From: a virus
Length of the DNA: 64,000 nucleotides
Reading direction: 5' to 3' (one strand)
Virus record (IMG/VR): IMGVR_UViG_3300013005_000034
Span: 9,652 to 73,651 of that record
Shown: one piece after another, positions 1-64,000 of the stretch
How the letters are laid out: every line of letters begins with the position of its first letter
How positions within the stretch are numbered: position 1 is the first letter of the stretch
Translations under genes and position numbers: made by a program
Notes under the pieces: model-generated
Database searches by the model: none
What the model saw: the letters and a program-made list of their open reading frames with translations, nothing else
What the model was told of the DNA's origin: nothing

Positions 1-243
1 TATTTGTTGAGGATGTAACCGAAAGTAACTTTCATCCCTCGCAAGTAAATGAAATAATAAATGAAATAAATGATAAACACGATTATTCATTTACAATAGC
101 AGAATCAAAATCAGTAAAAAAACAAACTATATCTTTAATCAAATACCATTTGAGAAAAGTTGAAAAAGAGTTAAGTTATTTTAGAAGGCATCAGGAGTGT
201 TACCAAAAGGCACTTGATAGAGTTTCAACAACAGATTTAATCA

Positions 244-447
244 ATGAAAATGAATAATAAAAGACCTTACAGATTAAAAGGCAATAAGTATCAGTTAGTT
301 AATTTAAAGAAATTAACAGGGGAAGAAGTTTATTTGAGCAGAAACCAAGTTTTTGAAATAAACAACTTATTATTTGCCATAAAAGAAATTAACATAGAAA
401 TTAAAAACATAATCAAAGATGGCAAAAAAGGTACAAATAAAAGATGA
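244..447 (+). CDS. hypothetical protein
   Basis: ORF in the co-oriented early gene cluster; no motif recognised. Confidence 0.5.
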   Translation: MKMNNKRPYRLKGNKYQLVNLKKLTGEEVYLSRNQVFEINNLLFAIKEINIEIKNIIKDGKKGTNKR

Positions 448-652
448 TTTAATCACAAATGAAGAATACAAAACTTTGAATATTATCTTAAATAAGATTC
501 GTGTTCAGTTAAATTCCAAGATAAGCATTAGAGATACATTAGATGGCTTTATTATTATTCAAACTTACAATGATTCAGGAATAATTAGAAGTGAGGTGAA
601 AACAAATAGCATAAAAACTGGTGTTAATTTTCTATATAACAAAATTTATTAA
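419..652 (+). CDS. hypothetical protein
   Basis: ORF overlapping the upstream gene in a tight operon. Confidence 0.55.
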   Translation: MAKKVQIKDDLITNEEYKTLNIILNKIRVQLNSKISIRDTLDGFIIIQTYNDSGIIRSEVKTNSIKTGVNFLYNKIY

Positions 653-681
653 ATGAAATGTAATTTAAAATTATAATAAAA

Positions 682-846
682 ATGATAAAAGTAGGAAGTG
701 ATTTTAGCGGAGTTGGTGCTTTTAATCAAGCACTTATGAGATTAGGTATTGATTATGAAGAAGTATTTGCTTGTGAAAGTAAAAGAAAAGAAAAATTAAT
801 AATTAAATATGGAAAACTTAAAAAAAGAAATAGCCAAAAATATTAG
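682..846 (+). pseudogene. N-terminal remnant of a C5-cytosine DNA methyltransferase
   Basis: Not in ORF track; translates MIKVGSDFSGVGAFNQALMRLGIDYEEVFACE (motif I FxGxG and motif II), then runs into low-complexity sequence and stops at 54 aa. Confidence 0.7.
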
Positions 847-1018
847 GGCTAAAAGAAAAGAACTAAAATTAAAGCAACATCAAGTTGCCAAAGAATTAAA
901 TATTATACGAAATGCAGTAAGCAGATTGGAAAGTGGCAATCATTTAATTTCTATTGATGTGCTATATAAACTATGCAAGATATTTAATTGCGAATCCAAA
1001 GAAATACTTAAATTCTAA
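809..1018 (+). CDS. XRE-family helix-turn-helix regulator
   Basis: IRAKRKELKLKQHQVAKELNIIRNAVSRLESG matches the HTH_3 pattern. Confidence 0.85.
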   Translation: MENLKKEIAKNIRAKRKELKLKQHQVAKELNIIRNAVSRLESGNHLISIDVLYKLCKIFNCESKEILKF

Positions 1019-1022
1019 AAAC

Positions 1023-1199
1023 ATGAAACAAGAAAAAGAACAACAACAAGAACAACAATCAGCATTAGATTATTTTTGGAAACAAATAAGTAATAAATAC
1101 TTAGATAGCTATCAAAAAGAATTATTTACTAAATTTTATGAAAAGGCTAAGTTAATTGAAATAGAACAGCAAAAAAAAACACAATTAAAAATTAAATAA
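1023..1199 (+). CDS. small phage protein (QxAxxF...EKAKxxExxQ family)
   Basis: Likely start ATG 1023; shares motifs with 17851-18105 and 18389-18646. Confidence 0.55.
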   Translation: MKQEKEQQQEQQSALDYFWKQISNKYLDSYQKELFTKFYEKAKLIEIEQQKKTQLKIK

Positions 1200-1490
1200 A
1201 TGGAAGTAGGTCAAACATATTTAGGAAAAGAGATAAAAGAAAAGCACGAATTTAACGTGGAGGGTACTTTTGAAAGTTTTTACGCAGCTCGTACTTGGGC
1301 AGTAAATAGGGGTTATGAAATAGGCTCTATGGATGGTCGTAATCCAATAGCAATGATGAAAGGTTATGACTATGTTGCTAAATGGCATAACTTAAACAGG
1401 AAAGAACAACAATCTGTTCATGGAGTAATGATTTCAGATTATTTTAGAGAAAAGCCAGTAACAATATTAATTTTTGAAAATTCAAATTAA
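1200..1490 (+). CDS. hypothetical phage protein
   Basis: ORF abutting the upstream stop codon. Confidence 0.65.
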   Translation: MEVGQTYLGKEIKEKHEFNVEGTFESFYAARTWAVNRGYEIGSMDGRNPIAMMKGYDYVAKWHNLNRKEQQSVHGVMISDYFREKPVTILIFENSN

Positions 1491-1494
1491 TATT

Positions 1495-1644
1495 ATGAAA
1501 AAAACAACACTAATAGCAATCGCACTTTTATTGTTAATAATAATGATAACAAATGCAATTTTTAATAAAGACAAAAGTTCAGGATATATTATCGGGATTT
1601 GTGCAGGTCTATGTTTTGGTAGAATTTTAGCTGAAATAATATAA
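1495..1644 (+). CDS. small membrane protein
   Basis: 49-aa ORF not in track with two hydrophobic stretches. Confidence 0.45.
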   Translation: MKKTTLIAIALLLLIIMITNAIFNKDKSSGYIIGICAGLCFGRILAEII

Positions 1645-1669
1645 TGGAAACAAAATTTAATTAAAAAGA

Positions 1670-1852
1670 ATGAAAGACCAAAAATTTTTAATAGTAGAAA
1701 GCGCAAAAGAAGTGAATGATTATTTAGAAAAAGGATGGGAAGTAGTTTCGGTTACGCCTCAATCAGTTTCAGTTTCAGTAACTTCTTCTTCTTACGTTTA
1801 CAAAGAATTAGTAGGGAAGTTTGCAGTAGTAATTCAAAAGATAAAACAATAA
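1670..1852 (+). CDS. small protein, DUF4177-like
   Basis: EVNDYLEKGWEVVSV resembles the 'LNxLGxEGWELV' motif. Confidence 0.5.
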   Translation: MKDQKFLIVESAKEVNDYLEKGWEVVSVTPQSVSVSVTSSSYVYKELVGKFAVVIQKIKQ

Positions 1853-2430
1853 TGGAAAATATTATAAACACAGGATATTATATGCTAATAGTAGATGATT
1901 CAGAGATTAAAAAGGAAACCTATTGTTATGATTCTATAAACAATATTCTTGTTTTCTACAAAGGTAGCATGAAGAATATTGGATTTCAAAAAGTGATTAG
2001 TCATTTACCACTCAATAACTCACCAATACTTGAAAATGTACCTCTTTTACCACCACTTGAAGATGATAATATACATTTTGGAGATTTAAGAAATGTAGAT
2101 GTAGATTCTTTTATGAGTGGCTACAACAAAGCCGAAGAGAAGTATAATTTAACTTTAGATAAGTTGCTTGACTTATACATTGAAGAAAGCGGTTATGGTA
2201 TGGATATGTGGAGTAAAGAAGAAAATGCAACAATGAATATTGTAACTAAAATCATCCAATCCCTCCAACAACCAAAGATGCCTGTTGGGTTTAAGTGTGA
2301 AATAGAAGCAATGAACATAGATGAAATTAGAGAACAAGGAAAAGGTTTTTTAAATACTAATACAAAGAAATTAAAAACAATAACCAACTCACAAGGTCTT
2401 ACTCAATTAGTAGGGGAATACATTTATTAA
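1852..2430 (+). CDS. hypothetical protein, paralog of 17210-17830
   Basis: Start ATG 1852 overlaps the upstream TAA; shares blocks IVDDSEIK, HLPLNNSPILE, QPKMPV and NSQG..Q.VGEYIY. Confidence 0.7.
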   Translation: MENIINTGYYMLIVDDSEIKKETYCYDSINNILVFYKGSMKNIGFQKVISHLPLNNSPILENVPLLPPLEDDNIHFGDLRNVDVDSFMSGYNKAEEKYNLTLDKLLDLYIEESGYGMDMWSKEENATMNIVTKIIQSLQQPKMPVGFKCEIEAMNIDEIREQGKGFLNTNTKKLKTITNSQGLTQLVGEYIY

Positions 2431-2449
2431 CTAAAATCAAATAAAAAAA

Positions 2450-3478
2450 ATGAGAACATTAGCATCAATTCAAACAATAAAAGACATACAGCCAATAGAA
2501 AATGCCGATAGTATTGAGGTAGCAAGTATATTGGGTTGGAAAGTAGTAGTGTTGAAAAATCAATTCAAAGTTGGCGATAAGGTTGTTTATTGCGAAATAG
2601 ATAGTTTATTGCCAGATATTGAAATATTTTCGTTCCTAAAACCAAGAGGTATGAGAATAAAAACTATTAGATTAAAAGGTCAAATAAGTCAGGGGATTTG
2701 CTTTCCGCTATCCACCGTTGAGTATTTTGGCTTACTTCCCGAAGATATGATTGAAGGGCAAAATGTAACCGAAGCAATAGGTGTCGTTAAACACGAACCA
2801 CCTATCCCAGCTTGTTTAAGTGGAGTTATGAAAGGAAAGTTCCCTTCGTTCATTCCTAAAACAGATGAAACAAGAGTGCAAGTATTACAAAAACTATTAG
2901 ATAAATACGAGGGAACTAATTGCTACATTACCGAAAAAATTGATGGTAGTTCCGTTACCTATTACTTAAAAGATGGGGAATTTGGTGTTTGTAGTCGAAA
3001 TATGGAATTGTTGGAATCCGAAGAAAATACATTTTGGAAAATGGCAAGACAACTTAACATTGAAAACAAATTAAGGTCTTATGGAAAAAACATTGCTATA
3101 CAGGGTGAATCGTTTGGCGAAAAAATACAAGACAACAAACTAAAAATAAAAGGGCATAGGGTATTATTTTTCAATGCTTTTGATATTGACAGGTTTGAGT
3201 ATTTTAATTTTGAACAGTTTGCCTTACTAATGGCAAATTTAGGATTGGATAATGTTCCTATTTTAGATTTCAACTATAAACTATCTAACAGTATTGATAG
3301 AATTATTGAAATGTCAAAAATAAAAAGCACCTTAAATAAAGATGTTTGGGCGGAGGGAATAGTAATTAGACCTCACAAAGAACGTATTGATTTGATGCTT
3401 TCAAATGAAAATTTCAACAATGGTCGTGTAAGTTTTAAAGCAATAAACCCTGAATTTTTAATTAAGTATGGAGAATAA
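2450..3478 (+). CDS. ATP-dependent RNA ligase, DRB0094-like family
   Basis: N-terminal OB-like domain (LASIQ..I.PIENAD.IE...GW.VV), motif I EKIDGSS, QGE, EGIV and FKAIN. Confidence 0.88.
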   Translation: MRTLASIQTIKDIQPIENADSIEVASILGWKVVVLKNQFKVGDKVVYCEIDSLLPDIEIFSFLKPRGMRIKTIRLKGQISQGICFPLSTVEYFGLLPEDMIEGQNVTEAIGVVKHEPPIPACLSGVMKGKFPSFIPKTDETRVQVLQKLLDKYEGTNCYITEKIDGSSVTYYLKDGEFGVCSRNMELLESEENTFWKMARQLNIENKLRSYGKNIAIQGESFGEKIQDNKLKIKGHRVLFFNAFDIDRFEYFNFEQFALLMANLGLDNVPILDFNYKLSNSIDRIIEMSKIKSTLNKDVWAEGIVIRPHKERIDLMLSNENFNNGRVSFKAINPEFLIKYGE

Positions 3479-3968
3479 AAAAGTATTATTTCTTGACCAC
3501 GATGGAGTAATTTGTTTGGCTACGGAGTGGGGTAGTCGTTTTAAAAACAAAGAGGGTTTTGATTCTTTATTTGATAGATTCAATCAAAAGGCAATAAATG
3601 TTTTGAATGAAATAATTGATGAAACCGATTGCGAGATAGTTATTAGTTCTGATTGGAGATTTCATTGCTCATTATCAGAAATGCAACAACTATATAAAAT
3701 AAGAGGAATAGCAAAACCCCCTATGGCATATACTCGTTCTGATTTAGATTGGAAACTATTTTTAGATGTTAATCCCAATAATGAATTAGAAAAAACAAGA
3801 GTTATGGAGATATTAAGTTATGTAAAGGAATATAATTTAGTTAATTGGGTAGCAGTAGATGATATGGATTTAAGTTTATTAGGGAATTTCGTTCATACTC
3901 CAAAATCTATGGAGGGAATTAAGCAGTCAGGTGTAAAAGAAAAAATAATTAAATTTTTAAACAAATGA
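3468..3968 (+). CDS. HAD-family phosphatase (RNA-repair associated type)
   Basis: FLDHDGV, IVISSDWR and WVAVDD motifs; overlaps the RNA ligase gene. Confidence 0.8.
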   Translation: MENKKVLFLDHDGVICLATEWGSRFKNKEGFDSLFDRFNQKAINVLNEIIDETDCEIVISSDWRFHCSLSEMQQLYKIRGIAKPPMAYTRSDLDWKLFLDVNPNNELEKTRVMEILSYVKEYNLVNWVAVDDMDLSLLGNFVHTPKSMEGIKQSGVKEKIIKFLNK

Positions 3969-4130
3969 GATATAGAATAATGACAATTATATTGTTTTTC
4001 CCTTGCTGTTTGCTTGATTTTTTATTCTTATTAATCATTTATTTGCCTCTTTGGATAGTATGTGGAACTAAATTAACATCAAGGCAACCACTATTAGAAT
4101 GGATATTTGAACAATCAAATAATAAACACA

Positions 4131-4403
4131 ATGAAAACTAAAGAAGAAATAGAACAGTTGGCAGAAAAAGAATATAGAGAATATCCTAACAACCCTTTAG
4201 ATGAACCAGCATGGCATTATAACAAGGATATACATTGCCATAAAAAAAGAAAAGCATTTATCAATGGCTACACTCAATGCCAAGAAAATATTAGTGAAAT
4301 TTTAAAAAAAGCTATTGAATTTGGTTATCAATTAAGGAACAATAATAAACCTATAAATAGTGGAATTGATTGGGTAAATGAATTTAAAAAAACAAAAAAA
4401 TAA
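4131..4403 (+). CDS. hypothetical phage protein
   Basis: Likely start ATG 4131 (MKTKEEIEQLAE). Confidence 0.6.
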   Translation: MKTKEEIEQLAEKEYREYPNNPLDEPAWHYNKDIHCHKKRKAFINGYTQCQENISEILKKAIEFGYQLRNNNKPINSGIDWVNEFKKTKK

Positions 4404-4410
4404 TTTTATC

Positions 4411-4608
4411 ATGAATTGGGAAGCATTTAAAAAAATGACCTTTAAACAAAAGTTATTCACGATTTTTGTTGTTTGTCCAATATTTTTCATTTTTATTATC
4501 CCTTTGAGCAAAGCGGTTGCTAATAAAATCTATGAAAAAAAGAAATATAAAAAAGTAATCAAAAAAGGTTTGCTTTGGGATACTGAATACTTAATAGAAA
4601 AAGACTAA
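4411..4608 (+). CDS. small membrane protein
   Basis: One hydrophobic segment; likely start MNWEAF. Confidence 0.55.
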   Translation: MNWEAFKKMTFKQKLFTIFVVCPIFFIFIIPLSKAVANKIYEKKKYKKVIKKGLLWDTEYLIEKD

Positions 4609-4609
4609 T

Positions 4610-4864
4610 ATGAAAACTAAAGAAGAATTTATAGCAAACTACTTAGATAAAAGTAAAAGGTTGAAAAACCACAACTTACCTTATGGATTACAGTATCTCA
4701 TCTTAGTAGCACAGGTAGAAGAAGATGCCGAAAAGAAGTATAAATCTTACCTTAAAAAACAACAAAATAATGATATTATTTGTCCTAAATGCGGAGGAGA
4801 TAGTTGGAAGTTTAATGCTGTAAAAACAACTATTAAATATTGTAAATGTGGACATGATTTTTAA
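4610..4864 (+). CDS. small Zn-ribbon protein
   Basis: C-terminal CPKCG...CKCGH. Confidence 0.6.
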   Translation: MKTKEEFIANYLDKSKRLKNHNLPYGLQYLILVAQVEEDAEKKYKSYLKKQQNNDIICPKCGGDSWKFNAVKTTIKYCKCGHDF

Positions 4865-4887
4865 CTCACTAAACAAAAAAGATTAAT

Positions 4888-5118
4888 ATGACTAATGGAG
4901 AATATCAACATTTAACAAATGGTTTATTTACTAAACTTAATAGAATAAGCAAAGTATCTAAATATGCAAAGCAAGAAATTCACGATATTTTAAACGAAGA
5001 ATTAAGTGAGCAAGATATTGAAATGGCTCATTCTCGTTTTATTTCTATGATTGAACAAATTGATATATTATCAAGTGAAATTAAAGAGAATTATAAACTA
5101 TTAAACAAACAAGACTAA
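4888..5118 (+). CDS. hypothetical protein
   Basis: Ends NKQD* in the recurrent junction repeat. Confidence 0.6.
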   Translation: MTNGEYQHLTNGLFTKLNRISKVSKYAKQEIHDILNEELSEQDIEMAHSRFISMIEQIDILSSEIKENYKLLNKQD

Positions 5119-5119
5119 T

Positions 5120-5311
5120 ATGAAAAAAACAACATCTATAAAGAAAATATTATGCTTTTTAGGAATACACAAATTAGTATATTATCAAAAAGGACTACAT
5201 ACATCTATAATAGGTTGTACAAGATGCAACAAAACATATTTAGTAGGAGATGTAGAAATATATAATTGTGATTTTGAATTAAAACTAACAAGTAAAAACA
5301 AACAAGATTAA
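5120..5311 (+). CDS. small Zn-binding protein (DUF1660-like)
   Basis: LCFLGIHK...CTRC; ends NKQD*. Confidence 0.55.
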   Translation: MKKTTSIKKILCFLGIHKLVYYQKGLHTSIIGCTRCNKTYLVGDVEIYNCDFELKLTSKNKQD

Positions 5312-5334
5312 TAACAACTAAAAACAAATAACAA

Positions 5335-5622
5335 ATGAAAATACAGCCAAACAAAAAACTAAATAAGTTAAGCAAATTCGATTTAGAATATGTTTTTAAT
5401 TCAGCATTTCCAAAAATACCTAAAGAGGTAGATGAAATTATCATAGCTCACGAAGAAGATTATGTGTTAATAACTAAATTGGGTTGTACTTTAGTTCTAT
5501 TTAGCGATTATAGTATTGAGGTGTTTTCAAACATTATGCCTATTAGGGAAATTAATTTAGTTAATATAACAAACTCTCTAATTGATGTTAGAGCATTAAA
5601 AATCGAAAAAAATGAAAAGTAA
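5335..5622 (+). CDS. hypothetical protein
   Basis: ORF in operon. Confidence 0.55.
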   Translation: MKIQPNKKLNKLSKFDLEYVFNSAFPKIPKEVDEIIIAHEEDYVLITKLGCTLVLFSDYSIEVFSNIMPIREINLVNITNSLIDVRALKIEKNEK

Positions 5623-5998
5623 AGTAAATACTGAATACAAAAAGTGTAGTCATTGCGGAAGTGAAAACATGGTGTCTGATTACCACTATAAGAGTGAAGA
5701 ACTTTATGAGAGTTGCGATGTTTGCGGATTTTACTATTCCAAAATATTATTAAATAATATTGAGGATGGTAACTACCCTAATGATTGGAAACCTGAATAT
5801 AAAGAAACGAAAGGGCTAACTGGATTTGTATTTAAGATTTTCAGTTTTGATTTAGAGGGTTTTTCAGTATGCTTTTGTGAAAAAAAGGATTTAGAAGCAC
5901 TTATAGATAGTTTAGAGAATGACGAATCAGTAGATTTTTTTGGAGTTACATTTAAAGGTAAAAACGGATGTTACAAAACACAAATATTTAAACAATGA
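5612..5998 (+). CDS. Zn-finger protein
   Basis: CSHCG...CDVCG. Confidence 0.6.
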   Translation: MKSKVNTEYKKCSHCGSENMVSDYHYKSEELYESCDVCGFYYSKILLNNIEDGNYPNDWKPEYKETKGLTGFVFKIFSFDLEGFSVCFCEKKDLEALIDSLENDESVDFFGVTFKGKNGCYKTQIFKQ

Positions 5999-6276
5999 GA
6001 ATAGTATCAGAAATTATTAAAACAAACAGGTTGAAAAAAGGAATTTCAACAAAAGAATTTTCAAAGTATTTAGGAATATCTGAATCTATGCTTTCGAGAA
6101 TAGAGGCAGGAAATAGAAAAATTAGTTCTAATAAGCTAAATAAAGTAGCTAAATTTCTTGAACTCCCTGAAAGAGAAATTAAAGTTCATTATTTAATTGA
6201 TGACATAAAGAATAAATTTTCAAATGATAGTAATTTTAAAGAAGCAATTAAAAGATTAAGCCATGAACACAACTGA
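5995..6276 (+). CDS. XRE-family helix-turn-helix regulator
   Basis: RLKKGISTKEFSKYLGISESMLSRIEAGNR. Confidence 0.85.
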   Translation: MRIVSEIIKTNRLKKGISTKEFSKYLGISESMLSRIEAGNRKISSNKLNKVAKFLELPEREIKVHYLIDDIKNKFSNDSNFKEAIKRLSHEHN

Positions 6277-6601
6277 ACTACTTAATAAAATAAATTACAA
6301 TCCAAAACTTGTAGAAGAAATTATGAATTTCTTTGAGGGTAAGCATAGAATAAAAACATCTTTTGAAAAGTTTTGTAATAAACACTACATAGATGTTAGT
6401 CCTTCTATATTGTTTGATTTTTTTGATAGCATAAATATAAAAATAGCAATTTTACCTTTAAATAATACTGACTTTTGGACTTGTAGAATTTTTACTACCA
6501 ATGGTATTATAATTCTAAATGATTTCTACAATAGAAAAGATGCAATATTAGGCGGATTAGATAGAGCTTTATACATATATAGTAATGGATTTGAATTTTA
6601 A
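6263..6601 (+). CDS. hypothetical protein
   Basis: Overlapping operon ORF. Confidence 0.55.
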   Translation: MNTTELLNKINYNPKLVEEIMNFFEGKHRIKTSFEKFCNKHYIDVSPSILFDFFDSINIKIAILPLNNTDFWTCRIFTTNGIIILNDFYNRKDAILGGLDRALYIYSNGFEF

Positions 6602-6971
6602 TATGAAAACAAAAGATATATTATTGGCAATACAAGAATTTGAAAAAATTGATGATTTAATATGTTTCAAAGAAGAAATAAAATCCTTTAATGGTAAATC
6701 TCTTAGTATTAATAACCAAGTTTATTTACTTGATAATATAGAGGAATTGAAAAGATTATATATTAATGAAGTTTGCGAAAAAAGGAAATATACAAAAGAT
6801 AAGATTGAAAACATTAAAATTTTTGAATATAGAGTTGAAGATTTTATAGATATTTTATATTCCCACCTCATCAGCGAAAATCTAATAAGCATAATTTCTA
6901 ATGCTATTATAAGCGATATTACAACAAAAATTTTTAATGATATTATAAAAGAAAAAATAAACAATAAATAA
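6585..6971 (+). CDS. hypothetical protein
   Basis: Overlapping operon ORF. Confidence 0.55.
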   Translation: MDLNFNMKTKDILLAIQEFEKIDDLICFKEEIKSFNGKSLSINNQVYLLDNIEELKRLYINEVCEKRKYTKDKIENIKIFEYRVEDFIDILYSHLISENLISIISNAIISDITTKIFNDIIKEKINNK

Positions 6972-6978
6972 AAAACAA

Positions 6979-7203
6979 ATGGAACAATTAGAACAACAAT
7001 TAAATGAAAAAATGCTACAAATAGCAAAAGATTACATTCAGAGAAGAAATGATAAACCTTTTGAGCAATACGAGGAGGCAAATTATCTTAATGAAAAATA
7101 CCTTTCAGTAAAAAATGAATTTGAAAAGGAAGGCGATTTTTATATAATCTTAAATGAGTGCATAAAAGTAGTTTTAGGAAAAACAAAAAAAAATACAATA
7201 TGA
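6979..7203 (+). CDS. hypothetical protein
   Basis: ORF after an A-rich leader. Confidence 0.55.
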   Translation: MEQLEQQLNEKMLQIAKDYIQRRNDKPFEQYEEANYLNEKYLSVKNEFEKEGDFYIILNECIKVVLGKTKKNTI

Positions 7204-7355
7204 AAATTAAAAAAAGAAAAATTAAAAACCCTTGTACTATTTGTGGTAAAGAAGTTCGTTGGGGAATTGATGGATGCCCTATTGTTGAAAAAGGCAAAGA
7301 TTTTGAAACTTTATTGGGTGGAGTAAAAGGTATGAAGCATTATGAGTGCAAATAA
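7200..7355 (+). CDS. small Zn-binding protein
   Basis: CTICG...HYEC; likely start ATG 7200. Confidence 0.5.
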   Translation: MKIKKRKIKNPCTICGKEVRWGIDGCPIVEKGKDFETLLGGVKGMKHYECK

Positions 7356-7366
7356 AATTTTTAACA

Positions 7367-7415
7367 TAACGGTTTGCAAATAGGCAATCGTTTTAATGTT
7401 GCTTATTTGCTGTTA
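7367..7415. repeat. attC-like hairpin site 1
   Basis: TAAC-GGTTT-GCAAATAGGCAA...TTGCTTATTTGC-T-GTTA. Confidence 0.8.
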
Positions 7416-7453
7416 GCACCAATACGGATTATTAACAACAAAAATTAAATAAG

Positions 7454-7840
7454 ATGAAAGAATTTAAAAAAGAAAATTTAGAATTTTACTTACCTGATAC
7501 ATTTAAAGGATTAAGTAAAGATTATTTACTTGAATGTATCTTCAATGATGAGATACAGAAAAAATGGAATCCTGATGTTGGAGATATTATTATTGGTTGC
7601 ACTGGCAATATTTTTGTAATTGGGGTTAAAGAAACATTACATGAAAGTATTGGTGGGGCGAGATATTATTTTGGTGGTGGCTCTTGTAATAGAGATGGTG
7701 GTAATATATTAGACAGCACATTTTGTTATACCGCAAATGAATCAGGTAAGTTTTATCACACATTAAAAGGTGAAATTCAAAATATTTATCATTCGTGTAT
7801 TAGAGATTTTAGATACGTTCCTTATCCACACGAAAGGTAG
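7454..7840 (+). CDS. cassette-borne hypothetical protein
   Basis: Flanked by perfect 14-bp IR GTTAGCACCAATAC (7412-7425) / GTATTGGTGCTAAC (7840-7853). Confidence 0.75.
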   Translation: MKEFKKENLEFYLPDTFKGLSKDYLLECIFNDEIQKKWNPDVGDIIIGCTGNIFVIGVKETLHESIGGARYYFGGGSCNRDGGNILDSTFCYTANESGKFYHTLKGEIQNIYHSCIRDFRYVPYPHER

Positions 7841-7849
7841 TATTGGTGC

Positions 7850-7898
7850 TAACGGTTTGCGTATAAAAAATCGTTTTAATGTTTTTTATACGCTGTTA
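7850..7898. repeat. attC-like hairpin site 2
   Basis: TAACGGTTTGCGTATAAAAAATCGTTTTAATGTTTTTTATACGCTGTTA; one mismatch to 14333-14381. Confidence 0.85.
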
Positions 7899-7924
7899 TA
7901 TTTAGTTTTTTAAAACTTTTACAA

Positions 7925-8110
7925 ATGAAAAATATAGAAGAAGCAATACAACTTAACTCAATAGATGAAATTGAGGAAGAAATAAGACAACGAAAGGAAT
8001 TAAGAGCAACGATGGTTGGTCAATTATATCCAAGAATATTAACTGACGAGATTTATAAACTCAATGAAAAGTTGTGGAATATAAGACACTCAAAAGTTTT
8101 AAAAACTTGA
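7925..8110 (+). CDS. cassette-borne hypothetical protein
   Basis: Flanked by 23/26 IR at 7895-7920 / 8092-8117. Confidence 0.7.
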   Translation: MKNIEEAIQLNSIDEIEEEIRQRKELRATMVGQLYPRILTDEIYKLNEKLWNIRHSKVLKT

Positions 8111-8113
8111 ATA

Positions 8114-8228
8114 TAACCGCTAACAGATATATGTAGTTTTAACACAATATTTAATAATATGGAAGAAAGTAAAAATTTAGAACAAAATTTGAATAAGAGT
8201 AATGAAAAATTACATATATCTAATGTTA
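8114..8228. repeat. attC-like hairpin site 3 (long loop)
   Basis: TAAC...AGATATATGTAGTTTT / AAAATTACATATATCT...GTTA. Confidence 0.75.
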
Positions 8229-8407
8229 GTTGTAGTTTATCATACCAACCAAGTTATGTTGAAACTGTTTGTGAAGGTGTGTTTTTCAGAATTAAAGCAC
8301 CATTGATATTCAGTGCTGATGTTTTAGCTTATGCTGGTATATTTTCTTTGTTAGACAAAAAACACACCTTTGAATATTATTGCTTAAAATATCTATCTGA
8401 AAGATAA
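8159..8407 (+). CDS. cassette protein whose N-terminus is encoded inside the att-like site
   Basis: ATG 8159 lies in the loop of site 3 and the ORF reads KLHISNVSCSL across GTTA; 16/17 IR at 8225-8241 / 8403-8419. Confidence 0.7.
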   Translation: MEESKNLEQNLNKSNEKLHISNVSCSLSYQPSYVETVCEGVFFRIKAPLIFSADVLAYAGIFSLLDKKHTFEYYCLKYLSER

Positions 8408-8415
8408 ATTACAAC

Positions 8416-8540
8416 TAACGGTTTGCGTGTATAAGAAGTGGCGGATTAGAACTCCAAAACTTTCAGCAAACGCAGAACTTAATTAGAATTACAAAACATT
8501 AAATAACCAAGAAACCCGCCATTTTTTATACACGCTGTTA
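8416..8540. repeat. attC-like hairpin site 4 (long loop)
   Basis: TAACGGTTT-GCGTGTATAAGAAGTGGCGG / CCGCCATTTTTTATACACGC-TGTTA. Confidence 0.8.
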
Positions 8541-8570
8541 GTGGCTGGGCTTTTCACAAATTGAAACAAA

Positions 8571-8747
8571 ATGAACAAAATATTGATATGTGTATTATTG
8601 CAAATCGTTCTTTTTATTCCATTTTATTTGATATGGAGAAATGATTGTAAAACGATAGGTAAAGACAACTTGGCTGTTAGCTTACAAGAACGATTTTTGT
8701 ATTGGCTAATATTTTGTCCAATTTGGTTGGTTGGTGTGTTGGATTAG
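8571..8747 (+). CDS. cassette-borne small two-TM membrane protein
   Basis: 58-aa ORF not in track (MNKILICVLLQIVLFIPFYLIW...); 13/15 IR at 8537-8551 / 8746-8760. Confidence 0.7.
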   Translation: MNKILICVLLQIVLFIPFYLIWRNDCKTIGKDNLAVSLQERFLYWLIFCPIWLVGVLD

Positions 8748-8756
8748 CCTTGCCAC

Positions 8757-8845
8757 TAACTTACTTCTTTACGCTACAATTAAGGAAATAAAAAGTTATT
8801 AACAATTGCATAATTAAATAAAATAATTACTAATTTTGACCACAA
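8757..8845 (+). repeat. 89-bp array-terminal element (candidate attI-like site plus Bacteroidota promoter), copy 1
   Basis: 82/89 identical to 15443-15531; starts with TAAC; contains GTTATTAAC and TAATTTTG (8831-8838). Confidence 0.8.
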
Positions 8846-9100
8846 ATGATACTAAAGTTTAAATACGGTTTTGAATACAATGATTTTCTTTATGGATGGA
8901 ACAATAAAGAATTATACAGATTGCCCTCTAAGAGTGGCAATAAATCTTATGGATTAAAGAAATTAGATTCTATTGTAGTTGGTAACTCAATTGGATATAG
9001 AATTAAACAACAAAAGTTCTCTTTAAAACAACTTAAAGATAGAACGATATTCATAGACAAAGAATATCAAGTTATTAGCGATACAGTTGATATACCTTAA
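8846..9100 (+). CDS. hypothetical protein, weakly similar to 12605-12853
   Basis: ELYRL...GYRI...FS pattern resembles EIYQL...YYRI...YS. Confidence 0.6.
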   Translation: MILKFKYGFEYNDFLYGWNNKELYRLPSKSGNKSYGLKKLDSIVVGNSIGYRIKQQKFSLKQLKDRTIFIDKEYQVISDTVDIP

Positions 9101-9151
9101 AAAATCACAAACAAACAATAAACCAAAACACAAATCAAAATCACAAACAAC

Positions 9152-10345
9152 ATGAAAAGACAAACCACCCTCGCAGAATTGGTAACGGAGTTGAAAGACC
9201 AAAATCTGCAAAAAAAAGATTTCGTAGTTCCTGCAAATCTTTTATCAATGGAAAATGGAAAATTAGTAGTGAACAATTATAGTTCAAACGATTCTCTACA
9301 AAAGATACTTACAGAAGTAGGTATTCAATCAGAGGATTCCAATAAACTAATTTTAAATTGCTTACCTGTAATTCATCAAAACTTATCAGATAAATGCGAT
9401 ATTCCTCGTAAATACTATAATCGTATTCAAGGACTAAAAGACCAAACACTAATTGATACAAATGTTACTCATTGGTTAAAATCCATGAAAGGAAATGTTT
9501 TTTTAAGAACATTTATTGACAAAGATGAACAAAATGGATTCGCAAGAGCATTACTTTCAGATAGATATAACGTAATTGATAACTTTGATGTTTTATTAGC
9601 TACACTTGAAGCAGTTAAGAATAGTGGATTAAACTTAAAGATTGAAGATAACGGTTGTGATTTATCAGAATCTAAAATGTATGTAAGATTTGTTGCTCCT
9701 GAAATTGAAATTAACGCACCCGATTTATTAAAAAACTACAAAAATCCAAAAGGTAATAGTAATGTAGGTGATGGTATTATTACTGGATTTGTTGTTACTA
9801 ATAGCGAAATAGGGCAAGGTTCATTTAATATCAGTCCAAGAGCTGTTATATTAAAGTGCCAAAACGGAATGGTATTTAAAAATGATGCCTTTGGTAAAAT
9901 TCACTTAGGTTCAAAAATGGAACAATATTCTCAAATTGATTGGAGCGAAGAAACTAAAAGAAAAAATTACGAGTTAATTCAGGCGCAAGTAAAAGATGCG
10001 GTTAAGAAATTCACAAGCGAAGATTTTTTAGCACAAAAAATAAGTGAATTAAACGAATATGCTGAAATTGAATTAAAACATCCTATTGAAACAGTTAAGA
10101 ATGTTAGCAAATTATTAAACATTACCGAAGAAAAAGAAAAAAGTATTCTTGACTTCTTTATGAGAGGTGGCGATTTTAGTTACATGGGAGTAAGTCAGGC
10201 ATTAACATTCTTTGCTCACGAAACAAAAGATGCAGACGAAGCTCACGATTTAGAAACAACAGCTATTGAAATTTTACCAAAAATTAAAGAGTTGGATAAA
10301 CCCTCTGTTTCAAAATCAGTTAAAACTCAAATGAGTTTAAATTAA
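9152..10345 (+). CDS. DUF932/DUF945-like phage protein
   Basis: RALLSDRY..IDN, ITGFVVTNSEIG.GS...P....L.CQNGM and HLG motifs. Confidence 0.72.
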   Translation: MKRQTTLAELVTELKDQNLQKKDFVVPANLLSMENGKLVVNNYSSNDSLQKILTEVGIQSEDSNKLILNCLPVIHQNLSDKCDIPRKYYNRIQGLKDQTLIDTNVTHWLKSMKGNVFLRTFIDKDEQNGFARALLSDRYNVIDNFDVLLATLEAVKNSGLNLKIEDNGCDLSESKMYVRFVAPEIEINAPDLLKNYKNPKGNSNVGDGIITGFVVTNSEIGQGSFNISPRAVILKCQNGMVFKNDAFGKIHLGSKMEQYSQIDWSEETKRKNYELIQAQVKDAVKKFTSEDFLAQKISELNEYAEIELKHPIETVKNVSKLLNITEEKEKSILDFFMRGGDFSYMGVSQALTFFAHETKDADEAHDLETTAIEILPKIKELDKPSVSKSVKTQMSLN

Positions 10346-10362
10346 TAATTTAGGAAATAAAA

Positions 10363-10386
10363 AAAGGGGGAAATCACGCCCCCTTT
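10363..10386 (+). terminator. stem-loop, probable intrinsic terminator
   Basis: AAAGGGGG-aaatcacg-CCCCCTTT after the stop codon. Confidence 0.55.
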
Positions 10387-10499
10387 CTAAACCAAAGACA
10401 CTATGTCAAAATAACACTAACGCCACAATAGGCGATACTAAATTATAAATTAAATAAACAATTAATTAATTTTTATATTATACAACTAAATTGTAAAAA

Positions 10500-11387
10500 A
10501 TGAACATCAGTCAATCACTACTAAAATCCCTATTAGATTATCGTAATGGAAAAGAATGTGGATTAATATTTAAGGCAAAGTATATAGATGGAAGATACGA
10601 TTTATTTCCTCCCTCCGATGCACAAAATGTAGGTGCATGGTTTGAATATATGGCTACTGGTAGCATACCTAAAAATGGTATAGTGCCAAAAGCAGAATAT
10701 ATGAAAAGAGGTAAAGATGAAAATGGCAACCCTGAACTTACTGCCGATTATCGCTTAATGAGAGAACATATAGATAATTTCAAAAAGAATATGGAGAGTT
10801 ACTCATTAGATATTATTACAGCAGGAGAAGATATTAAAGTTTTATATCCTAATTCTTTAGAAGAATATGGAGAAGAAGTTTATTTAACAGGAACTCTTGA
10901 TGTAAGAGCAAGAGCAAATAAAGATATTTTTGCTAAATACCAAGATACTATCGTTAAGGTAGCTTCAAAAGATGAAGAAGTTATTATTGATATTAAAACG
11001 ACTGGATTGTTAGACGATAAATGGTCGGAAATGGGCTGGGAGATTAATAATCTATCAAATAAAATTAAACTTGTTACTCAACCTGTTCACTATAAATTTA
11101 TTGAGTATTTAAAAACAGACAAAGATGTACCTTTTATATTTATGTTGTTCAATTCTAAAAACTCAAAAGATGCAAGAATTATTGATTTTAAAGTTGATAG
11201 TTCATCTTTTGAAGAACATAAAGCGTTTATTGAATCGGGAGTTGAAAATATGTTGCATTTGAGAAAATATGGTTTCAAAGCGTTGCCATCACTTGAAAAA
11301 TGTTCAAAATGTCCTTTGAATACTGATTGTAAGTTTAAAGCAGAAATTTCGCCAATAACTATATTTTATTTTGCTCATCAGGTTTAA
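10500..11387 (+). CDS. PD-(D/E)XK exonuclease, Cas4/AddB-like
   Basis: GTLDV...IIDIKT core; N-terminal Cys plus C-terminal CxxCP-x4-C as possible Fe-S ligands. Confidence 0.75.
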   Translation: MNISQSLLKSLLDYRNGKECGLIFKAKYIDGRYDLFPPSDAQNVGAWFEYMATGSIPKNGIVPKAEYMKRGKDENGNPELTADYRLMREHIDNFKKNMESYSLDIITAGEDIKVLYPNSLEEYGEEVYLTGTLDVRARANKDIFAKYQDTIVKVASKDEEVIIDIKTTGLLDDKWSEMGWEINNLSNKIKLVTQPVHYKFIEYLKTDKDVPFIFMLFNSKNSKDARIIDFKVDSSSFEEHKAFIESGVENMLHLRKYGFKALPSLEKCSKCPLNTDCKFKAEISPITIFYFAHQV

Positions 11388-11392
11388 TATAT

Positions 11393-11400
11393 TATGTTTG
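11393..11400 (+). promoter_or_regulatory. Bacteroidota-type -7 promoter element
   Basis: TATGTTTG matches TAnnTTTG upstream of the GIY-YIG gene. Confidence 0.55.
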
Positions 11401-11404
11401 TATC

Positions 11405-11520
11405 GCACAATTCAACTAAAATGAAATTACAAAAAAAATATTTAAAAAAAACCTTTAAGCAAGTAGGAATCCTCTATTTTTAGTTGATTGTGCAACCTAC
11501 TTGCGAGAAGGGATTTTTAA
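11405..11520 (+). promoter_or_regulatory. structured 5' leader with a 20-aa uORF
   Basis: 11405-11421 is complementary to 11478-11493 and 11459-11467 to 11496-11504; uORF at 11421-11483. Confidence 0.5.
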
Positions 11521-11522
11521 TC

Positions 11523-12335
11523 ATGGAAACATCATTAATTATTGAAATTTCATCTTTGCCTTGTATAGATGATAAAAGAGGGCGTTATAGAACAATAGAA
11601 TTATATCCAAAAATTAGTGGAATTTATAAAATAACATCTCCTAATGGCTCTATTTATATTGGTTTATCAAATGATATTTATTATAGGATTTATAGTTGTT
11701 ATAAGAAATTAAGATGTAAGGCTCAACATAAAATATATAATTCTTTAATTAAATATGGTATTGATAATCATAAATTTGAAATTATTCATATTGTTGAAAA
11801 TTTTGAAGAATATGAGAAAATTAAAATTTTAAGAAAATTAGAAATAGCTTATATACAAAAATATAATTCATTTTATGGAAATAATAATTTTGGAATGAAT
11901 TTAACAAAAGGAGGCGAAATAATTGAATTAACAGATGAAACTAAAAAAATAATGAATGATAAGAAAAAAGGTAGGATTGTTTCCCAAGAAACAAGAGAAA
12001 AGTTAAGGAAAATAAATTTAGGTAAAAAATTATCACAAGAACATAAAGATAAAATTAGTATATCTCATAAAGGAAAAATTGTTTCAGAATTAACAAAAAA
12101 AAGATTAAGTGAATCTCACAAAGGAGAAAAACATAGTTTTGAACGAATACAAAAAAAAATTGGAAGTAAACAAAATCCTGAAACAATAAAAAAAAGAATT
12201 GATAAGATTAGCGGTATTAATCATTGGACAAAAAAATATGGCGGTCATTCAGAGCAAACAAAGATAAAAATAAGTATATCACTCAAAGAAAGGCATAAAA
12301 AAATGTCTAATAAGAATGAAAAAAACACTAATTAA
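11523..12335 (+). CDS. GIY-YIG homing endonuclease with NUMOD3 repeats
   Basis: SGIYKIT...IYIG, MNLTKGG and repeated SxETxxKIS.xxKG; likely start ATG 11523. Confidence 0.88.
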   Translation: METSLIIEISSLPCIDDKRGRYRTIELYPKISGIYKITSPNGSIYIGLSNDIYYRIYSCYKKLRCKAQHKIYNSLIKYGIDNHKFEIIHIVENFEEYEKIKILRKLEIAYIQKYNSFYGNNNFGMNLTKGGEIIELTDETKKIMNDKKKGRIVSQETREKLRKINLGKKLSQEHKDKISISHKGKIVSELTKKRLSESHKGEKHSFERIQKKIGSKQNPETIKKRIDKISGINHWTKKYGGHSEQTKIKISISLKERHKKMSNKNEKNTN

Positions 12336-12627
12336 AAGAAAAAAATTAAGTAAGAGTTTAAGAATAAAAATATTTGAGAGGGATAATTATGAATGTCAGT
12401 TGTGCTATGACAATTTAATAGATAAAAAAGATTTAAGAGTAATAGACCATAAAATACCTCTTTCAAAAGGAGGCAGTAACTCAATATCAAATCTTTGGCT
12501 ACTTTGTAATGATTGTGATAAAAGAAAGAAAAATAAATTGTTTCCTGAATTGATGAAACAATACATAAAGGGTAAGTTAAATTATCTTTCTAATTTAAGA
12601 TTTAATGGAAATCGTTATAATAAGTGA
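12316..12627 (+). CDS. HNH endonuclease
   Basis: RDNYECQLC...DHKIPLSKGG.N...NLWLLCNDC. Confidence 0.85.
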   Translation: MKKTLIKRKKLSKSLRIKIFERDNYECQLCYDNLIDKKDLRVIDHKIPLSKGGSNSISNLWLLCNDCDKRKKNKLFPELMKQYIKGKLNYLSNLRFNGNRYNK

Positions 12628-12853
12628 ATATGAAAATTTACCTTACATAGTTAAAAGCGAGAATGGAGAAATATATCAGTTAAGTTATTATGATACTAAA
12701 AAAAGAATTAAAAAATACAAAATATTAATACCTAAAGAGCATAACGGAAGTATGTATTATAGAATTAATAGTGAGAGATATTCAGATTATAGATTAAAAA
12801 CAATTGAGATTAAAGTTTATAAAAGAATTAACCTAAATAAAATAAAAAAATGA
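12605..12853 (+). CDS. hypothetical protein
   Basis: Operon ORF; weak similarity to 8846-9100. Confidence 0.55.
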   Translation: MEIVIISEYENLPYIVKSENGEIYQLSYYDTKKRIKKYKILIPKEHNGSMYYRINSERYSDYRLKTIEIKVYKRINLNKIKK

Positions 12854-13140
12854 AACCATTAAAAATCAAAGGAGTTAAATTAAAAAAAGGAGAAGAATTA
12901 TTACATTATTATCCTTTTTGTTATTGCATAGCAAAATCTACTGAAAGTAGTGCTTTATTTGTAATACCTCCACAAAATAAAGGAACTGTTGCAGATAATG
13001 GTTATTTAAGCGTTTGTTTTGATTATAAATTATGTAAAGATGTAAAAGTAGGAGATTGGTGCGAAGTAGGTTATATAAGTGATTATAGTAAAGGAGAAAA
13101 TAAAGTGCTTAAAATATTAAAATCTAAAAAAAATAAATAA
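12850..13140 (+). CDS. hypothetical protein
   Basis: ATGA overlap with the upstream gene. Confidence 0.55.
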   Translation: MKPLKIKGVKLKKGEELLHYYPFCYCIAKSTESSALFVIPPQNKGTVADNGYLSVCFDYKLCKDVKVGDWCEVGYISDYSKGENKVLKILKSKKNK

Positions 13141-13372
13141 TATGAATAAAAAAATTAATATTATAGGAATCATTATTTTTTTATTTTCTCTTTCATATTT
13201 AACAATATACACTATGATTATTGATTTATATTATGGTATATCTATGGGATTAATTTCAATTTTATTTATAATAATTATATTAAAAAGTAAAAAAAAGAAA
13301 AATGAATAAGTATGGAAAATAAAAATACTTTCTATGGGATTGAAATATTTAAAAACTAAAAAAAATAAAAAT

Positions 13373-13410
13373 AAATAAAAACAAACAAAATGAAAACAAC
13401 AAAAACAAAA
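13373..13410 (+). repeat. 38-bp direct repeat, copy 1
   Basis: AAATAAAAACAAACAAAATGAAAACAACAAAAACAAAA, identical to 15554-15591. Confidence 0.7.
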
Positions 13411-13434
13411 ACAAAAATGAAAACAACAAAAAAA

Positions 13435-13662
13435 ATGGAACACAAAAATTTGAATACAAAAGAAACCGCCAATAGCGATTTAGGTGCTGTTAGCGGTAGT
13501 TTGAGGGAACAATCTCTTGAATGGTTTTTCGCAAAAAGTGAAATTGAGAAACACGATTTAAAAGACAAACACTTTCCAAACACACCAATACAGCATAGTA
13601 GGCAATGGGGATTTCATTTCACTTTTGGTCAAATTGAGGAAATGTATGTTAAAGAACGGTAA
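13435..13662 (+). CDS. cassette protein starting within an att-like site remnant
   Basis: MEHKNLNTKETANSDLGAVSGSL reads across GCTGTTA; 14/15 IR at 13489-13503 / 13663-13677. Confidence 0.7.
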   Translation: MEHKNLNTKETANSDLGAVSGSLREQSLEWFFAKSEIEKHDLKDKHFPNTPIQHSRQWGFHFTFGQIEEMYVKER

Positions 13663-13740
13663 CAAATTACCGCTAACGGTTTGCAAATATATTTCAGTTG
13701 CGGTAAAAATAATAATAACTTAATTAAATAAATAAAAAAA

Positions 13741-14295
13741 ATGGAAAACACAAAAAAAGCATACAAAGAAATATTTAAAGTCTTAAATAAATATAAAGAT
13801 GTTATTGTTATTGATATTAAAACATTAGAGGAAAAATCAAAACTCCATTTATTTGGATTAGAATTAAAAGAAGTTTACGGACTTGAAATCAATGAGAAAC
13901 GTATCAATAATATGCAATATCAGGAATTAAAAGACAACGTATATCTAACTTTTATTGATAGCGAAACGAGAACTATAAGCTGGGAAGATAATGGCAAAAA
14001 ACCAAAAGGAGAAAGTTTGATTAAGTTTAGTTATCCAACAGGAGCTTACATTTTTGGTGGAGATTATCCTACTGATTTTTTCCAAAAGTTTTTTTTAGAA
14101 TTGAAATCATTTAATCCCGATTATTGCGATAGCGCCAATAAAAGCCTGTATTTTAAATTGGAAAATGCAAAAGAAATATTTAATAGTTATGATTCAATAA
14201 TAAAAAAATATTACGAATTAAACAAAGAAGATATTAAACAAAGACAGATTTTAAAAATGAAAGCCGATTTAGAAAAATTAGAAGCAAGTAAGTAA
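13741..14295 (+). CDS. cassette-associated hypothetical protein
   Basis: Lies between half-site 13674 and complete site 14333. Confidence 0.7.
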   Translation: MENTKKAYKEIFKVLNKYKDVIVIDIKTLEEKSKLHLFGLELKEVYGLEINEKRINNMQYQELKDNVYLTFIDSETRTISWEDNGKKPKGESLIKFSYPTGAYIFGGDYPTDFFQKFFLELKSFNPDYCDSANKSLYFKLENAKEIFNSYDSIIKKYYELNKEDIKQRQILKMKADLEKLEASK

Positions 14296-14332
14296 CGCAC
14301 CCACAGGCGGGGAGGGTTTTAAAACTTGTACC

Positions 14333-14381
14333 TAACGGTTTGTGTATAAAAAATCGTTTTAATGTTTTTTATACGCTGTTA
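14333..14381. repeat. attC-like hairpin site (array 2)
   Basis: 48/49 identical to 7850-7898. Confidence 0.85.
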
Positions 14382-14484
14382 TAACCAGTAGGGATTATTA
14401 AGTACAAATGCTCATTCGGAGAAGTAAACAAAAAATTAAAACAAAAAAAGTGTAGGGAATAATTAATCAATTAAATAATAAAAA

Positions 14485-15357
14485 ATGACAACAGAAAAAC
14501 AATTTGGCGACTTATCACATTTTGCAAAAAGAGATGTAGAACTTTTTAGAAGTTCAGACCAAAACGAAACCGCTATCTATTTTACGGAATTAGAAGATAA
14601 GCAAAGAGAAACTGCGAAAGCGTTTTTTGAAATACTGCGATTTGGCTTGGATGGTGGCGACCATCAAATATATGTTCGTTTCCCAAATACTGACCATTTT
14701 GTAGAAATGATTGGTGGTGGATTTGGTTCAGGTAGAGGGTATATGAAAGTAGCTGATGGTAAAAATGTTTGGGAGGATAAAAACAAAGCACCATTTAGAA
14801 TCTATTCACATAATAAGGATTTACTTTTCATAATTGGTAGAACTGATTGGACTGGAGAATTTAATTTTATGACAAAAGTTGCAAGTTATGATAAAGGAAA
14901 TCCATTCAATCATCCTTATCCTAATGAAACATTTGTGAATTTCAAAGAGATTGAAAAAGCACTTTCAATGAAATATTTAAAGATACCTGAAAGTATAAGA
15001 AAGATTGAATATTGCTACAAAACTAAAGATACAACACCAAAATATTTTGTAGTGGATTATCCAGCTTACAATTTCAAATATGACAACCATAGATTTTTTG
15101 TGATTGAAAATGAACATATAAAAGAATTTGGGATTAAAAACTTTGTAAGATACAAAGATGGTGGAACAACTATCATTACTGTAACCGATGAAAACGGAAT
15201 TGAACACAAATTCTTTTCACCAACATCATTGCCTGAAAAAACGCTTTGTGAAAAGTGGGATAAAACTGAATTGATAGAAGCAAGTGAAACTGAAAAGCAA
15301 AAACTTACAGAACTTTTGAATTTGAATGTAGAACCAAATATAGTTGACAAAGAATAA
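14485..15357 (+). CDS. cassette-borne hypothetical protein (290 aa)
   Basis: 14/15 IR at 14378-14392 / 15432-15446, plus inner perfect 21-bp IR at 14429-14449 / 15381-15401. Confidence 0.75.
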   Translation: MTTEKQFGDLSHFAKRDVELFRSSDQNETAIYFTELEDKQRETAKAFFEILRFGLDGGDHQIYVRFPNTDHFVEMIGGGFGSGRGYMKVADGKNVWEDKNKAPFRIYSHNKDLLFIIGRTDWTGEFNFMTKVASYDKGNPFNHPYPNETFVNFKEIEKALSMKYLKIPESIRKIEYCYKTKDTTPKYFVVDYPAYNFKYDNHRFFVIENEHIKEFGIKNFVRYKDGGTTIITVTDENGIEHKFFSPTSLPEKTLCEKWDKTELIEASETEKQKLTELLNLNVEPNIVDKE

Positions 15358-15442
15358 TCATTTAGTCATTTGTGTGTGGATTTTTTTGTTTTAATTTTTT
15401 GAACGATAAAGTTAATTCGGAGCAGTCCACACCTATTGGTTA

Positions 15443-15531
15443 TAACTTATTTATTTGCGCTACAATTAAGGAAATAAAAAGTTATTAACAATAGTATAAT
15501 TATGTAAAATAATTACTAATTTTGACCACAA
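15443..15531 (+). repeat. 89-bp array-terminal element, copy 2
   Basis: 82/89 identical to 8757-8845; TAATTTTG at 15517-15524. Confidence 0.8.
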
Positions 15532-15553
15532 TACAGAAAATAAGAAGCACGAG

Positions 15554-15591
15554 AAATAAAAACAAACAAAATGAAAACAACAAAAACAAAA
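15554..15591 (+). repeat. 38-bp direct repeat, copy 2
   Basis: Identical to 13373-13410. Confidence 0.7.
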
Positions 15592-15597
15592 TAAAAA

Positions 15598-16413
15598 ATG
15601 AAAACAAAAATGAAAACAAAAATTGTAACATTAGCAATCGCATTAGTATTAATTTTAACATCATGCGGAACACTTGTAGAGCCTAACTATGGTGGTGTAT
15701 TAATGCAAAATTATGGAAAGAATGGTAAATCAGATTTTACCGAAGTTCAGGGGAGGGTATCAACTTGGGGTATGGGAACGGAATTGTATCAAGTGCCTAT
15801 GTGGGAGCAAAGAGGACAAGTAGATGATACATTACATTTAATTTCTGCCGATAATAACGAAATTGAAGCATACCCTAAATATTCATATCAGGTAAACAAA
15901 GGTCGTTTAGTTGATGTAGTATTTGATAATAGACAATTAGGAAAGGGAAAAGAATTTTTATCATCTGTTGAAAGTAATTCTTTAGAACCAAGAATTTATG
16001 ATATTATAAAAGAAGAAAGCCGTAAATATATTACTGATACCCTTATGTCTATTGGTGGTGCTTTAAAGTTTGAAAAGGATTGTGAGGCATTAGTTAGAAA
16101 AGCATTTGAAGATAAAGGTTTCAAACTATTAACTTTTGTCGCTCAACTTAAATATTCCGATAAAGTTCGAGAAAAGATTGACCAAAGATTAGAGGTTAAT
16201 ACAAACATATCGGTTATTGACCAACAAATAGCAGAACAAAAGAAAAAGAATGAATTGGAAAAGTTAAGAACAGAGTTTATTCTTATTCAAAATCAGGCAT
16301 TAACACAAGCATACCTACAAAACAAATGGCTTGACAAATGGGATGGTAAGTTAAGCACTTATAGTTCAAATGGTAATATGCCTATTCCAATGATTAATGC
16401 AAATCAAAAATAA
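15598..16413 (+). CDS. SPFH/band-7 domain lipoprotein
   Basis: Lipobox LTSC, V.P.Y.GV motif and C-terminal coiled coil ending WLDKWDG.L. Confidence 0.75.
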   Translation: MKTKMKTKIVTLAIALVLILTSCGTLVEPNYGGVLMQNYGKNGKSDFTEVQGRVSTWGMGTELYQVPMWEQRGQVDDTLHLISADNNEIEAYPKYSYQVNKGRLVDVVFDNRQLGKGKEFLSSVESNSLEPRIYDIIKEESRKYITDTLMSIGGALKFEKDCEALVRKAFEDKGFKLLTFVAQLKYSDKVREKIDQRLEVNTNISVIDQQIAEQKKKNELEKLRTEFILIQNQALTQAYLQNKWLDKWDGKLSTYSSNGNMPIPMINANQK

Positions 16414-16420
16414 AATCATA

Positions 16421-16639
16421 ATGAAAAAAATATTTAAAATAGCCATAATCTTTTGTGTTATGGCTTTATGTTCCTGCGATTGCGAAGAACATAAATATAG
16501 AATAATATCAAATGGGGATGTTTATTTCTCAAATGAATACAAAAAAGAAGGCGACTGCATAAAGTTTACCAATTACGACAATGGTAAACTAACAATATGC
16601 GGTAACTATTCAATAGTAGAAACAATTTCAACACAATAA
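16421..16639 (+). CDS. small lipoprotein
   Basis: Signal peptide with LCSC lipobox. Confidence 0.55.
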   Translation: MKKIFKIAIIFCVMALCSCDCEEHKYRIISNGDVYFSNEYKKEGDCIKFTNYDNGKLTICGNYSIVETISTQ

Positions 16640-16641
16640 CA

Positions 16642-17205
16642 ATGAAAAATACAAAAAAACAAAAAACAAACTATCCATTGTATTATAAATACATAGGGGT
16701 TACAACAACAGAGGGTTTTACTAAAGATAGAATTTATAAAATTATAAATCGAGAACATTTAGAAACACCTTGCAATTTCATAGATGATTATGGCAAAAAA
16801 AATGGACATTCAGGCAATAATCATAAATATTTTAAACCATCAACATTAAAAGCATTTATGCAACAAGAATCTTTAAATAAAAAAACAAGTATGAAAACAA
16901 CAAAAAAAACATTAGTAAATACAGATACTAATGGAGCAAAGAAAAACGTAAAAGATATTCAGTTTTTCGGAGATGGCGATACTTTTAAATTAATTAGCAA
17001 AGCATCATCTGTTAAAGAAGGTTGGATGAAATCAACCAAAGCAATGCAAATTGATACTGTTGGTTGTGTTGTTCAGGTTACTACACAGCAAGGTAATAAT
17101 ATTGCCGAAGCAGTTACTTTCGTTCCTAATGTAAAAATAAAGGAAACAAAAGATAAAGAGGGTAAAGTTATTTCAAGAAAACTAATAGCAATATATAATA
17201 TTTAA
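16642..17205 (+). CDS. two-part phage protein; C-terminal half resembles a common phage domain
   Basis: Internal ATG 16891 precedes KASS..EGWMKSTKAM....GCVVQVTTQQ. Confidence 0.6.
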   Translation: MKNTKKQKTNYPLYYKYIGVTTTEGFTKDRIYKIINREHLETPCNFIDDYGKKNGHSGNNHKYFKPSTLKAFMQQESLNKKTSMKTTKKTLVNTDTNGAKKNVKDIQFFGDGDTFKLISKASSVKEGWMKSTKAMQIDTVGCVVQVTTQQGNNIAEAVTFVPNVKIKETKDKEGKVISRKLIAIYNI

Positions 17206-17209
17206 AACA

Positions 17210-17830
17210 ATGGAACACAAAATTTTAAACACAGGAGATTATCTGATAATAGTAGATGACTCAGAGATTAAAGAAGGTGATTGGATTAAACCAAACGCTT
17301 ATAACACAATTATTAAAGCAACAAAAGTTCATACAACAGAATTTGTTCGAAGTGGTGTATTAAATGATTGTAAAAAAATCATAGCACACTTACCACTCAA
17401 CAACTCACCAATACTTGAAGGTGTAATTCTTTTACCACCACTTGAAGATGAGGTTGATAAATTTGAATCCTTTTTAGATAGAGAAATAGAATTAGGATTA
17501 AATACAAAAGAAACTATTGATAGAATAAAATGGTATTATCAACAATATTTCAAATCCAAACAGAAAAATTACACAGAGGAGGATTTGATGAAGGCGATTG
17601 ATATGGCAAGAGAATACACTCCAGATGTAGTTGGATTTACAAAAGATGAAATCATACAATCCCTTAATCAACCCAAGATGCCTGTTAAGTTTGTGTGCGA
17701 GATGAAAAAAGATTATAGAAAAAATGATGATGGTGAACCAATAGGTTTACCTGTGCATGAAACTTATAAACCTAAAACAACAACCAACTCACAAGGTATT
17801 ATTCAATGGGTAGGGGAATATATTTATTAA
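17210..17830 (+). CDS. hypothetical protein, paralog of 1852-2430
   Basis: Shares conserved blocks with 1852-2430. Confidence 0.7.
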   Translation: MEHKILNTGDYLIIVDDSEIKEGDWIKPNAYNTIIKATKVHTTEFVRSGVLNDCKKIIAHLPLNNSPILEGVILLPPLEDEVDKFESFLDREIELGLNTKETIDRIKWYYQQYFKSKQKNYTEEDLMKAIDMAREYTPDVVGFTKDEIIQSLNQPKMPVKFVCEMKKDYRKNDDGEPIGLPVHETYKPKTTTNSQGIIQWVGEYIY

Positions 17831-17850
17831 ACAACTAAAAACAAATAAAT

Positions 17851-18105
17851 ATGAAAAAACAAACAGCAGTAGAATGGTTCATTGAGCAATTAACTAAAAA
17901 TCCTCTACCTCAAAGTAAAGATGAATTTATAGATGGAGATTTAGTAGATATTATAAATAAAGCCAAAGAAATGGAAAAGCAGCAGATTATTGATGCTATT
18001 GTGGATACTCAAAAAGAGTATATTATCCAAGCAAGTTGTTATCCACCACAATTTATTCTTGACAAAGCTTTTAATTATTATAAAGAAACATTTAAACAAG
18101 ATTAA
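17851..18105 (+). CDS. small phage protein (KQTAVEW...KAKEMEKQQI family)
   Basis: Motifs shared with 18389-18646; ends KQD*. Confidence 0.65.
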   Translation: MKKQTAVEWFIEQLTKNPLPQSKDEFIDGDLVDIINKAKEMEKQQIIDAIVDTQKEYIIQASCYPPQFILDKAFNYYKETFKQD

Positions 18106-18123
18106 TAACTAAAAATAAACAAA

Positions 18124-18366
18124 ATGGAAAAAGATGAAATGAAGTGTTTAAGTTGCAATAAAGTAATTAAAGCACGAAACTTAAAAAGACATAGTAAGGT
18201 AAAACTACACTTGAAAAATGTAGAAAAGAAAGTTAATATTATGAAAGAGTATTCATACGAACAGGTTTGCTCACATACAGATAAGTATTTTGTGGGCGGA
18301 GTTTTTGGTGGGTATTGGTGTCCAAAATGTAATAGAAATGTAGATAGTGAAATTAAACAAGATTAA
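18124..18366 (+). CDS. small Zn-finger protein
   Basis: CLSC...H...H and CSH...CPKC; ends KQD*. Confidence 0.6.
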   Translation: MEKDEMKCLSCNKVIKARNLKRHSKVKLHLKNVEKKVNIMKEYSYEQVCSHTDKYFVGGVFGGYWCPKCNRNVDSEIKQD

Positions 18367-18388
18367 TAACAACTAAAAACAAATAAAA

Positions 18389-18646
18389 ATGGAAACTAAA
18401 AAACAATCAGCAGTAGAATTTGCAGTGGAACAATTAGAAAAATTTATCCCTGAAGGTAATCAAATAGCTATTGATGCTATTTTAGAAAAAGCCAAAGCAA
18501 TGGAAAAACAACAAATTATGGGTCGAAAATATACAGAAAGACAACTTGATGATGCTATTAGTTACGGTATAAATAATGGCAGAAAAGGTGATGTTACTAT
18601 AACAGATATAGATAATTTTATCAACTCACTAAACAAACAAGACTAA
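18389..18646 (+). CDS. small phage protein (KQSAVEF...KAKAMEKQQI family)
   Basis: Paralog of 17851-18105; ends NKQD*. Confidence 0.65.
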   Translation: METKKQSAVEFAVEQLEKFIPEGNQIAIDAILEKAKAMEKQQIMGRKYTERQLDDAISYGINNGRKGDVTITDIDNFINSLNKQD

Positions 18647-18695
18647 TAACAACTAAAAACTAAAAACAAACAAGATTAATAAATAACAAAATAAC

Positions 18696-18944
18696 ATGAA
18701 AAACAACAAAAAACAAACAGAATGTCCTATGAATGAGAACGTATATGAAAATTGTGCAATAGGTAACAATTATAATGTAGATGGAACAAATTTTGAAATT
18801 CCTGAAGTATGGAATCCAACTTTTCAGTTAAGATGGAATAGAAAATTTATTCGCCAAACTTATCTTAACACATTAGAGCAACTTTGGATTAATAGTAATA
18901 CAGGTAGTGCAGAATGGAGAGATATACCACAAGTAGAAAATTAA
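18696..18944 (+). CDS. hypothetical protein
   Basis: PTFQLRW...LEQLW....G..EWRDIP. Confidence 0.6.
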   Translation: MKNNKKQTECPMNENVYENCAIGNNYNVDGTNFEIPEVWNPTFQLRWNRKFIRQTYLNTLEQLWINSNTGSAEWRDIPQVEN

Positions 18945-18960
18945 TTAAAAAATAAAAAAA

Positions 18961-19227
18961 ATGATTCAAAAATTTAGAAAAAAGCCAGTAGTAATTGAGG
19001 CAATTCAATTTACAAGACATAATTGGCAAGAAGTAAAACAGTTTACAAATAATACAGCTCGTGATTTAGTAAATATGACAAAAATTGAAGATAATTGGAC
19101 TTGTATTATTCCAACTCTTGAGGGTGAACATATAGCAACGGAGGGAGATTGGATTATCAAAGGAGTTAATAATGAATTTTATCCCTGTAAACCTGATATT
19201 TTTGAAAAAACTTACGAATTAGCATAA
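18961..19227 (+). CDS. conserved phage protein
   Basis: FRKKPVVIEAIQF...TLEG.....GDWIIKG...EFYPCKPDIF.KTY is a motif I recognise from many phages. Confidence 0.75.
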   Translation: MIQKFRKKPVVIEAIQFTRHNWQEVKQFTNNTARDLVNMTKIEDNWTCIIPTLEGEHIATEGDWIIKGVNNEFYPCKPDIFEKTYELA

Positions 19228-19250
19228 TACAAAAAATCAAACTAATAAGA

Positions 19251-19478
19251 ATGGAAGATAAATTATTTGAAACCGACTACACAAAAGAATTTTACAAGAT
19301 TGAAATTACTGTTTGTGAAAATGGAAATCTTTTTGGAGTAACGCAAATTGATAAAAACCATAAAATAACTTATGATTCAGTTATCGGAACTCTTGAAATT
19401 GTAAAAAACAATTATATCCAAAAACAAAGCGAGGAGAATAGAAAATTATATAATAAAACAAAAAAAGTAAAAAAATAA
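19251..19478 (+). CDS. hypothetical protein
   Basis: Operon ORF. Confidence 0.55.
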   Translation: MEDKLFETDYTKEFYKIEITVCENGNLFGVTQIDKNHKITYDSVIGTLEIVKNNYIQKQSEENRKLYNKTKKVKK

Positions 19479-19853
19479 ATGGAGGCAGCAACAATTTGGA
19501 CACCAAGCACAATAAAAGAGTGGCTGGAAGAAAGAATAGAATTTACAAATACAATTTTAAATTTAGCAGAAGTGATAGACGACAACCAAAAGGCACAAAT
19601 GGTTTCTGATTTTACTCTTGCTAATCAAAACTTTACTTATTGCTTAAAACTATACGATGAAAGAAGTAATGATGAGAATTTACGTTTATTCAAAAATTTG
19701 GCATTAAAATTACTTTTTGATATTTCTTACGAATTTGATAAGCAAGAAAATAAATGTGTTACTATTCATGGAATTACTTTTCCAACCAATGAAAAGTCAG
19801 ATTCTTTACCGCAGAGATTTTGGGATAATCAAAAAAGTGGAGAGATGCTTTAA
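19479..19853 (+). CDS. hypothetical protein
   Basis: Operon ORF. Confidence 0.55.
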   Translation: MEAATIWTPSTIKEWLEERIEFTNTILNLAEVIDDNQKAQMVSDFTLANQNFTYCLKLYDERSNDENLRLFKNLALKLLFDISYEFDKQENKCVTIHGITFPTNEKSDSLPQRFWDNQKSGEML

Positions 19854-20069
19854 GTAATATTTATAATCAAATTATTTCACTATAATAAAAAATAAAAAAT
19901 GGAATTAAAAATTTTCAAAATCGTAATTTTTTTAGCGTTATTTATTTTCGCTATTAACTTATCAATTAAAATATTCAACACTTATGATGCTTGGCTTGGT
20001 ATAGGTATGGGCATAGTGAGTTTTGGTTTTATAATTGTAATCATTAAGCAAATTGGAAAACTATTTTAA

Positions 20070-20580
20070 TATGAAAGAATTAATTACAATAGCCTTATTT
20101 TTATCAAGCATTATAGTTGGCGCACAAACTCCATTAGAAGATAGATACGATGTGTTTGATAGCATTTCTAATGATGGAATTGAATTTATACCTAAATACG
20201 AAGGAGCATTTGTTGATTCTGAAAACAGGAGTGATACAATTGTTGTTTATCCTTACATTTGTTACTATGAGTTTGAAGGATTTAAAATCGAAGGGATTTG
20301 GTTTCATTTTTTAAATAAGTTTGAGAAAGTTAAAAATGCTGATTTTGTTTTTGAAAAAGAAACAATCTCTTTACATACTTGCAAATCTCAAAATCAAACT
20401 AAATTTAATAAAAAATATATCATGTCAGCAAAAAGCAAGGTTAAGCCAAATGCTTTTTTAACGCCATTATACATGATTAACTTTAATAGTAAAACTTATA
20501 TTCCTGTAAATAATTGCGATGTCTATTTTATATATATGCTTAATGTAATTGAAGATTTAAAGTCTAACTGGTTAAAATAG
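20070..20580 (+). CDS. secreted hypothetical protein
   Basis: Signal-peptide-like MKELITIALFLSSIIVGAQ; start position approximate. Confidence 0.55.
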
Positions 20581-20620
20581 GGAATTAAAAAACAAAAAAA
20601 CAACTAAAAAACTAAAAAAA

Positions 20621-21505
20621 ATGACACTATTAAGCGAACAATTTAACGAAAAACCAACAGTAAACTATGATTTAAAAGTAAACTCTGTTGAAGTTTTTGA
20701 GGCAGACACAAGAGCAAACATTGACATTCAGGTTAGCACAGCAAAAAAATACAAGAGGCATTTACCAACAGTTCTTGAAAATATATTATTTCTTGCAACC
20801 CAAGACAAAGAAACAGCAGAAAATTGTTTCTATGCTTTAAAAAGAGATGGCAAAGTAATTCGTGGAGCAAGTATAAGATTAGCCGAAATTATTTCTAATT
20901 GCTATGGTAATTTGAGAGCAAGTGCAAGAATTATTGCTAATGATGGAAAGTTAGTAACTGCACAAGGACTTTGCTGGGATTTAGAAAACAATGTAGCATA
21001 TTCGGTAGAAGTTAGAAGAAAGATAACCAATAAAGATGGAAAACCTTTTAGTGAGGATATGCAAGTCGTTACATCAAATGCAGCTTGTGCTATTGCTATT
21101 CGTAATGCAGTATTCAAGTGTATTCCTTTAGCTTTAACCAGTAGAGTTCAGGATAAGATTAAGCAAGTAATGATGGGAGAGGAAAAAGATTTTTCTACTA
21201 TTAGAAAAAATGCAGTTGATTATTTTGAAAAACAAGGAGTTGGTGTAAAAAATATACTTGCTTTATTTGAGAAAAAATCAGTAGAAGAACTAACGAGAGA
21301 AGATGTTTTTGATTTAAGAGGTATAGCAACAGCGATAAAAGATGGCGATACTACTATTGAACAAGCATTTTCAGTAGCTCCAAAATCAAATCCATTCGGT
21401 AAGGCATCAAAGATTTTATCTATTCCACAAGATGAAAAAGAAGAAGAAATTTTAGTGGTAAAAGAAGAACAAGTTAAAATTGAATTAGATGATAATACCA
21501 AATGA
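20621..21505 (+). CDS. putative recombination / single-strand annealing protein
   Basis: QVSTAKKY.R...CFY...R.GK.I.G.SIRLAE...YGN pattern with an acidic C-terminal tail; function inferred. Confidence 0.5.
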   Translation: MTLLSEQFNEKPTVNYDLKVNSVEVFEADTRANIDIQVSTAKKYKRHLPTVLENILFLATQDKETAENCFYALKRDGKVIRGASIRLAEIISNCYGNLRASARIIANDGKLVTAQGLCWDLENNVAYSVEVRRKITNKDGKPFSEDMQVVTSNAACAIAIRNAVFKCIPLALTSRVQDKIKQVMMGEEKDFSTIRKNAVDYFEKQGVGVKNILALFEKKSVEELTREDVFDLRGIATAIKDGDTTIEQAFSVAPKSNPFGKASKILSIPQDEKEEEILVVKEEQVKIELDDNTK

Positions 21506-21719
21506 GGATTTTCTTTCTGAAAACAAATCTGAATATCAGGAATACGAAAAATTAAATGCTTATCAAAAGAAATGTTTGAGTGCAACAAACTATTGGCGAG
21601 TTATGAGTGGTTTAAAAGAAATTAAAGTTCCTGCCGAAGATGTTGATTATTACAAATATTTTAACAGAAGTTGTTTTGATAAATACAATAAAAAGGTAAA
21701 GTATGCCAAATTCGTTTGA
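21489..21719 (+). CDS. hypothetical protein
   Basis: Overlapping operon ORF. Confidence 0.5.
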   Translation: MIIPNEDFLSENKSEYQEYEKLNAYQKKCLSATNYWRVMSGLKEIKVPAEDVDYYKYFNRSCFDKYNKKVKYAKFV

Positions 21720-22203
21720 AAAATACCTATCAATTGAAGATTTAGAACATATTCGGGTAGTTAATTACATAAAAGACAAACTACCCGAAATTGTTGCATT
21801 TCATGTTCCCAATGAGGGAAAGAAGTCGCCTTTTGAACGCTATAAACATAGTTTGATGGGCGCACTAAAAGGTTGCCCTGACTTTGCTTTTATGTTTCCT
21901 AAATACAAATCTTTAGATTCAAAAGAAATACTTTATCATGGATTTTTTATTGAATTAAAAGCTCCCGAACATAGCAAAGTTGTTTTAAAAGGCAAAGATG
22001 CAGGTAAATTAGTTAAAAGAAAAGGTAAGTTAAGTCCTGAACAAAAGGAAGTTTTGGATAAACTGACTAATATAGGTTATTATTCGGTTTGTTGTTTTGG
22101 TTCGGAGGATGCTATAAAAGTAATCAATGAATACTTTGCTGAATATTTAGAGTTGAAAAAAAAATTAAGGTTAAAAGAAATTTTTAAAAATAAAATTGAT
22201 TAA
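21703..22203 (+). CDS. VRR-NUC domain nuclease
   Basis: FHVPNEG...G.PD...FIELKA...LS.EQ. Confidence 0.8.
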   Translation: MPNSFEKYLSIEDLEHIRVVNYIKDKLPEIVAFHVPNEGKKSPFERYKHSLMGALKGCPDFAFMFPKYKSLDSKEILYHGFFIELKAPEHSKVVLKGKDAGKLVKRKGKLSPEQKEVLDKLTNIGYYSVCCFGSEDAIKVINEYFAEYLELKKKLRLKEIFKNKID

Positions 22204-22220
22204 TATTGCTAAAAGTAAAA

Positions 22221-22493
22221 ATGGAAATTTTTAGATTAAACCACGATGAAATTCCCGAAGAATATTTTGTAATTCGAGTAGATAATTCATACCAATACCT
22301 ACATTTTGAAAATAATAGTTTCTTTTTTAAAGAAAGATTTCATGGCTGCTTTGTTACTTCAAATGAAATAGCTGATGAAATAATAAATCATATAAAAGAT
22401 ATTTCAGAAAGTAAACAGAAAATAAAAAAAGTGAAATTTAATAATGCTTATAAAAAGCATGGTATTTTAGAGAAACAAGTTTTTTACAATTAA
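22221..22493 (+). CDS. hypothetical protein
   Basis: Likely start ATG 22221. Confidence 0.5.
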   Translation: MEIFRLNHDEIPEEYFVIRVDNSYQYLHFENNSFFFKERFHGCFVTSNEIADEIINHIKDISESKQKIKKVKFNNAYKKHGILEKQVFYN

Positions 22494-22505
22494 AATTTAT
22501 TTAAA

Positions 22506-23216
22506 ATGATTAGAGTAACTAAACCCGAAAAGTGGAAAGATACTTTCTTTCTTAATCTGAAACCTATTGAAAAATTAGTTTTCATTTACATTTACGAAAA
22601 CTGCGATGATGCAGGTTTTTTTGATATTAACTTTAGTAGAATGACAACTGATATAGGAATTGATAATAAAACTATATCTGAATCATTAAACAAGTTAGAG
22701 AAAACATACTTAACCAGTGTTGATGCTGATAGGATTTGGTTAAAGAAATTTTTATTACACCAAAATAGATTACCATTAGATTTATCTTCGACAGAGGGTA
22801 ACTTTATAAAGTTTCAAATTGAAAGTAATATCATTAAATTCAATAATCCAAAAGATTTTCAAGATATTCTAAATAACATTAAAAAGAAAACAACAAAAGT
22901 TAAATCAGAATTTATAAAACCATCTATTGAACAAGTTGTAGAAAGTTTTAGAGCAGGAGAATGGTCTTTTGTTCCTGAATATGAAATTGTTTCTATTTTT
23001 GATTATTACGAAAGTGTTGGTTGGAAAGTAGGAAAAAAACCTATGGCTGATTGGAAAAAAGCATTTATAGGTTGTTTTAGGAGAGGTATGAGTAAAAATA
23101 AATACAAACAAAATGACAACAAGTCAGCACCAAGCAAAATGGATATGATTATTAAAGGAAATGAAAAGATTAATGGATTTGACTTTAACACCTTATTACA
23201 AAAGGAAAAGCCCTAA
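22506..23216 (+). CDS. phage replication initiator-like protein
   Basis: N-terminal wHTH-like W.D..F..L...EKL.F.Y...CD.AG; C-terminal F.KPS...FDYYES.GWKVGK.PM.DWK. Confidence 0.7.
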   Translation: MIRVTKPEKWKDTFFLNLKPIEKLVFIYIYENCDDAGFFDINFSRMTTDIGIDNKTISESLNKLEKTYLTSVDADRIWLKKFLLHQNRLPLDLSSTEGNFIKFQIESNIIKFNNPKDFQDILNNIKKKTTKVKSEFIKPSIEQVVESFRAGEWSFVPEYEIVSIFDYYESVGWKVGKKPMADWKKAFIGCFRRGMSKNKYKQNDNKSAPSKMDMIIKGNEKINGFDFNTLLQKEKP

Positions 23217-23279
23217 ATTAATAGGGCTAATCTGAATAAAAATACAAACTAATTGAAACATGAAAATCGTTGCTAATTT

Positions 23280-24182
23280 ATGGAAAACAATCAAATAATC
23301 CAAACAGAAAACACAAATATTCAAATAAAAACTTTAGATAATACTTTAGTTTATGGAGATTTAACATTAAACGACATTAAGAATAGTTCAATTTCCAAAG
23401 CTAATAAGGAAATTATTATATCTAAATTTGGAGAAAAGCAAATAAAACATTTAGACCCAAACTATGCAGGAGAGAAATTAAAAACTGCTATTAACCTTAC
23501 AATATTTGAATCAGGATTTAAAGTAGATAATATTTCTGAACTTATACTAATGATTATTAAAGATATATTTACAGATTTCAGTCATCTTACTATTTCGGAG
23601 TGTAGTATAGCTTTTAGGAATGGAGTAAGAGGTTTGTTAGGTGATTTTATGGGTTTATCGGTTAGGACTTTTTACAATTGGTTAATTACATATAATGAAA
23701 CAATAAAAGCCGAAGCGATAAAACAACTTCAATATATCAGAAAAGAAAAAGTAATAACCGATGAAGATAAAGAAAGAATAAAATGGGAATGGTTAAATAC
23801 TTTTATTAAAGATTTTGAATTATATAAAAAAGAAGGAGTTATTGAGCAATTAGATTTTAATAATGGTTTTTATGAATATTGCGTAAAAACTGGAATAGGA
23901 TATTTGACTATTAAAGAAAAACTTGAAATTAAAGAGTTAGCTAAAAAAAGAATATTAAGTGCTAATAATGTTTTAAACGCAAAAAATTCAGATGAAAGGA
24001 AATCTTTTAAATCAATAGTAAGTTCGATAGCCAATAATACATATAATAAAACTGCTGAAATTCAAATTGTTTCAGAATCTAAAAGAATTGCTCTTAAAAT
24101 AATTTACGATAAATTAATTGAAAAGGAAATTGATTTACGAAAAGCTGTAATTGAATACGAAGAAAAAGAAAAGGCGAATTAA
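23280..24182 (+). CDS. putative helicase loader / replication accessory protein
   Basis: Follows the initiator; F..LT..E...AF..G..G..G.F.GL...T...W pattern. Confidence 0.5.
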   Translation: MENNQIIQTENTNIQIKTLDNTLVYGDLTLNDIKNSSISKANKEIIISKFGEKQIKHLDPNYAGEKLKTAINLTIFESGFKVDNISELILMIIKDIFTDFSHLTISECSIAFRNGVRGLLGDFMGLSVRTFYNWLITYNETIKAEAIKQLQYIRKEKVITDEDKERIKWEWLNTFIKDFELYKKEGVIEQLDFNNGFYEYCVKTGIGYLTIKEKLEIKELAKKRILSANNVLNAKNSDERKSFKSIVSSIANNTYNKTAEIQIVSESKRIALKIIYDKLIEKEIDLRKAVIEYEEKEKAN

Positions 24183-24191
24183 TTTCGCCTT
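24171..24191. terminator. bidirectional intrinsic terminator at the convergence of the two arms
   Basis: AAGGCGAA-ttaat-TTCGCCTT with an A-rich 5' flank and T-rich 3' flank between convergent stop codons. Confidence 0.8.
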
Positions 24192-24519
24192 ATTTTTTTT
24201 TGTTACCTAATCCTTTCCAAAATTTGCACCAAGCATCGTAATCTACATCACCTCTTACCCAAGAGCAAATACCTGCTTTTCTCAATGGCTGAACATAATA
24301 ATATTTACAATTACCACAAAATACATTAGGGTATGGAGTTGGGTCTGCATACTTTGAATCTTTTTTACTCATTTTGTAAGGTGGAGTTCCTTTGCCATCT
24401 CCTAACACAAACCATAAGAAAGGATTTTTGCTCATATATTCCTCTCCCATTTTTCTGTAAGCATCCCAAGCTGTTTTAATCCATTCGGGAGCATTTTTTA
24501 AAGCATCTGTATAATCCAT
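24190..24519 (-). CDS. HiPIP-like iron-sulfur protein
   Basis: Y......CGNCKYY...CSWVRG.V...AWCKFW Cys/aromatic pattern. Confidence 0.6.
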   Translation of the reverse strand: MDYTDALKNAPEWIKTAWDAYRKMGEEYMSKNPFLWFVLGDGKGTPPYKMSKKDSKYADPTPYPNVFCGNCKYYYVQPLRKAGICSWVRGDVDYDAWCKFWKGLGNKKK

Positions 24520-24520
24520 T

Positions 24521-24697
24521 TTACTTTATTTTACTTTTTTCTATTTCGTTTTTTAAATGTTTTCTTTGTTTCATTGTTAAATCAATCAAAAGCAAAGTTG
24601 ATACAATTGTTAAAACAATAGATGCTATTGCTAAACCTCTTTCCCCTTTAAACCCTTGACCTGTATAATTTTGCATAGGACTTCTGTTAATTGTCAT
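24521..24697 (-). CDS. small single-TM protein
   Basis: 58-aa ORF not in track; LAIASIVLTIVSTLLLI. Confidence 0.55.
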   Translation of the reverse strand: MTINRSPMQNYTGQGFKGERGLAIASIVLTIVSTLLLIDLTMKQRKHLKNEIEKSKIK

Positions 24698-24714
24698 TTT
24701 ATTTTCTATTAATG

Positions 24715-25116
24715 TTATTTGCTTTTTAATAAGTTGCTTAAAATTTCGTGCGCTTTATCATCAACAAGTTGTTTCCAATCTTCCTGACCTGTTTTTATTT
24801 GATTTCTTATATTGGTAGCAGAAATATTTGCTATTTCTCCGCTAACTTTAATTTCTTTTACTTCATATCCTACACCACGCCCATAATTTACAGAAGCTAT
24901 ATCAGGAATGATAATTACTTTAACTAATTCATTACCCTCATATATTTTTTCCCAAATACTTTTAACTTCTTCGGCTGTCAATGGATTACTTTCGTCTGTT
25001 GCTACATCACGAATAGCTATCATAATTGGCAAACCTTTGTTAAGGTATTCATTGAAAATTGTTTGGTGTCCTTTGTGTGGGCTTTGGTATCTACCAATAA
25101 ATAAATTATATTTCAT
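24715..25116 (-). CDS. HxGH nucleotidyltransferase (cytidylyl/adenylyltransferase-like)
   Basis: FIGRYQSPHKGH, YGRGVGY and ISAT.IR motifs. Confidence 0.75.
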   Translation of the reverse strand: MKYNLFIGRYQSPHKGHQTIFNEYLNKGLPIMIAIRDVATDESNPLTAEEVKSIWEKIYEGNELVKVIIIPDIASVNYGRGVGYEVKEIKVSGEIANISATNIRNQIKTGQEDWKQLVDDKAHEILSNLLKSK

Positions 25117-25141
25117 AGTGTTTTAGTTTTTGTAAATATAA

Positions 25142-25807
25142 TTATTTTTTATTAATTACCTGACTACCAATATATCCTGCACCCAATCCTATTGCAAAAT
25201 TAACCCACATCTTTTCATACCACTTCTTTTTTGGCTCATAAACATAACCACTTATATTTGAAGTTACTATGTATGGATTTGAGTTATTTACATCAACAAC
25301 TAATTTATTTTTTAATTTTAAAAACCCCTCTCTTTTTTCTCCAATAACAATTTTTGATTCATTAGGTATTTTTAAACTATCTATTGTTAAACCAGTATTT
25401 GAAACTTTAGTATAAAATTGAAAATCTTTATTAATCTTATTTGCTGAAAACGGTTTAAAGTCGCAAGGTATAATTCTATCAAACGGAACTACTATTTCTT
25501 TTATTATTGTAGTTTCCCTTAAAGTTACAGCACCATTTATAACTTTAAATTGTTTTATCCAATCCATTAATGTATCATTTGTTGCAAGTAAAGTTCTCAT
25601 TTGTTTTTGAGAATTTAATGATAACGCTCTATTTGTGTTTATTTCAAGACCAAGTTTTGTTTTATAAACTTGCGCTTCTGTTTTATAATTTGAAATATCA
25701 TCAATCAAATCATCTACCTTTTTTTGATTACAACCCTCTCTGAATAATAAAACTATAAGAATTATTATTATAAAAAAAGAATATATTTTATTTAAGTCAA
25801 ATCTCAT
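25142..25807 (-). CDS. membrane protein, spanin-like lysis accessory
   Basis: N-terminal TM, coiled coil and C-terminal KKKWYE plus TM; lysis-gene context. Confidence 0.5.
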   Translation of the reverse strand: MRFDLNKIYSFFIIIILIVLLFREGCNQKKVDDLIDDISNYKTEAQVYKTKLGLEINTNRALSLNSQKQMRTLLATNDTLMDWIKQFKVINGAVTLRETTIIKEIVVPFDRIIPCDFKPFSANKINKDFQFYTKVSNTGLTIDSLKIPNESKIVIGEKREGFLKLKNKLVVDVNNSNPYIVTSNISGYVYEPKKKWYEKMWVNFAIGLGAGYIGSQVINKK

Positions 25808-25808
25808 T

Positions 25809-26126
25809 TCAATTATTTTTAACTCTACTTGCGTACATATTCATTAATGACTTGAACAAACTTTGAGTTTGATAACCTGCTAAAACGGCAGTAGCTTTAT
25901 TGATAGGGAATATGTCTTTTAAACTGCTATCTGTTAATACAACTAAAATAACAGGTATCATAATTAAACTTGCAACTATTGTATATATGTTCTTTTTAAC
26001 ATGACTTTTTAGTTTAAAGTCGGGAGTTTGATTTAAGTCAGCAACCTTTAATAGAATGTGAATAGCCATTCCTGCGTAAGCAAGTAACCAATGTATTAAA
26101 TCTATTCCTAAAAAAATTTTGTCCAT
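25809..26126 (-). CDS. putative holin
   Basis: 105 aa with 2-3 TM segments, near the endolysin. Confidence 0.55.
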   Translation of the reverse strand: MDKIFLGIDLIHWLLAYAGMAIHILLKVADLNQTPDFKLKSHVKKNIYTIVASLIMIPVILVVLTDSSLKDIFPINKATAVLAGYQTQSLFKSLMNMYASRVKNN

Positions 26127-26131
26127 TTTGT

Positions 26132-26368
26132 TTATTTGTTTTGTTTTATAATATAAGGGGGATATATTCTAACTATACCACCATCACTATTTTTATAACA
26201 TAAAGTATCACTATCAAAACTTATACTATCCGTATTCCAAATAGCATATTTCAAACCAACTTTTGTATCAACCCAACCTGAAATTTGATATTTATAATCT
26301 CCTTCTTTACAAAAGTTTAATGTCAAAGTTAAAAAACAAAGCGTTAGTATTTTAATTAAATTATACAC
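26132..26368 (-). CDS. small secreted/lipoprotein
   Basis: Signal peptide with Cys; GTG start. Confidence 0.5.
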   Translation of the reverse strand: MYNLIKILTLCFLTLTLNFCKEGDYKYQISGWVDTKVGLKYAIWNTDSISFDSDTLCYKNSDGGIVRIYPPYIIKQNK

Positions 26369-26385
26369 TTCAAGATATTAGTGAA

Positions 26386-27558
26386 CTACCCACCCACGCC
26401 ACAGGCGATGGGATGGGCTTCAAGGGTTAACGCTCCAACTAACGTTGGCAACTTACCTTGATTTTTCCTATCCGTTCCAGATAAGATATTTTTTAATGCA
26501 AATGATTTAATATTTATGGCAGCATTCAAATCCCTCGAAACTACTTCACCGCACTTCGGACAAGTCCATTCTCTATCTTTTAGAGTTAGGTCTTTGTTTG
26601 TGTATCCACAGTTTGCGTGTAGTTTGCTTGATGGCTCAAATCTGCCAATTTTTAGAATGTTTTTACCGTGCCATTCTGCTTTGTATTCTAACATAGTTAC
26701 AAAAGTTGACCACCCTGCATCACTTATTGATTGTGCAAGTTTGTGGTTCTTTACCATATTAGAAACTGCTAAATCTTCTATTGCTAAACTATCGTGGTTC
26801 TTGATTAGTTCGCTTGAAGTTTTATGTAAGAAGTCTTTTCTTTGGTTAGCTACTTTTTCGTGTAGTATAGCCAACTTATGTTTTGTTCTTTTTCCTTTGT
26901 GCTTTGAGTATTTTCGTTGCACATACTTTAATTTACTTTGTGCTTTACGAACGAATTTAGGATTATCAAATTCCTGTCCATCAGATGCAACAAGGTATGT
27001 TTTAATTCCTAAATCTATTCCAACGGTTGTGCTTTCTTTAATCGGTGCTTTTGGTTTAATTGCTTCACCAGTTTCACAAAGTATAGAAACAAAATATTTA
27101 CCTGTTGGAGTTCTGCTAATTGTGGCTTGCCTTATTTCTCCTTTGATTTGTCGGTGCAGAACAATATCAATTCCTTTTTTAAATTTAGGAATAACAAGTT
27201 TACCATCTTCTAAAGATACATTTTGTGGTATATTGAAACTACCACCGTTTGATTTCTTTTTAAAATTAGGGAAACTGTTTTGTCCTTTAAAAAAAGCTGT
27301 ATATGCTTTGTCTAAGTTAGTAATTGATTGTTGTAAGGATTGGCTGTTTATTTCTTTAAGCCATTCACATTCAGTTTTAAGGTCTTTTAATTGGCTATGT
27401 AAGGCAAAGCAACTTAAATTAACTTTATTTCCAGCCCAAGCCATCTGTTTACATTCTAAGGCTAAATTAAACACAAAACGACTTGCTCCAATATGCTTAT
27501 TCAGCAAAATGGATTGTTCCTTTGTAGGAGATAAACGATATTTAAAAGCCTTTAGCAT
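26386..27558 (-). CDS. tnpB: RNA-guided endonuclease TnpB
   Basis: KAFKYRL.P HTH; RuvC motifs GIDLG / IEDL / RDLNAA; Zn ribbon CPKCG. Confidence 0.93.
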   Translation of the reverse strand: MLKAFKYRLSPTKEQSILLNKHIGASRFVFNLALECKQMAWAGNKVNLSCFALHSQLKDLKTECEWLKEINSQSLQQSITNLDKAYTAFFKGQNSFPNFKKKSNGGSFNIPQNVSLEDGKLVIPKFKKGIDIVLHRQIKGEIRQATISRTPTGKYFVSILCETGEAIKPKAPIKESTTVGIDLGIKTYLVASDGQEFDNPKFVRKAQSKLKYVQRKYSKHKGKRTKHKLAILHEKVANQRKDFLHKTSSELIKNHDSLAIEDLAVSNMVKNHKLAQSISDAGWSTFVTMLEYKAEWHGKNILKIGRFEPSSKLHANCGYTNKDLTLKDREWTCPKCGEVVSRDLNAAINIKSFALKNILSGTDRKNQGKLPTLVGALTLEAHPIACGVGG

Positions 27559-27574
27559 CAATTATAAATATGTA

Positions 27575-27582
27575 CAAATATA
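27575..27582 (-). promoter_or_regulatory. Bacteroidota-type -7 promoter for tnpB
   Basis: TATATTTG on the - strand. Confidence 0.55.
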
Positions 27583-27663
27583 CAAAAGTTTAAAGAAACA
27601 ACAACATTTATTTAAAATAATTATCAACATTTAATAGATAAGGTCGCTTTCATCCCACCCACG

Positions 27664-28305
27664 CTAAAAAGCGATGAGTGGGCTTTTGCTCCCATTCTGT
27701 AAAGAATAATATTTTTTAGTTAGAGTAATACGTTCAGCAAGTCCGTTCACTCCTCCATTAATCTTTTTAGTTACTGCCGTAATTGTTGCATCATCAATTC
27801 CTTTATCACAAATACTCCATAAACCATTTTTATCAAAAAAGTAAAATGCTGATTCAAATGCAAATTCAGTCGCAACTAAATCAGGATTCGCCATAATTTC
27901 AGGCTTATTCAAAAACTTTGAAAATGCTTCAAAATTTGATTTCCCAGTAAGCTGCAATGCTCCTCTACCTCTAAATTTGAAACCTTCTCCACTTGCTTCA
28001 TCTCCATTACCCATTCGACTTGCGTAAACTCTATTAGCTATTCTTTCAGGTTTCCTTTCATATCCCTGCGCTTCAGTTAAAGTTTTAAAATATTTAGGGA
28101 ATGTTTTTAGTAAACCTTGTGCTGAATAATTTAAGTTTTCAGAAAAAACTTTGAAATGACCAGTTTCGTGAGAAGTCTGTCCAAAAAAATGCGCTGCCCT
28201 TATTGGCGACATTTTATAAAAATTCATTGCTGCTTTTAGAGTTCCTACTCCCAAAACCCCATCGGCTATTGTGCCAATTTTTGTTTGTAGAATTTTTAAA
28301 CTCAT
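27664..28305 (-). CDS. glycoside hydrolase family 19 endolysin
   Basis: AHFFGQTSHETG.F...ENLNYS, FRGRG.LQLTG..N and VT.KINGG.NGL..R motifs; N-terminal ADG..G..T PG-binding-like motif. Confidence 0.88.
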   Translation of the reverse strand: MSLKILQTKIGTIADGVLGVGTLKAAMNFYKMSPIRAAHFFGQTSHETGHFKVFSENLNYSAQGLLKTFPKYFKTLTEAQGYERKPERIANRVYASRMGNGDEASGEGFKFRGRGALQLTGKSNFEAFSKFLNKPEIMANPDLVATEFAFESAFYFFDKNGLWSICDKGIDDATITAVTKKINGGVNGLAERITLTKKYYSLQNGSKSPLIAF

Positions 28306-28994
28306 TTTTTCTCGTTTTTAATCACAACAAAATACTTTGGTGCTTTTGCCAAATCTATTTTACCATCAGAAGTTAAAGGAACTTTTGTCATTGTAACAGA
28401 ATTTCCTACATTACCTCCTATTGTTTCCGCTATACCATTCTTAATTCCAACAACAATATCCGTATGAGAACTAAAAGAACCTGTCGTATCATAATTAACT
28501 CCACTTTGTCTTGCAAAACCAACTAAATCACCAACTTGCAATTTTACCTCATTAGGCTTATATCCTTTGAATGGTTTATCATTATTTAATTTTCTATTCT
28601 TAATACTATCAACAATATAAGTTGAATGAGATGGCGAATATTTCCAATCGCTACCTGCACCCGATTTTTTCATAAGATAAGAAATGAAAGCTGCACTCCA
28701 CGCTTCATCAGTCATTTGTCTATCAGACCAATTTTTTACTCCTGCACCCTCTCTCCAATATTCTCTTAATCTTTCCATTGTTGATGGGTCGCCCTCTTTT
28801 ATTTGACCATTTTTCCAATAGTTCCATTCTGAAATGGCTGTATCTTTTAGTTTATTTACAAAATCTGAAATCATTTGATAGCCCTCCGATAATTTACTTT
28901 TAATTGATTTTCTATATATAACAATTAATGTTATGGCAGTTATACCTAACATTCCTGCTATAATCCATTTTTCTTTATTTGTTAGTGCCTTCAT
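28302..28994 (-). CDS. TM-anchored DUF2272/CHAP-like cell-wall amidase
   Basis: N-terminal TM; AWSAAFISY, SH.DIV and IGGNV.NSV motifs. Confidence 0.75.
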   Translation of the reverse strand: MKALTNKEKWIIAGMLGITAITLIVIYRKSIKSKLSEGYQMISDFVNKLKDTAISEWNYWKNGQIKEGDPSTMERLREYWREGAGVKNWSDRQMTDEAWSAAFISYLMKKSGAGSDWKYSPSHSTYIVDSIKNRKLNNDKPFKGYKPNEVKLQVGDLVGFARQSGVNYDTTGSFSSHTDIVVGIKNGIAETIGGNVGNSVTMTKVPLTSDGKIDLAKAPKYFVVIKNEKK

Positions 28995-29214
28995 TTAGTT
29001 TTTTTGTTTCTAAATAGTTTTTTGCATTATAATACAAGGTACAACCACCTATGACAACAAGCGATAAACTTAACCATGTAGGTAAAACTTTTCTATATTG
29101 TATTCCTCCATATATTAAAATAGGTGCAATAACGTAAACATCAATAAGTCGGATATTCTGACTTTTTTGCATTTCTTTTACAGTTGTCTGTATTTGTTCT
29201 TTAATTTCCATCAT
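28975..29214 (-). CDS. small two-TM membrane protein
   Basis: KSQ.IRLIDV motif with two hydrophobic helices. Confidence 0.6.
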   Translation of the reverse strand: MMEIKEQIQTTVKEMQKSQNIRLIDVYVIAPILIYGGIQYRKVLPTWLSLSLVVIGGCTLYYNAKNYLETKKLNEGTNK

Positions 29215-29816
29215 AAAGTATTATCAATGCTCTTTCCTATTTCTTTATAAATTGGCAAATTTGAATGAGGGTCTTTTACTGAACCGATTGCAGGATTTAT
29301 AATTTTAACTCCCTCGTTTTCAAATTTTTTATAATAGGCATTAACTTTTGTTTCGGTTACATCTTTGTTTCCTCCCCAACCCCAAGAACCTTTTACTACA
29401 AAAAGTTTTGAATTAGGAAAAACTCTTTTTAGTTCATTAACTAAGCCATTAATATCTTCGTTAGCATTAAAACCACCATTTGTTCCTATGTTAATTACAA
29501 CATTTTTAATGTCTTTTGTGATTGGATATTTAGATACAGCATCTTTTAACCACTTCAAACCCATGCCACCTTTCCACAAAACATTTTCGCTACCAACACT
29601 CCCAAGCATTTGAACTTTACTTGATTGTTTTTTTATGAATGGTGTTTGGCTATCTCCAATTATAATACTTCTTCCGCTAACTAATTCATCTTTATTTTCT
29701 TCTTTATCAGTTATTGATTTATCTTTCGTTACAAAATAATAGATTGCACCTCCAATAACTAAAATTGATGCGCCTATACCTAAACCTATTAATAATTGTT
29801 TAGTATTATCTTTCAT
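29211..29816 (-). CDS. TM-anchored SGNH/GDSL-like hydrolase
   Basis: N-terminal TM; IGDSQ, IGTNG and D.H motifs. Confidence 0.65.
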   Translation of the reverse strand: MKDNTKQLLIGLGIGASILVIGGAIYYFVTKDKSITDKEENKDELVSGRSIIIGDSQTPFIKKQSSKVQMLGSVGSENVLWKGGMGLKWLKDAVSKYPITKDIKNVVINIGTNGGFNANEDINGLVNELKRVFPNSKLFVVKGSWGWGGNKDVTETKVNAYYKKFENEGVKIINPAIGSVKDPHSNLPIYKEIGKSIDNTL

Positions 29817-30562
29817 TTTAATTTTATAGTTTTTGATTTAATGAGATAAAAACCTAAACCAGTTAAGCCAACTAATATTATTACAATAGGCATCCAATTT
29901 CTTTTTGTAAATTGAGCTGTTTCTATTACTATATCTTTAAATTTTTTTTTAGCTTCTTCTATTGAGTAAGGAAAATAATCAAGTGAAAACACAGGATTTG
30001 ATAGTGCTTTCATTGTATAATCTTTTGGAGTTCTAATACCTGCATTTGCTCTTTGAACATTTTCAGGAAATACATAGTTAGGATTACTAACTGATACAGG
30101 ATAAAATATAGTCATAAACAATTGTCCTTGCGTAAAGCTATCAGGTACTTTGCCATTTACTAATACTTTTCTTAAACCTCTACTCAAAAAGCCATCTACA
30201 TATTCCATTTGCTCCTTGAAAGACATTTTTCTTAATTTATCAGTTCCAACAGCATCACTACCATCGGCTTTTGCATAATACATAGTTTTACCTCCAATCT
30301 TTGTCATAAATTGAATTAAACCAGTTGCACCTATGCTATTTGTTATTTCGGGATTGAAAGTTCCTGCCGATTCGTGTCGGAATAAGTTGATTAACCACTC
30401 AAAAGGCAAACCATACTTATCGGCTACATCTGAAACTTTTTGTAAATCTGTTTTTGTTACGTTGTAAATGGGATAACCTCCATACTTATAACCTTGCTTT
30501 ATTCGGTTTTGTATGTAGTCGTATGCTTTATTTATAGATTCTTGCCTATTATAAACACTCAC
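29813..30562 (-). CDS. lytic transglycosylase/lysozyme-like protein with C-terminal TM
   Basis: HES.GTF.P...N..GATGLIQF; C-terminal hydrophobic anchor. Confidence 0.75.
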   Translation of the reverse strand: MSVYNRQESINKAYDYIQNRIKQGYKYGGYPIYNVTKTDLQKVSDVADKYGLPFEWLINLFRHESAGTFNPEITNSIGATGLIQFMTKIGGKTMYYAKADGSDAVGTDKLRKMSFKEQMEYVDGFLSRGLRKVLVNGKVPDSFTQGQLFMTIFYPVSVSNPNYVFPENVQRANAGIRTPKDYTMKALSNPVFSLDYFPYSIEEAKKKFKDIVIETAQFTKRNWMPIVIILVGLTGLGFYLIKSKTIKLK

Positions 30563-30570
30563 TTTTACTA

Positions 30571-30744
30571 TTATTTATAACCTTCGTCTTTTAATTTTCT
30601 TAAAGATAGACGATTTACTTTAATTGACAAAGAAAAAGCATAAACACTTAATCCAAAAATTAAAACCCCCATAGTAAAACCTATAATTTTACCTGCCTTG
30701 CCTCCATTTTGCTTAACTTGTTGTATTGCTATTTCGGGTGTCAT
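30571..30744 (-). CDS. small single-TM protein
   Basis: 57-aa ORF not in track. Confidence 0.5.
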   Translation of the reverse strand: MTPEIAIQQVKQNGGKAGKIIGFTMGVLIFGLSVYAFSLSIKVNRLSLRKLKDEGYK

Positions 30745-30746
30745 TA

Positions 30747-31112
30747 TTATTTTCTTTTACCGTTCATTTCAATAAGAATTTTCATCATTTCCTCTTGGCT
30801 TTTTCTTATTTCTTTAATATCACTATTCAGATTGTCTATCTGCTCTTTATTTGAAGTCGTGTAAATTCCTGTTTCCGAAAGATTAATCTTTATTTCAGAA
30901 ACATCTTTTTTTAGTTCTTTTATATCGTTTGCTGTTTCTGTTTTGTTCTCATTTAATTCCGATATGTTATTAACAGTATTGTAATAAAAACTATAAGATG
31001 TTAAAAATGCTCCTATTATTGTTACTACTAATGCGCCAAGAATTGTTTTGATAAGATGATTCTGTAATGATTTAAAAGTCAATCTTTCATCAATTTCAAC
31101 GGATTTGCTCAT
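30747..31112 (-). CDS. TM plus coiled-coil protein
   Basis: Hydrophobic helix followed by heptad repeats. Confidence 0.6.
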   Translation of the reverse strand: MSKSVEIDERLTFKSLQNHLIKTILGALVVTIIGAFLTSYSFYYNTVNNISELNENKTETANDIKELKKDVSEIKINLSETGIYTTSNKEQIDNLNSDIKEIRKSQEEMMKILIEMNGKRK

Positions 31113-31193
31113 ATTGTAAAGTTTTTTTTTTCAAAAATAATTAAAAAAAACTATTGTATTATAATTTTTAAACTTTACGTTTTTTTTGTAAAA

Positions 31194-32030
31194 TCAAAAA
31201 TAGTCGAAAGCATCATAAAACCATTTGAAGTTTGCTTTTACGTTTGATGAGATTGCAGTACCCAATAACTCATCGTAATCTTTTTTTAATGGTTGTATGT
31301 TTGGTTTAATTGTATGGTCGCCATATATTCCAAAATCTGAAATTCTATCATTTTCAACGGTCATCTGCTTTATATTATTGTAATCTAATTCACAATAAGG
31401 TTCATCTATAAACTCATAAACTTTTTTCATTGTTTCTTCGGGCTTCTTACTAAATTCCTCTGCACGAATAACAAGCATATTCTTTATTGTTTTAGTTTGA
31501 ATGGCATTGAATATCCTTTTTAGTGCTATTCCGAGTGGGGGGTCGCTTAACCAATGATTAACTCTTTGTTCAATTGTTATAAATTGTTGTTGCGAAGGAT
31601 TATCCCTGATGTCTAATATAGATGGATTTTCTCTCCACTTTTTTTCAAAAGATGATAATACTGAACGAATATCCCTTACCATAACTATAATTTTAGCATC
31701 AGGATTTATTTCCCATAAAAAAGGTGCGTAATGAACCCAACCTCTGCTTTTATCCAAGTAAATTTCAGCATCCTCTTTTTGTTTGCACATATATTCAGCA
31801 TAGCCTTTCATTCCCTCTCTACAAAAGTTTAAAAAACTTTCGTGCATAATATCTTCGGTTAATGCTGATTTGACTTCGGGAGTTGAAGAATAGTTGCCAC
31901 GACTTGAATAAATGTATTCCAATAGGGGTGAAGTTTCACCTCCAACTATTCTTGGATTATTAGCAAGGGTGTTGCACATAAGAGTTGTCATCGCTCTTGG
32001 CAAACCAGTAGTATATATTATTTTTTTCAT
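31194..32030 (-). CDS. sulfotransferase
   Basis: GLPRAMTTL PAPS-binding loop, DKSRGW and MVRD....SF motifs. Confidence 0.8.
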   Translation of the reverse strand: MKKIIYTTGLPRAMTTLMCNTLANNPRIVGGETSPLLEYIYSSRGNYSSTPEVKSALTEDIMHESFLNFCREGMKGYAEYMCKQKEDAEIYLDKSRGWVHYAPFLWEINPDAKIIVMVRDIRSVLSSFEKKWRENPSILDIRDNPSQQQFITIEQRVNHWLSDPPLGIALKRIFNAIQTKTIKNMLVIRAEEFSKKPEETMKKVYEFIDEPYCELDYNNIKQMTVENDRISDFGIYGDHTIKPNIQPLKKDYDELLGTAISSNVKANFKWFYDAFDYF

Positions 32031-32070
32031 AGTGTTTGATTTTTATTGATTCTTTGGTTTATGAAAATAG

Positions 32071-32105
32071 AAAAGTTTGCCACTAATTTAGTAGCAAACC
32101 TTTTT
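32071..32105 (-). terminator. stem-loop terminator
   Basis: GTTTGC(C)ACTA / TAGTAGCAAAC with A/T tails. Confidence 0.5.
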
Positions 32106-32115
32106 ATTTAATTTT

Positions 32116-32430
32116 TTACTTTGCAGGTGCAGGTTCAGCATCATGCAAAGTTTTAAACTCTGCTTTTAAAGCATCTAACTTTGCACTATCAACATCAGCA
32201 AATTTTACAGAAAAACTACCCTCTTTTTCTTTTGATAAATAAGATACTTTATGTGAATCAAAGATATTAATTGCATGATAATCTTTATCCTGAACATCAG
32301 CAGGTTTTTTAGATTTAATGTCATCTACTACCGCTTGTAATTTTGTAAATTTACTTTTATCTGTTTTGTAATTTACATCTTTGGAGATAATTTGTGCTTC
32401 TCCGTAACTGAAAATGTGAATTGTACTCAT
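32116..32430 (-). CDS. hypothetical protein
   Basis: Clean ORF with A-rich leader. Confidence 0.65.
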   Translation of the reverse strand: MSTIHIFSYGEAQIISKDVNYKTDKSKFTKLQAVVDDIKSKKPADVQDKDYHAINIFDSHKVSYLSKEKEGSFSVKFADVDSAKLDALKAEFKTLHDAEPAPAK

Positions 32431-32464
32431 TTTGTTTTTTTATTTTTATTATTTATTTTAATTG

Positions 32465-33382
32465 TTACTGAACAATATTTTTTAATCCTTGATTGGATAA
32501 TGAATCTAATATTCTTTCTGTGCTGAACAATTTAGTTCCCTCTTTGAAAGGACATTGGTATATGTTTCCTGAAATATCATAAGGTTCAAGAAAACTATCT
32601 CCTAATACATCAATTTCATCCTCTACTTCGGTAACAATATTATCGTGAATAGGATAACCTAAAATTTCAGGACTATTTCTTACCCACAATACAGTTGATG
32701 GCTTATCTAAAGCACAAGCAATATGTTGGCAAACAGAATCTATTAATAATCTTTTATCAGAAAATTTCACTAAAATCATTAATTCTCTTAAATTCCCTTT
32801 AAATTGCTCAACATTAGGTAAAGCAAGTTGGTCATCTCTGCGAACTTGTATAATTCTATGTGTATTTCTAAATTTATCTACCACTTCGTTTGCAGTTCCA
32901 TAAGGCATATCTCTCATCCAAGAAAATTTAATATCTTGAACAGCACCACCATTACTCTGAACTAAAAAGTATGGTTGATTAAATAAACCATATTTGTTAA
33001 TGCAATAATCTATTTCTCTTTGGTTGAAATAAACTTGTGGTCTTTCGCCATCGTATTTAACTCCAACAAGTGAACACCAAATATCAATTAAATGTTTCTT
33101 TTTAAGAATATAGTCATTTGTTGAATATGGCTCTAATCCGAAAATTTTAATGTTTTCTCTATCTTTTACAAAATCTAAATAGAAATTTTCAGTATTGCCA
33201 AACGTATAAATTCTATAAACATCAGGATTATACATCCAAATTTCTTTATAGGCAGTTACAACAATAATTTTAGCTTTTTCGTTTGATTTTTTAAGTGCAT
33301 TTACGACTGCTGTGGCTAATACGTTTTTACCTGCACCTCCGTTTATTGTGAAAACATAGATTTGCTCATCTTTATTTAACAT
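32465..33382 (-). CDS. glycosyltransferase (GT9/heptosyltransferase-like)
   Basis: GGAGKNVLATAV N-terminal motif; IDS..QH.A.AL.KPS.VLW. Confidence 0.72.
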   Translation of the reverse strand: MLNKDEQIYVFTINGGAGKNVLATAVVNALKKSNEKAKIIVVTAYKEIWMYNPDVYRIYTFGNTENFYLDFVKDRENIKIFGLEPYSTNDYILKKKHLIDIWCSLVGVKYDGERPQVYFNQREIDYCINKYGLFNQPYFLVQSNGGAVQDIKFSWMRDMPYGTANEVVDKFRNTHRIIQVRRDDQLALPNVEQFKGNLRELMILVKFSDKRLLIDSVCQHIACALDKPSTVLWVRNSPEILGYPIHDNIVTEVEDEIDVLGDSFLEPYDISGNIYQCPFKEGTKLFSTERILDSLSNQGLKNIVQ

Positions 33383-33402
33383 AGTTGTATGGTTTTAAGA
33401 TA

Positions 33403-33410
33403 CAAATATA
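33403..33410 (-). promoter_or_regulatory. Bacteroidota-type -7 promoter element
   Basis: TATATTTG; equivalent motifs at 38632-38639, 41459-41466 and 45109-45116. Confidence 0.55.
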
Positions 33411-33457
33411 ATGTTTTTTTTAGGTTTAAAATATACTAACAATTCATTAGTTATTTT

Positions 33458-34330
33458 TTAATATATCTTATTTAATACAAAAATATCACTATAAATTGAG
33501 TTTCCTACATTCGCTGAACCCCATTGTGCAGTTACATCTAAAGTATTAGGAATGGTAGTATCAAATGTAGTGTTATTAATAGTATAAAATCCATAACCCT
33601 CTTGTGTTCCACTTGCTAATTTAAGAATGTGCATATTACCAAAAGTAACTATTGATGCTACTCCTGCTCCTCCAATAGTTCTTATTGTAAAATTTATATT
33701 TAACTGCCAAACTTGGTTTGTAATGTTAGGCATTACTAATGGATTAGATTGAGCCAATACTGTGCTTCCTGCCTTAACTCTAATTGTAAGTGTTTCATTA
33801 TTTTGTGCGGACATTAATCCTCCAAATATTGCAACAAAACTATCTGCTACTGAAAATCCATTTGCAGGTACAGACAAAGTTCCAACTCCGCCATTTATTA
33901 AAGTTCCCTCTGTCGTTGTTGCTGTTATTGGGGTGCTATCTGATGTTTGCGCAAACAAACCATAATTCGTTGCAGGTATTGGAGGCGGTATAATACCCCC
34001 TTGTAAAGTCCATGTATTTGATGAAGTTTTAATTAGTTCACACATACAATATTGAGATGCTAAACTCAATATGCCTGACTGACTATTTATTGTAACTCCT
34101 AAACTTGCTAAAATAGATGTTTGTCCTACTCCTGATTGTAAAACATATATTCTTGTGCCAATTAGAAAATCAACCGAACTATCATTGGGTATAGTAACTG
34201 TATTGGCAGTTGCTAAATCCATAATAATTAATTTTGATGGGTCGAAAATACCAAGAACATAATTACTTATTTGATTATTTATATGTAGATTTTGAGTTTC
34301 GTTAAACTCTATTCCATTAAATATTGGCAT
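33458..34330 (-). CDS. fibre/spike-associated structural protein
   Basis: N-terminal domain paralogous to 41533-41922 (ANTVTIPND..VDF..GTR.YVLQ.G.GQT); beta-rich C-terminal domain. Confidence 0.6.
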   Translation of the reverse strand: MPIFNGIEFNETQNLHINNQISNYVLGIFDPSKLIIMDLATANTVTIPNDSSVDFLIGTRIYVLQSGVGQTSILASLGVTINSQSGILSLASQYCMCELIKTSSNTWTLQGGIIPPPIPATNYGLFAQTSDSTPITATTTEGTLINGGVGTLSVPANGFSVADSFVAIFGGLMSAQNNETLTIRVKAGSTVLAQSNPLVMPNITNQVWQLNINFTIRTIGGAGVASIVTFGNMHILKLASGTQEGYGFYTINNTTFDTTIPNTLDVTAQWGSANVGNSIYSDIFVLNKIY

Positions 34331-34345
34331 TTTTTATAATAAATT

Positions 34346-37300
34346 TTATATTGATTTTGTCATATTAGGGTCGCCAACTAAATATTTAGGTACTGAATAT
34401 GTCATTTGATTTTGAACACTTGGGTCATTTTTAGCAATTCCATTAGGGGATTGATTATTATATCTTGTACCTCTCGCATTAGTAGAACTCTTTTTTGTAT
34501 TAGTGAGCATCAATAATTGTTGAGGTCTTGATAATGTGCAATTATTTACATTAACAAACTTTGCTATTTTCTCAAAATTATCAGTAAACGCTATTGTATA
34601 ATTAGTTGTTGATGTTGAAGAAATAATTGTTTGCAATTCAGGTGAGCCATTAAAAAACTCATTCATTGTTATAGTGTTACCTGCTGTTATAACTACATCA
34701 TCAAAGTTTATTTTATTGCAATTAACAAATGTTGAATTACCTGTTATGTTTAAAGTTGAGTTTTTTGTATTTACTTTACCATTTCTATATGTAAAAGTAT
34801 TTGCTCCAGCAAAATAAACATTTCCACTTAATGTTAAAACACCACTTGTATTTATTGTAAAATTTGCACTTATTGATTGATTTGCAACAGTTTGATTTGT
34901 AGTCCATGTTCCTGAGCCTACATAATATATTTGCACTGTTCCACCAAAAGGTGCTAACAAATTTGAATTACCTATTCTAATATTTCTTGAAATATATAAA
35001 TTTGCACTATTCATTGTCGTACCTGTACCAGCGGTAAAAGCATTAGTTAATAAATCATTTGTGTAAATATTAGTATTATTAAAATTAAGATTAAATGCGT
35101 TACCATTACTCGGTTGTGGTTGTAAAACATTACAGATTATAGAGCCATTTCCTGCATAAGTAGTTGTTGAAGCAACACCTCCATTAGTTAAAGAAAAAGT
35201 GTTTAAAATACTTAAATCACTTGTTAATGTAAATGTTCTTGCTGTTCCACCACTACTTGTTAATGCAATATTATACCATGACATACCTGCTGTATCTAAA
35301 TTTACTGAAAACCAAGTATTTGTATTGCTTAATAAAATATTAAGAGTGTTTGAATTTGTAGAAGAATCAACTGTTCCTGAAATATAAGTTATTGTATTTA
35401 CGGAGTAATAAATATTAGCACCTAAAGTTAAAGTTCCTGATGTGTTTATATTTATGTTTTTTAATATGTATCCAGCAGCAGTATGATTCCAAGTTCCTGT
35501 TCCCGTAAAGTTTATTATAGATGAACCAACAATACTTGGAGTAGTTGTAACTAATAATCCACCTACATTTATATCACTATTATTGATTGTCATGCTTGTA
35601 CCACCTCCTGATAATGTTAAAGTTCCTGATAATGTAAAATTGTTTGTTAATGTAAATGTTGGGTTAGTTCCACTAAAAGTTGCATTATTCCAAACTATAC
35701 CATCTGTAACAAATGTTGTACTTGCATTTGAATTTAATCTTGAATTATTAGTTGTAGTATCAACAGTTCCTCCTGATGCTACAAATGTTAATGTTCTTGT
35801 TCGATAATAAACATTAGCACCAATAGTTAAAACTCCACTTGTTTTATCTATTATAAGGTTATTTGATAAATATTGAGTTGATGAATGTGTCCAAGATTGG
35901 CTTCCTGTACCATTAATTCTAATAGTGGAAGTGCCTGTGGTTTCACCATTATTTGCTATTAGTAAGTTTCCTGACACATTTATATTAAATAAACCATTTA
36001 TAGTACAAGCTCCACCACCTGAACTTGTGGTAAAATTCCCCCCAACATTAAAATCACTATTTAAAGTTATGGTAGGTGTACCAGCAGTAATTGAAACATT
36101 ACCCCATGTCATACCACTTGTATTAAATGTGCAAGTATTTCCAGCAATATCTAAAGTAGAACCTGAAGTGTTTACTGTTCCATTTAGATAAGTTAAAGTT
36201 TTACCACCTGTTAAATAACCATAAGTAACAGTACCACTTATAGTAATAGTTCCTAATGTATCTATTGTTAAATTATTAACTATTCTTCCAACTTGACCAA
36301 CTGTTCTTGACCATGTTCCTGTACCACTCATAGTGATTAAAGTTGTACCATCAATAACACCATTAGCAGTTATATTTATATTTCCTGTTATAAAAATAGT
36401 GTTTGAATTAAATATGTGAGTACCTGTGTTGGTTAATGAATAATTGGTAATTGTAATGTTGTTTGGCAATGTAGTTGTGCCTCCACCAGCAGATGTACCT
36501 GTTATTAAACTACCTGTTGGATTAAATAAATTTCCTCCTGTTGAAAAACCTAAAGTGCTTGAATTGTTAATTGTTAATATACCTATTATATTCCAATCAC
36601 TTGTTAAAGTTATGGTAGTAGCAACACTTGAACTAAAAGTTACATTATTCCAATTTATACCATTGGTATTAAGAGTGGTTGAAGCTGATATATTTAAAGT
36701 AGAACTTCCTGCATTTACAGTTCCTCCACTTGCAACATAAGTTAATGTTCCTGTATTATAAGTTAATGTTCCTGATAAATTAAGAACACCACTTGATTTA
36801 TCTATTGTTAAGTTATTTCTAATCTGATGATTACCACTTGCCGTTAATGTTTGGGTAGCTGTACCAGTTATTTTTATAGCAGCACTACCTGTATAAGTGC
36901 CATTATTGAAAATAGTAATATTTCCAAATGCTTGAACTTCTTGTGTAGGGTCAAAAACATTATTTCTTGTTATTACAGGACTTGTAGTAGAAGATAATGT
37001 TAATAAAGCATTTATTTTAAAAGTATCTAATAAATTAACTTGTGGTGATGTAGCACCAATAGTTATTGGTATATCCCAATTTGTATTTGCTGTTGTTATA
37101 CTTTGTGTTGTTGTACCACCTATAATTATCCCACCTGTTCCTGCATAACTAAAAACTGATGCGCTTCTTGTTAGATTTCCAGTTATTGTAAGATTAGCAC
37201 TAAAAGTTATAGTGTTTGTGTAACCACTAAAATTTATATCAACACATTGACGAGAGTTTGAAACTGTAACTTGCCCTGATGTTCCATTTAAAATAACACT

Positions 37301-37387
37301 ATCAGTAGTTAAAGGCGCAACACCCCCTACCCAAGTAGAGCCATCATTCCAATTACCACCACCTGCTGCTGCTGTAATAGTAGCCAT
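34346..37387 (-). CDS. large beta-helix-like adhesin/fibre protein
   Basis: 1013 aa, T/N/G/S-rich; GNW....TW.GG..P...D start; recurring G..W.N.T motif. Confidence 0.65.
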   Translation of the reverse strand: MATITAAAGGGNWNDGSTWVGGVAPLTTDSVILNGTSGQVTVSNSRQCVDINFSGYTNTITFSANLTITGNLTRSASVFSYAGTGGIIIGGTTTQSITTANTNWDIPITIGATSPQVNLLDTFKINALLTLSSTTSPVITRNNVFDPTQEVQAFGNITIFNNGTYTGSAAIKITGTATQTLTASGNHQIRNNLTIDKSSGVLNLSGTLTYNTGTLTYVASGGTVNAGSSTLNISASTTLNTNGINWNNVTFSSSVATTITLTSDWNIIGILTINNSSTLGFSTGGNLFNPTGSLITGTSAGGGTTTLPNNITITNYSLTNTGTHIFNSNTIFITGNINITANGVIDGTTLITMSGTGTWSRTVGQVGRIVNNLTIDTLGTITISGTVTYGYLTGGKTLTYLNGTVNTSGSTLDIAGNTCTFNTSGMTWGNVSITAGTPTITLNSDFNVGGNFTTSSGGGACTINGLFNINVSGNLLIANNGETTGTSTIRINGTGSQSWTHSSTQYLSNNLIIDKTSGVLTIGANVYYRTRTLTFVASGGTVDTTTNNSRLNSNASTTFVTDGIVWNNATFSGTNPTFTLTNNFTLSGTLTLSGGGTSMTINNSDINVGGLLVTTTPSIVGSSIINFTGTGTWNHTAAGYILKNININTSGTLTLGANIYYSVNTITYISGTVDSSTNSNTLNILLSNTNTWFSVNLDTAGMSWYNIALTSSGGTARTFTLTSDLSILNTFSLTNGGVASTTTYAGNGSIICNVLQPQPSNGNAFNLNFNNTNIYTNDLLTNAFTAGTGTTMNSANLYISRNIRIGNSNLLAPFGGTVQIYYVGSGTWTTNQTVANQSISANFTINTSGVLTLSGNVYFAGANTFTYRNGKVNTKNSTLNITGNSTFVNCNKINFDDVVITAGNTITMNEFFNGSPELQTIISSTSTTNYTIAFTDNFEKIAKFVNVNNCTLSRPQQLLMLTNTKKSSTNARGTRYNNQSPNGIAKNDPSVQNQMTYSVPKYLVGDPNMTKSI

Positions 37388-37400
37388 AACTTATAATTTA

Positions 37401-37817
37401 TTAATAATCTCCTGCAAAAGCACAAGCATCAATGTTATCTGCTATTGTTGCCCAATTAGTAGAAGTAACTGAAATTTTTTCTCCTGTCTTTAAAATTATT
37501 GGTTGGTCGAAAGTGTAAATAGCAGTTGCTCCTAAGTTAGTTGCGGATTTTAATGTTCCAGCAGGAAATAAAACTTGTCCTATAAGTCGTATTGTTGCTC
37601 CTGTTGTTAAGAACATATTTACTCTTGTCGCAGTTGAGGCAGTTGTTGAAGCACCAGAGTTATTAAACCTGATGCCATCTACTCTTGCGCCATTTGCACC
37701 TGCTGTTACTACATCAACAAGTGTTCCTCCTCCGCTATTATCACTATTAGCGGCTGCTATTCTCGCAGGTGTAAAATTACCTTGAAGGATAAATATGGGT
37801 GTGGTGTTTACTGGCAT
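37401..37817 (-). CDS. small beta-rich structural protein
   Basis: N..PIF...TAG.NG.RVD.I...GDY pattern seen in fibre-region proteins. Confidence 0.6.
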   Translation of the reverse strand: MPVNTTPIFILQGNFTPARIAAANSDNSGGGTLVDVVTAGANGARVDGIRFNNSGASTTASTATRVNMFLTTGATIRLIGQVLFPAGTLKSATNLGATAIYTFDQPIILKTGEKISVTSTNWATIADNIDACAFAGDY

Positions 37818-37820
37818 CGA

Positions 37821-38084
37821 TTAAATTATTTGAGGGGGTTTGTTTTCGTTTTGATAATCTATTAGTTCTTGTTCGCTAAACTCTTTTACAGTTATAGCAA
37901 CATTATTGTTCTGCACTATTCTATTTATGTGTATTCCTTGAATACCAATAGGAGTTGCAGCTCCTTTAATTTCATAAGAGTAATACACTCCATCATCTCC
38001 CATATAGTCGCAAAGATATACAACTTCATCAGGTAATGGAACACTCTCAATTATATGCCCATCAGGCGCAGGATATGTCATCAT
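37821..38084 (-). CDS. hypothetical protein
   Basis: Operon ORF. Confidence 0.55.
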   Translation of the reverse strand: MMTYPAPDGHIIESVPLPDEVVYLCDYMGDDGVYYSYEIKGAATPIGIQGIHINRIVQNNNVAITVKEFSEQELIDYQNENKPPQII

Positions 38085-38111
38085 TTTTTATGTATTTTTT
38101 ATTTTTAAAAT

Positions 38112-38615
38112 TCAAATATAATTATAGTAATTGAATAAATTAACAGCAGGTGGAGCATAATTTTCAAATTTATTATCCACATATTCCTTTACTGCATTTT
38201 GTGTAGGATATAGAGTATTACTATTTCCTAAATTAATATCTGTTGATTTATTAGCAACATTTTCAGGGGTAAACCCTAAAGCATTTTGTTTTTCATTAAA
38301 AGTATTCCAATCAGTTGAAGATAAATAACCATCAGTCGTGTTATTTGATTGTGAAATACTAATATCGGGAGTATCACCCCCACTTGAAGATAAAGGTTCA
38401 GTTGCAGTAACATCAGTAACAGTTCCGCTTCCTCCTCCACCTCCTAATACTAACCAATTTGTGCCATTTGAATAATAATATTCTCCATTCCAATAAACAA
38501 TTCGCTTGGTATTAGAACTTGCAGGGCTTTGCGTTATATCCAAAGTATCAGCCTTTAGATTAACCACTTGGTTACTCTGCAAATCTACATTAACAAAAAA
38601 TTTTCTTTCAGACAT
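38112..38615 (-). CDS. short fibre protein
   Basis: GTVT.V...PL.SSGG.TP.IS, DGYLSSTDW.TFN.KQ and YPTQNAVK.YVD fibre motifs. Confidence 0.7.
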   Translation of the reverse strand: MSERKFFVNVDLQSNQVVNLKADTLDITQSPASSNTKRIVYWNGEYYYSNGTNWLVLGGGGGSGTVTDVTATEPLSSSGGDTPDISISQSNNTTDGYLSSTDWNTFNEKQNALGFTPENVANKSTDINLGNSNTLYPTQNAVKEYVDNKFENYAPPAVNLFNYYNYI

Positions 38616-38692
38616 TATTATTTATTTAACACAAATATATAAAAAACGAAAAAAACTAAATCAATTTAATAATTAAGTTTTTTTTTTAAAAT

Positions 38693-38718
38693 ATCCCCTC
38701 TATATTTCAAGAGGGGAT
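38693..38718 (-). terminator. intrinsic terminator
   Basis: ATCCCCTC / GAGGGGAT stem after the 38729 stop codon. Confidence 0.7.
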
Positions 38719-38728
38719 TATTTAATTT

Positions 38729-40801
38729 TTATTTAGAAACACCTACACTTACAGATGCAGGAGGAGCAATGTTAGATTTTAATATAATTGTATTAACATT
38801 ATAAAGTTCAACTGCAAATTCTACTAAATTACCTGAAACATAAGCAGATACTTTTGGAGAAGCAGATTCAATGTTATGAGCTACTTGTAAAGAGTAATAA
38901 CCTTTTACAGCATCATAAGTCCAATCAGTATCAGCAAATGTTCCACTAAATACAGCGTTACCTAATTGAGTATCTACATAGTTCTTAGTAGCAGCATCTT
39001 GAGCAGATGTTGGTTCAGGTAAGTTGTTAATAGTATTAGTATTTTGGAAGTCTAAGTTAGAAACAACATTTATAGTATCACTAACGTCTATACTGGAAAG
39101 TAAATTTGTATGAACTTCATTTCCTTTTATTTGTTCTGCATTATAAATAACATTATTACCCATGTCAATATTACCTGACATAGTACCACCTGCTAAGTCT
39201 AATTTAAGAGCAAGACCAGCATCCGCATAATCTTCTGCATTTCCCTGAGCAAGTGCAGCAGTGTCATCTACATATTTTTTAGGAGTTGCATCAGCTACAT
39301 TGATAGGAGTAGGTAAATTAGTAATAGCATTACCATTAGCATCTAATGAATCTACTAAAGATGCTGATGTTAATCCTACGCTACTAATGTTATTTCCATT
39401 AGCATTGATACTATTGTTCAAAGATATATCTTGACCAGCTATACCACTTAAACTTGCAGCAGCTATATCATTAACATTACTAATATCATAACCTCCCATG
39501 TCAATACTACCCGACATAGTACCACCTGCTAAATCTAACTTAGTAGCAGCTAAACCATCTGTATAAGAATTAGCATTTGATTGTGCAGCATCAGCTTTTG
39601 CAGTAGCATCAGCAGAAGCAGTTGCTTCAGCATTTGATTGTGCAGTTGAAGCAGCAGTATCTACATAAATCTTACTGGCAGCATCATTATCAGCAATTGG
39701 GTTTGCTAAATCCGTTACAGAATTACCACCCATCTCAATATTGCCCGACATAGTACCACCTGCTAAATCTAACTTAGTAGCAAGACCAGTGTCAGTGTAA
39801 CTATTAGCATTTGATTCTGCTGTATTAGCAGCATTTGTAGCAAATGTTTCAGCATTACTTTGAGCTGTGTTAGCAGCAGTTGTAGCAAAACTTTCAGCAT
39901 TTGATTGTGCAGCATCAGCTTTTGCAGTAGCATCAGCAGAAGCATTTGCCTCAGCATTTGATTGTGCAGTTGAAGCAGCATTATCTACATAATCTTTGTT
40001 AGCTGCATCACCTCCGTTTACTGGAGCAGGTAAATTAGTAATAGCATTACTATTAGCATCTAAAGCATTTGCTAATTTAGCATCATGAATAGGTGAAGCA
40101 TTAGTATATATATCTCCACCTTCATTTACTGTTAAACCATTAGTATTAACACCACCAGCAATAAAAGAATTAACATTACTAATATCATTACCATCCATAT
40201 CAAGACTGCCACTCATTACTTGACTGCCATTTCTTGATAATTTATCATCTGTTAAACCACTAATTGAATTATTAATGTCAGCAAGTTGAGAAGAAGCAGC
40301 AAAAGTAGCAGGAGTTAATACAACTGCACCACCTTCTGTTCCAGCATCAACCTCAGCTTGTGTAGCTAATCTTACAATACCATCTACTGAATCAGTAGCA
40401 ATAACTACATTACCTTGAATAATTAACCAATCACCAATAGAAGCACCAGCAGCATCAACTTTAGCAATTAAAGAATCACCAACTTGAACTGATTCTCCTA
40501 AGAAAGAACCTGCTGTTTCTACAACCCAAAAGAAACCTTTTAAAGCTGAACCATCTGTAATGTCTGGAGTGTTTGTTGACGCATCATAACCTGTTTGTAA
40601 AATCAAACCACCTGTTACTGCTGAAATATCAGACAAGTCAGCTACTTGTTGAACACTTGAACCATTATAGTATTCTAATCTTGTTCCATTGTACTGAAAT
40701 GAACCACCTTTGGTCATATCAGAGTTCGAACCAATCGTTGCGTTGTTTAACGCATTGCCTTGTAGATTAATATCTACAAAAAACTTTTTGTCTACTGCCA
40801 T
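38729..40801 (-). CDS. fibre protein with stalk/neck repeats
   Basis: Repeated KLDLAGGTMSG.I.MG, L..P....DAA.K.YVD and AQSNA coiled-coil units; GIVRLATQAEV. Confidence 0.75.
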   Translation of the reverse strand: MAVDKKFFVDINLQGNALNNATIGSNSDMTKGGSFQYNGTRLEYYNGSSVQQVADLSDISAVTGGLILQTGYDASTNTPDITDGSALKGFFWVVETAGSFLGESVQVGDSLIAKVDAAGASIGDWLIIQGNVVIATDSVDGIVRLATQAEVDAGTEGGAVVLTPATFAASSQLADINNSISGLTDDKLSRNGSQVMSGSLDMDGNDISNVNSFIAGGVNTNGLTVNEGGDIYTNASPIHDAKLANALDANSNAITNLPAPVNGGDAANKDYVDNAASTAQSNAEANASADATAKADAAQSNAESFATTAANTAQSNAETFATNAANTAESNANSYTDTGLATKLDLAGGTMSGNIEMGGNSVTDLANPIADNDAASKIYVDTAASTAQSNAEATASADATAKADAAQSNANSYTDGLAATKLDLAGGTMSGSIDMGGYDISNVNDIAAASLSGIAGQDISLNNSINANGNNISSVGLTSASLVDSLDANGNAITNLPTPINVADATPKKYVDDTAALAQGNAEDYADAGLALKLDLAGGTMSGNIDMGNNVIYNAEQIKGNEVHTNLLSSIDVSDTINVVSNLDFQNTNTINNLPEPTSAQDAATKNYVDTQLGNAVFSGTFADTDWTYDAVKGYYSLQVAHNIESASPKVSAYVSGNLVEFAVELYNVNTIILKSNIAPPASVSVGVSK

Positions 40802-40869
40802 TTTTTTTTGTTTTTTATTTTTTTTATTTATATTCCCTCACCATGAGGAAAATGTTTTTTTATTTTAAA

Positions 40870-41439
40870 TCAGTTACAATACACATATCCCGTTATTGCT
40901 GAATTAAATTCAACTTTAACAGTATTATTATTTAACCAAGTTATATTACCAATTATCTCTTGAAAATCATTATCTACAATCTGAACCGCACATCTTTTAT
41001 CTAAATTATGATTTACCACCCAACTACTTGCATTTGTAATTTGTTGATATACAAAATTTTTATCATTTCCTCCACCACCACCTGATGTAGTGTAAGTGAA
41101 ATTTGCGTTCCACAAGGTATCTGAAATAGGTTTTACAGTAACATTTCCATTATTTTGATTTATAACCAAATTAGAAATGTTATTAGAAAAAATTTCACCT
41201 GAATTTGTGCTAATAGTTATATTATTAACAGATGCGTTATTTGATATATCTGTAACGGTTAAATTGAATATGCTACCGCCTAAATTAAATCCTGACCTCG
41301 AATTAAAGTTTATAATATCGCTTATTTTAGGGAGTATTAGATTAATAGCACCCGAAGATGTATCACATAATATATTGACATCCGAAACAGATACATTTTG
41401 TGTACCTGCGTTTACTATTCGTGAATAAGGAAAAGTCAT
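40870..41439 (-). CDS. fibre adaptor-like protein
   Basis: DTS.G.I...LP and NNAS.NNITI motifs; C-terminal W.V.HNL domain. Confidence 0.6.
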   Translation of the reverse strand: MTFPYSRIVNAGTQNVSVSDVNILCDTSSGAINLILPKISDIINFNSRSGFNLGGSIFNLTVTDISNNASVNNITISTNSGEIFSNNISNLVINQNNGNVTVKPISDTLWNANFTYTTSGGGGGNDKNFVYQQITNASSWVVNHNLDKRCAVQIVDNDFQEIIGNITWLNNNTVKVEFNSAITGYVYCN

Positions 41440-41532
41440 TATTCTAAACTACTTTCAACAAAGTTAAGATAAAAAAAAATTGATTTTATAACTTTATCCT
41501 ATACGATAATTTAGTAAATATTGACAACAATA

Positions 41533-41922
41533 CTACTCGAAATTGTAATAGTTGAAAAGTGCATCAGAAGTGGAATTTCCTCCACCACCTGCCGTAATAC
41601 CTCCTTGTAAAGTCCAAGTATCAGCAGCTATTTTTATTAACTCACACATAGCGTATTGAGCAATTAAATCTAAAACACCGCCTTGACTATTTATTGTAAC
41701 TCCAACTCCACCATTTATAGAAGTTTGACCTGCACCTGCTTGGAGAACATATACTCTTGTTCCTAATAGAAAATCTACTGTCGCATCATTTGGAATAGTA
41801 ACCGTATTTGCACTACCTACATTCATTATAATCAAAGTAGAAGTATCAGTTTTTTGCAAAACATAACTTGCTACTTGATTATTAAGTTTTAAATTCTCGG
41901 TTTGTAAAAATTCTAAAGACAT
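41533..41922 (-). CDS. fibre-associated protein, paralog of the 33458-34330 N-terminus
   Basis: High similarity to that N-domain; C-terminus LFNYYNFE. Confidence 0.65.
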   Translation of the reverse strand: MSLEFLQTENLKLNNQVASYVLQKTDTSTLIIMNVGSANTVTIPNDATVDFLLGTRVYVLQAGAGQTSINGGVGVTINSQGGVLDLIAQYAMCELIKIAADTWTLQGGITAGGGGNSTSDALFNYYNFE

Positions 41923-41937
41923 TTTTTATTTTTTAAA

Positions 41938-44370
41938 TTACCAAGCGACTTCTTCAAAATAAACACTTGCTACAATTCTAAAAGTTGAGCCATTTGCTGT
42001 TGTTGGAGCAACCATTGTTAATTGTAAATCATTACTTCCACCAACTGCGTAAGTTAAATCAGATGTACTCATAGTTGCATCTGATTGATTTGCAACTCTT
42101 GTTTGTACGCCACTTATACTTGAAGTTCCACCAACACGTTTAAAGAAAAATGTATCAGTTGCATATTTAACATCTCCAACAATAACTGTACCTGTACCAA
42201 CTGATGTTGCAACCATAACCCACTTAACCATTACGTTCCAAGCTCTATTATTTCCGTTTGGTAAAATTGTTTGAGAAGTACCATCAAGATATAATATAGA
42301 TGTTCCTGCTGAATTTAATGTAGCTAATTTTCTTGCAATAACTTTTGAAGATTGAGCATCACCAACAGATGCGAAAAATCCACTTGAATAAGCGTTTTGA
42401 GAATATAAATAAGAGTAACCACCGTAGCCACCACTAATTGTAGAATAAGTACACGAAGCTGTGTTTAGATAACCACCACCTATTGTAGAAGTACAACCCG
42501 ATGAATTATTGCAATAACCTCCACTTATTGTTGAATAATTGCCTGATGCTGTATTAAAATATCCAGCTCCAATGAATGAACCAATACCCGATGCGTTATT
42601 ATTATATCCACCGCTTATAGTCGAATACTGTTGTGTTGTCAAATTTTGAAATCCACCTCCAATAGTTGAATATTTACCTGCATTACAAATTGTTGGTGCT
42701 ACTGAAAAACAATTATTTGTGCTATCCCAAGTACCTCCTGTCGTATTATTTCCAACGCCACCTGATACTGTTGCTCCTACGGAATAACATCCACTTGTTG
42801 AATTACAAATATTATTACATTGACCACCTCCAACAAAAGAATAGAAACCTTGTACTAAATTCGCATAACCTCCACTAATTGTTGAAATAATCCCTGATGC
42901 TGTATTACAAATACCACCCGATATAGTGCTTATCTCACCCGAAGCCACGTTATTTGCTCCGCCACCTATTGTACCGCAAGAGCAACTCGCTGTATTTCCA
43001 TTACCACCCGATATTGTCGTGTTTGCTGCCGATGCTATATTACCTTCACCGCCACCTATAACACTTGCAATTCCTGAAACTGTATTGCCATAACCACCAC
43101 TAATAGTCGAACGATAAATAGTAACCGAATTAGCTGAACCTCCACCTATCGTTGATGTATAACAAGAAATTATATTGTTATAACCACCCGAAATTGTAGA
43201 AAATGCTGCTATATTTGATACGCCACCATCTACACAATTTGCATAACCACCCGATATTGTATTAGATGATGTACTACATTGAATAAGGTTTTTATATCCC
43301 CCCGAAACTGTATTGTTCCCTACAATATATGTTTTTCCACCAGTATAAGGAGTTGAATTAGTACATATACAATTTTGATAACCACCGCCTATAACATTAG
43401 GTAAACAAGCAACTATTTCACAATATGGAGTTGCTGCACATATTTTATTTTGAAAACCACCAAAAATTGAAGAGTATTTATAATCTATAAGATTTGAATC
43501 CCCTCCTCCTATTGAAGAATATAAACCCGATGCAGTATTTTGACGACCTCCGTTAATTGTTGAGTAATTTGCTGACGCTGAATTATTACGACCACCTGCA
43601 ATGTTTGAATAATTACCCGATGAAGTATTTGCGAATCCACCTGCAACTGTTGAAAAACAAGCACTTGAAATATTCCCACTTCCACCACCTATGGTAGCAT
43701 AATTAGCGGATGAAGTATTACAATATCCACCACTTATGGTAGTGTAATTACAACTTGAATTATTATTTCGACCACCACTTATTGAAGAATATACACCCGA
43801 TGCTGTATTCCCACATCCTCCACCTATTGTAGCATAGTTTTGATTTGAAGTATTATTAGCTCCTCCCCCTACATTAGCAAATAAACTTGATGCTGTGTTA
43901 AAACAGCCACCACTAATTGTAGTATAAGGTTTAGTTGCTGAATTAGAATAACCTCCACTAACGATTGTATAATCACAACTTGATATATTGTTATATCCGC
44001 CACTAATAGTTGAGTAAACACCTGATGCAGTATTTCCACGACCTCCGCCAATGGTTGATAGATTACATGATGCTATATTATTATATCCTCCACTAACTGT
44101 TGTATAATCACAAGATGCAGTGTTACCTCTACCGCCACTTACAGTTGAGGAATAGTTTGATGATGTATTCTGATACCCTCCTCCAACGCTTGAATAATTA
44201 CCCGATGCAGTATTATTAACTCCTAAAGCTGTTGAATAAATTCCCGAAGAACTATTACTATTCCCACAACGATATGAACTACCTGAACCTGCTCCAAGCA
44301 AAATAACAGCATTTCCACCGCCACCGCCTCCACCCGAAGTTCCTGTCCATCCAAAATTTGAAATTTCCAT
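41938..44370 (-). CDS. beta-roll repeat adhesin/fibre protein
   Basis: Dozens of ~15-aa N.AS..YSTI.GG repeats; Cys-rich. Confidence 0.72.
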   Translation of the reverse strand: MEISNFGWTGTSGGGGGGGNAVILLGAGSGSSYRCGNSNSSSGIYSTALGVNNTASGNYSSVGGGYQNTSSNYSSTVSGGRGNTASCDYTTVSGGYNNIASCNLSTIGGGRGNTASGVYSTISGGYNNISSCDYTIVSGGYSNSATKPYTTISGGCFNTASSLFANVGGGANNTSNQNYATIGGGCGNTASGVYSSISGGRNNNSSCNYTTISGGYCNTSSANYATIGGGSGNISSACFSTVAGGFANTSSGNYSNIAGGRNNSASANYSTINGGRQNTASGLYSSIGGGDSNLIDYKYSSIFGGFQNKICAATPYCEIVACLPNVIGGGYQNCICTNSTPYTGGKTYIVGNNTVSGGYKNLIQCSTSSNTISGGYANCVDGGVSNIAAFSTISGGYNNIISCYTSTIGGGSANSVTIYRSTISGGYGNTVSGIASVIGGGEGNIASAANTTISGGNGNTASCSCGTIGGGANNVASGEISTISGGICNTASGIISTISGGYANLVQGFYSFVGGGQCNNICNSTSGCYSVGATVSGGVGNNTTGGTWDSTNNCFSVAPTICNAGKYSTIGGGFQNLTTQQYSTISGGYNNNASGIGSFIGAGYFNTASGNYSTISGGYCNNSSGCTSTIGGGYLNTASCTYSTISGGYGGYSYLYSQNAYSSGFFASVGDAQSSKVIARKLATLNSAGTSILYLDGTSQTILPNGNNRAWNVMVKWVMVATSVGTGTVIVGDVKYATDTFFFKRVGGTSSISGVQTRVANQSDATMSTSDLTYAVGGSNDLQLTMVAPTTANGSTFRIVASVYFEEVAW

Positions 44371-44389
44371 TTAATAAGTTTTAATAAGT

Positions 44390-44662
44390 TTAACGAGCAA
44401 TTATTTCAATAGTTCCGCCAGTCGCATCAATTATAAATTCACTAATGTATTTAGATTGTTCTGAACTTACTGTTACAGGCTCACCAACTACAAGTGGAAT
44501 TGGAGCTGAACTTATAGCGCCTAAAGGCTTTGTTCCTGAATATGTACCTGCACCTGCTGTTAATTTTAAAGCAACTGCTGTAATACCAAATTCTTCATTT
44601 ATAGTTAAAGTACCTGCTGATAAAACGTAGGTAAATATTGGTTGTTTCTTATCAAAACTCAT
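44390..44662 (-). CDS. small beta-rich structural protein
   Basis: Clean ORF upstream of the fibre genes. Confidence 0.6.
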   Translation of the reverse strand: MSFDKKQPIFTYVLSAGTLTINEEFGITAVALKLTAGAGTYSGTKPLGAISSAPIPLVVGEPVTVSSEQSKYISEFIIDATGGTIEIIAR

Positions 44663-44688
44663 TTTTATTTTATTTTTTCATAAAGCGA

Positions 44689-45051
44689 TTAAATATAGTC
44701 ATCTAAATTTAATGGCTTTACTGGGTTTGTTTCTTTAAATAAATAAAGTAACGGTTCACAATCATCAGTTTTTGTGTAAATTCTTACATTTACTAAAGGT
44801 TCAGGTATTGAATTTTTTTTGGAAATAGTATCAATAATTGTATTTAACTTATTTCCTACCATAAAAGCAACTATTGAATTTAAGTTCAATGCTGTTGCGA
44901 TGTTGGTTTGCTCTAAAATTTCCGAATTTTTCATAATCTCGTATTTAAGATTATCATTTGGTTTAGAAATTTTAATTCTCAATTCCTTCTCGCTGATTTT
45001 GTGTTTGCTACTCAATGAACGAATTGCGTTTTTTAGTGTTTCCTTAATCAT
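44689..45051 (-). CDS. hypothetical protein
   Basis: ORF downstream of the promoter at 45109-45116. Confidence 0.6.
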   Translation of the reverse strand: MIKETLKNAIRSLSSKHKISEKELRIKISKPNDNLKYEIMKNSEILEQTNIATALNLNSIVAFMVGNKLNTIIDTISKKNSIPEPLVNVRIYTKTDDCEPLLYLFKETNPVKPLNLDDYI

Positions 45052-45122
45052 AGTGTCTAATTTAGTTTGATTTGATTTTTATTTTGATTTTCTTTGGTTT
45101 TCACTTGACAAATTTAACAAAT

Positions 45123-45647
45123 TTAATCACATTTTTTAGCGTTTGGATTAGGTGTTAATAATTCTTGCAATGTAACATCTTCCTCAAAAGGTATTTCTTT
45201 TAATGAAATTCCTCCTGTTTTTGCTGAAAAATATCCTTTTGTTGTTATTACAAGTTTTTCTTTGTCATAAATTATTGGTGCTATATTGGTTAAACCTGCT
45301 CTTAATAAATCTTTTGGATTAAACTCAAAGTCAAGTTTAATTGTAGTAGACGATTTGCTATAAAGCGTTTGTTTTTCTATCTTTTTAATCTTAGTTATAA
45401 ATAATTTATTTACATAAATATTAAAATTTAGATTTGAGATTTCTATTGTTAAATCACTTTCATTTACAATTTTAAAAAACAAAGTAATTTTTACGTTATC
45501 TAATCCTAATGTATGAATGATACCACCCGAAATAGTATAACAAGCATCTTTTAATAAGTTGAATTGATTTTTAAAGTATGCAATTAAACTAATTAAAGCT
45601 AAAGATATACCCCCTATTATTAATCCGTTTCTTAATCCTTTATTCAT
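45123..45647 (-). CDS. TM-anchored LEA_2/WHy-like protein
   Basis: N-terminal TM; K(I)VN.S...I.I....F.IYVN...I beta-sandwich pattern. Confidence 0.6.
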   Translation of the reverse strand: MNKGLRNGLIIGGISLALISLIAYFKNQFNLLKDACYTISGGIIHTLGLDNVKITLFFKIVNESDLTIEISNLNFNIYVNKLFITKIKKIEKQTLYSKSSTTIKLDFEFNPKDLLRAGLTNIAPIIYDKEKLVITTKGYFSAKTGGISLKEIPFEEDVTLQELLTPNPNAKKCD

Positions 45648-45685
45648 TTTTTAATTTTTTATCGAATGTTGCAAATATCGTGATT

Positions 45686-47233
45686 TTACATATCATTTTT
45701 AATCTGATAAAAGAAATCTTTTACCGAAACTTTTGATAATGGCACTAAATTATCAAATTTATTTCCATTAATCGGCTTAACTTTATTTCTAAATAAATCA
45801 AAATTATCAGTTTTTGTTAAAAGTTTTGATTTTTCAAGCTGTTGCTGAACTAAAATCAACTTAACTGACGATTGACCCTGAATAGTAAAGTTTGAAAGAG
45901 AAGTATTTGCATCTAAAGTAAAACCCCTATTACCAAAATCAATTTTTGATACTGATGCTTGGAACTGATTAACATTCAAAGACAAAGCAGGGAATTTAGG
46001 ATAGTAAAAAGCCTTACCATTTGCATCTTTTGTTGTTGCGTATATTACCTGATTTATGTTAGCAATGTTATTTGAATATAACATAAATTGCTTAACATTA
46101 ACAGGGTTGTATAGTAAATCTCTTACAAAGTCGTTATAATTAAAGCTACCACCTATGTATGTTGTTGTGGTTACAGCAGGGGAAACAAATCCCGATGTAT
46201 TATTTGAGTTATTAGCAGTATATAAAGTGTTGCTTAAATTGTTATACGCAGAAGCTATTGGGCTACCTGCCATACTTATAGTTGATGCTACTGAATTAGT
46301 TATTGCATTTATTTCAACAATCGTATTTGAAAAAAAACAAGCAACATATATTATATTTAATTGAGAATTGTATGACAAATCAAAAGGGGAAGCACCAATA
46401 GGTATTGTAGCTATTACTGTATTAGTGTTACAATCTATAACTGAAATATCATTACTGCCATTATTGCTTACATACATACAGTTATTAAATGGGCAATATT
46501 GAATATATATAGGTGAAGCACCAACGGGTATTGGTAAACCAACAACCGTATTACTAAAACAATCTATTACATAAACGCCATTCGTTAATGTATCAGGGAT
46601 ATACATAGCGTTATTTGTAGTGTTATATTCTATTCTCAATGAACTTGTAGCTAATGGTATTGTAGATATAATTGTATTTGTATTACAATCTAAAATACCA
46701 ATAACACTTGATATAAGTTGAGATACTACATAAATAGTATTATTTGTAGTGTTTAAAGCTAAACCATTTGTTCCAAAAAAAGGCAATAAAATTGTGGTAA
46801 TGTCTAAATTAGTTGCGCAATCAACAACTCTAATTTGATTATTATTAAGATATATATAAATAGTATTGTTAATACTATTATATAATACTTCTTGAGGTAT
46901 TCCTATTGTTGCGGTAGAAGTAAATATTACTGAATTTGTATTACAATCTATTACGTTAAAATCATTAGAACTTTGATTTATAACATACATAGTATTGTTC
47001 GTGGTATTGTAGGCTATATCTAATGGATTAGTTCCAACAGTAATAGGAGTTCCAACAACACTCGGAGGTAAAGTTGGTGCAGGTACGGTTTGAACATTTG
47101 TCAAAGTTGTTGTATTAAATAAATCATAACTTACAGGCAAACCAGTAGCATTAACTAAATCAAATTCAGTCAAATAATACTGATTTTGATTTATGCCATA
47201 CTTTTCTCCCTCTGTTTTATTAATTATACTCAT
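45686..47233 (-). CDS. structural protein with inserted YVTN-type beta-propeller
   Basis: Repeats G..P....Y...NN..YV.N..SN...VID; flanking segments homologous to 54977-55759. Confidence 0.72.
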   Translation of the reverse strand: MSIINKTEGEKYGINQNQYYLTEFDLVNATGLPVSYDLFNTTTLTNVQTVPAPTLPPSVVGTPITVGTNPLDIAYNTTNNTMYVINQSSNDFNVIDCNTNSVIFTSTATIGIPQEVLYNSINNTIYIYLNNNQIRVVDCATNLDITTILLPFFGTNGLALNTTNNTIYVVSQLISSVIGILDCNTNTIISTIPLATSSLRIEYNTTNNAMYIPDTLTNGVYVIDCFSNTVVGLPIPVGASPIYIQYCPFNNCMYVSNNGSNDISVIDCNTNTVIATIPIGASPFDLSYNSQLNIIYVACFFSNTIVEINAITNSVASTISMAGSPIASAYNNLSNTLYTANNSNNTSGFVSPAVTTTTYIGGSFNYNDFVRDLLYNPVNVKQFMLYSNNIANINQVIYATTKDANGKAFYYPKFPALSLNVNQFQASVSKIDFGNRGFTLDANTSLSNFTIQGQSSVKLILVQQQLEKSKLLTKTDNFDLFRNKVKPINGNKFDNLVPLSKVSVKDFFYQIKNDM

Positions 47234-47619
47234 TCGTATATTTTTGAAATTATTTCAAGAAATTTTTTGTTTTCTTCTTCCGTTCTATTTATTAGTGTCT
47301 TATAAATTATATCGTAAAAACTTTTAACATCTTCAAATTTCATTTTCTCGATGGTTTCTTTTTTATCAACTAATTTACTTAAATCATAACCAAACTGAAT
47401 AGGTTGTTCGAGATATTTAATCCCCTCAAAGAACTCATCAAGGTTATTTATGTTTTTGTACCTCTCTCTTAATTCATTTAACTTTTGTTCGTCTTTACTT
47501 TTATTTCTTTTATCAATAAAGTATTTTACAGCAAAATATCCTCCGACTAAAATTGTTGGAAGAACAACCCATGCTGTTACTTTTGTTGCCTTACTATTTA
47601 AAATATTTTTAAAGTTCAT
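47230..47619 (-). CDS. single-TM protein
   Basis: VVLPTILVGGYFAVKYF followed by a basic patch. Confidence 0.6.
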   Translation of the reverse strand: MNFKNILNSKATKVTAWVVLPTILVGGYFAVKYFIDKRNKSKDEQKLNELRERYKNINNLDEFFEGIKYLEQPIQFGYDLSKLVDKKETIEKMKFEDVKSFYDIIYKTLINRTEEENKKFLEIISKIYE

Positions 47620-48275
47620 TAAATTAAAATATCTAATAATCCGTTTGTACCTACTAATTTTGTTATATAAGCAGATGGCTCTTTAGGTAAAATTGAAACC
47701 AAATCCTCTACACTACCTTTATGATTAATAGTTTTTTTAGCTATTTTACCATAACGACCTGCATTATAAATTACTGCAACTTTATCTAAACGAGGAACTC
47801 CGTTTTCAGTAAACTCATCGGCTAATTGCTTAATTATTATACTACCTATCAGAATGTTTAATTCAGGATTAAATAATTCTTTTTTACCAATCCACGTTTT
47901 ACCTGTACTTTTTTGATTCTTTTTTAGTTTTTCAAGATTTTTCATCTTGCTACCTAAATGCTTTTTCAATATTTCTTCTTCATCGTTGCTTAATCTACCA
48001 CTTGATTTTTCGTAAACTAAGGCATCTGATGCTGTCGCCAAACCAACCTGCATAATCCCGATGGCATAAACAGTTTCAGCAGTTTCCTTTCCACCTGATT
48101 CAATGAAAATGAAACTTTTTATTATTTCATCATTCAATCCAGTAATTTTAGAAATATTATTAATTATTTTACCATACTTAGTTACTATGACATCTTCAAT
48201 TTTATCCTTAATCAAAGGAATTTGTTTAGCTTCATAGAATTTTAAAGTTGTTGCAGGTATTTTTAATTTTGCCAT
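47619..48275 (-). CDS. SLT-domain lytic transglycosylase
   Basis: IESGG, A.GIMQV, NI.IG and YNAG motifs. Confidence 0.82.
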   Translation of the reverse strand: MAKLKIPATTLKFYEAKQIPLIKDKIEDVIVTKYGKIINNISKITGLNDEIIKSFIFIESGGKETAETVYAIGIMQVGLATASDALVYEKSSGRLSNDEEEILKKHLGSKMKNLEKLKKNQKSTGKTWIGKKELFNPELNILIGSIIIKQLADEFTENGVPRLDKVAVIYNAGRYGKIAKKTINHKGSVEDLVSILPKEPSAYITKLVGTNGLLDILI

Positions 48276-48279
48276 GATT

Positions 48280-48444
48280 TTATTCTCTTACAAATTGTAT
48301 TTTACTTTGTTTTGATTCTGCTGTTACTTTATTTTCATCTATGTTAGGTTCATTTTTTGAAAATTTCTTATAAAGAAAATATCCTCCTACCGCAAGTGCT
48401 AAACCACCCACAACATATAAAATAGTTTTTGTTGTATTGTTCAT
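48280..48444 (-). CDS. small single-TM protein
   Basis: 54-aa ORF not in track; ILYVVGGLALAVGGYFLYKKF. Confidence 0.55.
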   Translation of the reverse strand: MNNTTKTILYVVGGLALAVGGYFLYKKFSKNEPNIDENKVTAESKQSKIQFVRE

Positions 48445-48447
48445 AAT

Positions 48448-48972
48448 TTAAACTAATTGATTACTTAATGTGTTTTTTATTGGATTCGCTAAAGGACTTT
48501 TTGTCAAATCTACAACTTCTTTTATAACTTTAAACTCTACTCTCCTATTTTTTTCTCTACCTTCTTCGGTTGAATTATCTGCAATAGGTTTTGTACTACC
48601 AAATCCATCTGCTTCAATTCTTGTAGGTTTTATACCTTTATCTTCTAAATATTTCTTAACAGAGTTTGCTCTTGCTTTAGATAGCTTTAAATTATAATCA
48701 GCCGAACCTTTATTATCAGTATGACCTTCTAATTTTAAATTCCACTCTTTTTCTCTTAAAACATTTACTATTTCATCTAAAAAAGGAAATGAACTCGGTT
48801 TGATAACATCTTTGTTAAATTCAAACTGCAAATTATCATAAGCATCTTTGAAAACTTTTTCAGGACTTAAATTAGGTTTTGGTTTTGGCTTTCTTCTAAA
48901 TGCTAAATACAACCCAAACGCTAAAGCAACTACTACTGCTCCCCCAATAATTAATTTATTCTTATTATTCAT
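48448..48972 (-). CDS. TM-anchored OmpA-family peptidoglycan-binding protein
   Basis: EGHTDN.G...YN..LS..RA.SV and GFG...P...N....GR.KNRRVE motifs. Confidence 0.88.
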   Translation of the reverse strand: MNNKNKLIIGGAVVVALAFGLYLAFRRKPKPKPNLSPEKVFKDAYDNLQFEFNKDVIKPSSFPFLDEIVNVLREKEWNLKLEGHTDNKGSADYNLKLSKARANSVKKYLEDKGIKPTRIEADGFGSTKPIADNSTEEGREKNRRVEFKVIKEVVDLTKSPLANPIKNTLSNQLV

Positions 48973-49415
48973 TTTTTACTTTTTAATATAAACAATCCTA
49001 CCGTTACACCTAATAATAATCCACCTAAACTATACATTATTTTATTCTTTCCAAATCTTTCAGCAACAAAATAAGCTAATATTCCACCGCCTAAACCTGT
49101 AATACTTGGTATTGTGTAATTATTTTTTTTATCTCCCTCAATACTTGAAGTTTTTTCAAAATATTGTTTAAAGTTTTCTTTTGCTCCCGAATAAATTTTT
49201 TGCTCTTTATTTGTGTTTGCAAATTTAATTACACGAAAACGATATATTATTTGATTTCCCTTTTTAACTTTCTGAATAACATAAATAGCATCTCCCTCAT
49301 TGAGAACGCCATCAGTATTCCCATTAGGGAGTAAAAGTTCAAGTTTTTTTACAACTTCATAAACTTTTTTCCTCCCTTTACGAATTACTTCATTATCGGA
49401 AAAGTTAGAATACAT
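48969..49415 (-). CDS. membrane protein with two C-terminal TM helices
   Basis: Gly-rich hydrophobic helices. Confidence 0.6.
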   Translation of the reverse strand: MYSNFSDNEVIRKGRKKVYEVVKKLELLLPNGNTDGVLNEGDAIYVIQKVKKGNQIIYRFRVIKFANTNKEQKIYSGAKENFKQYFEKTSSIEGDKKNNYTIPSITGLGGGILAYFVAERFGKNKIMYSLGGLLLGVTVGLFILKSKK

Positions 49416-49416
49416 T

Positions 49417-50067
49417 TTATATTGCAGTTATTACATCAGCCCAATTAACCCAAAATTCAAACATAGCCTTATCGTTTATATCTTTAGGATAAGAAGATAT
49501 GTTTTTAAATTTTGCTACAATTTTATTTTTTAATGGGTCTTTCTTTAAATCAATTAAAACGCCAACATATTGACCTTGTTCAAAATTGCCTCTACCATCT
49601 CCGCCACCTTTAATATAAGGCTTTGTAGTGTATTCTGATGTAAAAGAATTTATTAATTTTTTAGCAATAAATCTTTTATCTTTGTATTTTGATAATTCAT
49701 TTGGCAAATTAATCTGTTCTGCTAATTTTTTAACATCATCTTTATAAGCAGAGCCAAATTCTTTATAAGCTGCTCTAATTGTTGAGTTATCAGGTTTACC
49801 TATTGGGTCTAATTTATCTCCATTAAAACGCCAGTCAGGATAATTTTTATTCATCCATACACGAAAAGCATCTCCTTGTTCTTGGTTAAATCCTGTTGAA
49901 TCATAAGAAGTTGTTGAAGTTGTTGTAGTTGTTTCATTTGTGCCTTTTCCTTCTTCTTCTTTTTTTGGCTCATTAGTAAGTTTATTTTTATTTCTCATCC
50001 ACCAAAATACACCACCGCCTATTAATAATGCCGATGCAATTCCAATCCAAATTACTTTTTTGTTCAT
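49417..50067 (-). CDS. single-TM protein
   Basis: Likely start MNKKVIWIG; GDAFR.W.N..YP motif. Confidence 0.6.
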   Translation of the reverse strand: MNKKVIWIGIASALLIGGGVFWWMRNKNKLTNEPKKEEEGKGTNETTTTTSTTSYDSTGFNQEQGDAFRVWMNKNYPDWRFNGDKLDPIGKPDNSTIRAAYKEFGSAYKDDVKKLAEQINLPNELSKYKDKRFIAKKLINSFTSEYTTKPYIKGGGDGRGNFEQGQYVGVLIDLKKDPLKNKIVAKFKNISSYPKDINDKAMFEFWVNWADVITAI

Positions 50068-50086
50068 TTTGCTATATTTTAATAAA

Positions 50087-50275
50087 TTATTCTTGAATTT
50101 TTTGCATAGCTTCCTTAAAAGCATAAATCGCAATTAGAGTTGTTAATGCACCAACTGCAATTACACCTGCGCTTTTGCCTTTAACTCCATTGATTAAAGC
50201 ATTAATTCCACCATAACCAACTACTAAACTTCCTACGATTACAGTTGCATCTGTTACTTTTCCTAAAGTTCTCAT
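50087..50275 (-). CDS. small two-TM protein
   Basis: Two hydrophobic helices. Confidence 0.55.
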   Translation of the reverse strand: MRTLGKVTDATVIVGSLVVGYGGINALINGVKGKSAGVIAVGALTTLIAIYAFKEAMQKIQE

Positions 50276-50305
50276 TTTGTTTTTATTTTATTTGTTTTTT
50301 ATTTA

Positions 50306-50809
50306 TTAAAGCGTTATTCCAATTTTCTTCAAATGCTCTCTTAAAACTTTACCAGTAGTTAAATAATCTGTTTGTTCTTTTAACAATTCAGGTAGAGGAT
50401 ATTTTTCACTAATTTGCCCAAAAGAACCACAATAACTAATATCTCTAACATCAAATTCTTTAACTAAATAATACCAATCAATAGGAGCTTTTACTAATTT
50501 GATTATTGAACTTACAACCATTGCTTCGGTAGTTATTGCCTCACATCCATCAAATTGTTTTTGTATGTAATTTGCTAATGAACTATATGCTGAAATATTG
50601 CTATCACTAAGTTTTTTACCTTCTTTTTTCAATTTTTCATACATAGATTTAGCATCTTTAACGGTAGCTTTTACCTCTTGCGTTTCTTCAATGTCTTTTA
50701 TTTTTCTATAAATTTTATAACCAATAAAACCTATACCACCTACAATTACTACTGCTATTGTACCTTTTGCCCATTGAGGCAATTGAGTGAAATATTCTCC
50801 TGTTTTCAT
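50306..50809 (-). CDS. single-TM protein
   Basis: LP.WAKG.IAV...GG..F.GYK. Confidence 0.6.
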   Translation of the reverse strand: MKTGEYFTQLPQWAKGTIAVVIVGGIGFIGYKIYRKIKDIEETQEVKATVKDAKSMYEKLKKEGKKLSDSNISAYSSLANYIQKQFDGCEAITTEAMVVSSIIKLVKAPIDWYYLVKEFDVRDISYCGSFGQISEKYPLPELLKEQTDYLTTGKVLREHLKKIGITL

Positions 50810-50810
50810 A

Positions 50811-51170
50811 TTAAATTATTGCCTTGTTTAAATTTTCCCAAATAGAATTACCCTCAATAGTATTTCCTTCGTCAATAATTAGTTTCTTTCCACCATCAAG
50901 ATAAGTTCCTTTTTTTAAATATCCAGTTATTCCTTTTGTAGTAATAGAAAATCTATTATTATTGAAAAAAGCAGCTTGATTTTTACCGTTATTAAAATCA
51001 ACCATAACTGTATCTTTAGCTGAATTAATCAGTTTTGCTCCCCCTAAATTATCTGCAACATCATCAAAGTTTTTCTTATCAGAATTTCTATATATTAAAA
51101 AATAATAAACTGCACCTATTAATCCTAATGTCGCTGCAACTGCGATTATCCCTTTTGTATTTTTATTCAT
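50811..51170 (-). CDS. single-TM protein
   Basis: N-terminal TM. Confidence 0.6.
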   Translation of the reverse strand: MNKNTKGIIAVAATLGLIGAVYYFLIYRNSDKKNFDDVADNLGGAKLINSAKDTVMVDFNNGKNQAAFFNNNRFSITTKGITGYLKKGTYLDGGKKLIIDEGNTIEGNSIWENLNKAII

Positions 51171-51597
51171 GACCTTTTTGTTCTAATTTATAATAAGGCT
51201 TCAAAAAGCATTTAACATATTTTTTTCCACTTATGAAGTCATAAGGATATTTAGGCTCACGACCTAAAGCTATTCTCATATCTTCCATGCTCATTTCAAC
51301 TACCGTTTCGCCTCCATGCTCAAATTTCTTTTTTAAATTATCGTCAGAATGTTTTTTATCATCTCTTGATTCGTGATAAATTTGTTTTACATCATCAGGA
51401 TAATTCCCATCACTATCTTTTTTAAATTTTTCAATTTCAGATTTCAATGGTCTTTTAAATCTTAATTTTTTACCTTTTTTGTTTAAAGTTCCATCTTTTT
51501 TAGTAAGAGCATCAATTCCATCTGTTTTGAAACGATAACCAGTTGGTTTTGCTTTTACTGCCTTATCTTTAGCACTTGCTTTTTTCTTCTTTGCCAT
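51163..51597 (-). CDS. basic protein with FEHGG linker and shared C-terminal tag
   Basis: Lys-rich N-terminus; C-terminus LGREPKYPY..I.G....KCFLKPYYKL. Confidence 0.7.
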   Translation of the reverse strand: MAKKKKASAKDKAVKAKPTGYRFKTDGIDALTKKDGTLNKKGKKLRFKRPLKSEIEKFKKDSDGNYPDDVKQIYHESRDDKKHSDDNLKKKFEHGGETVVEMSMEDMRIALGREPKYPYDFISGKKYVKCFLKPYYKLEQKGHE

Positions 51598-51619
51598 TTT
51601 TATTTTGGGTTTTTGAAAA

Positions 51620-53791
51620 TTAAATTTTATAAAAATTTCTTAAATATGCTTTTTCTAAAACTAAACTACCTATAACTTGTTTTGGATAGTTTGGTTCATG
51701 TCCTAATATTTTTGTTAATTTACATATACAGATTTCGCCATTCTGTAAATTTTCACGAACTAACATTTCAGCAGATTTAGAAAATTCTTTTGATGCTGAT
51801 TTTAAATCATCTTGGTATTCGATTCCACCGCCTGTTTCTTTGTAGTATTCTTTAGGTTTAACTTCATAGTGTAATTTTAAATTTGGTTTATTTAATTTTA
51901 CAGACAATATTTCCCTTTCTTTAATAGCTTCATAAGGTGTATTATGTATTGAAATAATTTTATTTGTTTTATTATCTATAACGTATGATATTGATGGCTT
52001 ATATAACTGCCAACTTTCATCGTACTTTGCGTTGGGATTTCCAATAAACGTATCGCCTACTTTATAATTCCCAACCCCACCGCCATTGGCGTATCTTTTA
52101 GGAATTGTATCAAAATAATCTTGCATATAAGTTGCCATTCCATCTATGTAATATTCAAAACTATTATATCCATTTTTTTCTAATTTTGATATTTTAGAAT
52201 AACCTCTTTTTATGCTTTTTGCAAATTCTTCTGCTTCTTTTAAATTATCTGTCCAAAAAGATTTTGATTTAGGGTTGTTTTCTAATTCATTTACATAACC
52301 TACCTGATATTTACTTATACCATGACCAACCCCACCGCCATTGGCGTATTCCATAACTTCTGGAAATAAATCTAATCCTTTTTTTGTAAATTTCCATTTT
52401 GAAGTGTCAATATCTTCAATAGTATTCGCTTTTATTGTATTCCATCTATTCCCTAATACATCAACAATATTAATGTAAAATTTTCCCGTTTTTGGTTCAA
52501 AGTAGTAACTATTATCTTTATATTCAGCTATTAAAATTTTACTTTCAACCCCACCGCCATTTTTAAATCTCTTTAATTTCCAATTATAAAATTCATCTAA
52601 TATGTATTTTTCAGCATTTTCCCAATCTTCGGGTACATTTTGTCCCCATTCAATTTCGTCATTCATCCTACTTGATGATGGTGCTTCAATAATATAACCA
52701 TCATAATCAAGAATTGATGCGCCTTCGCTATCTTCTGTTTCAAAAGAGAAATCATAACGACCAAGCCTTCTATCCGTATTGTCAGAAAAATCAATATTTT
52801 TAATTATTTCCTTGTTTGACAAAACCATTCCTCCCATTTCATATCCATTATCGGCAAGGCTATAATAATTATCTGAATTTGGAACTATTATCATGCTATC
52901 TAAAACGGTTACATTAAACATTTTTAATGCAGTTTTAACTTGTTGATATAATTTAATATCTGCTTCGCTCGGTCTATTATTTCCGCTTGGATGATTGTGT
53001 GCTAAAATTACACCTTTAGATAATGTTTTTAAAGCTAAAGCACCAATCATTTCAACATCAACTAAAGTAGAATTAATTGCGCCTTTTGTATGTTCATAAT
53101 ATCCTATTGGCTCATTTGCATTGTTTAAAAACAATACGTTCAATTCTTCACGAACATTTATGCTTTCTTTATTCCAAAGTTGTTTAAAAATTTCGTAAGC
53201 ATCTCTTGAACTACCAATTTTTGTTTTTTCAATGCCAAAATCTTGACGAACAAGTGTAATATCAATAAGTGCAATATCAATTTCGCTAATCTTTTGATTA
53301 TTAGGCTCATTTATAACAATAGGAGTTTCTGAACTTAAATCAGGATATTTCATTATTCCGCCAGTAGCAAATTTTTTTTGACTTGCTCTATTGCCAATTT
53401 TATAATCTAAATGATGATATAAGTTATCAATATCATTAGCTGATATAGCTAATTTATTCTCTTGCCATGACATTAACTTAGAACCGCCTTTAATCATTTC
53501 AATTAACTTGTTAGCGTATTTTGAAATTGATAAAAGTTGTTTTTTAAATATCATTCCTCCCTCATCAAATTTTTCCCAGCCCTCTAATGAGTGTGCAACA
53601 TCGGAAACATTTTGTTCAATACGAGTAAGTTTCATCTTTACCCATTCTTCTAAATTACTTTCTTCGGTTACGATAATATCTAATTTAACAGCATACTCAT
53701 AAATCATATCAAGATTTATTAATGCCATTTTTTTATCAAAATCAAATACATCAAAAACTCCACCTAAATCGTATTTATCCCAATGTTTCAT
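51620..53791 (-). CDS. multidomain putative polyprotein containing a RadC-like JAB domain
   Basis: EE..VLFLN...HNHPSG...PS.AD...VLD; eight GG linkers; shared C-terminal tag. Confidence 0.78.
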   Translation of the reverse strand: MKHWDKYDLGGVFDVFDFDKKMALINLDMIYEYAVKLDIIVTEESNLEEWVKMKLTRIEQNVSDVAHSLEGWEKFDEGGMIFKKQLLSISKYANKLIEMIKGGSKLMSWQENKLAISANDIDNLYHHLDYKIGNRASQKKFATGGIMKYPDLSSETPIVINEPNNQKISEIDIALIDITLVRQDFGIEKTKIGSSRDAYEIFKQLWNKESINVREELNVLFLNNANEPIGYYEHTKGAINSTLVDVEMIGALALKTLSKGVILAHNHPSGNNRPSEADIKLYQQVKTALKMFNVTVLDSMIIVPNSDNYYSLADNGYEMGGMVLSNKEIIKNIDFSDNTDRRLGRYDFSFETEDSEGASILDYDGYIIEAPSSSRMNDEIEWGQNVPEDWENAEKYILDEFYNWKLKRFKNGGGVESKILIAEYKDNSYYFEPKTGKFYINIVDVLGNRWNTIKANTIEDIDTSKWKFTKKGLDLFPEVMEYANGGGVGHGISKYQVGYVNELENNPKSKSFWTDNLKEAEEFAKSIKRGYSKISKLEKNGYNSFEYYIDGMATYMQDYFDTIPKRYANGGGVGNYKVGDTFIGNPNAKYDESWQLYKPSISYVIDNKTNKIISIHNTPYEAIKEREILSVKLNKPNLKLHYEVKPKEYYKETGGGIEYQDDLKSASKEFSKSAEMLVRENLQNGEICICKLTKILGHEPNYPKQVIGSLVLEKAYLRNFYKI

Positions 53792-53821
53792 TATTTTATT
53801 TTTTTTTTAATCTTACGTTTT

Positions 53822-54736
53822 TCATTTATTTTTTATATTTTCCCAATAAAGTTTTCTTACATCACTCATAATTTTTTTTGTTGCTTCGCTATGTTTTTTT
53901 CCAAAAAATGTATTTTTCTTATTAGATAATCTCAATTTTGCCATTTCACTTAATTTCTTTTTAGTTTCATCTGTCATAAATATTTTTCTTCCAGAAATTC
54001 TTTTTTTAATGTGTTCTGGAGATTGTTTTTTTCCTAATTTTGACAATCTCATATTTATTTTAGCCTGTTCGCTCATGGGCTTTTTCATATTTATAGTTTG
54101 AGCCTCTGTCATTTTTTTTCCTTTATTCCATGGTGTTTTTCCCTTTAGTGATTCGCTTATTTTTTTCTTACATTCATCACTTAAATTAATACCCCTTAAT
54201 TTACTTGGCTTACCAATTTTTGATAAACTCATTTTTAATATTGATTCTTTAGAATGATGTTTTCCAGTTATAAAAGGTTTAACCCCTTTTTTAGACAAAC
54301 TCATTTTTAATCTTGATTCTTTACTCTTTTTTTTACCTAATGAAGATAATCTCATTTTTAATTTTGATTCTTCACTATGTTTTCCGTTAGCACCACCACA
54401 TTCTCTTAAATTTAAACCAAACTCTCTATCAGTTGATTTATATATATTTGAATAATATATTTCTAAATAATTTAATTCTTCTTCTTTACAAATATGTATT
54501 ATTTCAAACTTATGATTCTCTATGCCATATTTTAATAAAGAATTATATAAATAAATTTGTTTTTTACAATGTAATTTTTTATAAATATAAAATCTACTAT
54601 ATAAATCATTAGATTGACCTATATAAACTTTATTGCTTGGAGATGTAATTTTATAAATACCAATCAACGCATTTTCTATATCTTTATTACAAGATATAGA
54701 AGATATATCAACAATGGTATTTTGTATTTTTTTCAT
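53822..54736 (-). CDS. GIY-YIG homing endonuclease with NUMOD3 repeats
   Basis: GIYKITSPS.KVYIGQS; HSEE(S/T)K.KM repeats; likely start ATG 54736. Confidence 0.88.
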   Translation of the reverse strand: MKKIQNTIVDISSISCNKDIENALIGIYKITSPSNKVYIGQSNDLYSRFYIYKKLHCKKQIYLYNSLLKYGIENHKFEIIHICKEEELNYLEIYYSNIYKSTDREFGLNLRECGGANGKHSEESKLKMRLSSLGKKKSKESRLKMSLSKKGVKPFITGKHHSKESILKMSLSKIGKPSKLRGINLSDECKKKISESLKGKTPWNKGKKMTEAQTINMKKPMSEQAKINMRLSKLGKKQSPEHIKKRISGRKIFMTDETKKKLSEMAKLRLSNKKNTFFGKKHSEATKKIMSDVRKLYWENIKNK

Positions 54737-54737
54737 A

Positions 54738-54887
54738 TTACAATTTCCCTTGTTTGCGTAAAACCTCACAAGCCTTCTTAACCGCATCTGAATATTTTTT
54801 CACTTTGCCTGTCGCCCAAATTGCTTTTGCTTCTTTTTGAATCATTTCCATTCTCGATTTGTTTGCGTTTTTTGTTGATTTTGCCAT
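54738..54887 (-). CDS. small basic protein (possible DNA-binding core protein)
   Basis: 49-aa ORF not in track: MAKSTKNANKSRMEMIQKEAKAIWATGKVKKYSDAVKKACEVLRKQGKL. Confidence 0.6.
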   Translation of the reverse strand: MAKSTKNANKSRMEMIQKEAKAIWATGKVKKYSDAVKKACEVLRKQGKL

Positions 54888-54976
54888 GATTTTTTGTTTT
54901 GGTTGTAAATTTAACTAATTAACTACTATTTATTTAATTTAAAAACAATTTTATTTTTAAACATTCTTTCTAACAA

Positions 54977-55759
54977 TCAAGAGTTAGTGTACTCTTTTAG
55001 AATAGAAAAATCAAAAGGTTTTACCGCTAATTCTTTTTGCCCCTTAAACATATTTTGCTTAAATGGACTTCCTACTGTATAATCATTCAATACTAAATCT
55101 TTTTCACTCCACTTTCTTAACTTGTTAGGACAAACACATGGAGCAGATGATAACATATTTGATTTGTCTATTTGCTTGTAAATTAACAATAAACCTATTT
55201 CTGAATTTGCTTCTACAAAAAATTGCCTAAACCATTGATTAACTCCTAAAATACAATTAGCAGTATCAAAATTAACTTGCCCTATCCAATTTTGAAATTG
55301 ATTTACTCCTATTGATAAACTCGGAAATACTGGAAATATTCTTCTATTACCATTTGCATCTTTGTATAAATGCTGAATTACTTGATTTAAGTTTGATTGA
55401 TTTTTAGAATAAAAATAAATTCTTCTTACCCAAGCAGGAGAATATACAAAATCTCTTACTGTTTCGTTATAATCTTCACTACCGCCAATCCAAAAAACAG
55501 GCGTTATAGGTGGAGGCAAAGGAGTAGGAGGAATTGGACTTCCTGAAACAATAGGTGGCTGAATATATCCATTAGGAGTATTTGGAACATTATATTGCTC
55601 CACAACAAAAGGCTGAAATAAATCAAAATATACATCTGAACTTGTTGGGTTGTTAATAGTGAAAAGCATTTCATCGTAATCACCATCTAAACCGTATTTT
55701 TCAGCTACACTTTTTTTTATTTTAACCTTTTCAATTTCAGGCTGCCAACAAGATTCCAC
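54977..55759 (-). CDS. putative structural beta-sandwich protein, paralog of the 45686-47233 scaffold
   Basis: Shared IGGS..YN..VRD..Y.P..V, KDANG and LS..VNQFQ motifs. Confidence 0.65.
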   Translation of the reverse strand: MESCWQPEIEKVKIKKSVAEKYGLDGDYDEMLFTINNPTSSDVYFDLFQPFVVEQYNVPNTPNGYIQPPIVSGSPIPPTPLPPPITPVFWIGGSEDYNETVRDFVYSPAWVRRIYFYSKNQSNLNQVIQHLYKDANGNRRIFPVFPSLSIGVNQFQNWIGQVNFDTANCILGVNQWFRQFFVEANSEIGLLLIYKQIDKSNMLSSAPCVCPNKLRKWSEKDLVLNDYTVGSPFKQNMFKGQKELAVKPFDFSILKEYTNS

Positions 55760-55760
55760 A

Positions 55761-56591
55761 TTATTTTTTTAGTGATTGAGATGTCATTGTCTTATTTTCC
55801 AATTCCCCTGATTCAAATTTTTTCATAAAGTCATCCAAAATCAAATATCTTTTTTTATTTAATTCGTTATTAGCACCTTTAAATACTTTTAGAAAAGCAT
55901 ATTGTGCCTCTATCATTGGATAGCCTAAAGATAAATAAATGTTTAGAGCATTAATATCAGCAGAAACTTCATCGCTAATTTCTCTGCCTATTTTTGGATT
56001 CATGTATTTATGAGAAAATTCATGTAATAAAATAACTAACCTCATAGGAATACTATATTTTTCAAAATCTGATTTTGAAATTTCAATAATACCAGTATTA
56101 TGTCCTATTCTTGCAGGTGTTGAAACATACTCTCCCGTTTTTCTATTTCTAATTTTGTTATAATAGTCAATGCAAAACTTACCATCATTAGAGCGATATA
56201 TACTTGGTTTTCTATCTCCTGCCGAAATAACACTTGCATTTGCGGAAAATTCTTTTGCAAATTTCACGAAGTTATGAATGTCTTTATCCGCCCAAAGAGG
56301 GTATGTTTTTAATTCTTGTGCATCAAATTTAACAATTGAAAAAGATTTATCCTCATCATTTGGAGTATTTCCTTTTTTAGTATTGAAAATTGAAAAAACT
56401 AATAATCTTGGTGTTTGAGGGAATTTTAATTCATATTCCTGATAACCATTTACTGTTCCTTTTCTACTTATATAATAAGTATTTGGCTTACTAAAATCTT
56501 TTGCAACAACACTAATTTCTTCGGGAGATTTTGTTTCTATTCCTAAAATTATAGTAAAAGGCAATCCATTACTCGGTATAGTAAAATTCAT
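55761..56591 (-). CDS. zincin-like metalloprotease
   Basis: LLHEFSH (HExxH) plus downstream E..AD. Confidence 0.7.
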   Translation of the reverse strand: MNFTIPSNGLPFTIILGIETKSPEEISVVAKDFSKPNTYYISRKGTVNGYQEYELKFPQTPRLLVFSIFNTKKGNTPNDEDKSFSIVKFDAQELKTYPLWADKDIHNFVKFAKEFSANASVISAGDRKPSIYRSNDGKFCIDYYNKIRNRKTGEYVSTPARIGHNTGIIEISKSDFEKYSIPMRLVILLHEFSHKYMNPKIGREISDEVSADINALNIYLSLGYPMIEAQYAFLKVFKGANNELNKKRYLILDDFMKKFESGELENKTMTSQSLKK

Positions 56592-56595
56592 TTTT

Positions 56596-57039
56596 TTATT
56601 TTCTTAATTTTTTAACTAAAAATATACCACCAACAACTAAAGCTAAACCACCAACAATTGCTACTGTAATTCCAACTGCTTTAGGCATACCTAAGAATTT
56701 ATCACTAACTTGAATGTTTTCAGTTGGTATTTCTTCTTTTTTTCCCAATTCTGCTTTTTGTTTTTCCAACTCTGATTTTTGTCTTTCTAATTCAGAGTTA
56801 GATTCTCTATCTTTTGATTTTTCCAAATCATATTTTTCTTGTACTTTTCTTGAACAATCTTCCCATTTTGTTTTTTTAGATTTTGAAAACCAAATCTTTC
56901 TTTTCTTTCCACAATTAAATTGTATTAATCTTGCAACTTCATCTTTTCTACTGTCTTTTTTAGCAGAAGATTCAGCAATTTTACCTACTCCTTTTGAAGC
57001 AAATCCAACACCCCTTGATATTAGTCCTACAATTGCCAT
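56596..57039 (-). CDS. C-terminally anchored membrane protein (KFLGMPKA family)
   Basis: 35-aa anchor DKFLGMPKAVGITVAIVGGLALVVGGIFLVKKLRK. Confidence 0.72.
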   Translation of the reverse strand: MAIVGLISRGVGFASKGVGKIAESSAKKDSRKDEVARLIQFNCGKKRKIWFSKSKKTKWEDCSRKVQEKYDLEKSKDRESNSELERQKSELEKQKAELGKKEEIPTENIQVSDKFLGMPKAVGITVAIVGGLALVVGGIFLVKKLRK

Positions 57040-57749
57040 TATTTTCTTAGTTTTTTAACTAAAAATATTCCACCAACAACTAAAGCTAAACCACCAACAA
57101 CTGCTACCGTAATTCCAACTGCTTTAGGCATACCTAAGAATTTATCACTATCTTCCATTTTTCTACTTGTTGTGTCTATTCTTTGTCTTTCTAAATCTAT
57201 TTTTTGTCTTTCTAAATCTATTTTTTGTTTTTCCAAATCTAATCCGCTTTCTTTACCTTGAGATTTTTCCAAATTGTATTTGTCTTGAACTTCTGAAATA
57301 CATTTTTGATATGCTTTCTTTTTGTCGCCACATTTACCACCAAATACACATTTTGGTTTTTTACCGCATCTAAGTTTTGCTAATCTTTCTATTTCAAGTT
57401 TATTAGAATCTTTAGTTGCTGATGCTTGTGCTACTTTACCAATACCTTGTGCAGTATCTCCAACTCCTTTTGCAATTTGTCCTGCTTCCGCATTTGAATA
57501 ATAATAATCCCCATTCGCACTTAAATAATATCCGTATGGAGTTGATTCATAAACTTCATTTCCTGCCATAAAATAATTAGGGACTACTGGATTTCTAAAG
57601 TTATTCATTTCATCAAACGCAGGGTATCTTGCCGAACCCCCAAAACTATCTTCTAATCTATCGCCTTGTGGCAATAAAGTTGGAACATAGTCCACTAAGT
57701 TTGAAAAACTTTGGTCTAATTTATTTGTATTTGTTAAATCTAACGCCAT
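57039..57749 (-). CDS. C-terminally anchored membrane protein (KFLGMPKA family)
   Basis: Same anchor; N-terminus LDLTNTNKLDQSFSN; CGKKP motif. Confidence 0.72.
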   Translation of the reverse strand: MALDLTNTNKLDQSFSNLVDYVPTLLPQGDRLEDSFGGSARYPAFDEMNNFRNPVVPNYFMAGNEVYESTPYGYYLSANGDYYYSNAEAGQIAKGVGDTAQGIGKVAQASATKDSNKLEIERLAKLRCGKKPKCVFGGKCGDKKKAYQKCISEVQDKYNLEKSQGKESGLDLEKQKIDLERQKIDLERQRIDTTSRKMEDSDKFLGMPKAVGITVAVVGGLALVVGGIFLVKKLRK

Positions 57750-57760
57750 GATTTTTTATT

Positions 57761-59896
57761 TTATACTAATTTATAATAAGGTCTTAAATAACATTTTTCG
57801 AGTTTAATTGCACCTACAATTTGATAAGGGTAATTAGGTTTGCAACCAATAATTTCAGTTAATTTTTCGCAAGATATTTCGCCATTGAAAAGATTTGATT
57901 TTACCATTTCTTCTATGCTATCCAATTTAATTGATTCTTTTCTTTTTTTCAATTCCTCTTTTAGAGTTTGAATATCATCTTCTGTATTTTCAAATCTTGA
58001 AAGATTAATAATAGCATCGGTTAAAGCATCATTAGAGTATTCTGAAAAATTGCCAACACTACCGCCTATTTCATAAATATTATTTGAGTACAATACATAA
58101 GAGTTTGTGTTCCCGTATCTTTCCATTAATCCACTACCTTCAAACTCTTTTCTTTTAATTTCATTCAAAGTATTGAAATAAGGGCTAACTACTTGTATTC
58201 TATTATCACTATAAGTTTTTGATGCAGTTACTCCATCATAGTTTTTATTTATATAATCTATTTTCTTTTGTAGATTTGAAATATCTTCCTCTTTAGATTG
58301 TTTTTGTCTTTCTATAATTATTTCAATTGCTCTTTTTGCTACTAAAATTCTTTCATTAATCCACTTATAAGCTAAAGGTCTTGCGTATTGAGGTTTAAAT
58401 CCACTTCCGATAATTTTTGAAGGTCTAATTTCTTTATTATCAAGTTGTAATTTTAAATCTTGATATTCCCTTATTTCTTTTTCAAATTTTTCAATAGTAG
58501 GTTTAGTTGCCCACCTTGATTCATCTGTATAGAAATTAGCTTGTTTTTCAATATCATTCATATCTATTTCTCCAACCCCACCGCCATTAGCGTATTTATT
58601 TTTAAATTCTTTTTCAGCTTTTTTTATAGCATATTCAAATGTTTGTGCGCCTAAAACTCTACCCATAGGTTTGCCATTAATTGCAACTTCCCACATATCA
58701 CTACCTCCAACTCTTTGAACAGAGATATTGTCTTTTTTGAAAACCTTATCTTTTGTAAAAGGTCGCTCAATCCCACCACCATTAGCGTATTTCTTTCCGT
58801 TTTTAGCATCTTCTAAAAGAATATTAAGATTTTCTCTTGAAGTTTCTATATCTCCATCACCATCACTACCCATATCATTATCAACTTCAAATTGTTCTTG
58901 CAAAACATCTTCTTTTTGTTCTTTTGATAATTTTTGGTATATGTTATATGCTTCAATAGATTGGTCTTGTAGCATTTCCAATAATTTCAATTTCCAGTTA
59001 AAATCATCATTAATGAAATTAGATTTTGCATATAAATCATTTATCTTGTTTTCAATTTCTCCTCCATCTCTATACCAATCGCCAAACCAACCCTCTTTTT
59101 TGTATTCTTTCCATTCACGCTTTCTTTTATATTTTTGTTCGTGTGGTTCTTGCGACTTGAACAAATTATCTCTGCCTGAATTTATTCCACCGCCTTTAGC
59201 GTATGTTCCTTTTTCATAAAAATCAATATCAATTACTTTTTGCATATTTTCATTTGGATATACTCCTACATCAAACATTTTTCCTACAAAATAATTACGA
59301 GCTTGTTCTTCGGTTGTAGTTGAGCTTACATTAGTTTCATAATTATATTTTGAGTCTGCGAATTTAACTCTTACCATTCCTAAAGATTTAGTGTAGTCAT
59401 TCATTTCGCCTCCATTTTCGTATTCTTCAAAATCCTTTAATTGATTTAAAGATAACTCAATAGGTCTTAATCCATAAGGTTCTGCATCTAAACCATAATC
59501 AAAAGTATAACCTAATTGTTCTAAATCTCCTTCTAATTTTTTCAGGTTATCATAATCCCATTCATTTCCACCCATTTCGTAATACATATTAAAAATAGAT
59601 GAAACATTTTCAGGCATTAATTCATAATATTGAAATAAATCAACAAATTGAGAATCTACCATTCTATTTAAAACAGCATTTTTAATGCTTTCAGGAACGC
59701 TATCTAATTTAGTTCCTAAATGTTCGCCCATTTCAACTTCTGTATAATCTCCAATATACTGATTAAATCCCTCTCCACCCTCACTCATTCCATAAACCGC
59801 CCCATCAGGAGTAAAAACGGTATATCTATCGTAAGTTTCTCCGTTATTATCATAAACTTTCGTTATTTCTAATATTCTTTTATCGAGATTATTCAT
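57761..59896 (-). CDS. multidomain putative polyprotein
   Basis: YDN.GET.DRYT domain; six or seven [YF]xxGG motifs; shared C-terminal tag. Confidence 0.75.
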   Translation of the reverse strand: MNNLDKRILEITKVYDNNGETYDRYTVFTPDGAVYGMSEGGEGFNQYIGDYTEVEMGEHLGTKLDSVPESIKNAVLNRMVDSQFVDLFQYYELMPENVSSIFNMYYEMGGNEWDYDNLKKLEGDLEQLGYTFDYGLDAEPYGLRPIELSLNQLKDFEEYENGGEMNDYTKSLGMVRVKFADSKYNYETNVSSTTTEEQARNYFVGKMFDVGVYPNENMQKVIDIDFYEKGTYAKGGGINSGRDNLFKSQEPHEQKYKRKREWKEYKKEGWFGDWYRDGGEIENKINDLYAKSNFINDDFNWKLKLLEMLQDQSIEAYNIYQKLSKEQKEDVLQEQFEVDNDMGSDGDGDIETSRENLNILLEDAKNGKKYANGGGIERPFTKDKVFKKDNISVQRVGGSDMWEVAINGKPMGRVLGAQTFEYAIKKAEKEFKNKYANGGGVGEIDMNDIEKQANFYTDESRWATKPTIEKFEKEIREYQDLKLQLDNKEIRPSKIIGSGFKPQYARPLAYKWINERILVAKRAIEIIIERQKQSKEEDISNLQKKIDYINKNYDGVTASKTYSDNRIQVVSPYFNTLNEIKRKEFEGSGLMERYGNTNSYVLYSNNIYEIGGSVGNFSEYSNDALTDAIINLSRFENTEDDIQTLKEELKKRKESIKLDSIEEMVKSNLFNGEISCEKLTEIIGCKPNYPYQIVGAIKLEKCYLRPYYKLV

Positions 59897-59952
59897 TTAT
59901 TTATTTTTTTTATAAAATTAAAAAAAGTAACTAATATAAATTAGTAAAATAA

Positions 59953-60816
59953 TTATTTTCTTAGTTTTTTTACTAAAAATATTCCACCAACAACTAAAGC
60001 TAATCCACCAACAACTGCTACTGTAATTCCAATTGCTTTAGGCATACCTAAGAATTTATCATTGATAGTTTCAATTTCTTTTTCTATTGTTTTTTCAACA
60101 GTAGATTTATCAATAGTTTCGGAATCTTTTTCTTTTACATCAGACTTATCTGATTTTTTAGGAGTTAATCCTTCTAAACTTTTAACTGATTTTGGTATAG
60201 AAACAGATGTAACTGTCGCTTTAGGCTGCGTACTTGCAGTAACAACATTAGGTGCAACTGTTGTATTTACAGGAGCAGTTACAGGCTTTGGAATAGGAGC
60301 TAAACCTTTGGCTTGTAATTTTAATTGAGCAAGTCCTCCTGATTTTTTAAATTCTCTCCATTTCTTTCTCCAACCCCATTTAATTATACCTTTGTTTGTA
60401 GCCCTACATTTCTCCCAAGATTCTATATTTTTTCTTTGTTCTGCTCTTTTAACAGCTTGATTTCTATTAGTCGCACAACAATCTTTATTGTAGTTTTTAG
60501 ATTTTGAACAATCCCAAAGACATATCACATTAGGGTATTTAATATCTGGATTTAATGGTTTGATACCACATTCCCCAATAGATATTTTAGCTTTACCATA
60601 TTGCGCTTTAAGTTCTAATTTTTTATTTTTAACTAAAGCTCTATACTTTGGTAATTCTTCCTCTGAAACGCCTTCCTCATCTGATGGTTCGGAATCAGTA
60701 TTTTCTTCATCCTCATATTCTTTATCATCTTCGCCATCCGCACTGGAATAAACACCATTAGTGTTTAATATGCTTTCATCAAGACCATCTGCATTTAATA
60801 AGTCTAAATCTCTCAT
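59953..60816 (-). CDS. C-terminally anchored membrane protein (KFLGMPKA family)
   Basis: N-terminus DLDLLNADGLDES; anchor present. Confidence 0.72.
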   Translation of the reverse strand: MRDLDLLNADGLDESILNTNGVYSSADGEDDKEYEDEENTDSEPSDEEGVSEEELPKYRALVKNKKLELKAQYGKAKISIGECGIKPLNPDIKYPNVICLWDCSKSKNYNKDCCATNRNQAVKRAEQRKNIESWEKCRATNKGIIKWGWRKKWREFKKSGGLAQLKLQAKGLAPIPKPVTAPVNTTVAPNVVTASTQPKATVTSVSIPKSVKSLEGLTPKKSDKSDVKEKDSETIDKSTVEKTIEKEIETINDKFLGMPKAIGITVAVVGGLALVVGGIFLVKKLRK

Positions 60817-60848
60817 TTTTAAAAAAATTTTGTTAATAAATTATTTAT

Positions 60849-60874
60849 TGCTCACCTTATTAACAAGGCGAGCA
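60849..60874 (-). terminator. intergenic stem-loop
   Basis: TGCTCACCTT / AAGGCGAGCA. Confidence 0.5.
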
Positions 60875-60918
60875 TTTTATATTTTATTGTAAATCAAACA
60901 ATTATACTATATTAATAT

Positions 60919-61104
60919 TTATTTTGGAATGTTTGTCCATCCTTTTCCTTGTAGCCAATCTAAACAAGGTTTATTTGAACGGTTTTTGTTACAAACTTCT
61001 CCTGCTGCATTTGATTTGGTTTCTCCCTTAGATTTTTTCCATAAGTAGTAACCTATACCTGCTACTGCTACTGCTCCTAATCCGATTAATAAATTTTTTT
61101 TCAT
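60919..61104 (-). CDS. small single-TM protein
   Basis: N-terminal TM; SNAAG motif. Confidence 0.6.
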   Translation of the reverse strand: MKKNLLIGLGAVAVAGIGYYLWKKSKGETKSNAAGEVCNKNRSNKPCLDWLQGKGWTNIPK

Positions 61105-61136
61105 AATTTTTACTTTTTAATTGTTTTTATTGTTTT

Positions 61137-62126
61137 TTATTTTCTTAATTTTTTAACTAAAAATATTCCACCAACGATTAATGCTAAACCGCCTACAATT
61201 GCTACCGTAATTCCAATTGCTTTAGGCATACCTAAGAATTTATCTTCTGCATCATCGCTATCATCTTCTTCTTTTGATTTATCTGTCGCACCACCTGCAT
61301 CATCTTCTGAAGCTGTTTTTTCAACTTCGTTTATAATATCATTATTTGCTTCTGATTCAGATGGCTCGTTACCTGCATCTTCTTTTTTATCACTATCAAA
61401 TTCTTTACCATCGGGAGAGCCTTCTTCAAAAGGATTTTCATCAGCTCCCTCTTTTTTAAATACACCTTTAAGCCATGCGAAAAATGCTCTAATTCCTTTT
61501 ACTTCTTCTTCTTGCGAAGGAACTTCTTCTACATCTCCTTCGGCAGATAATGTTCCCTCTACATAACTATATTCATCACCATCTTGACTATAATAAATAT
61601 TACAATCAGGTGCAAAATATGAATAGAAATCTAAACCATTATTCCCATCTGCTGATTTATAAGGCATTTTTAAAAATCTTTTTTTACTGCCCTCTATAAT
61701 TGCATTTTTAATTTCATCTTCGCTGCCTCCAAGATTTTTCCACTTAGAAACTAATTTACTATAAATAGATTTAGAAGAATTAACGAATTTAGCCTTGTAT
61801 TTTCTTTGCTTTACAACATCAGTATTACCAACAGCAGGATATAATTTAGATGCTACACCATGAATATTATTTTTAATATTAAATAATATTCCTTTTCTCA
61901 TAACTCTACGGAAATTGTTACGAAAATTCTTACCTGCTTTACCTACTTTATCTTTTAAATTAGTAGTTACCTTTTTTATTTTGTCCTTAATTTTATCTTT
62001 ACCTTTTTTAATCTTATCCTTTATTTTATCTTTGCCTTTTTTGAATTTATCTCTTAGCTTTTTTCCAATAGCATCAGAATATTCTTCTCCCAAAAGGTCT
62101 GAATTTATTAAATCTAAATCTTCCAT
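61137..62126 (-). CDS. C-terminally anchored membrane protein (KFLGMPKA family)
   Basis: N-terminus DLDLINSD.L; basic region followed by acidic region; anchor present. Confidence 0.72.
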   Translation of the reverse strand: MEDLDLINSDLLGEEYSDAIGKKLRDKFKKGKDKIKDKIKKGKDKIKDKIKKVTTNLKDKVGKAGKNFRNNFRRVMRKGILFNIKNNIHGVASKLYPAVGNTDVVKQRKYKAKFVNSSKSIYSKLVSKWKNLGGSEDEIKNAIIEGSKKRFLKMPYKSADGNNGLDFYSYFAPDCNIYYSQDGDEYSYVEGTLSAEGDVEEVPSQEEEVKGIRAFFAWLKGVFKKEGADENPFEEGSPDGKEFDSDKKEDAGNEPSESEANNDIINEVEKTASEDDAGGATDKSKEEDDSDDAEDKFLGMPKAIGITVAIVGGLALIVGGIFLVKKLRK

Positions 62127-62146
62127 TTTATTTATTTTTAATTAAT

Positions 62147-62671
62147 TTATTTTCTTATTTTTTTTACTAAAAATATTCCACCAACTATTAAAGCTAAACC
62201 ACCAACAACTGCTACTGTAATTCCAATTGCTTTAGGCATACCTAAGAATTTAGCTGATTCTTCTTTTTCAGGTGCTAATCTTTCTGTGCTTGGTGGTGGA
62301 GGTGCTGTTTCAGTTTTTGTTTCTGATTTTATAACATTTTGAGTGCAAGTTTCATATTTTTCTCTCCTTTTTTTACCTGCTTTCCCTAAAGACAAAACAC
62401 CAATAGGTTTTCTGCCACAAACTGATTTAATCTTTTGTTCAATTTCTGATTTAGGTTTACCTTTTATTAAACCTGCTGCAATACTGGTAGCTTGTTTTAC
62501 TAATTCAGGATTTTCTTTAGCAAATTCACCTACTTTTTTAGCAGCTTCAGCTGCATCACCATTTGAAAAATTTTCTCCATTTGCTCCACAGCAATATGAA
62601 TAATTATCCCCGATAGCATTTGAAATACTTTCGTCAAGACCATTAGCGTTTAATAATTCTAAATCTACCAT
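62147..62671 (-). CDS. C-terminally anchored membrane protein (KFLGMPKA family)
   Basis: N-terminus DLELLNANGLDESISNA; CGRKP motif; anchor present. Confidence 0.72.
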   Translation of the reverse strand: MVDLELLNANGLDESISNAIGDNYSYCCGANGENFSNGDAAEAAKKVGEFAKENPELVKQATSIAAGLIKGKPKSEIEQKIKSVCGRKPIGVLSLGKAGKKRREKYETCTQNVIKSETKTETAPPPPSTERLAPEKEESAKFLGMPKAIGITVAVVGGLALIVGGIFLVKKIRK

Positions 62672-62700
62672 TTTTTTTTTATTTTAATTAATTTTTGTTT

Positions 62701-63141
62701 TTAAACTTTTGTAGTTGCCGAAACATTTGGATTTACTGATGAACTACTTGTTGCACCACCATTTGTTCCTGCTCCTCCCCCTATGCTTATTGTTTTTTTG
62801 TTATTAAAAAATTTTTTATATAATAAATATCCTCCAACAGCCAAAGTTATTCCTACAATACCATAAAATAATAAAGGCTTCATTCCTAATATTTTATCGT
62901 CTTTTTCTTCCTCTTTTTGTTCAAGCCTTTTTGAAAAAGATTGTTTTTCAAAGTTTGGAGTTTCGTAAGATTCATTTTCTTCTTCATCTTCAATTACCTT
63001 TTCAACATCTTCTTTTATTGGTTGAGGATTTTTAGCTCTTTGTGCTGTTTTTTGAATCCTTTCAGTTTTTAAAGAATTTTTTAAATTACTACTATTTGAT
63101 ACTGTTTCGTCAAGTAGATTTGCATTTGCTAATTGTGTCAT
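62701..63141 (-). CDS. membrane protein, divergent family member
   Basis: LANANLLDETVSN; KILGMKP-TM. Confidence 0.65.
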   Translation of the reverse strand: MTQLANANLLDETVSNSSNLKNSLKTERIQKTAQRAKNPQPIKEDVEKVIEDEEENESYETPNFEKQSFSKRLEQKEEEKDDKILGMKPLLFYGIVGITLAVGGYLLYKKFFNNKKTISIGGGAGTNGGATSSSSVNPNVSATTKV

Positions 63142-63175
63142 TTTTCTTTGATTTGTTTTTGGTTTATTTATTTAT

Positions 63176-63886
63176 TTATTTTTTGAATTTTTTCCACATA
63201 AAGAATCCTACTGATAATGCTACAAGAACACCACCTCCAATTAATAATATTTTTCTATTTTTAGATTTAGATTCACTTTCATCTTTCAATCTATTTTGCT
63301 CTGCTAATTTTACTTCCTCTGACTTTGCTTTAGCCTCTGCCTCCGCTTTTTGTAATTGAAATTTTTTCTCAGCATCTTCTGCTTCTTTTTTAGCTTTTGC
63401 TCTTTCAGCAGCACTTTTATTTTCGGCATCAACTTGTGCTTGTTTTGCTTTCAAAGTATCAGCTTGTAATTTTTCAAGTTCAGCAATTTTATTTTTTTTA
63501 AAATCAGGTAATTCAGGAAAATAGTAGTAATTACCCTCTATATCTCCTTTTGTAAAACCTTTATCCTTTGGGTATGGGATTAATTTGTTTCTATCCACCT
63601 TTTTACCTCCTCCCAAATCAACTATTTCTTTTTCTCCTAAAGGAACATTTCCGTCTTTATCAATTCTAATTCCATATAATACAGTTCCATCAATAAATTT
63701 TTTAAATAATCTCTTTCTTTTACCATTCCAAATTGATTCTAAATAAAATCCATCACCTAAATCTTTAACACTTTTTTCGCTTTTTACAACAGAAGCCTCT
63801 GTTTCTACTTTTTCTTTTGCAACTCCTCCTGCTTGACTAAAACTTTCATCAAGACCATTAGCGTTTAATAATTCTAAATTGTTCAT
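63176..63886 (-). CDS. C-terminally anchored coiled-coil membrane protein
   Basis: N-terminus NLELLNANGLDESFS; C-terminal TM. Confidence 0.68.
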   Translation of the reverse strand: MNNLELLNANGLDESFSQAGGVAKEKVETEASVVKSEKSVKDLGDGFYLESIWNGKRKRLFKKFIDGTVLYGIRIDKDGNVPLGEKEIVDLGGGKKVDRNKLIPYPKDKGFTKGDIEGNYYYFPELPDFKKNKIAELEKLQADTLKAKQAQVDAENKSAAERAKAKKEAEDAEKKFQLQKAEAEAKAKSEEVKLAEQNRLKDESESKSKNRKILLIGGGVLVALSVGFFMWKKFKK

Positions 63887-64000
63887 TTTTTTATTTATTT
63901 ATTTTACTATATTGGTTAAAATATCAGCTAATCTATTTATTATTACATCATAGAATACTTTAAAATCAAATTCTGAAACTTTATAATTTAATAGTATAGC

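Follow-up and report, generated by a model that had tools for sequence, protein, structure and literature searches.

Phage polyvalent proteins organized as strings of small modules with a shared Gly-Gly joint and a common C-terminal domain

In phage T4, proteins bearing an N-terminal capsid targeting sequence (CTS) of ~10 aa are encoded one per gene and are processed by a serine protease, the prohead protease gp21, at Glu-directed sites, and the T4 protein Alt is an ADP-ribosyltransferase. Adenain of adenovirus and pS273R of ASFV, both eukaryotic viruses, are cysteine proteases of clan CE that mature core and polyprotein precursors at (hydrophobic)-x-G-G sites, and adenain releases several products per precursor, short basic peptides included. 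Polyproteins described from ASFV are pp220 and pp62 (PMC10308890). The T4 internal proteins and Alt are described as diverse defence-countering proteins which have a common short address, are encapsidated and are then trimmed by a phage protease (PMC3012670), and the giant phage SPN3US is described as carrying an ejection-protein bolus of head-internal proteins that enter the cell, several of which are cut by the prohead protease (PMC7411985). Polyvalent proteins of phages and conjugative elements have been predicted to act as counter-defence factors that are injected (Iyer, Burroughs, Anand, de Souza, and Aravind, 2017; PMC5512222); processing by a zincin-like metallopeptidase and delivery together with the DNA are themes proposed for them, and some, such as the N4 virion RNA polymerase, ArdC and TraC1, travel uncut (PMC5512222). 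In T4-type gp38 adhesins, conserved Gly-rich motifs part interchangeable hypervariable segments (PMC3157838).

Here we describe a locus of an uncultured lake phage, for which no match was found among 50,697 phage records. It lies in a window of 64,000 nucleotides, the whole stretch of DNA that was analysed (positions 9,652 to 73,651 of IMG/VR record IMGVR_UViG_3300013005_000034). A preliminary description had reported three GG-linked proteins with a common C-terminal tag and a protease gene between them; the three reading frames are present, all on the minus strand, in the following arrangement:

51163-51597, minus strand: A144, 144 aa, with a lysine-rich N-terminal domain, GG (aa 95-96) and the tag (aa 97-144)
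51620-53791, minus strand: B723, 723 aa, a polyvalent protein with seven [YF]xxGG(G) joints, KETGGG and the C-terminal tag
51623..51787, minus strand: tag domain of B723, from alignments
52844..53215, minus strand: RadC-like JAB domain of B723, aa 193-316 (PF04002, 1.6e-30)
53822..54787, minus strand: GIY-YIG/NUMOD3 homing endonuclease gene, inserted between the peptidase block and B723
54977..55759, minus strand: 260-aa protein directly downstream of the peptidase gene, a paralogue of 45686-47233
55761..56591, minus strand: 276-aa candidate processing peptidase, with an N-terminal beta-sandwich (aa 1-96) and a zincin-like domain
57761-59896, minus strand: C711, 711 aa, a polyvalent protein with seven [YF]xxGG(G) joints (aa 106-110, 159-163, 232-237, 275-279, 370-375, 435-440 and 608-612) and the C-terminal tag
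57764..57928, minus strand: tag domain of C711, its last ~55 aa, from alignments and profile matches

The linkers of B723 are those listed previously (YDLGG, FDEGG, FATGG, YEMGG, FKNGGG, YANGGG twice and KETGGG), the last of which has its Tyr at -4 and not at -3; the protein opens with the 11-aa leader MKHWDKYDLGG and additionally contains a non-aromatic IKGG. For C711, the linkers named before (YENGG, YAKGGG, YRDGG, YANGGG twice and YEIGG) are all present, and a further one, YEMGG at aa 106-110, had been overlooked; two additional GG, in SEGG and RVGG, are non-aromatic. Both proteins contain seven [YF]xxGG motifs against a mean of 0.35-0.48 in shuffled sequences, none of 20,000 shuffles reaching seven, and together with A144 they hold 15 motifs in 1,578 aa, compared with 18 in 18,307 aa for the 102 remaining coding-strand ORFs. 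The FEHGG reported for A144 was also confirmed; this single [YF]xxGG is not significant alone (1134 of 20,000 shuffles), and A144 is conserved. The resemblance to adenovirus and ASFV sites that had been drawn from these motifs holds for the site grammar only: as judged by motif statistics, the sites between segments consist, as there, of a hydrophobic residue, two variable residues and Gly-Gly.

The common C-terminal tag of ~50 aa aligns in B723, C711 and A144, and it is shared by all 12 of the 12 proteins taken from the window and from three related contigs. Across 1.84 billion proteins searched, the tag family comprises 294 cluster representatives; the tag lies within 12 aa of the C-terminus in 231 of 235 tag-bearing proteins, and of the 120 with a length of 300 aa or more, 108 have at least three joints. 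Joint density in the tag-bearing sets amounts to 451 in 53,789 aa and 376 in 45,555 aa. The joint consensus is K-[YF]-[AE]-[NK]-G-G-(G)-V, its third position also being given as x; of 449 joints, 194 have K at -4 and 141 have V at +1. As in the case of the T4 CTS, one conserved address would be common to otherwise unrelated proteins, and we infer that the C-terminal domain most likely serves to gather the uncut string at one place before cutting; by analogy with the CTS, loading of the string into the particle is our preferred reading. Unlike the CTS, the address would here be a C-terminal domain of ~50 aa on multi-module strings with Gly-Gly joints. The tag is not homologous to the CTS and occupies the opposite protein end, and the prohead serine proteases Peptidase_S77/S78 (PF03420, PF04586) were found in none of four records. 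The SPN3US system differs as well, with separate genes, another protease class and, in the abstract describing it, no repeated joint or common tag.

Alternatively, the proteins may act inside the cell instead of being particle cargo, with the tag as a nucleic-acid-binding or localisation domain, for example a winged helix tethering them to phage or host DNA. When the C711 tag was queried once against the ESM Atlas, its nearest neighbours by features and by structure were winged-helix families, at scores below the tool's bar and hence as a lead only, which was not reproduced when the A144 tag was used. The lysine-rich N-terminal domain of A144 would fit such an activity, as would the lack of recognised head genes near the block in the four related records (74-170 kb), which yielded no terminase, HK97-type capsid or prohead protease families, an absence that also counts against our overall reading. 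However, SLT, OmpA-like and fibre-like genes share a single long run of co-directional genes with the polyproteins, and a DNA-binding domain would be compatible with packaging alongside the DNA, and we consider a purely intracellular function unlikely.

Concerning the segments between the joints, their description as mostly unrelated agrees with our finding that, of 96 segments drawn from 14 proteins, 57 lack any partner at E<1e-4. The median module length is ~87 aa, and the 134 proteins examined gave 143 module families. Comparison of domain strings across relatives, which the preliminary description had suggested, revealed that modules are shuffled, with the same families at many ordinal positions; homologs of C711 likewise carry shuffled modules, and 45.5% of 4,609 BLAST homology ends fall no more than 10 aa from a joint, versus 20.0% at random. 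Moreover, a location of the GG motifs inside folded domains, named in the preliminary description as part of what would refute its reading, was not borne out by the Pfam matches: the interior is free of joints in eight of eight Pfam domain matches and the next joint starts 1-9 residues past the domain end in seven of these. For example, the PF04002 match in B723 spans profile positions 2-120 of 121 and carries a JAMM-type H-x-H...S-x-x-D motif (HNHPSG...SEAD; HNHPSGNNRPSEAD is readable in the translation), and the joint YEMGG begins at residue 317, directly after the end of this RadC domain, which B723 combines with at least seven further unrelated segments. C711 has no Pfam match above the cut-off. 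Tag-bearing relatives contain LPD11 (6.8e-27), ART-PolyVal (4.3e-50) and GNAT; some combine ART-PolyVal with GNAT, and LPD11 or DUF7659 is also carried. These results support the conclusion that B723 and C711 are strings of independent small modules, divided by a sequence-specific joint and ending in a shared C-terminal domain.

The RadC domain found in the window and the ART-PolyVal, LPD11 and GNAT domains of tag-bearing relatives are hallmarks that identify these proteins as polyvalent as Iyer et al. (2017) used the term. They also resemble that class in combining many unrelated small domains in each phage polypeptide; the ART-PolyVal domain of the relatives in addition parallels the activity of T4 Alt. 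Unlike in the proteins described there, one strict joint motif lies here between the modules, and nearly every protein terminates in the same domain. The terms 'linker', 'glycine', 'spacer', 'boundar*' and 'packaging signal' are absent from the main text of that article (PMC5512222). A further difference is that the candidate peptidase is a separate gene and not an embedded MPTase domain for self-processing, which is a frequent but not an obligatory feature of polyvalent proteins: B723, C711 and A144 contain no peptidase family at E<=0.1 and no embedded zincin-like MPTase domain. Similar to gp38, short conserved Gly-rich sequences bound variable segments that are swapped between phages, but the motifs of gp38 form the structural core of one domain with the segments as loops, whereas here the segments are whole unrelated domains and the joints lie between them.

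The joints are also conserved in their DNA beyond what the amino acids require (GGC GGT GGG GTT). Copies of the joint DNA lie at the following positions, which are given together with a module that varies between strains:

52073-52084, 52328-52339 and 52547-52558, minus strand: joint DNA GGCGGTGGGGTT in B723, three identical copies
58574..58585, minus strand: joint DNA GGCGGTGGGGTT in C711 (G438-V441)
58769..58780, minus strand: joint DNA GGTGGTGGGATT in C711 (G373-I376)
58053..58571, minus strand: one whole C711 module (aa 442-614, 173 codons), absent from contigs of two other lake runs

All five matches of the DNA motif in the window lie within joints, where 0.01 would be expected. The third Gly codon is GGG in 25 of 38 joints versus 15 of 558 elsewhere (p=1.7e-24) and the first is GGC in 20 of 38 versus 37 of 558, and this conservation of synonymous codons shows a DNA-level constraint which alone could maintain the motif among close relatives. 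The deletion of the C711 module (join 58052->58572; X8 side 220, X9 side 162) has its breakpoints directly past YANGGGV and YEIGGSV, with 5 nt of microhomology, and in one run (X8, record 21) ~298 nt are inserted at the joint 58769..58780, the joint being repeated on either side. The joints are thus also DNA-level recombination sites, a role that was absent from the earlier sequence-only reading: gain, loss and exchange of modules between strains take place at this short conserved sequence.

The codon-level conservation and the module deletion and insertion exactly at the joints, with their microhomology, would equally be expected if the joints were never cut and acted as flexible hinges and recombination microhomology in full-length 'beads on a string', the motif persisting through concerted evolution of its DNA together with tolerance for it as a linker. 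This is in line with the restriction of the multi-copy DNA motif to this lineage (two or more copies in only 4 of 113 pattern-matching IMG/VR stretches, all in three related contigs), and precedents are described in uncut polyvalent proteins (PMC5512222) and in the Gly-rich motifs between interchangeable segments of T4 gp38 (PMC3157838). However, several observations favor a protein-level function, and cleavage in particular. The amino-acid motif, including the aromatic residue at -3, the K at -4 and the V at +1, is retained in the distant record G003, whose GG-type joints use mostly ordinary codons. In 35 of 201 proteins a joint ends within 25 aa of the N-terminus (range 7-25 aa), behind leaders such as that of B723, and 25 of 528 segments are shorter than 20 aa and thus too short for domains, so that these leader joints and tandem joints join no two domains. 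Furthermore, G95 and G96 are invariant in a 33-sequence alignment of the single-joint A144 family, where no module shuffling explains the GG. We therefore regard uncut joints as rather unlikely and favor the joint in the protein as most likely a cleavage site, which would free the modules and strip short leaders and spacers.

With regard to the cutting enzyme, the HExxH protease gene noted previously does encode such a motif, HEFSH at aa 190-194, with H190, E191 and H194 invariant among 33 aligned homologs. The motif E208-x-x-A211-D212 lies, in the structure model (pLDDT 91.5), on the helix after the HExxH helix, and its three named residues do not vary among the 33 sequences; we take such an ExxAD-type downstream Glu ligand to be an M48-like gluzincin motif. 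Fold comparison of the C-terminal domain gave BepA (6sar, Z 7.8, 120 residues, rmsd 4.4), 3c37 (Z 6.6), ZMPSTE24 (6bh8, Z 6.4) and Ste24 (4il3, Z 6.0), so that the best matches are all of M48 type, at modest Z scores of 6.0-7.8; according to the tool, values below 8 can reflect a common arrangement. Foldseek against the PDB returned nothing at E<=0.001, the sequence profile had no match among PDB sequences at E<=1, and neither Pfam (E<=0.1) nor PHROG gave a match. The protein is a credible zinc peptidase whose modelled fold appears weakly M48-like. A homolog with the same gene order occurs in four of four related records, and the 54977..55759 protein is kept beside the peptidase in relatives. 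The homing endonuclease region is missing in variants X8 and X9 (join 53805->54777, with 182 other letters between), which places this gene outside the system.

The peptidase family is far wider than that of the polyproteins, and we therefore rejected 55761-56591 as a dedicated partner. Among 20 IMG/VR loci with a homolog, genuine GG-linked polyproteins lie within 10 kb at no more than the 4 closest (48-72% identity); only one of 20 genome loci with a homolog, L140, has tag ORFs in its flanks; and a copy on a Glaciecola chromosome adjoins a serine integrase and lysis-like genes, with no GG-linked protein there. M48 enzymes are not known to be specific for Gly-Gly. The neighbouring HExxH/ExxAD zinc peptidase is still the best available candidate, and that it cuts the joints is a tentative proposal which we hold to be somewhat doubtful. 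Another enzyme could act in its place, supplied either by the host or by the phage, in the latter case as an unrecognised cysteine protease of deubiquitinase, adenain or C39 type; the RadC-JAB module could also be responsible. The HExxH protein would then have a role elsewhere, for example in morphogenesis or at the cell envelope. Gly-Gly-directed cysteine proteases and JAMM enzymes act at sites similar to the hydrophobic-x-x-G-G pattern, the HExxH family is widespread without polyproteins, and the related record G001 encodes a permuted papain-like Peptidase_C92. This gene, however, adjoins an Amidase_2 gene, the two being read as a lysis pair, and has no homolog in the window, while RadC is present in only one of four records and cannot be the general enzyme. 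The earlier parallel with adenovirus and ASFV did not extend to the type of enzyme, as the candidate is a zinc peptidase and Peptidase_C48 (PF02902), the one clan CE family covered, was detected at E<=1 in none of four records, which are 53-84% complete and make this absence weak evidence. We consider cleavage by such another enzyme unlikely.

Taken together, we propose that B723 and C711 are regular polyvalent strings of small accessory or effector modules, each folding on its own, in which the joint is a recombination site and likely a cleavage site, the tag a common address and the HExxH peptidase the candidate cutter, a reading whose prospects we judge to be evenly balanced. The strings look like a swappable kit of infection-helper proteins. 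In a more far-reaching version, which we regard as speculative and rather improbable, each joint would have a dual use as a cassette boundary of ~15-21 nt for shuffling and as an encoded protease site; every strain would build a string of its own from 5-15 or more effectors, and these strings would be addressed by the tag, most likely to the particle, and cut, and would enter the host with the DNA as single proteins and short basic peptides. Such a system would resemble, at the level of proteins, the cassette array of an integron, put to use in phage counter-defence.

Finally, if the joints are true module boundaries, as their position around Pfam domains supports, they delimit hundreds of small, mostly unknown phage domains, which could be cloned singly for screens against bacterial defence systems. 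In lake populations, the insertion and deletion of modules at joints show an effector repertoire that changes naturally at a defined sequence, and tag and joint could serve as tools for cargo loading and release. If cleavage and addressing both hold true, the strings would constitute a third way of multi-protein phage delivery, beside the T4 CTS and MuF/portal-associated fusions, which are another route of phage protein delivery, and would provide a prokaryotic parallel, via a metallopeptidase, to the polyprotein maturation of adenovirus and ASFV.

The repeated [YF]xxGG motifs divide the two long proteins, B723 (51620-53791, minus strand) and C711 (57761-59896, minus strand), far more often than composition would predict. 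Every motif listed in the preliminary description is present in the ORFs, and one further motif, YEMGG at aa 106-110 of C711, had been overlooked. Each protein thus carries seven motifs against 0.35-0.48 expected from shuffled sequences, none of 20,000 shuffles reaching seven, and the remaining coding-strand ORFs, when pooled, hold 18 motifs in 18,307 aa. We refer to these sites as joints (consensus K-[YF]-[AE]-[NK]-G-G-(G)-V). The GG motifs could have fallen inside folded domains, but for recognizable domains this is not what we found: none of the eight Pfam matches in seven tag-bearing proteins (RadC, LPD11, DUF7659 twice, ART-PolyVal, GNAT, DUF7028 and a partial PRTase) contains a joint. 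In seven of the eight, the following joint starts 1-9 residues past the domain end, and in B723 YEMGG begins at the residue right after RadC. Across relatives the modules are shuffled: 633 segments taken from 134 proteins group into 143 families, of which 84 are singletons, and a single family may occupy many ordinal positions. The median joint-ended segment is 87 aa long (interquartile range 66-118). Of 4,609 internal BLAST homology ends, 45.5% fall no more than 10 aa from a joint, compared with 20.0% for random positions. Short basic modules, 36-50 aa long, recur, at times in tandem, in other records (L004:14309-20609, L140:1288-2280 and L014:2730-14150); examples are ...HAGKR.S.DGN.YYE.R.NRSD.NR.K.F.KGG and ...SWHSDRRQFNKSEDWEKPMSQRKNRYDNGGG, and they resemble the end of the N-terminal domain of A144 (51163-51597, minus strand). 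Were these modules released, the products would be small peptides, highly basic in composition. The motif-rich ORFs of L160 and L169 were rejected as polyproteins, being regular-expression false positives with fibre-like repeats (SG..SF[IV]GGG).

The common C-terminal domain, or tag, proposed for B723, C711 and A144 is present in all three and spans about 50 aa. A profile built from 12 tags recovered at least 138 proteins from a set of 5.8 billion, and 294 cluster representatives at E<=1e-3, including 119 at E<=1e-10, from 1.84 billion searched. The tag lies within 12 aa of the C-terminus in 231 of 235 locally rescored proteins, usually shortly after the last joint (median gap 17 aa). At least three joints occur in 108 of the 120 tag-bearing proteins of 300 aa or more, and two protein sets with little overlap contain 0.83-0.84 joints per 100 aa. 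Searches of Pfam, PDB sequences and the ESM Atlas linked the tag to no known family or solved structure and gave no fold lead that could be reproduced: a first Atlas query returned winged-helix neighbours with scores below the tool's bar, which were not reproduced with the A144 tag, itself without a usable Atlas match, and A144 profiles found nothing among PDB sequences and Pfam.

Polyprotein sets with the gene order of the window occur in two contigs with an HExxH protein of 70-72% identity and in a third at 52%, with lengths of 607, 222, 700 and 537 aa, 568, 223 and 928 aa, and 1939, 1656 and 263 aa, respectively. One string in the related record G003 (L014:8331-14150; 1939 aa, 13 joints) has no tag and ends …KNKRAY-stop, at the aromatic position of a would-be joint; the GG-joined architecture therefore also exists without the tag. 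No cultured relative was matched by megablast with the 8.7-kb stretch, nor by tblastn of the peptidase and A144 against 50,697 phage records. B723 matched phage records solely through RadC, and in Tenacibaculum phage Gundel_1 the matching domain forms a gene of its own, 149 aa long and surrounded by small genes near the end of the genome.

The window covers bases 9652-73651 of a linear virus record of 73.6 kb, 62% complete by CheckV; GC content is about 28%. The polyproteins and their neighbours are arranged as follows:

64000 down to 24190, minus strand: long block containing the polyproteins
56596-57749 and 59953-63886, minus strand: tail-anchored family, seven ORFs
53822-54787, minus strand: GIY-YIG/NUMOD3 homing endonuclease gene; contigs from two further lake runs have 182 other letters in its place
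54977-55759 and 45686-47233, and L004:10840-12564 and L024:2672-3496 in other records: paralogous family with a common C-terminal domain of about 120 aa (…KDANG…)
26386-27561, within the phage block: TnpB/IS605 OrfB-type gene (OrfB_IS605, Cas12f1-like TNB and HTH domains)

From the 64000 end, the block runs from the tail-anchored membrane protein family through C711, two further tail-anchored proteins, the HExxH gene with a 260-aa gene, the homing endonuclease, and B723 and A144 to small membrane proteins, OmpA-like and SLT proteins and, last, fibre-like proteins. Five of the seven tail-anchored ORFs end in a near-identical anchor, DKFLGMPKA-IGITVAVVGGLALVVGGIFLVKKLRK, and five or six open with LDLLNA[ND]GLDES.S, while their middles vary; the family also lies upstream of the peptidase gene in G001, G002 and G003. 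One KDANG-family member always follows the peptidase gene. In G001 and G002 the co-directional block begins with a member of 274-279 aa; an extra feature of the members of 515 and 574 aa is a weak match to a YNCE-like beta-propeller. The TnpB-type gene overlaps an opposite-strand ORF of 372 aa. The SLT-like protein (29813-30562) has at aa 25-29 a joint-like site, KQGYKYGG|YPIY, kept in its G001 homologue (GHKYGGYPV), and could, judging by this motif, be another substrate with a short leader.

The joint is also distinctive as DNA, and natural variants break at it. GGG-type joints are mostly written GGC GGT GGG GTT. The third Gly is encoded by GGG in 25 of 38 joints, a codon used for 15 of the 558 other Gly residues of these genes (p=1.7e-24); the first Gly is GGC in 20 of 38 joints, compared with 37 of 558; and TAC encodes Tyr in 24 of 45 joint positions against 104 of 443 elsewhere. 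The joint 12-mer pattern has five copies in the window, all within joints, where 0.01 would be expected; a looser DNA pattern gave mostly single matches in IMG/VR, which are likely due to chance. At least half of the sampled words of the stretch are present in each of nine lake-water metagenome runs (2018-2025), two of which may be the source of the record; no RNA run was among the sequencing runs listed as containing it. Contigs of two runs lack 519 nt, or 173 in-frame codons, corresponding to one whole C711 module, from just past YANGGGV to just past YEIGGSV with 5 nt of microhomology, and in one run an insertion of about 298 letters sits at a different joint, with joint copies on both sides. 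Gain and loss of modules at joints is therefore observed in nature, and the joint mediates module exchange. Variant joints with a side of fewer than 30 letters were left uncounted, among them 58591->58769 in X7, which would also be joint-to-joint, and a variant that goes back 2859 letters probably reflects mapping between the near-identical 3' ends of tail-anchored paralogues. The homing endonuclease gene, with 182 other letters in its place in two runs, is accordingly a mobile insertion polymorphism.

We infer that the joint may also be a cleavage site. In the distant G003 the motif is kept and GG-type joints are written in ordinary codons; a joint lies within 25 aa of the N-terminus in 35 of 201 proteins, in conserved leaders such as MKHWDKYDLGG, and 25 of 528 segments measure less than 20 aa, neither arrangement linking two domains; and the single-joint A144 family has an invariant GG. 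This persistence, the leaders and short segments and the invariant GG argue for a role of the joint in the protein. Counting against cleavage, some polyvalent proteins act uncut (PMC5512222). We put forward cleavage, a cutting enzyme and loading into the particle as hypotheses. A RadC-JAB domain was rejected as the general joint protease, as RadC is found in one of the four records (the window and G001-G003), and Peptidase_C48 (clan CE) and the prohead proteases S78 and S77 were each found in none of them.

A plausible processing enzyme is the HExxH protein (55761-56591, minus strand). Its confident model (pLDDT 91.5) combines an N-terminal beta-sandwich with a helical domain whose top fold matches are all M48-type peptidases, with modest scores (Z 6.0-7.8), and H190, E191, H194, E208, A211 and D212 are invariant among 33 homologues. 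The pairing of metalloprotease and polyproteins proposed earlier is kept, in the same gene order, in all four close records, but the family extends far beyond the polyproteins and the enzyme would thus not be a dedicated one. There are more than 400 metagenomic homologues, and real polyproteins lie within 10 kb of only the four closest (48-72% identity) of 20 IMG/VR loci, a count to which three small flagged ORFs in L165, L172 and L175 do not contribute; in 20 genome loci, mostly Bacteroidota-labelled MAGs, tag ORFs flank the homologue in L140 only. As to the host, these MAG labels alone hint at Bacteroidota. A 32%-identical homologue in the Glaciecola amylolytica chromosome (L154; CP034120.1, 890770-911528) lies in a prophage-like region with a large serine recombinase/integrase and endolysin-like (lysis-like) genes, and in this cultured bacterium may offer an experimental handle on the peptidase family.

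Because the tag sits at the far C-terminus, usually just past the last joint, it could act only on the uncut string if the joints are cut. By analogy, this would fit an address used before cutting, such as the capsid targeting sequence of T4 (PMC3012670). As to the particle itself, Terminase_6N, Terminase_6C, TerL_ATPase and Phage_capsid (HK97) were each found in none of the four records (74-170 kb, incomplete), and PHROG and Pfam scans of 40 larger ORFs of the window, G001, G002 and G003 turned up no head protein above the Pfam cut-off. The nearest head-type matches were weak, over short stretches, or below cut-off (such as phrog_2647, head decoration; phrog_18179, virion structural protein; XM1_gp53_minor_capsid, 16.5 bits). 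Polyproteins aside, G003 has almost no ORF above 520 aa; stop-codon recoding was rejected as the cause of the missing large genes, as the longest frames gain no length when TGA or TAG is opened. Two readings are left: the missing portions of the records contain the head genes, or the particle is unusual.

Finally, RadC, ART-PolyVal, LPD11 and GNAT are domains of polyvalent proteins, which are predicted to be injected with the DNA and processed by zincin-like peptidases (PMC5512222). In its main text, that study says nothing of linkers, glycine, spacers, boundaries or packaging signals, and in the literature searched we found no report of phage polyproteins joined by Gly-Gly. The architecture is real and striking, and we regard it as a form of phage polyvalent protein that is both new and regular in its build.
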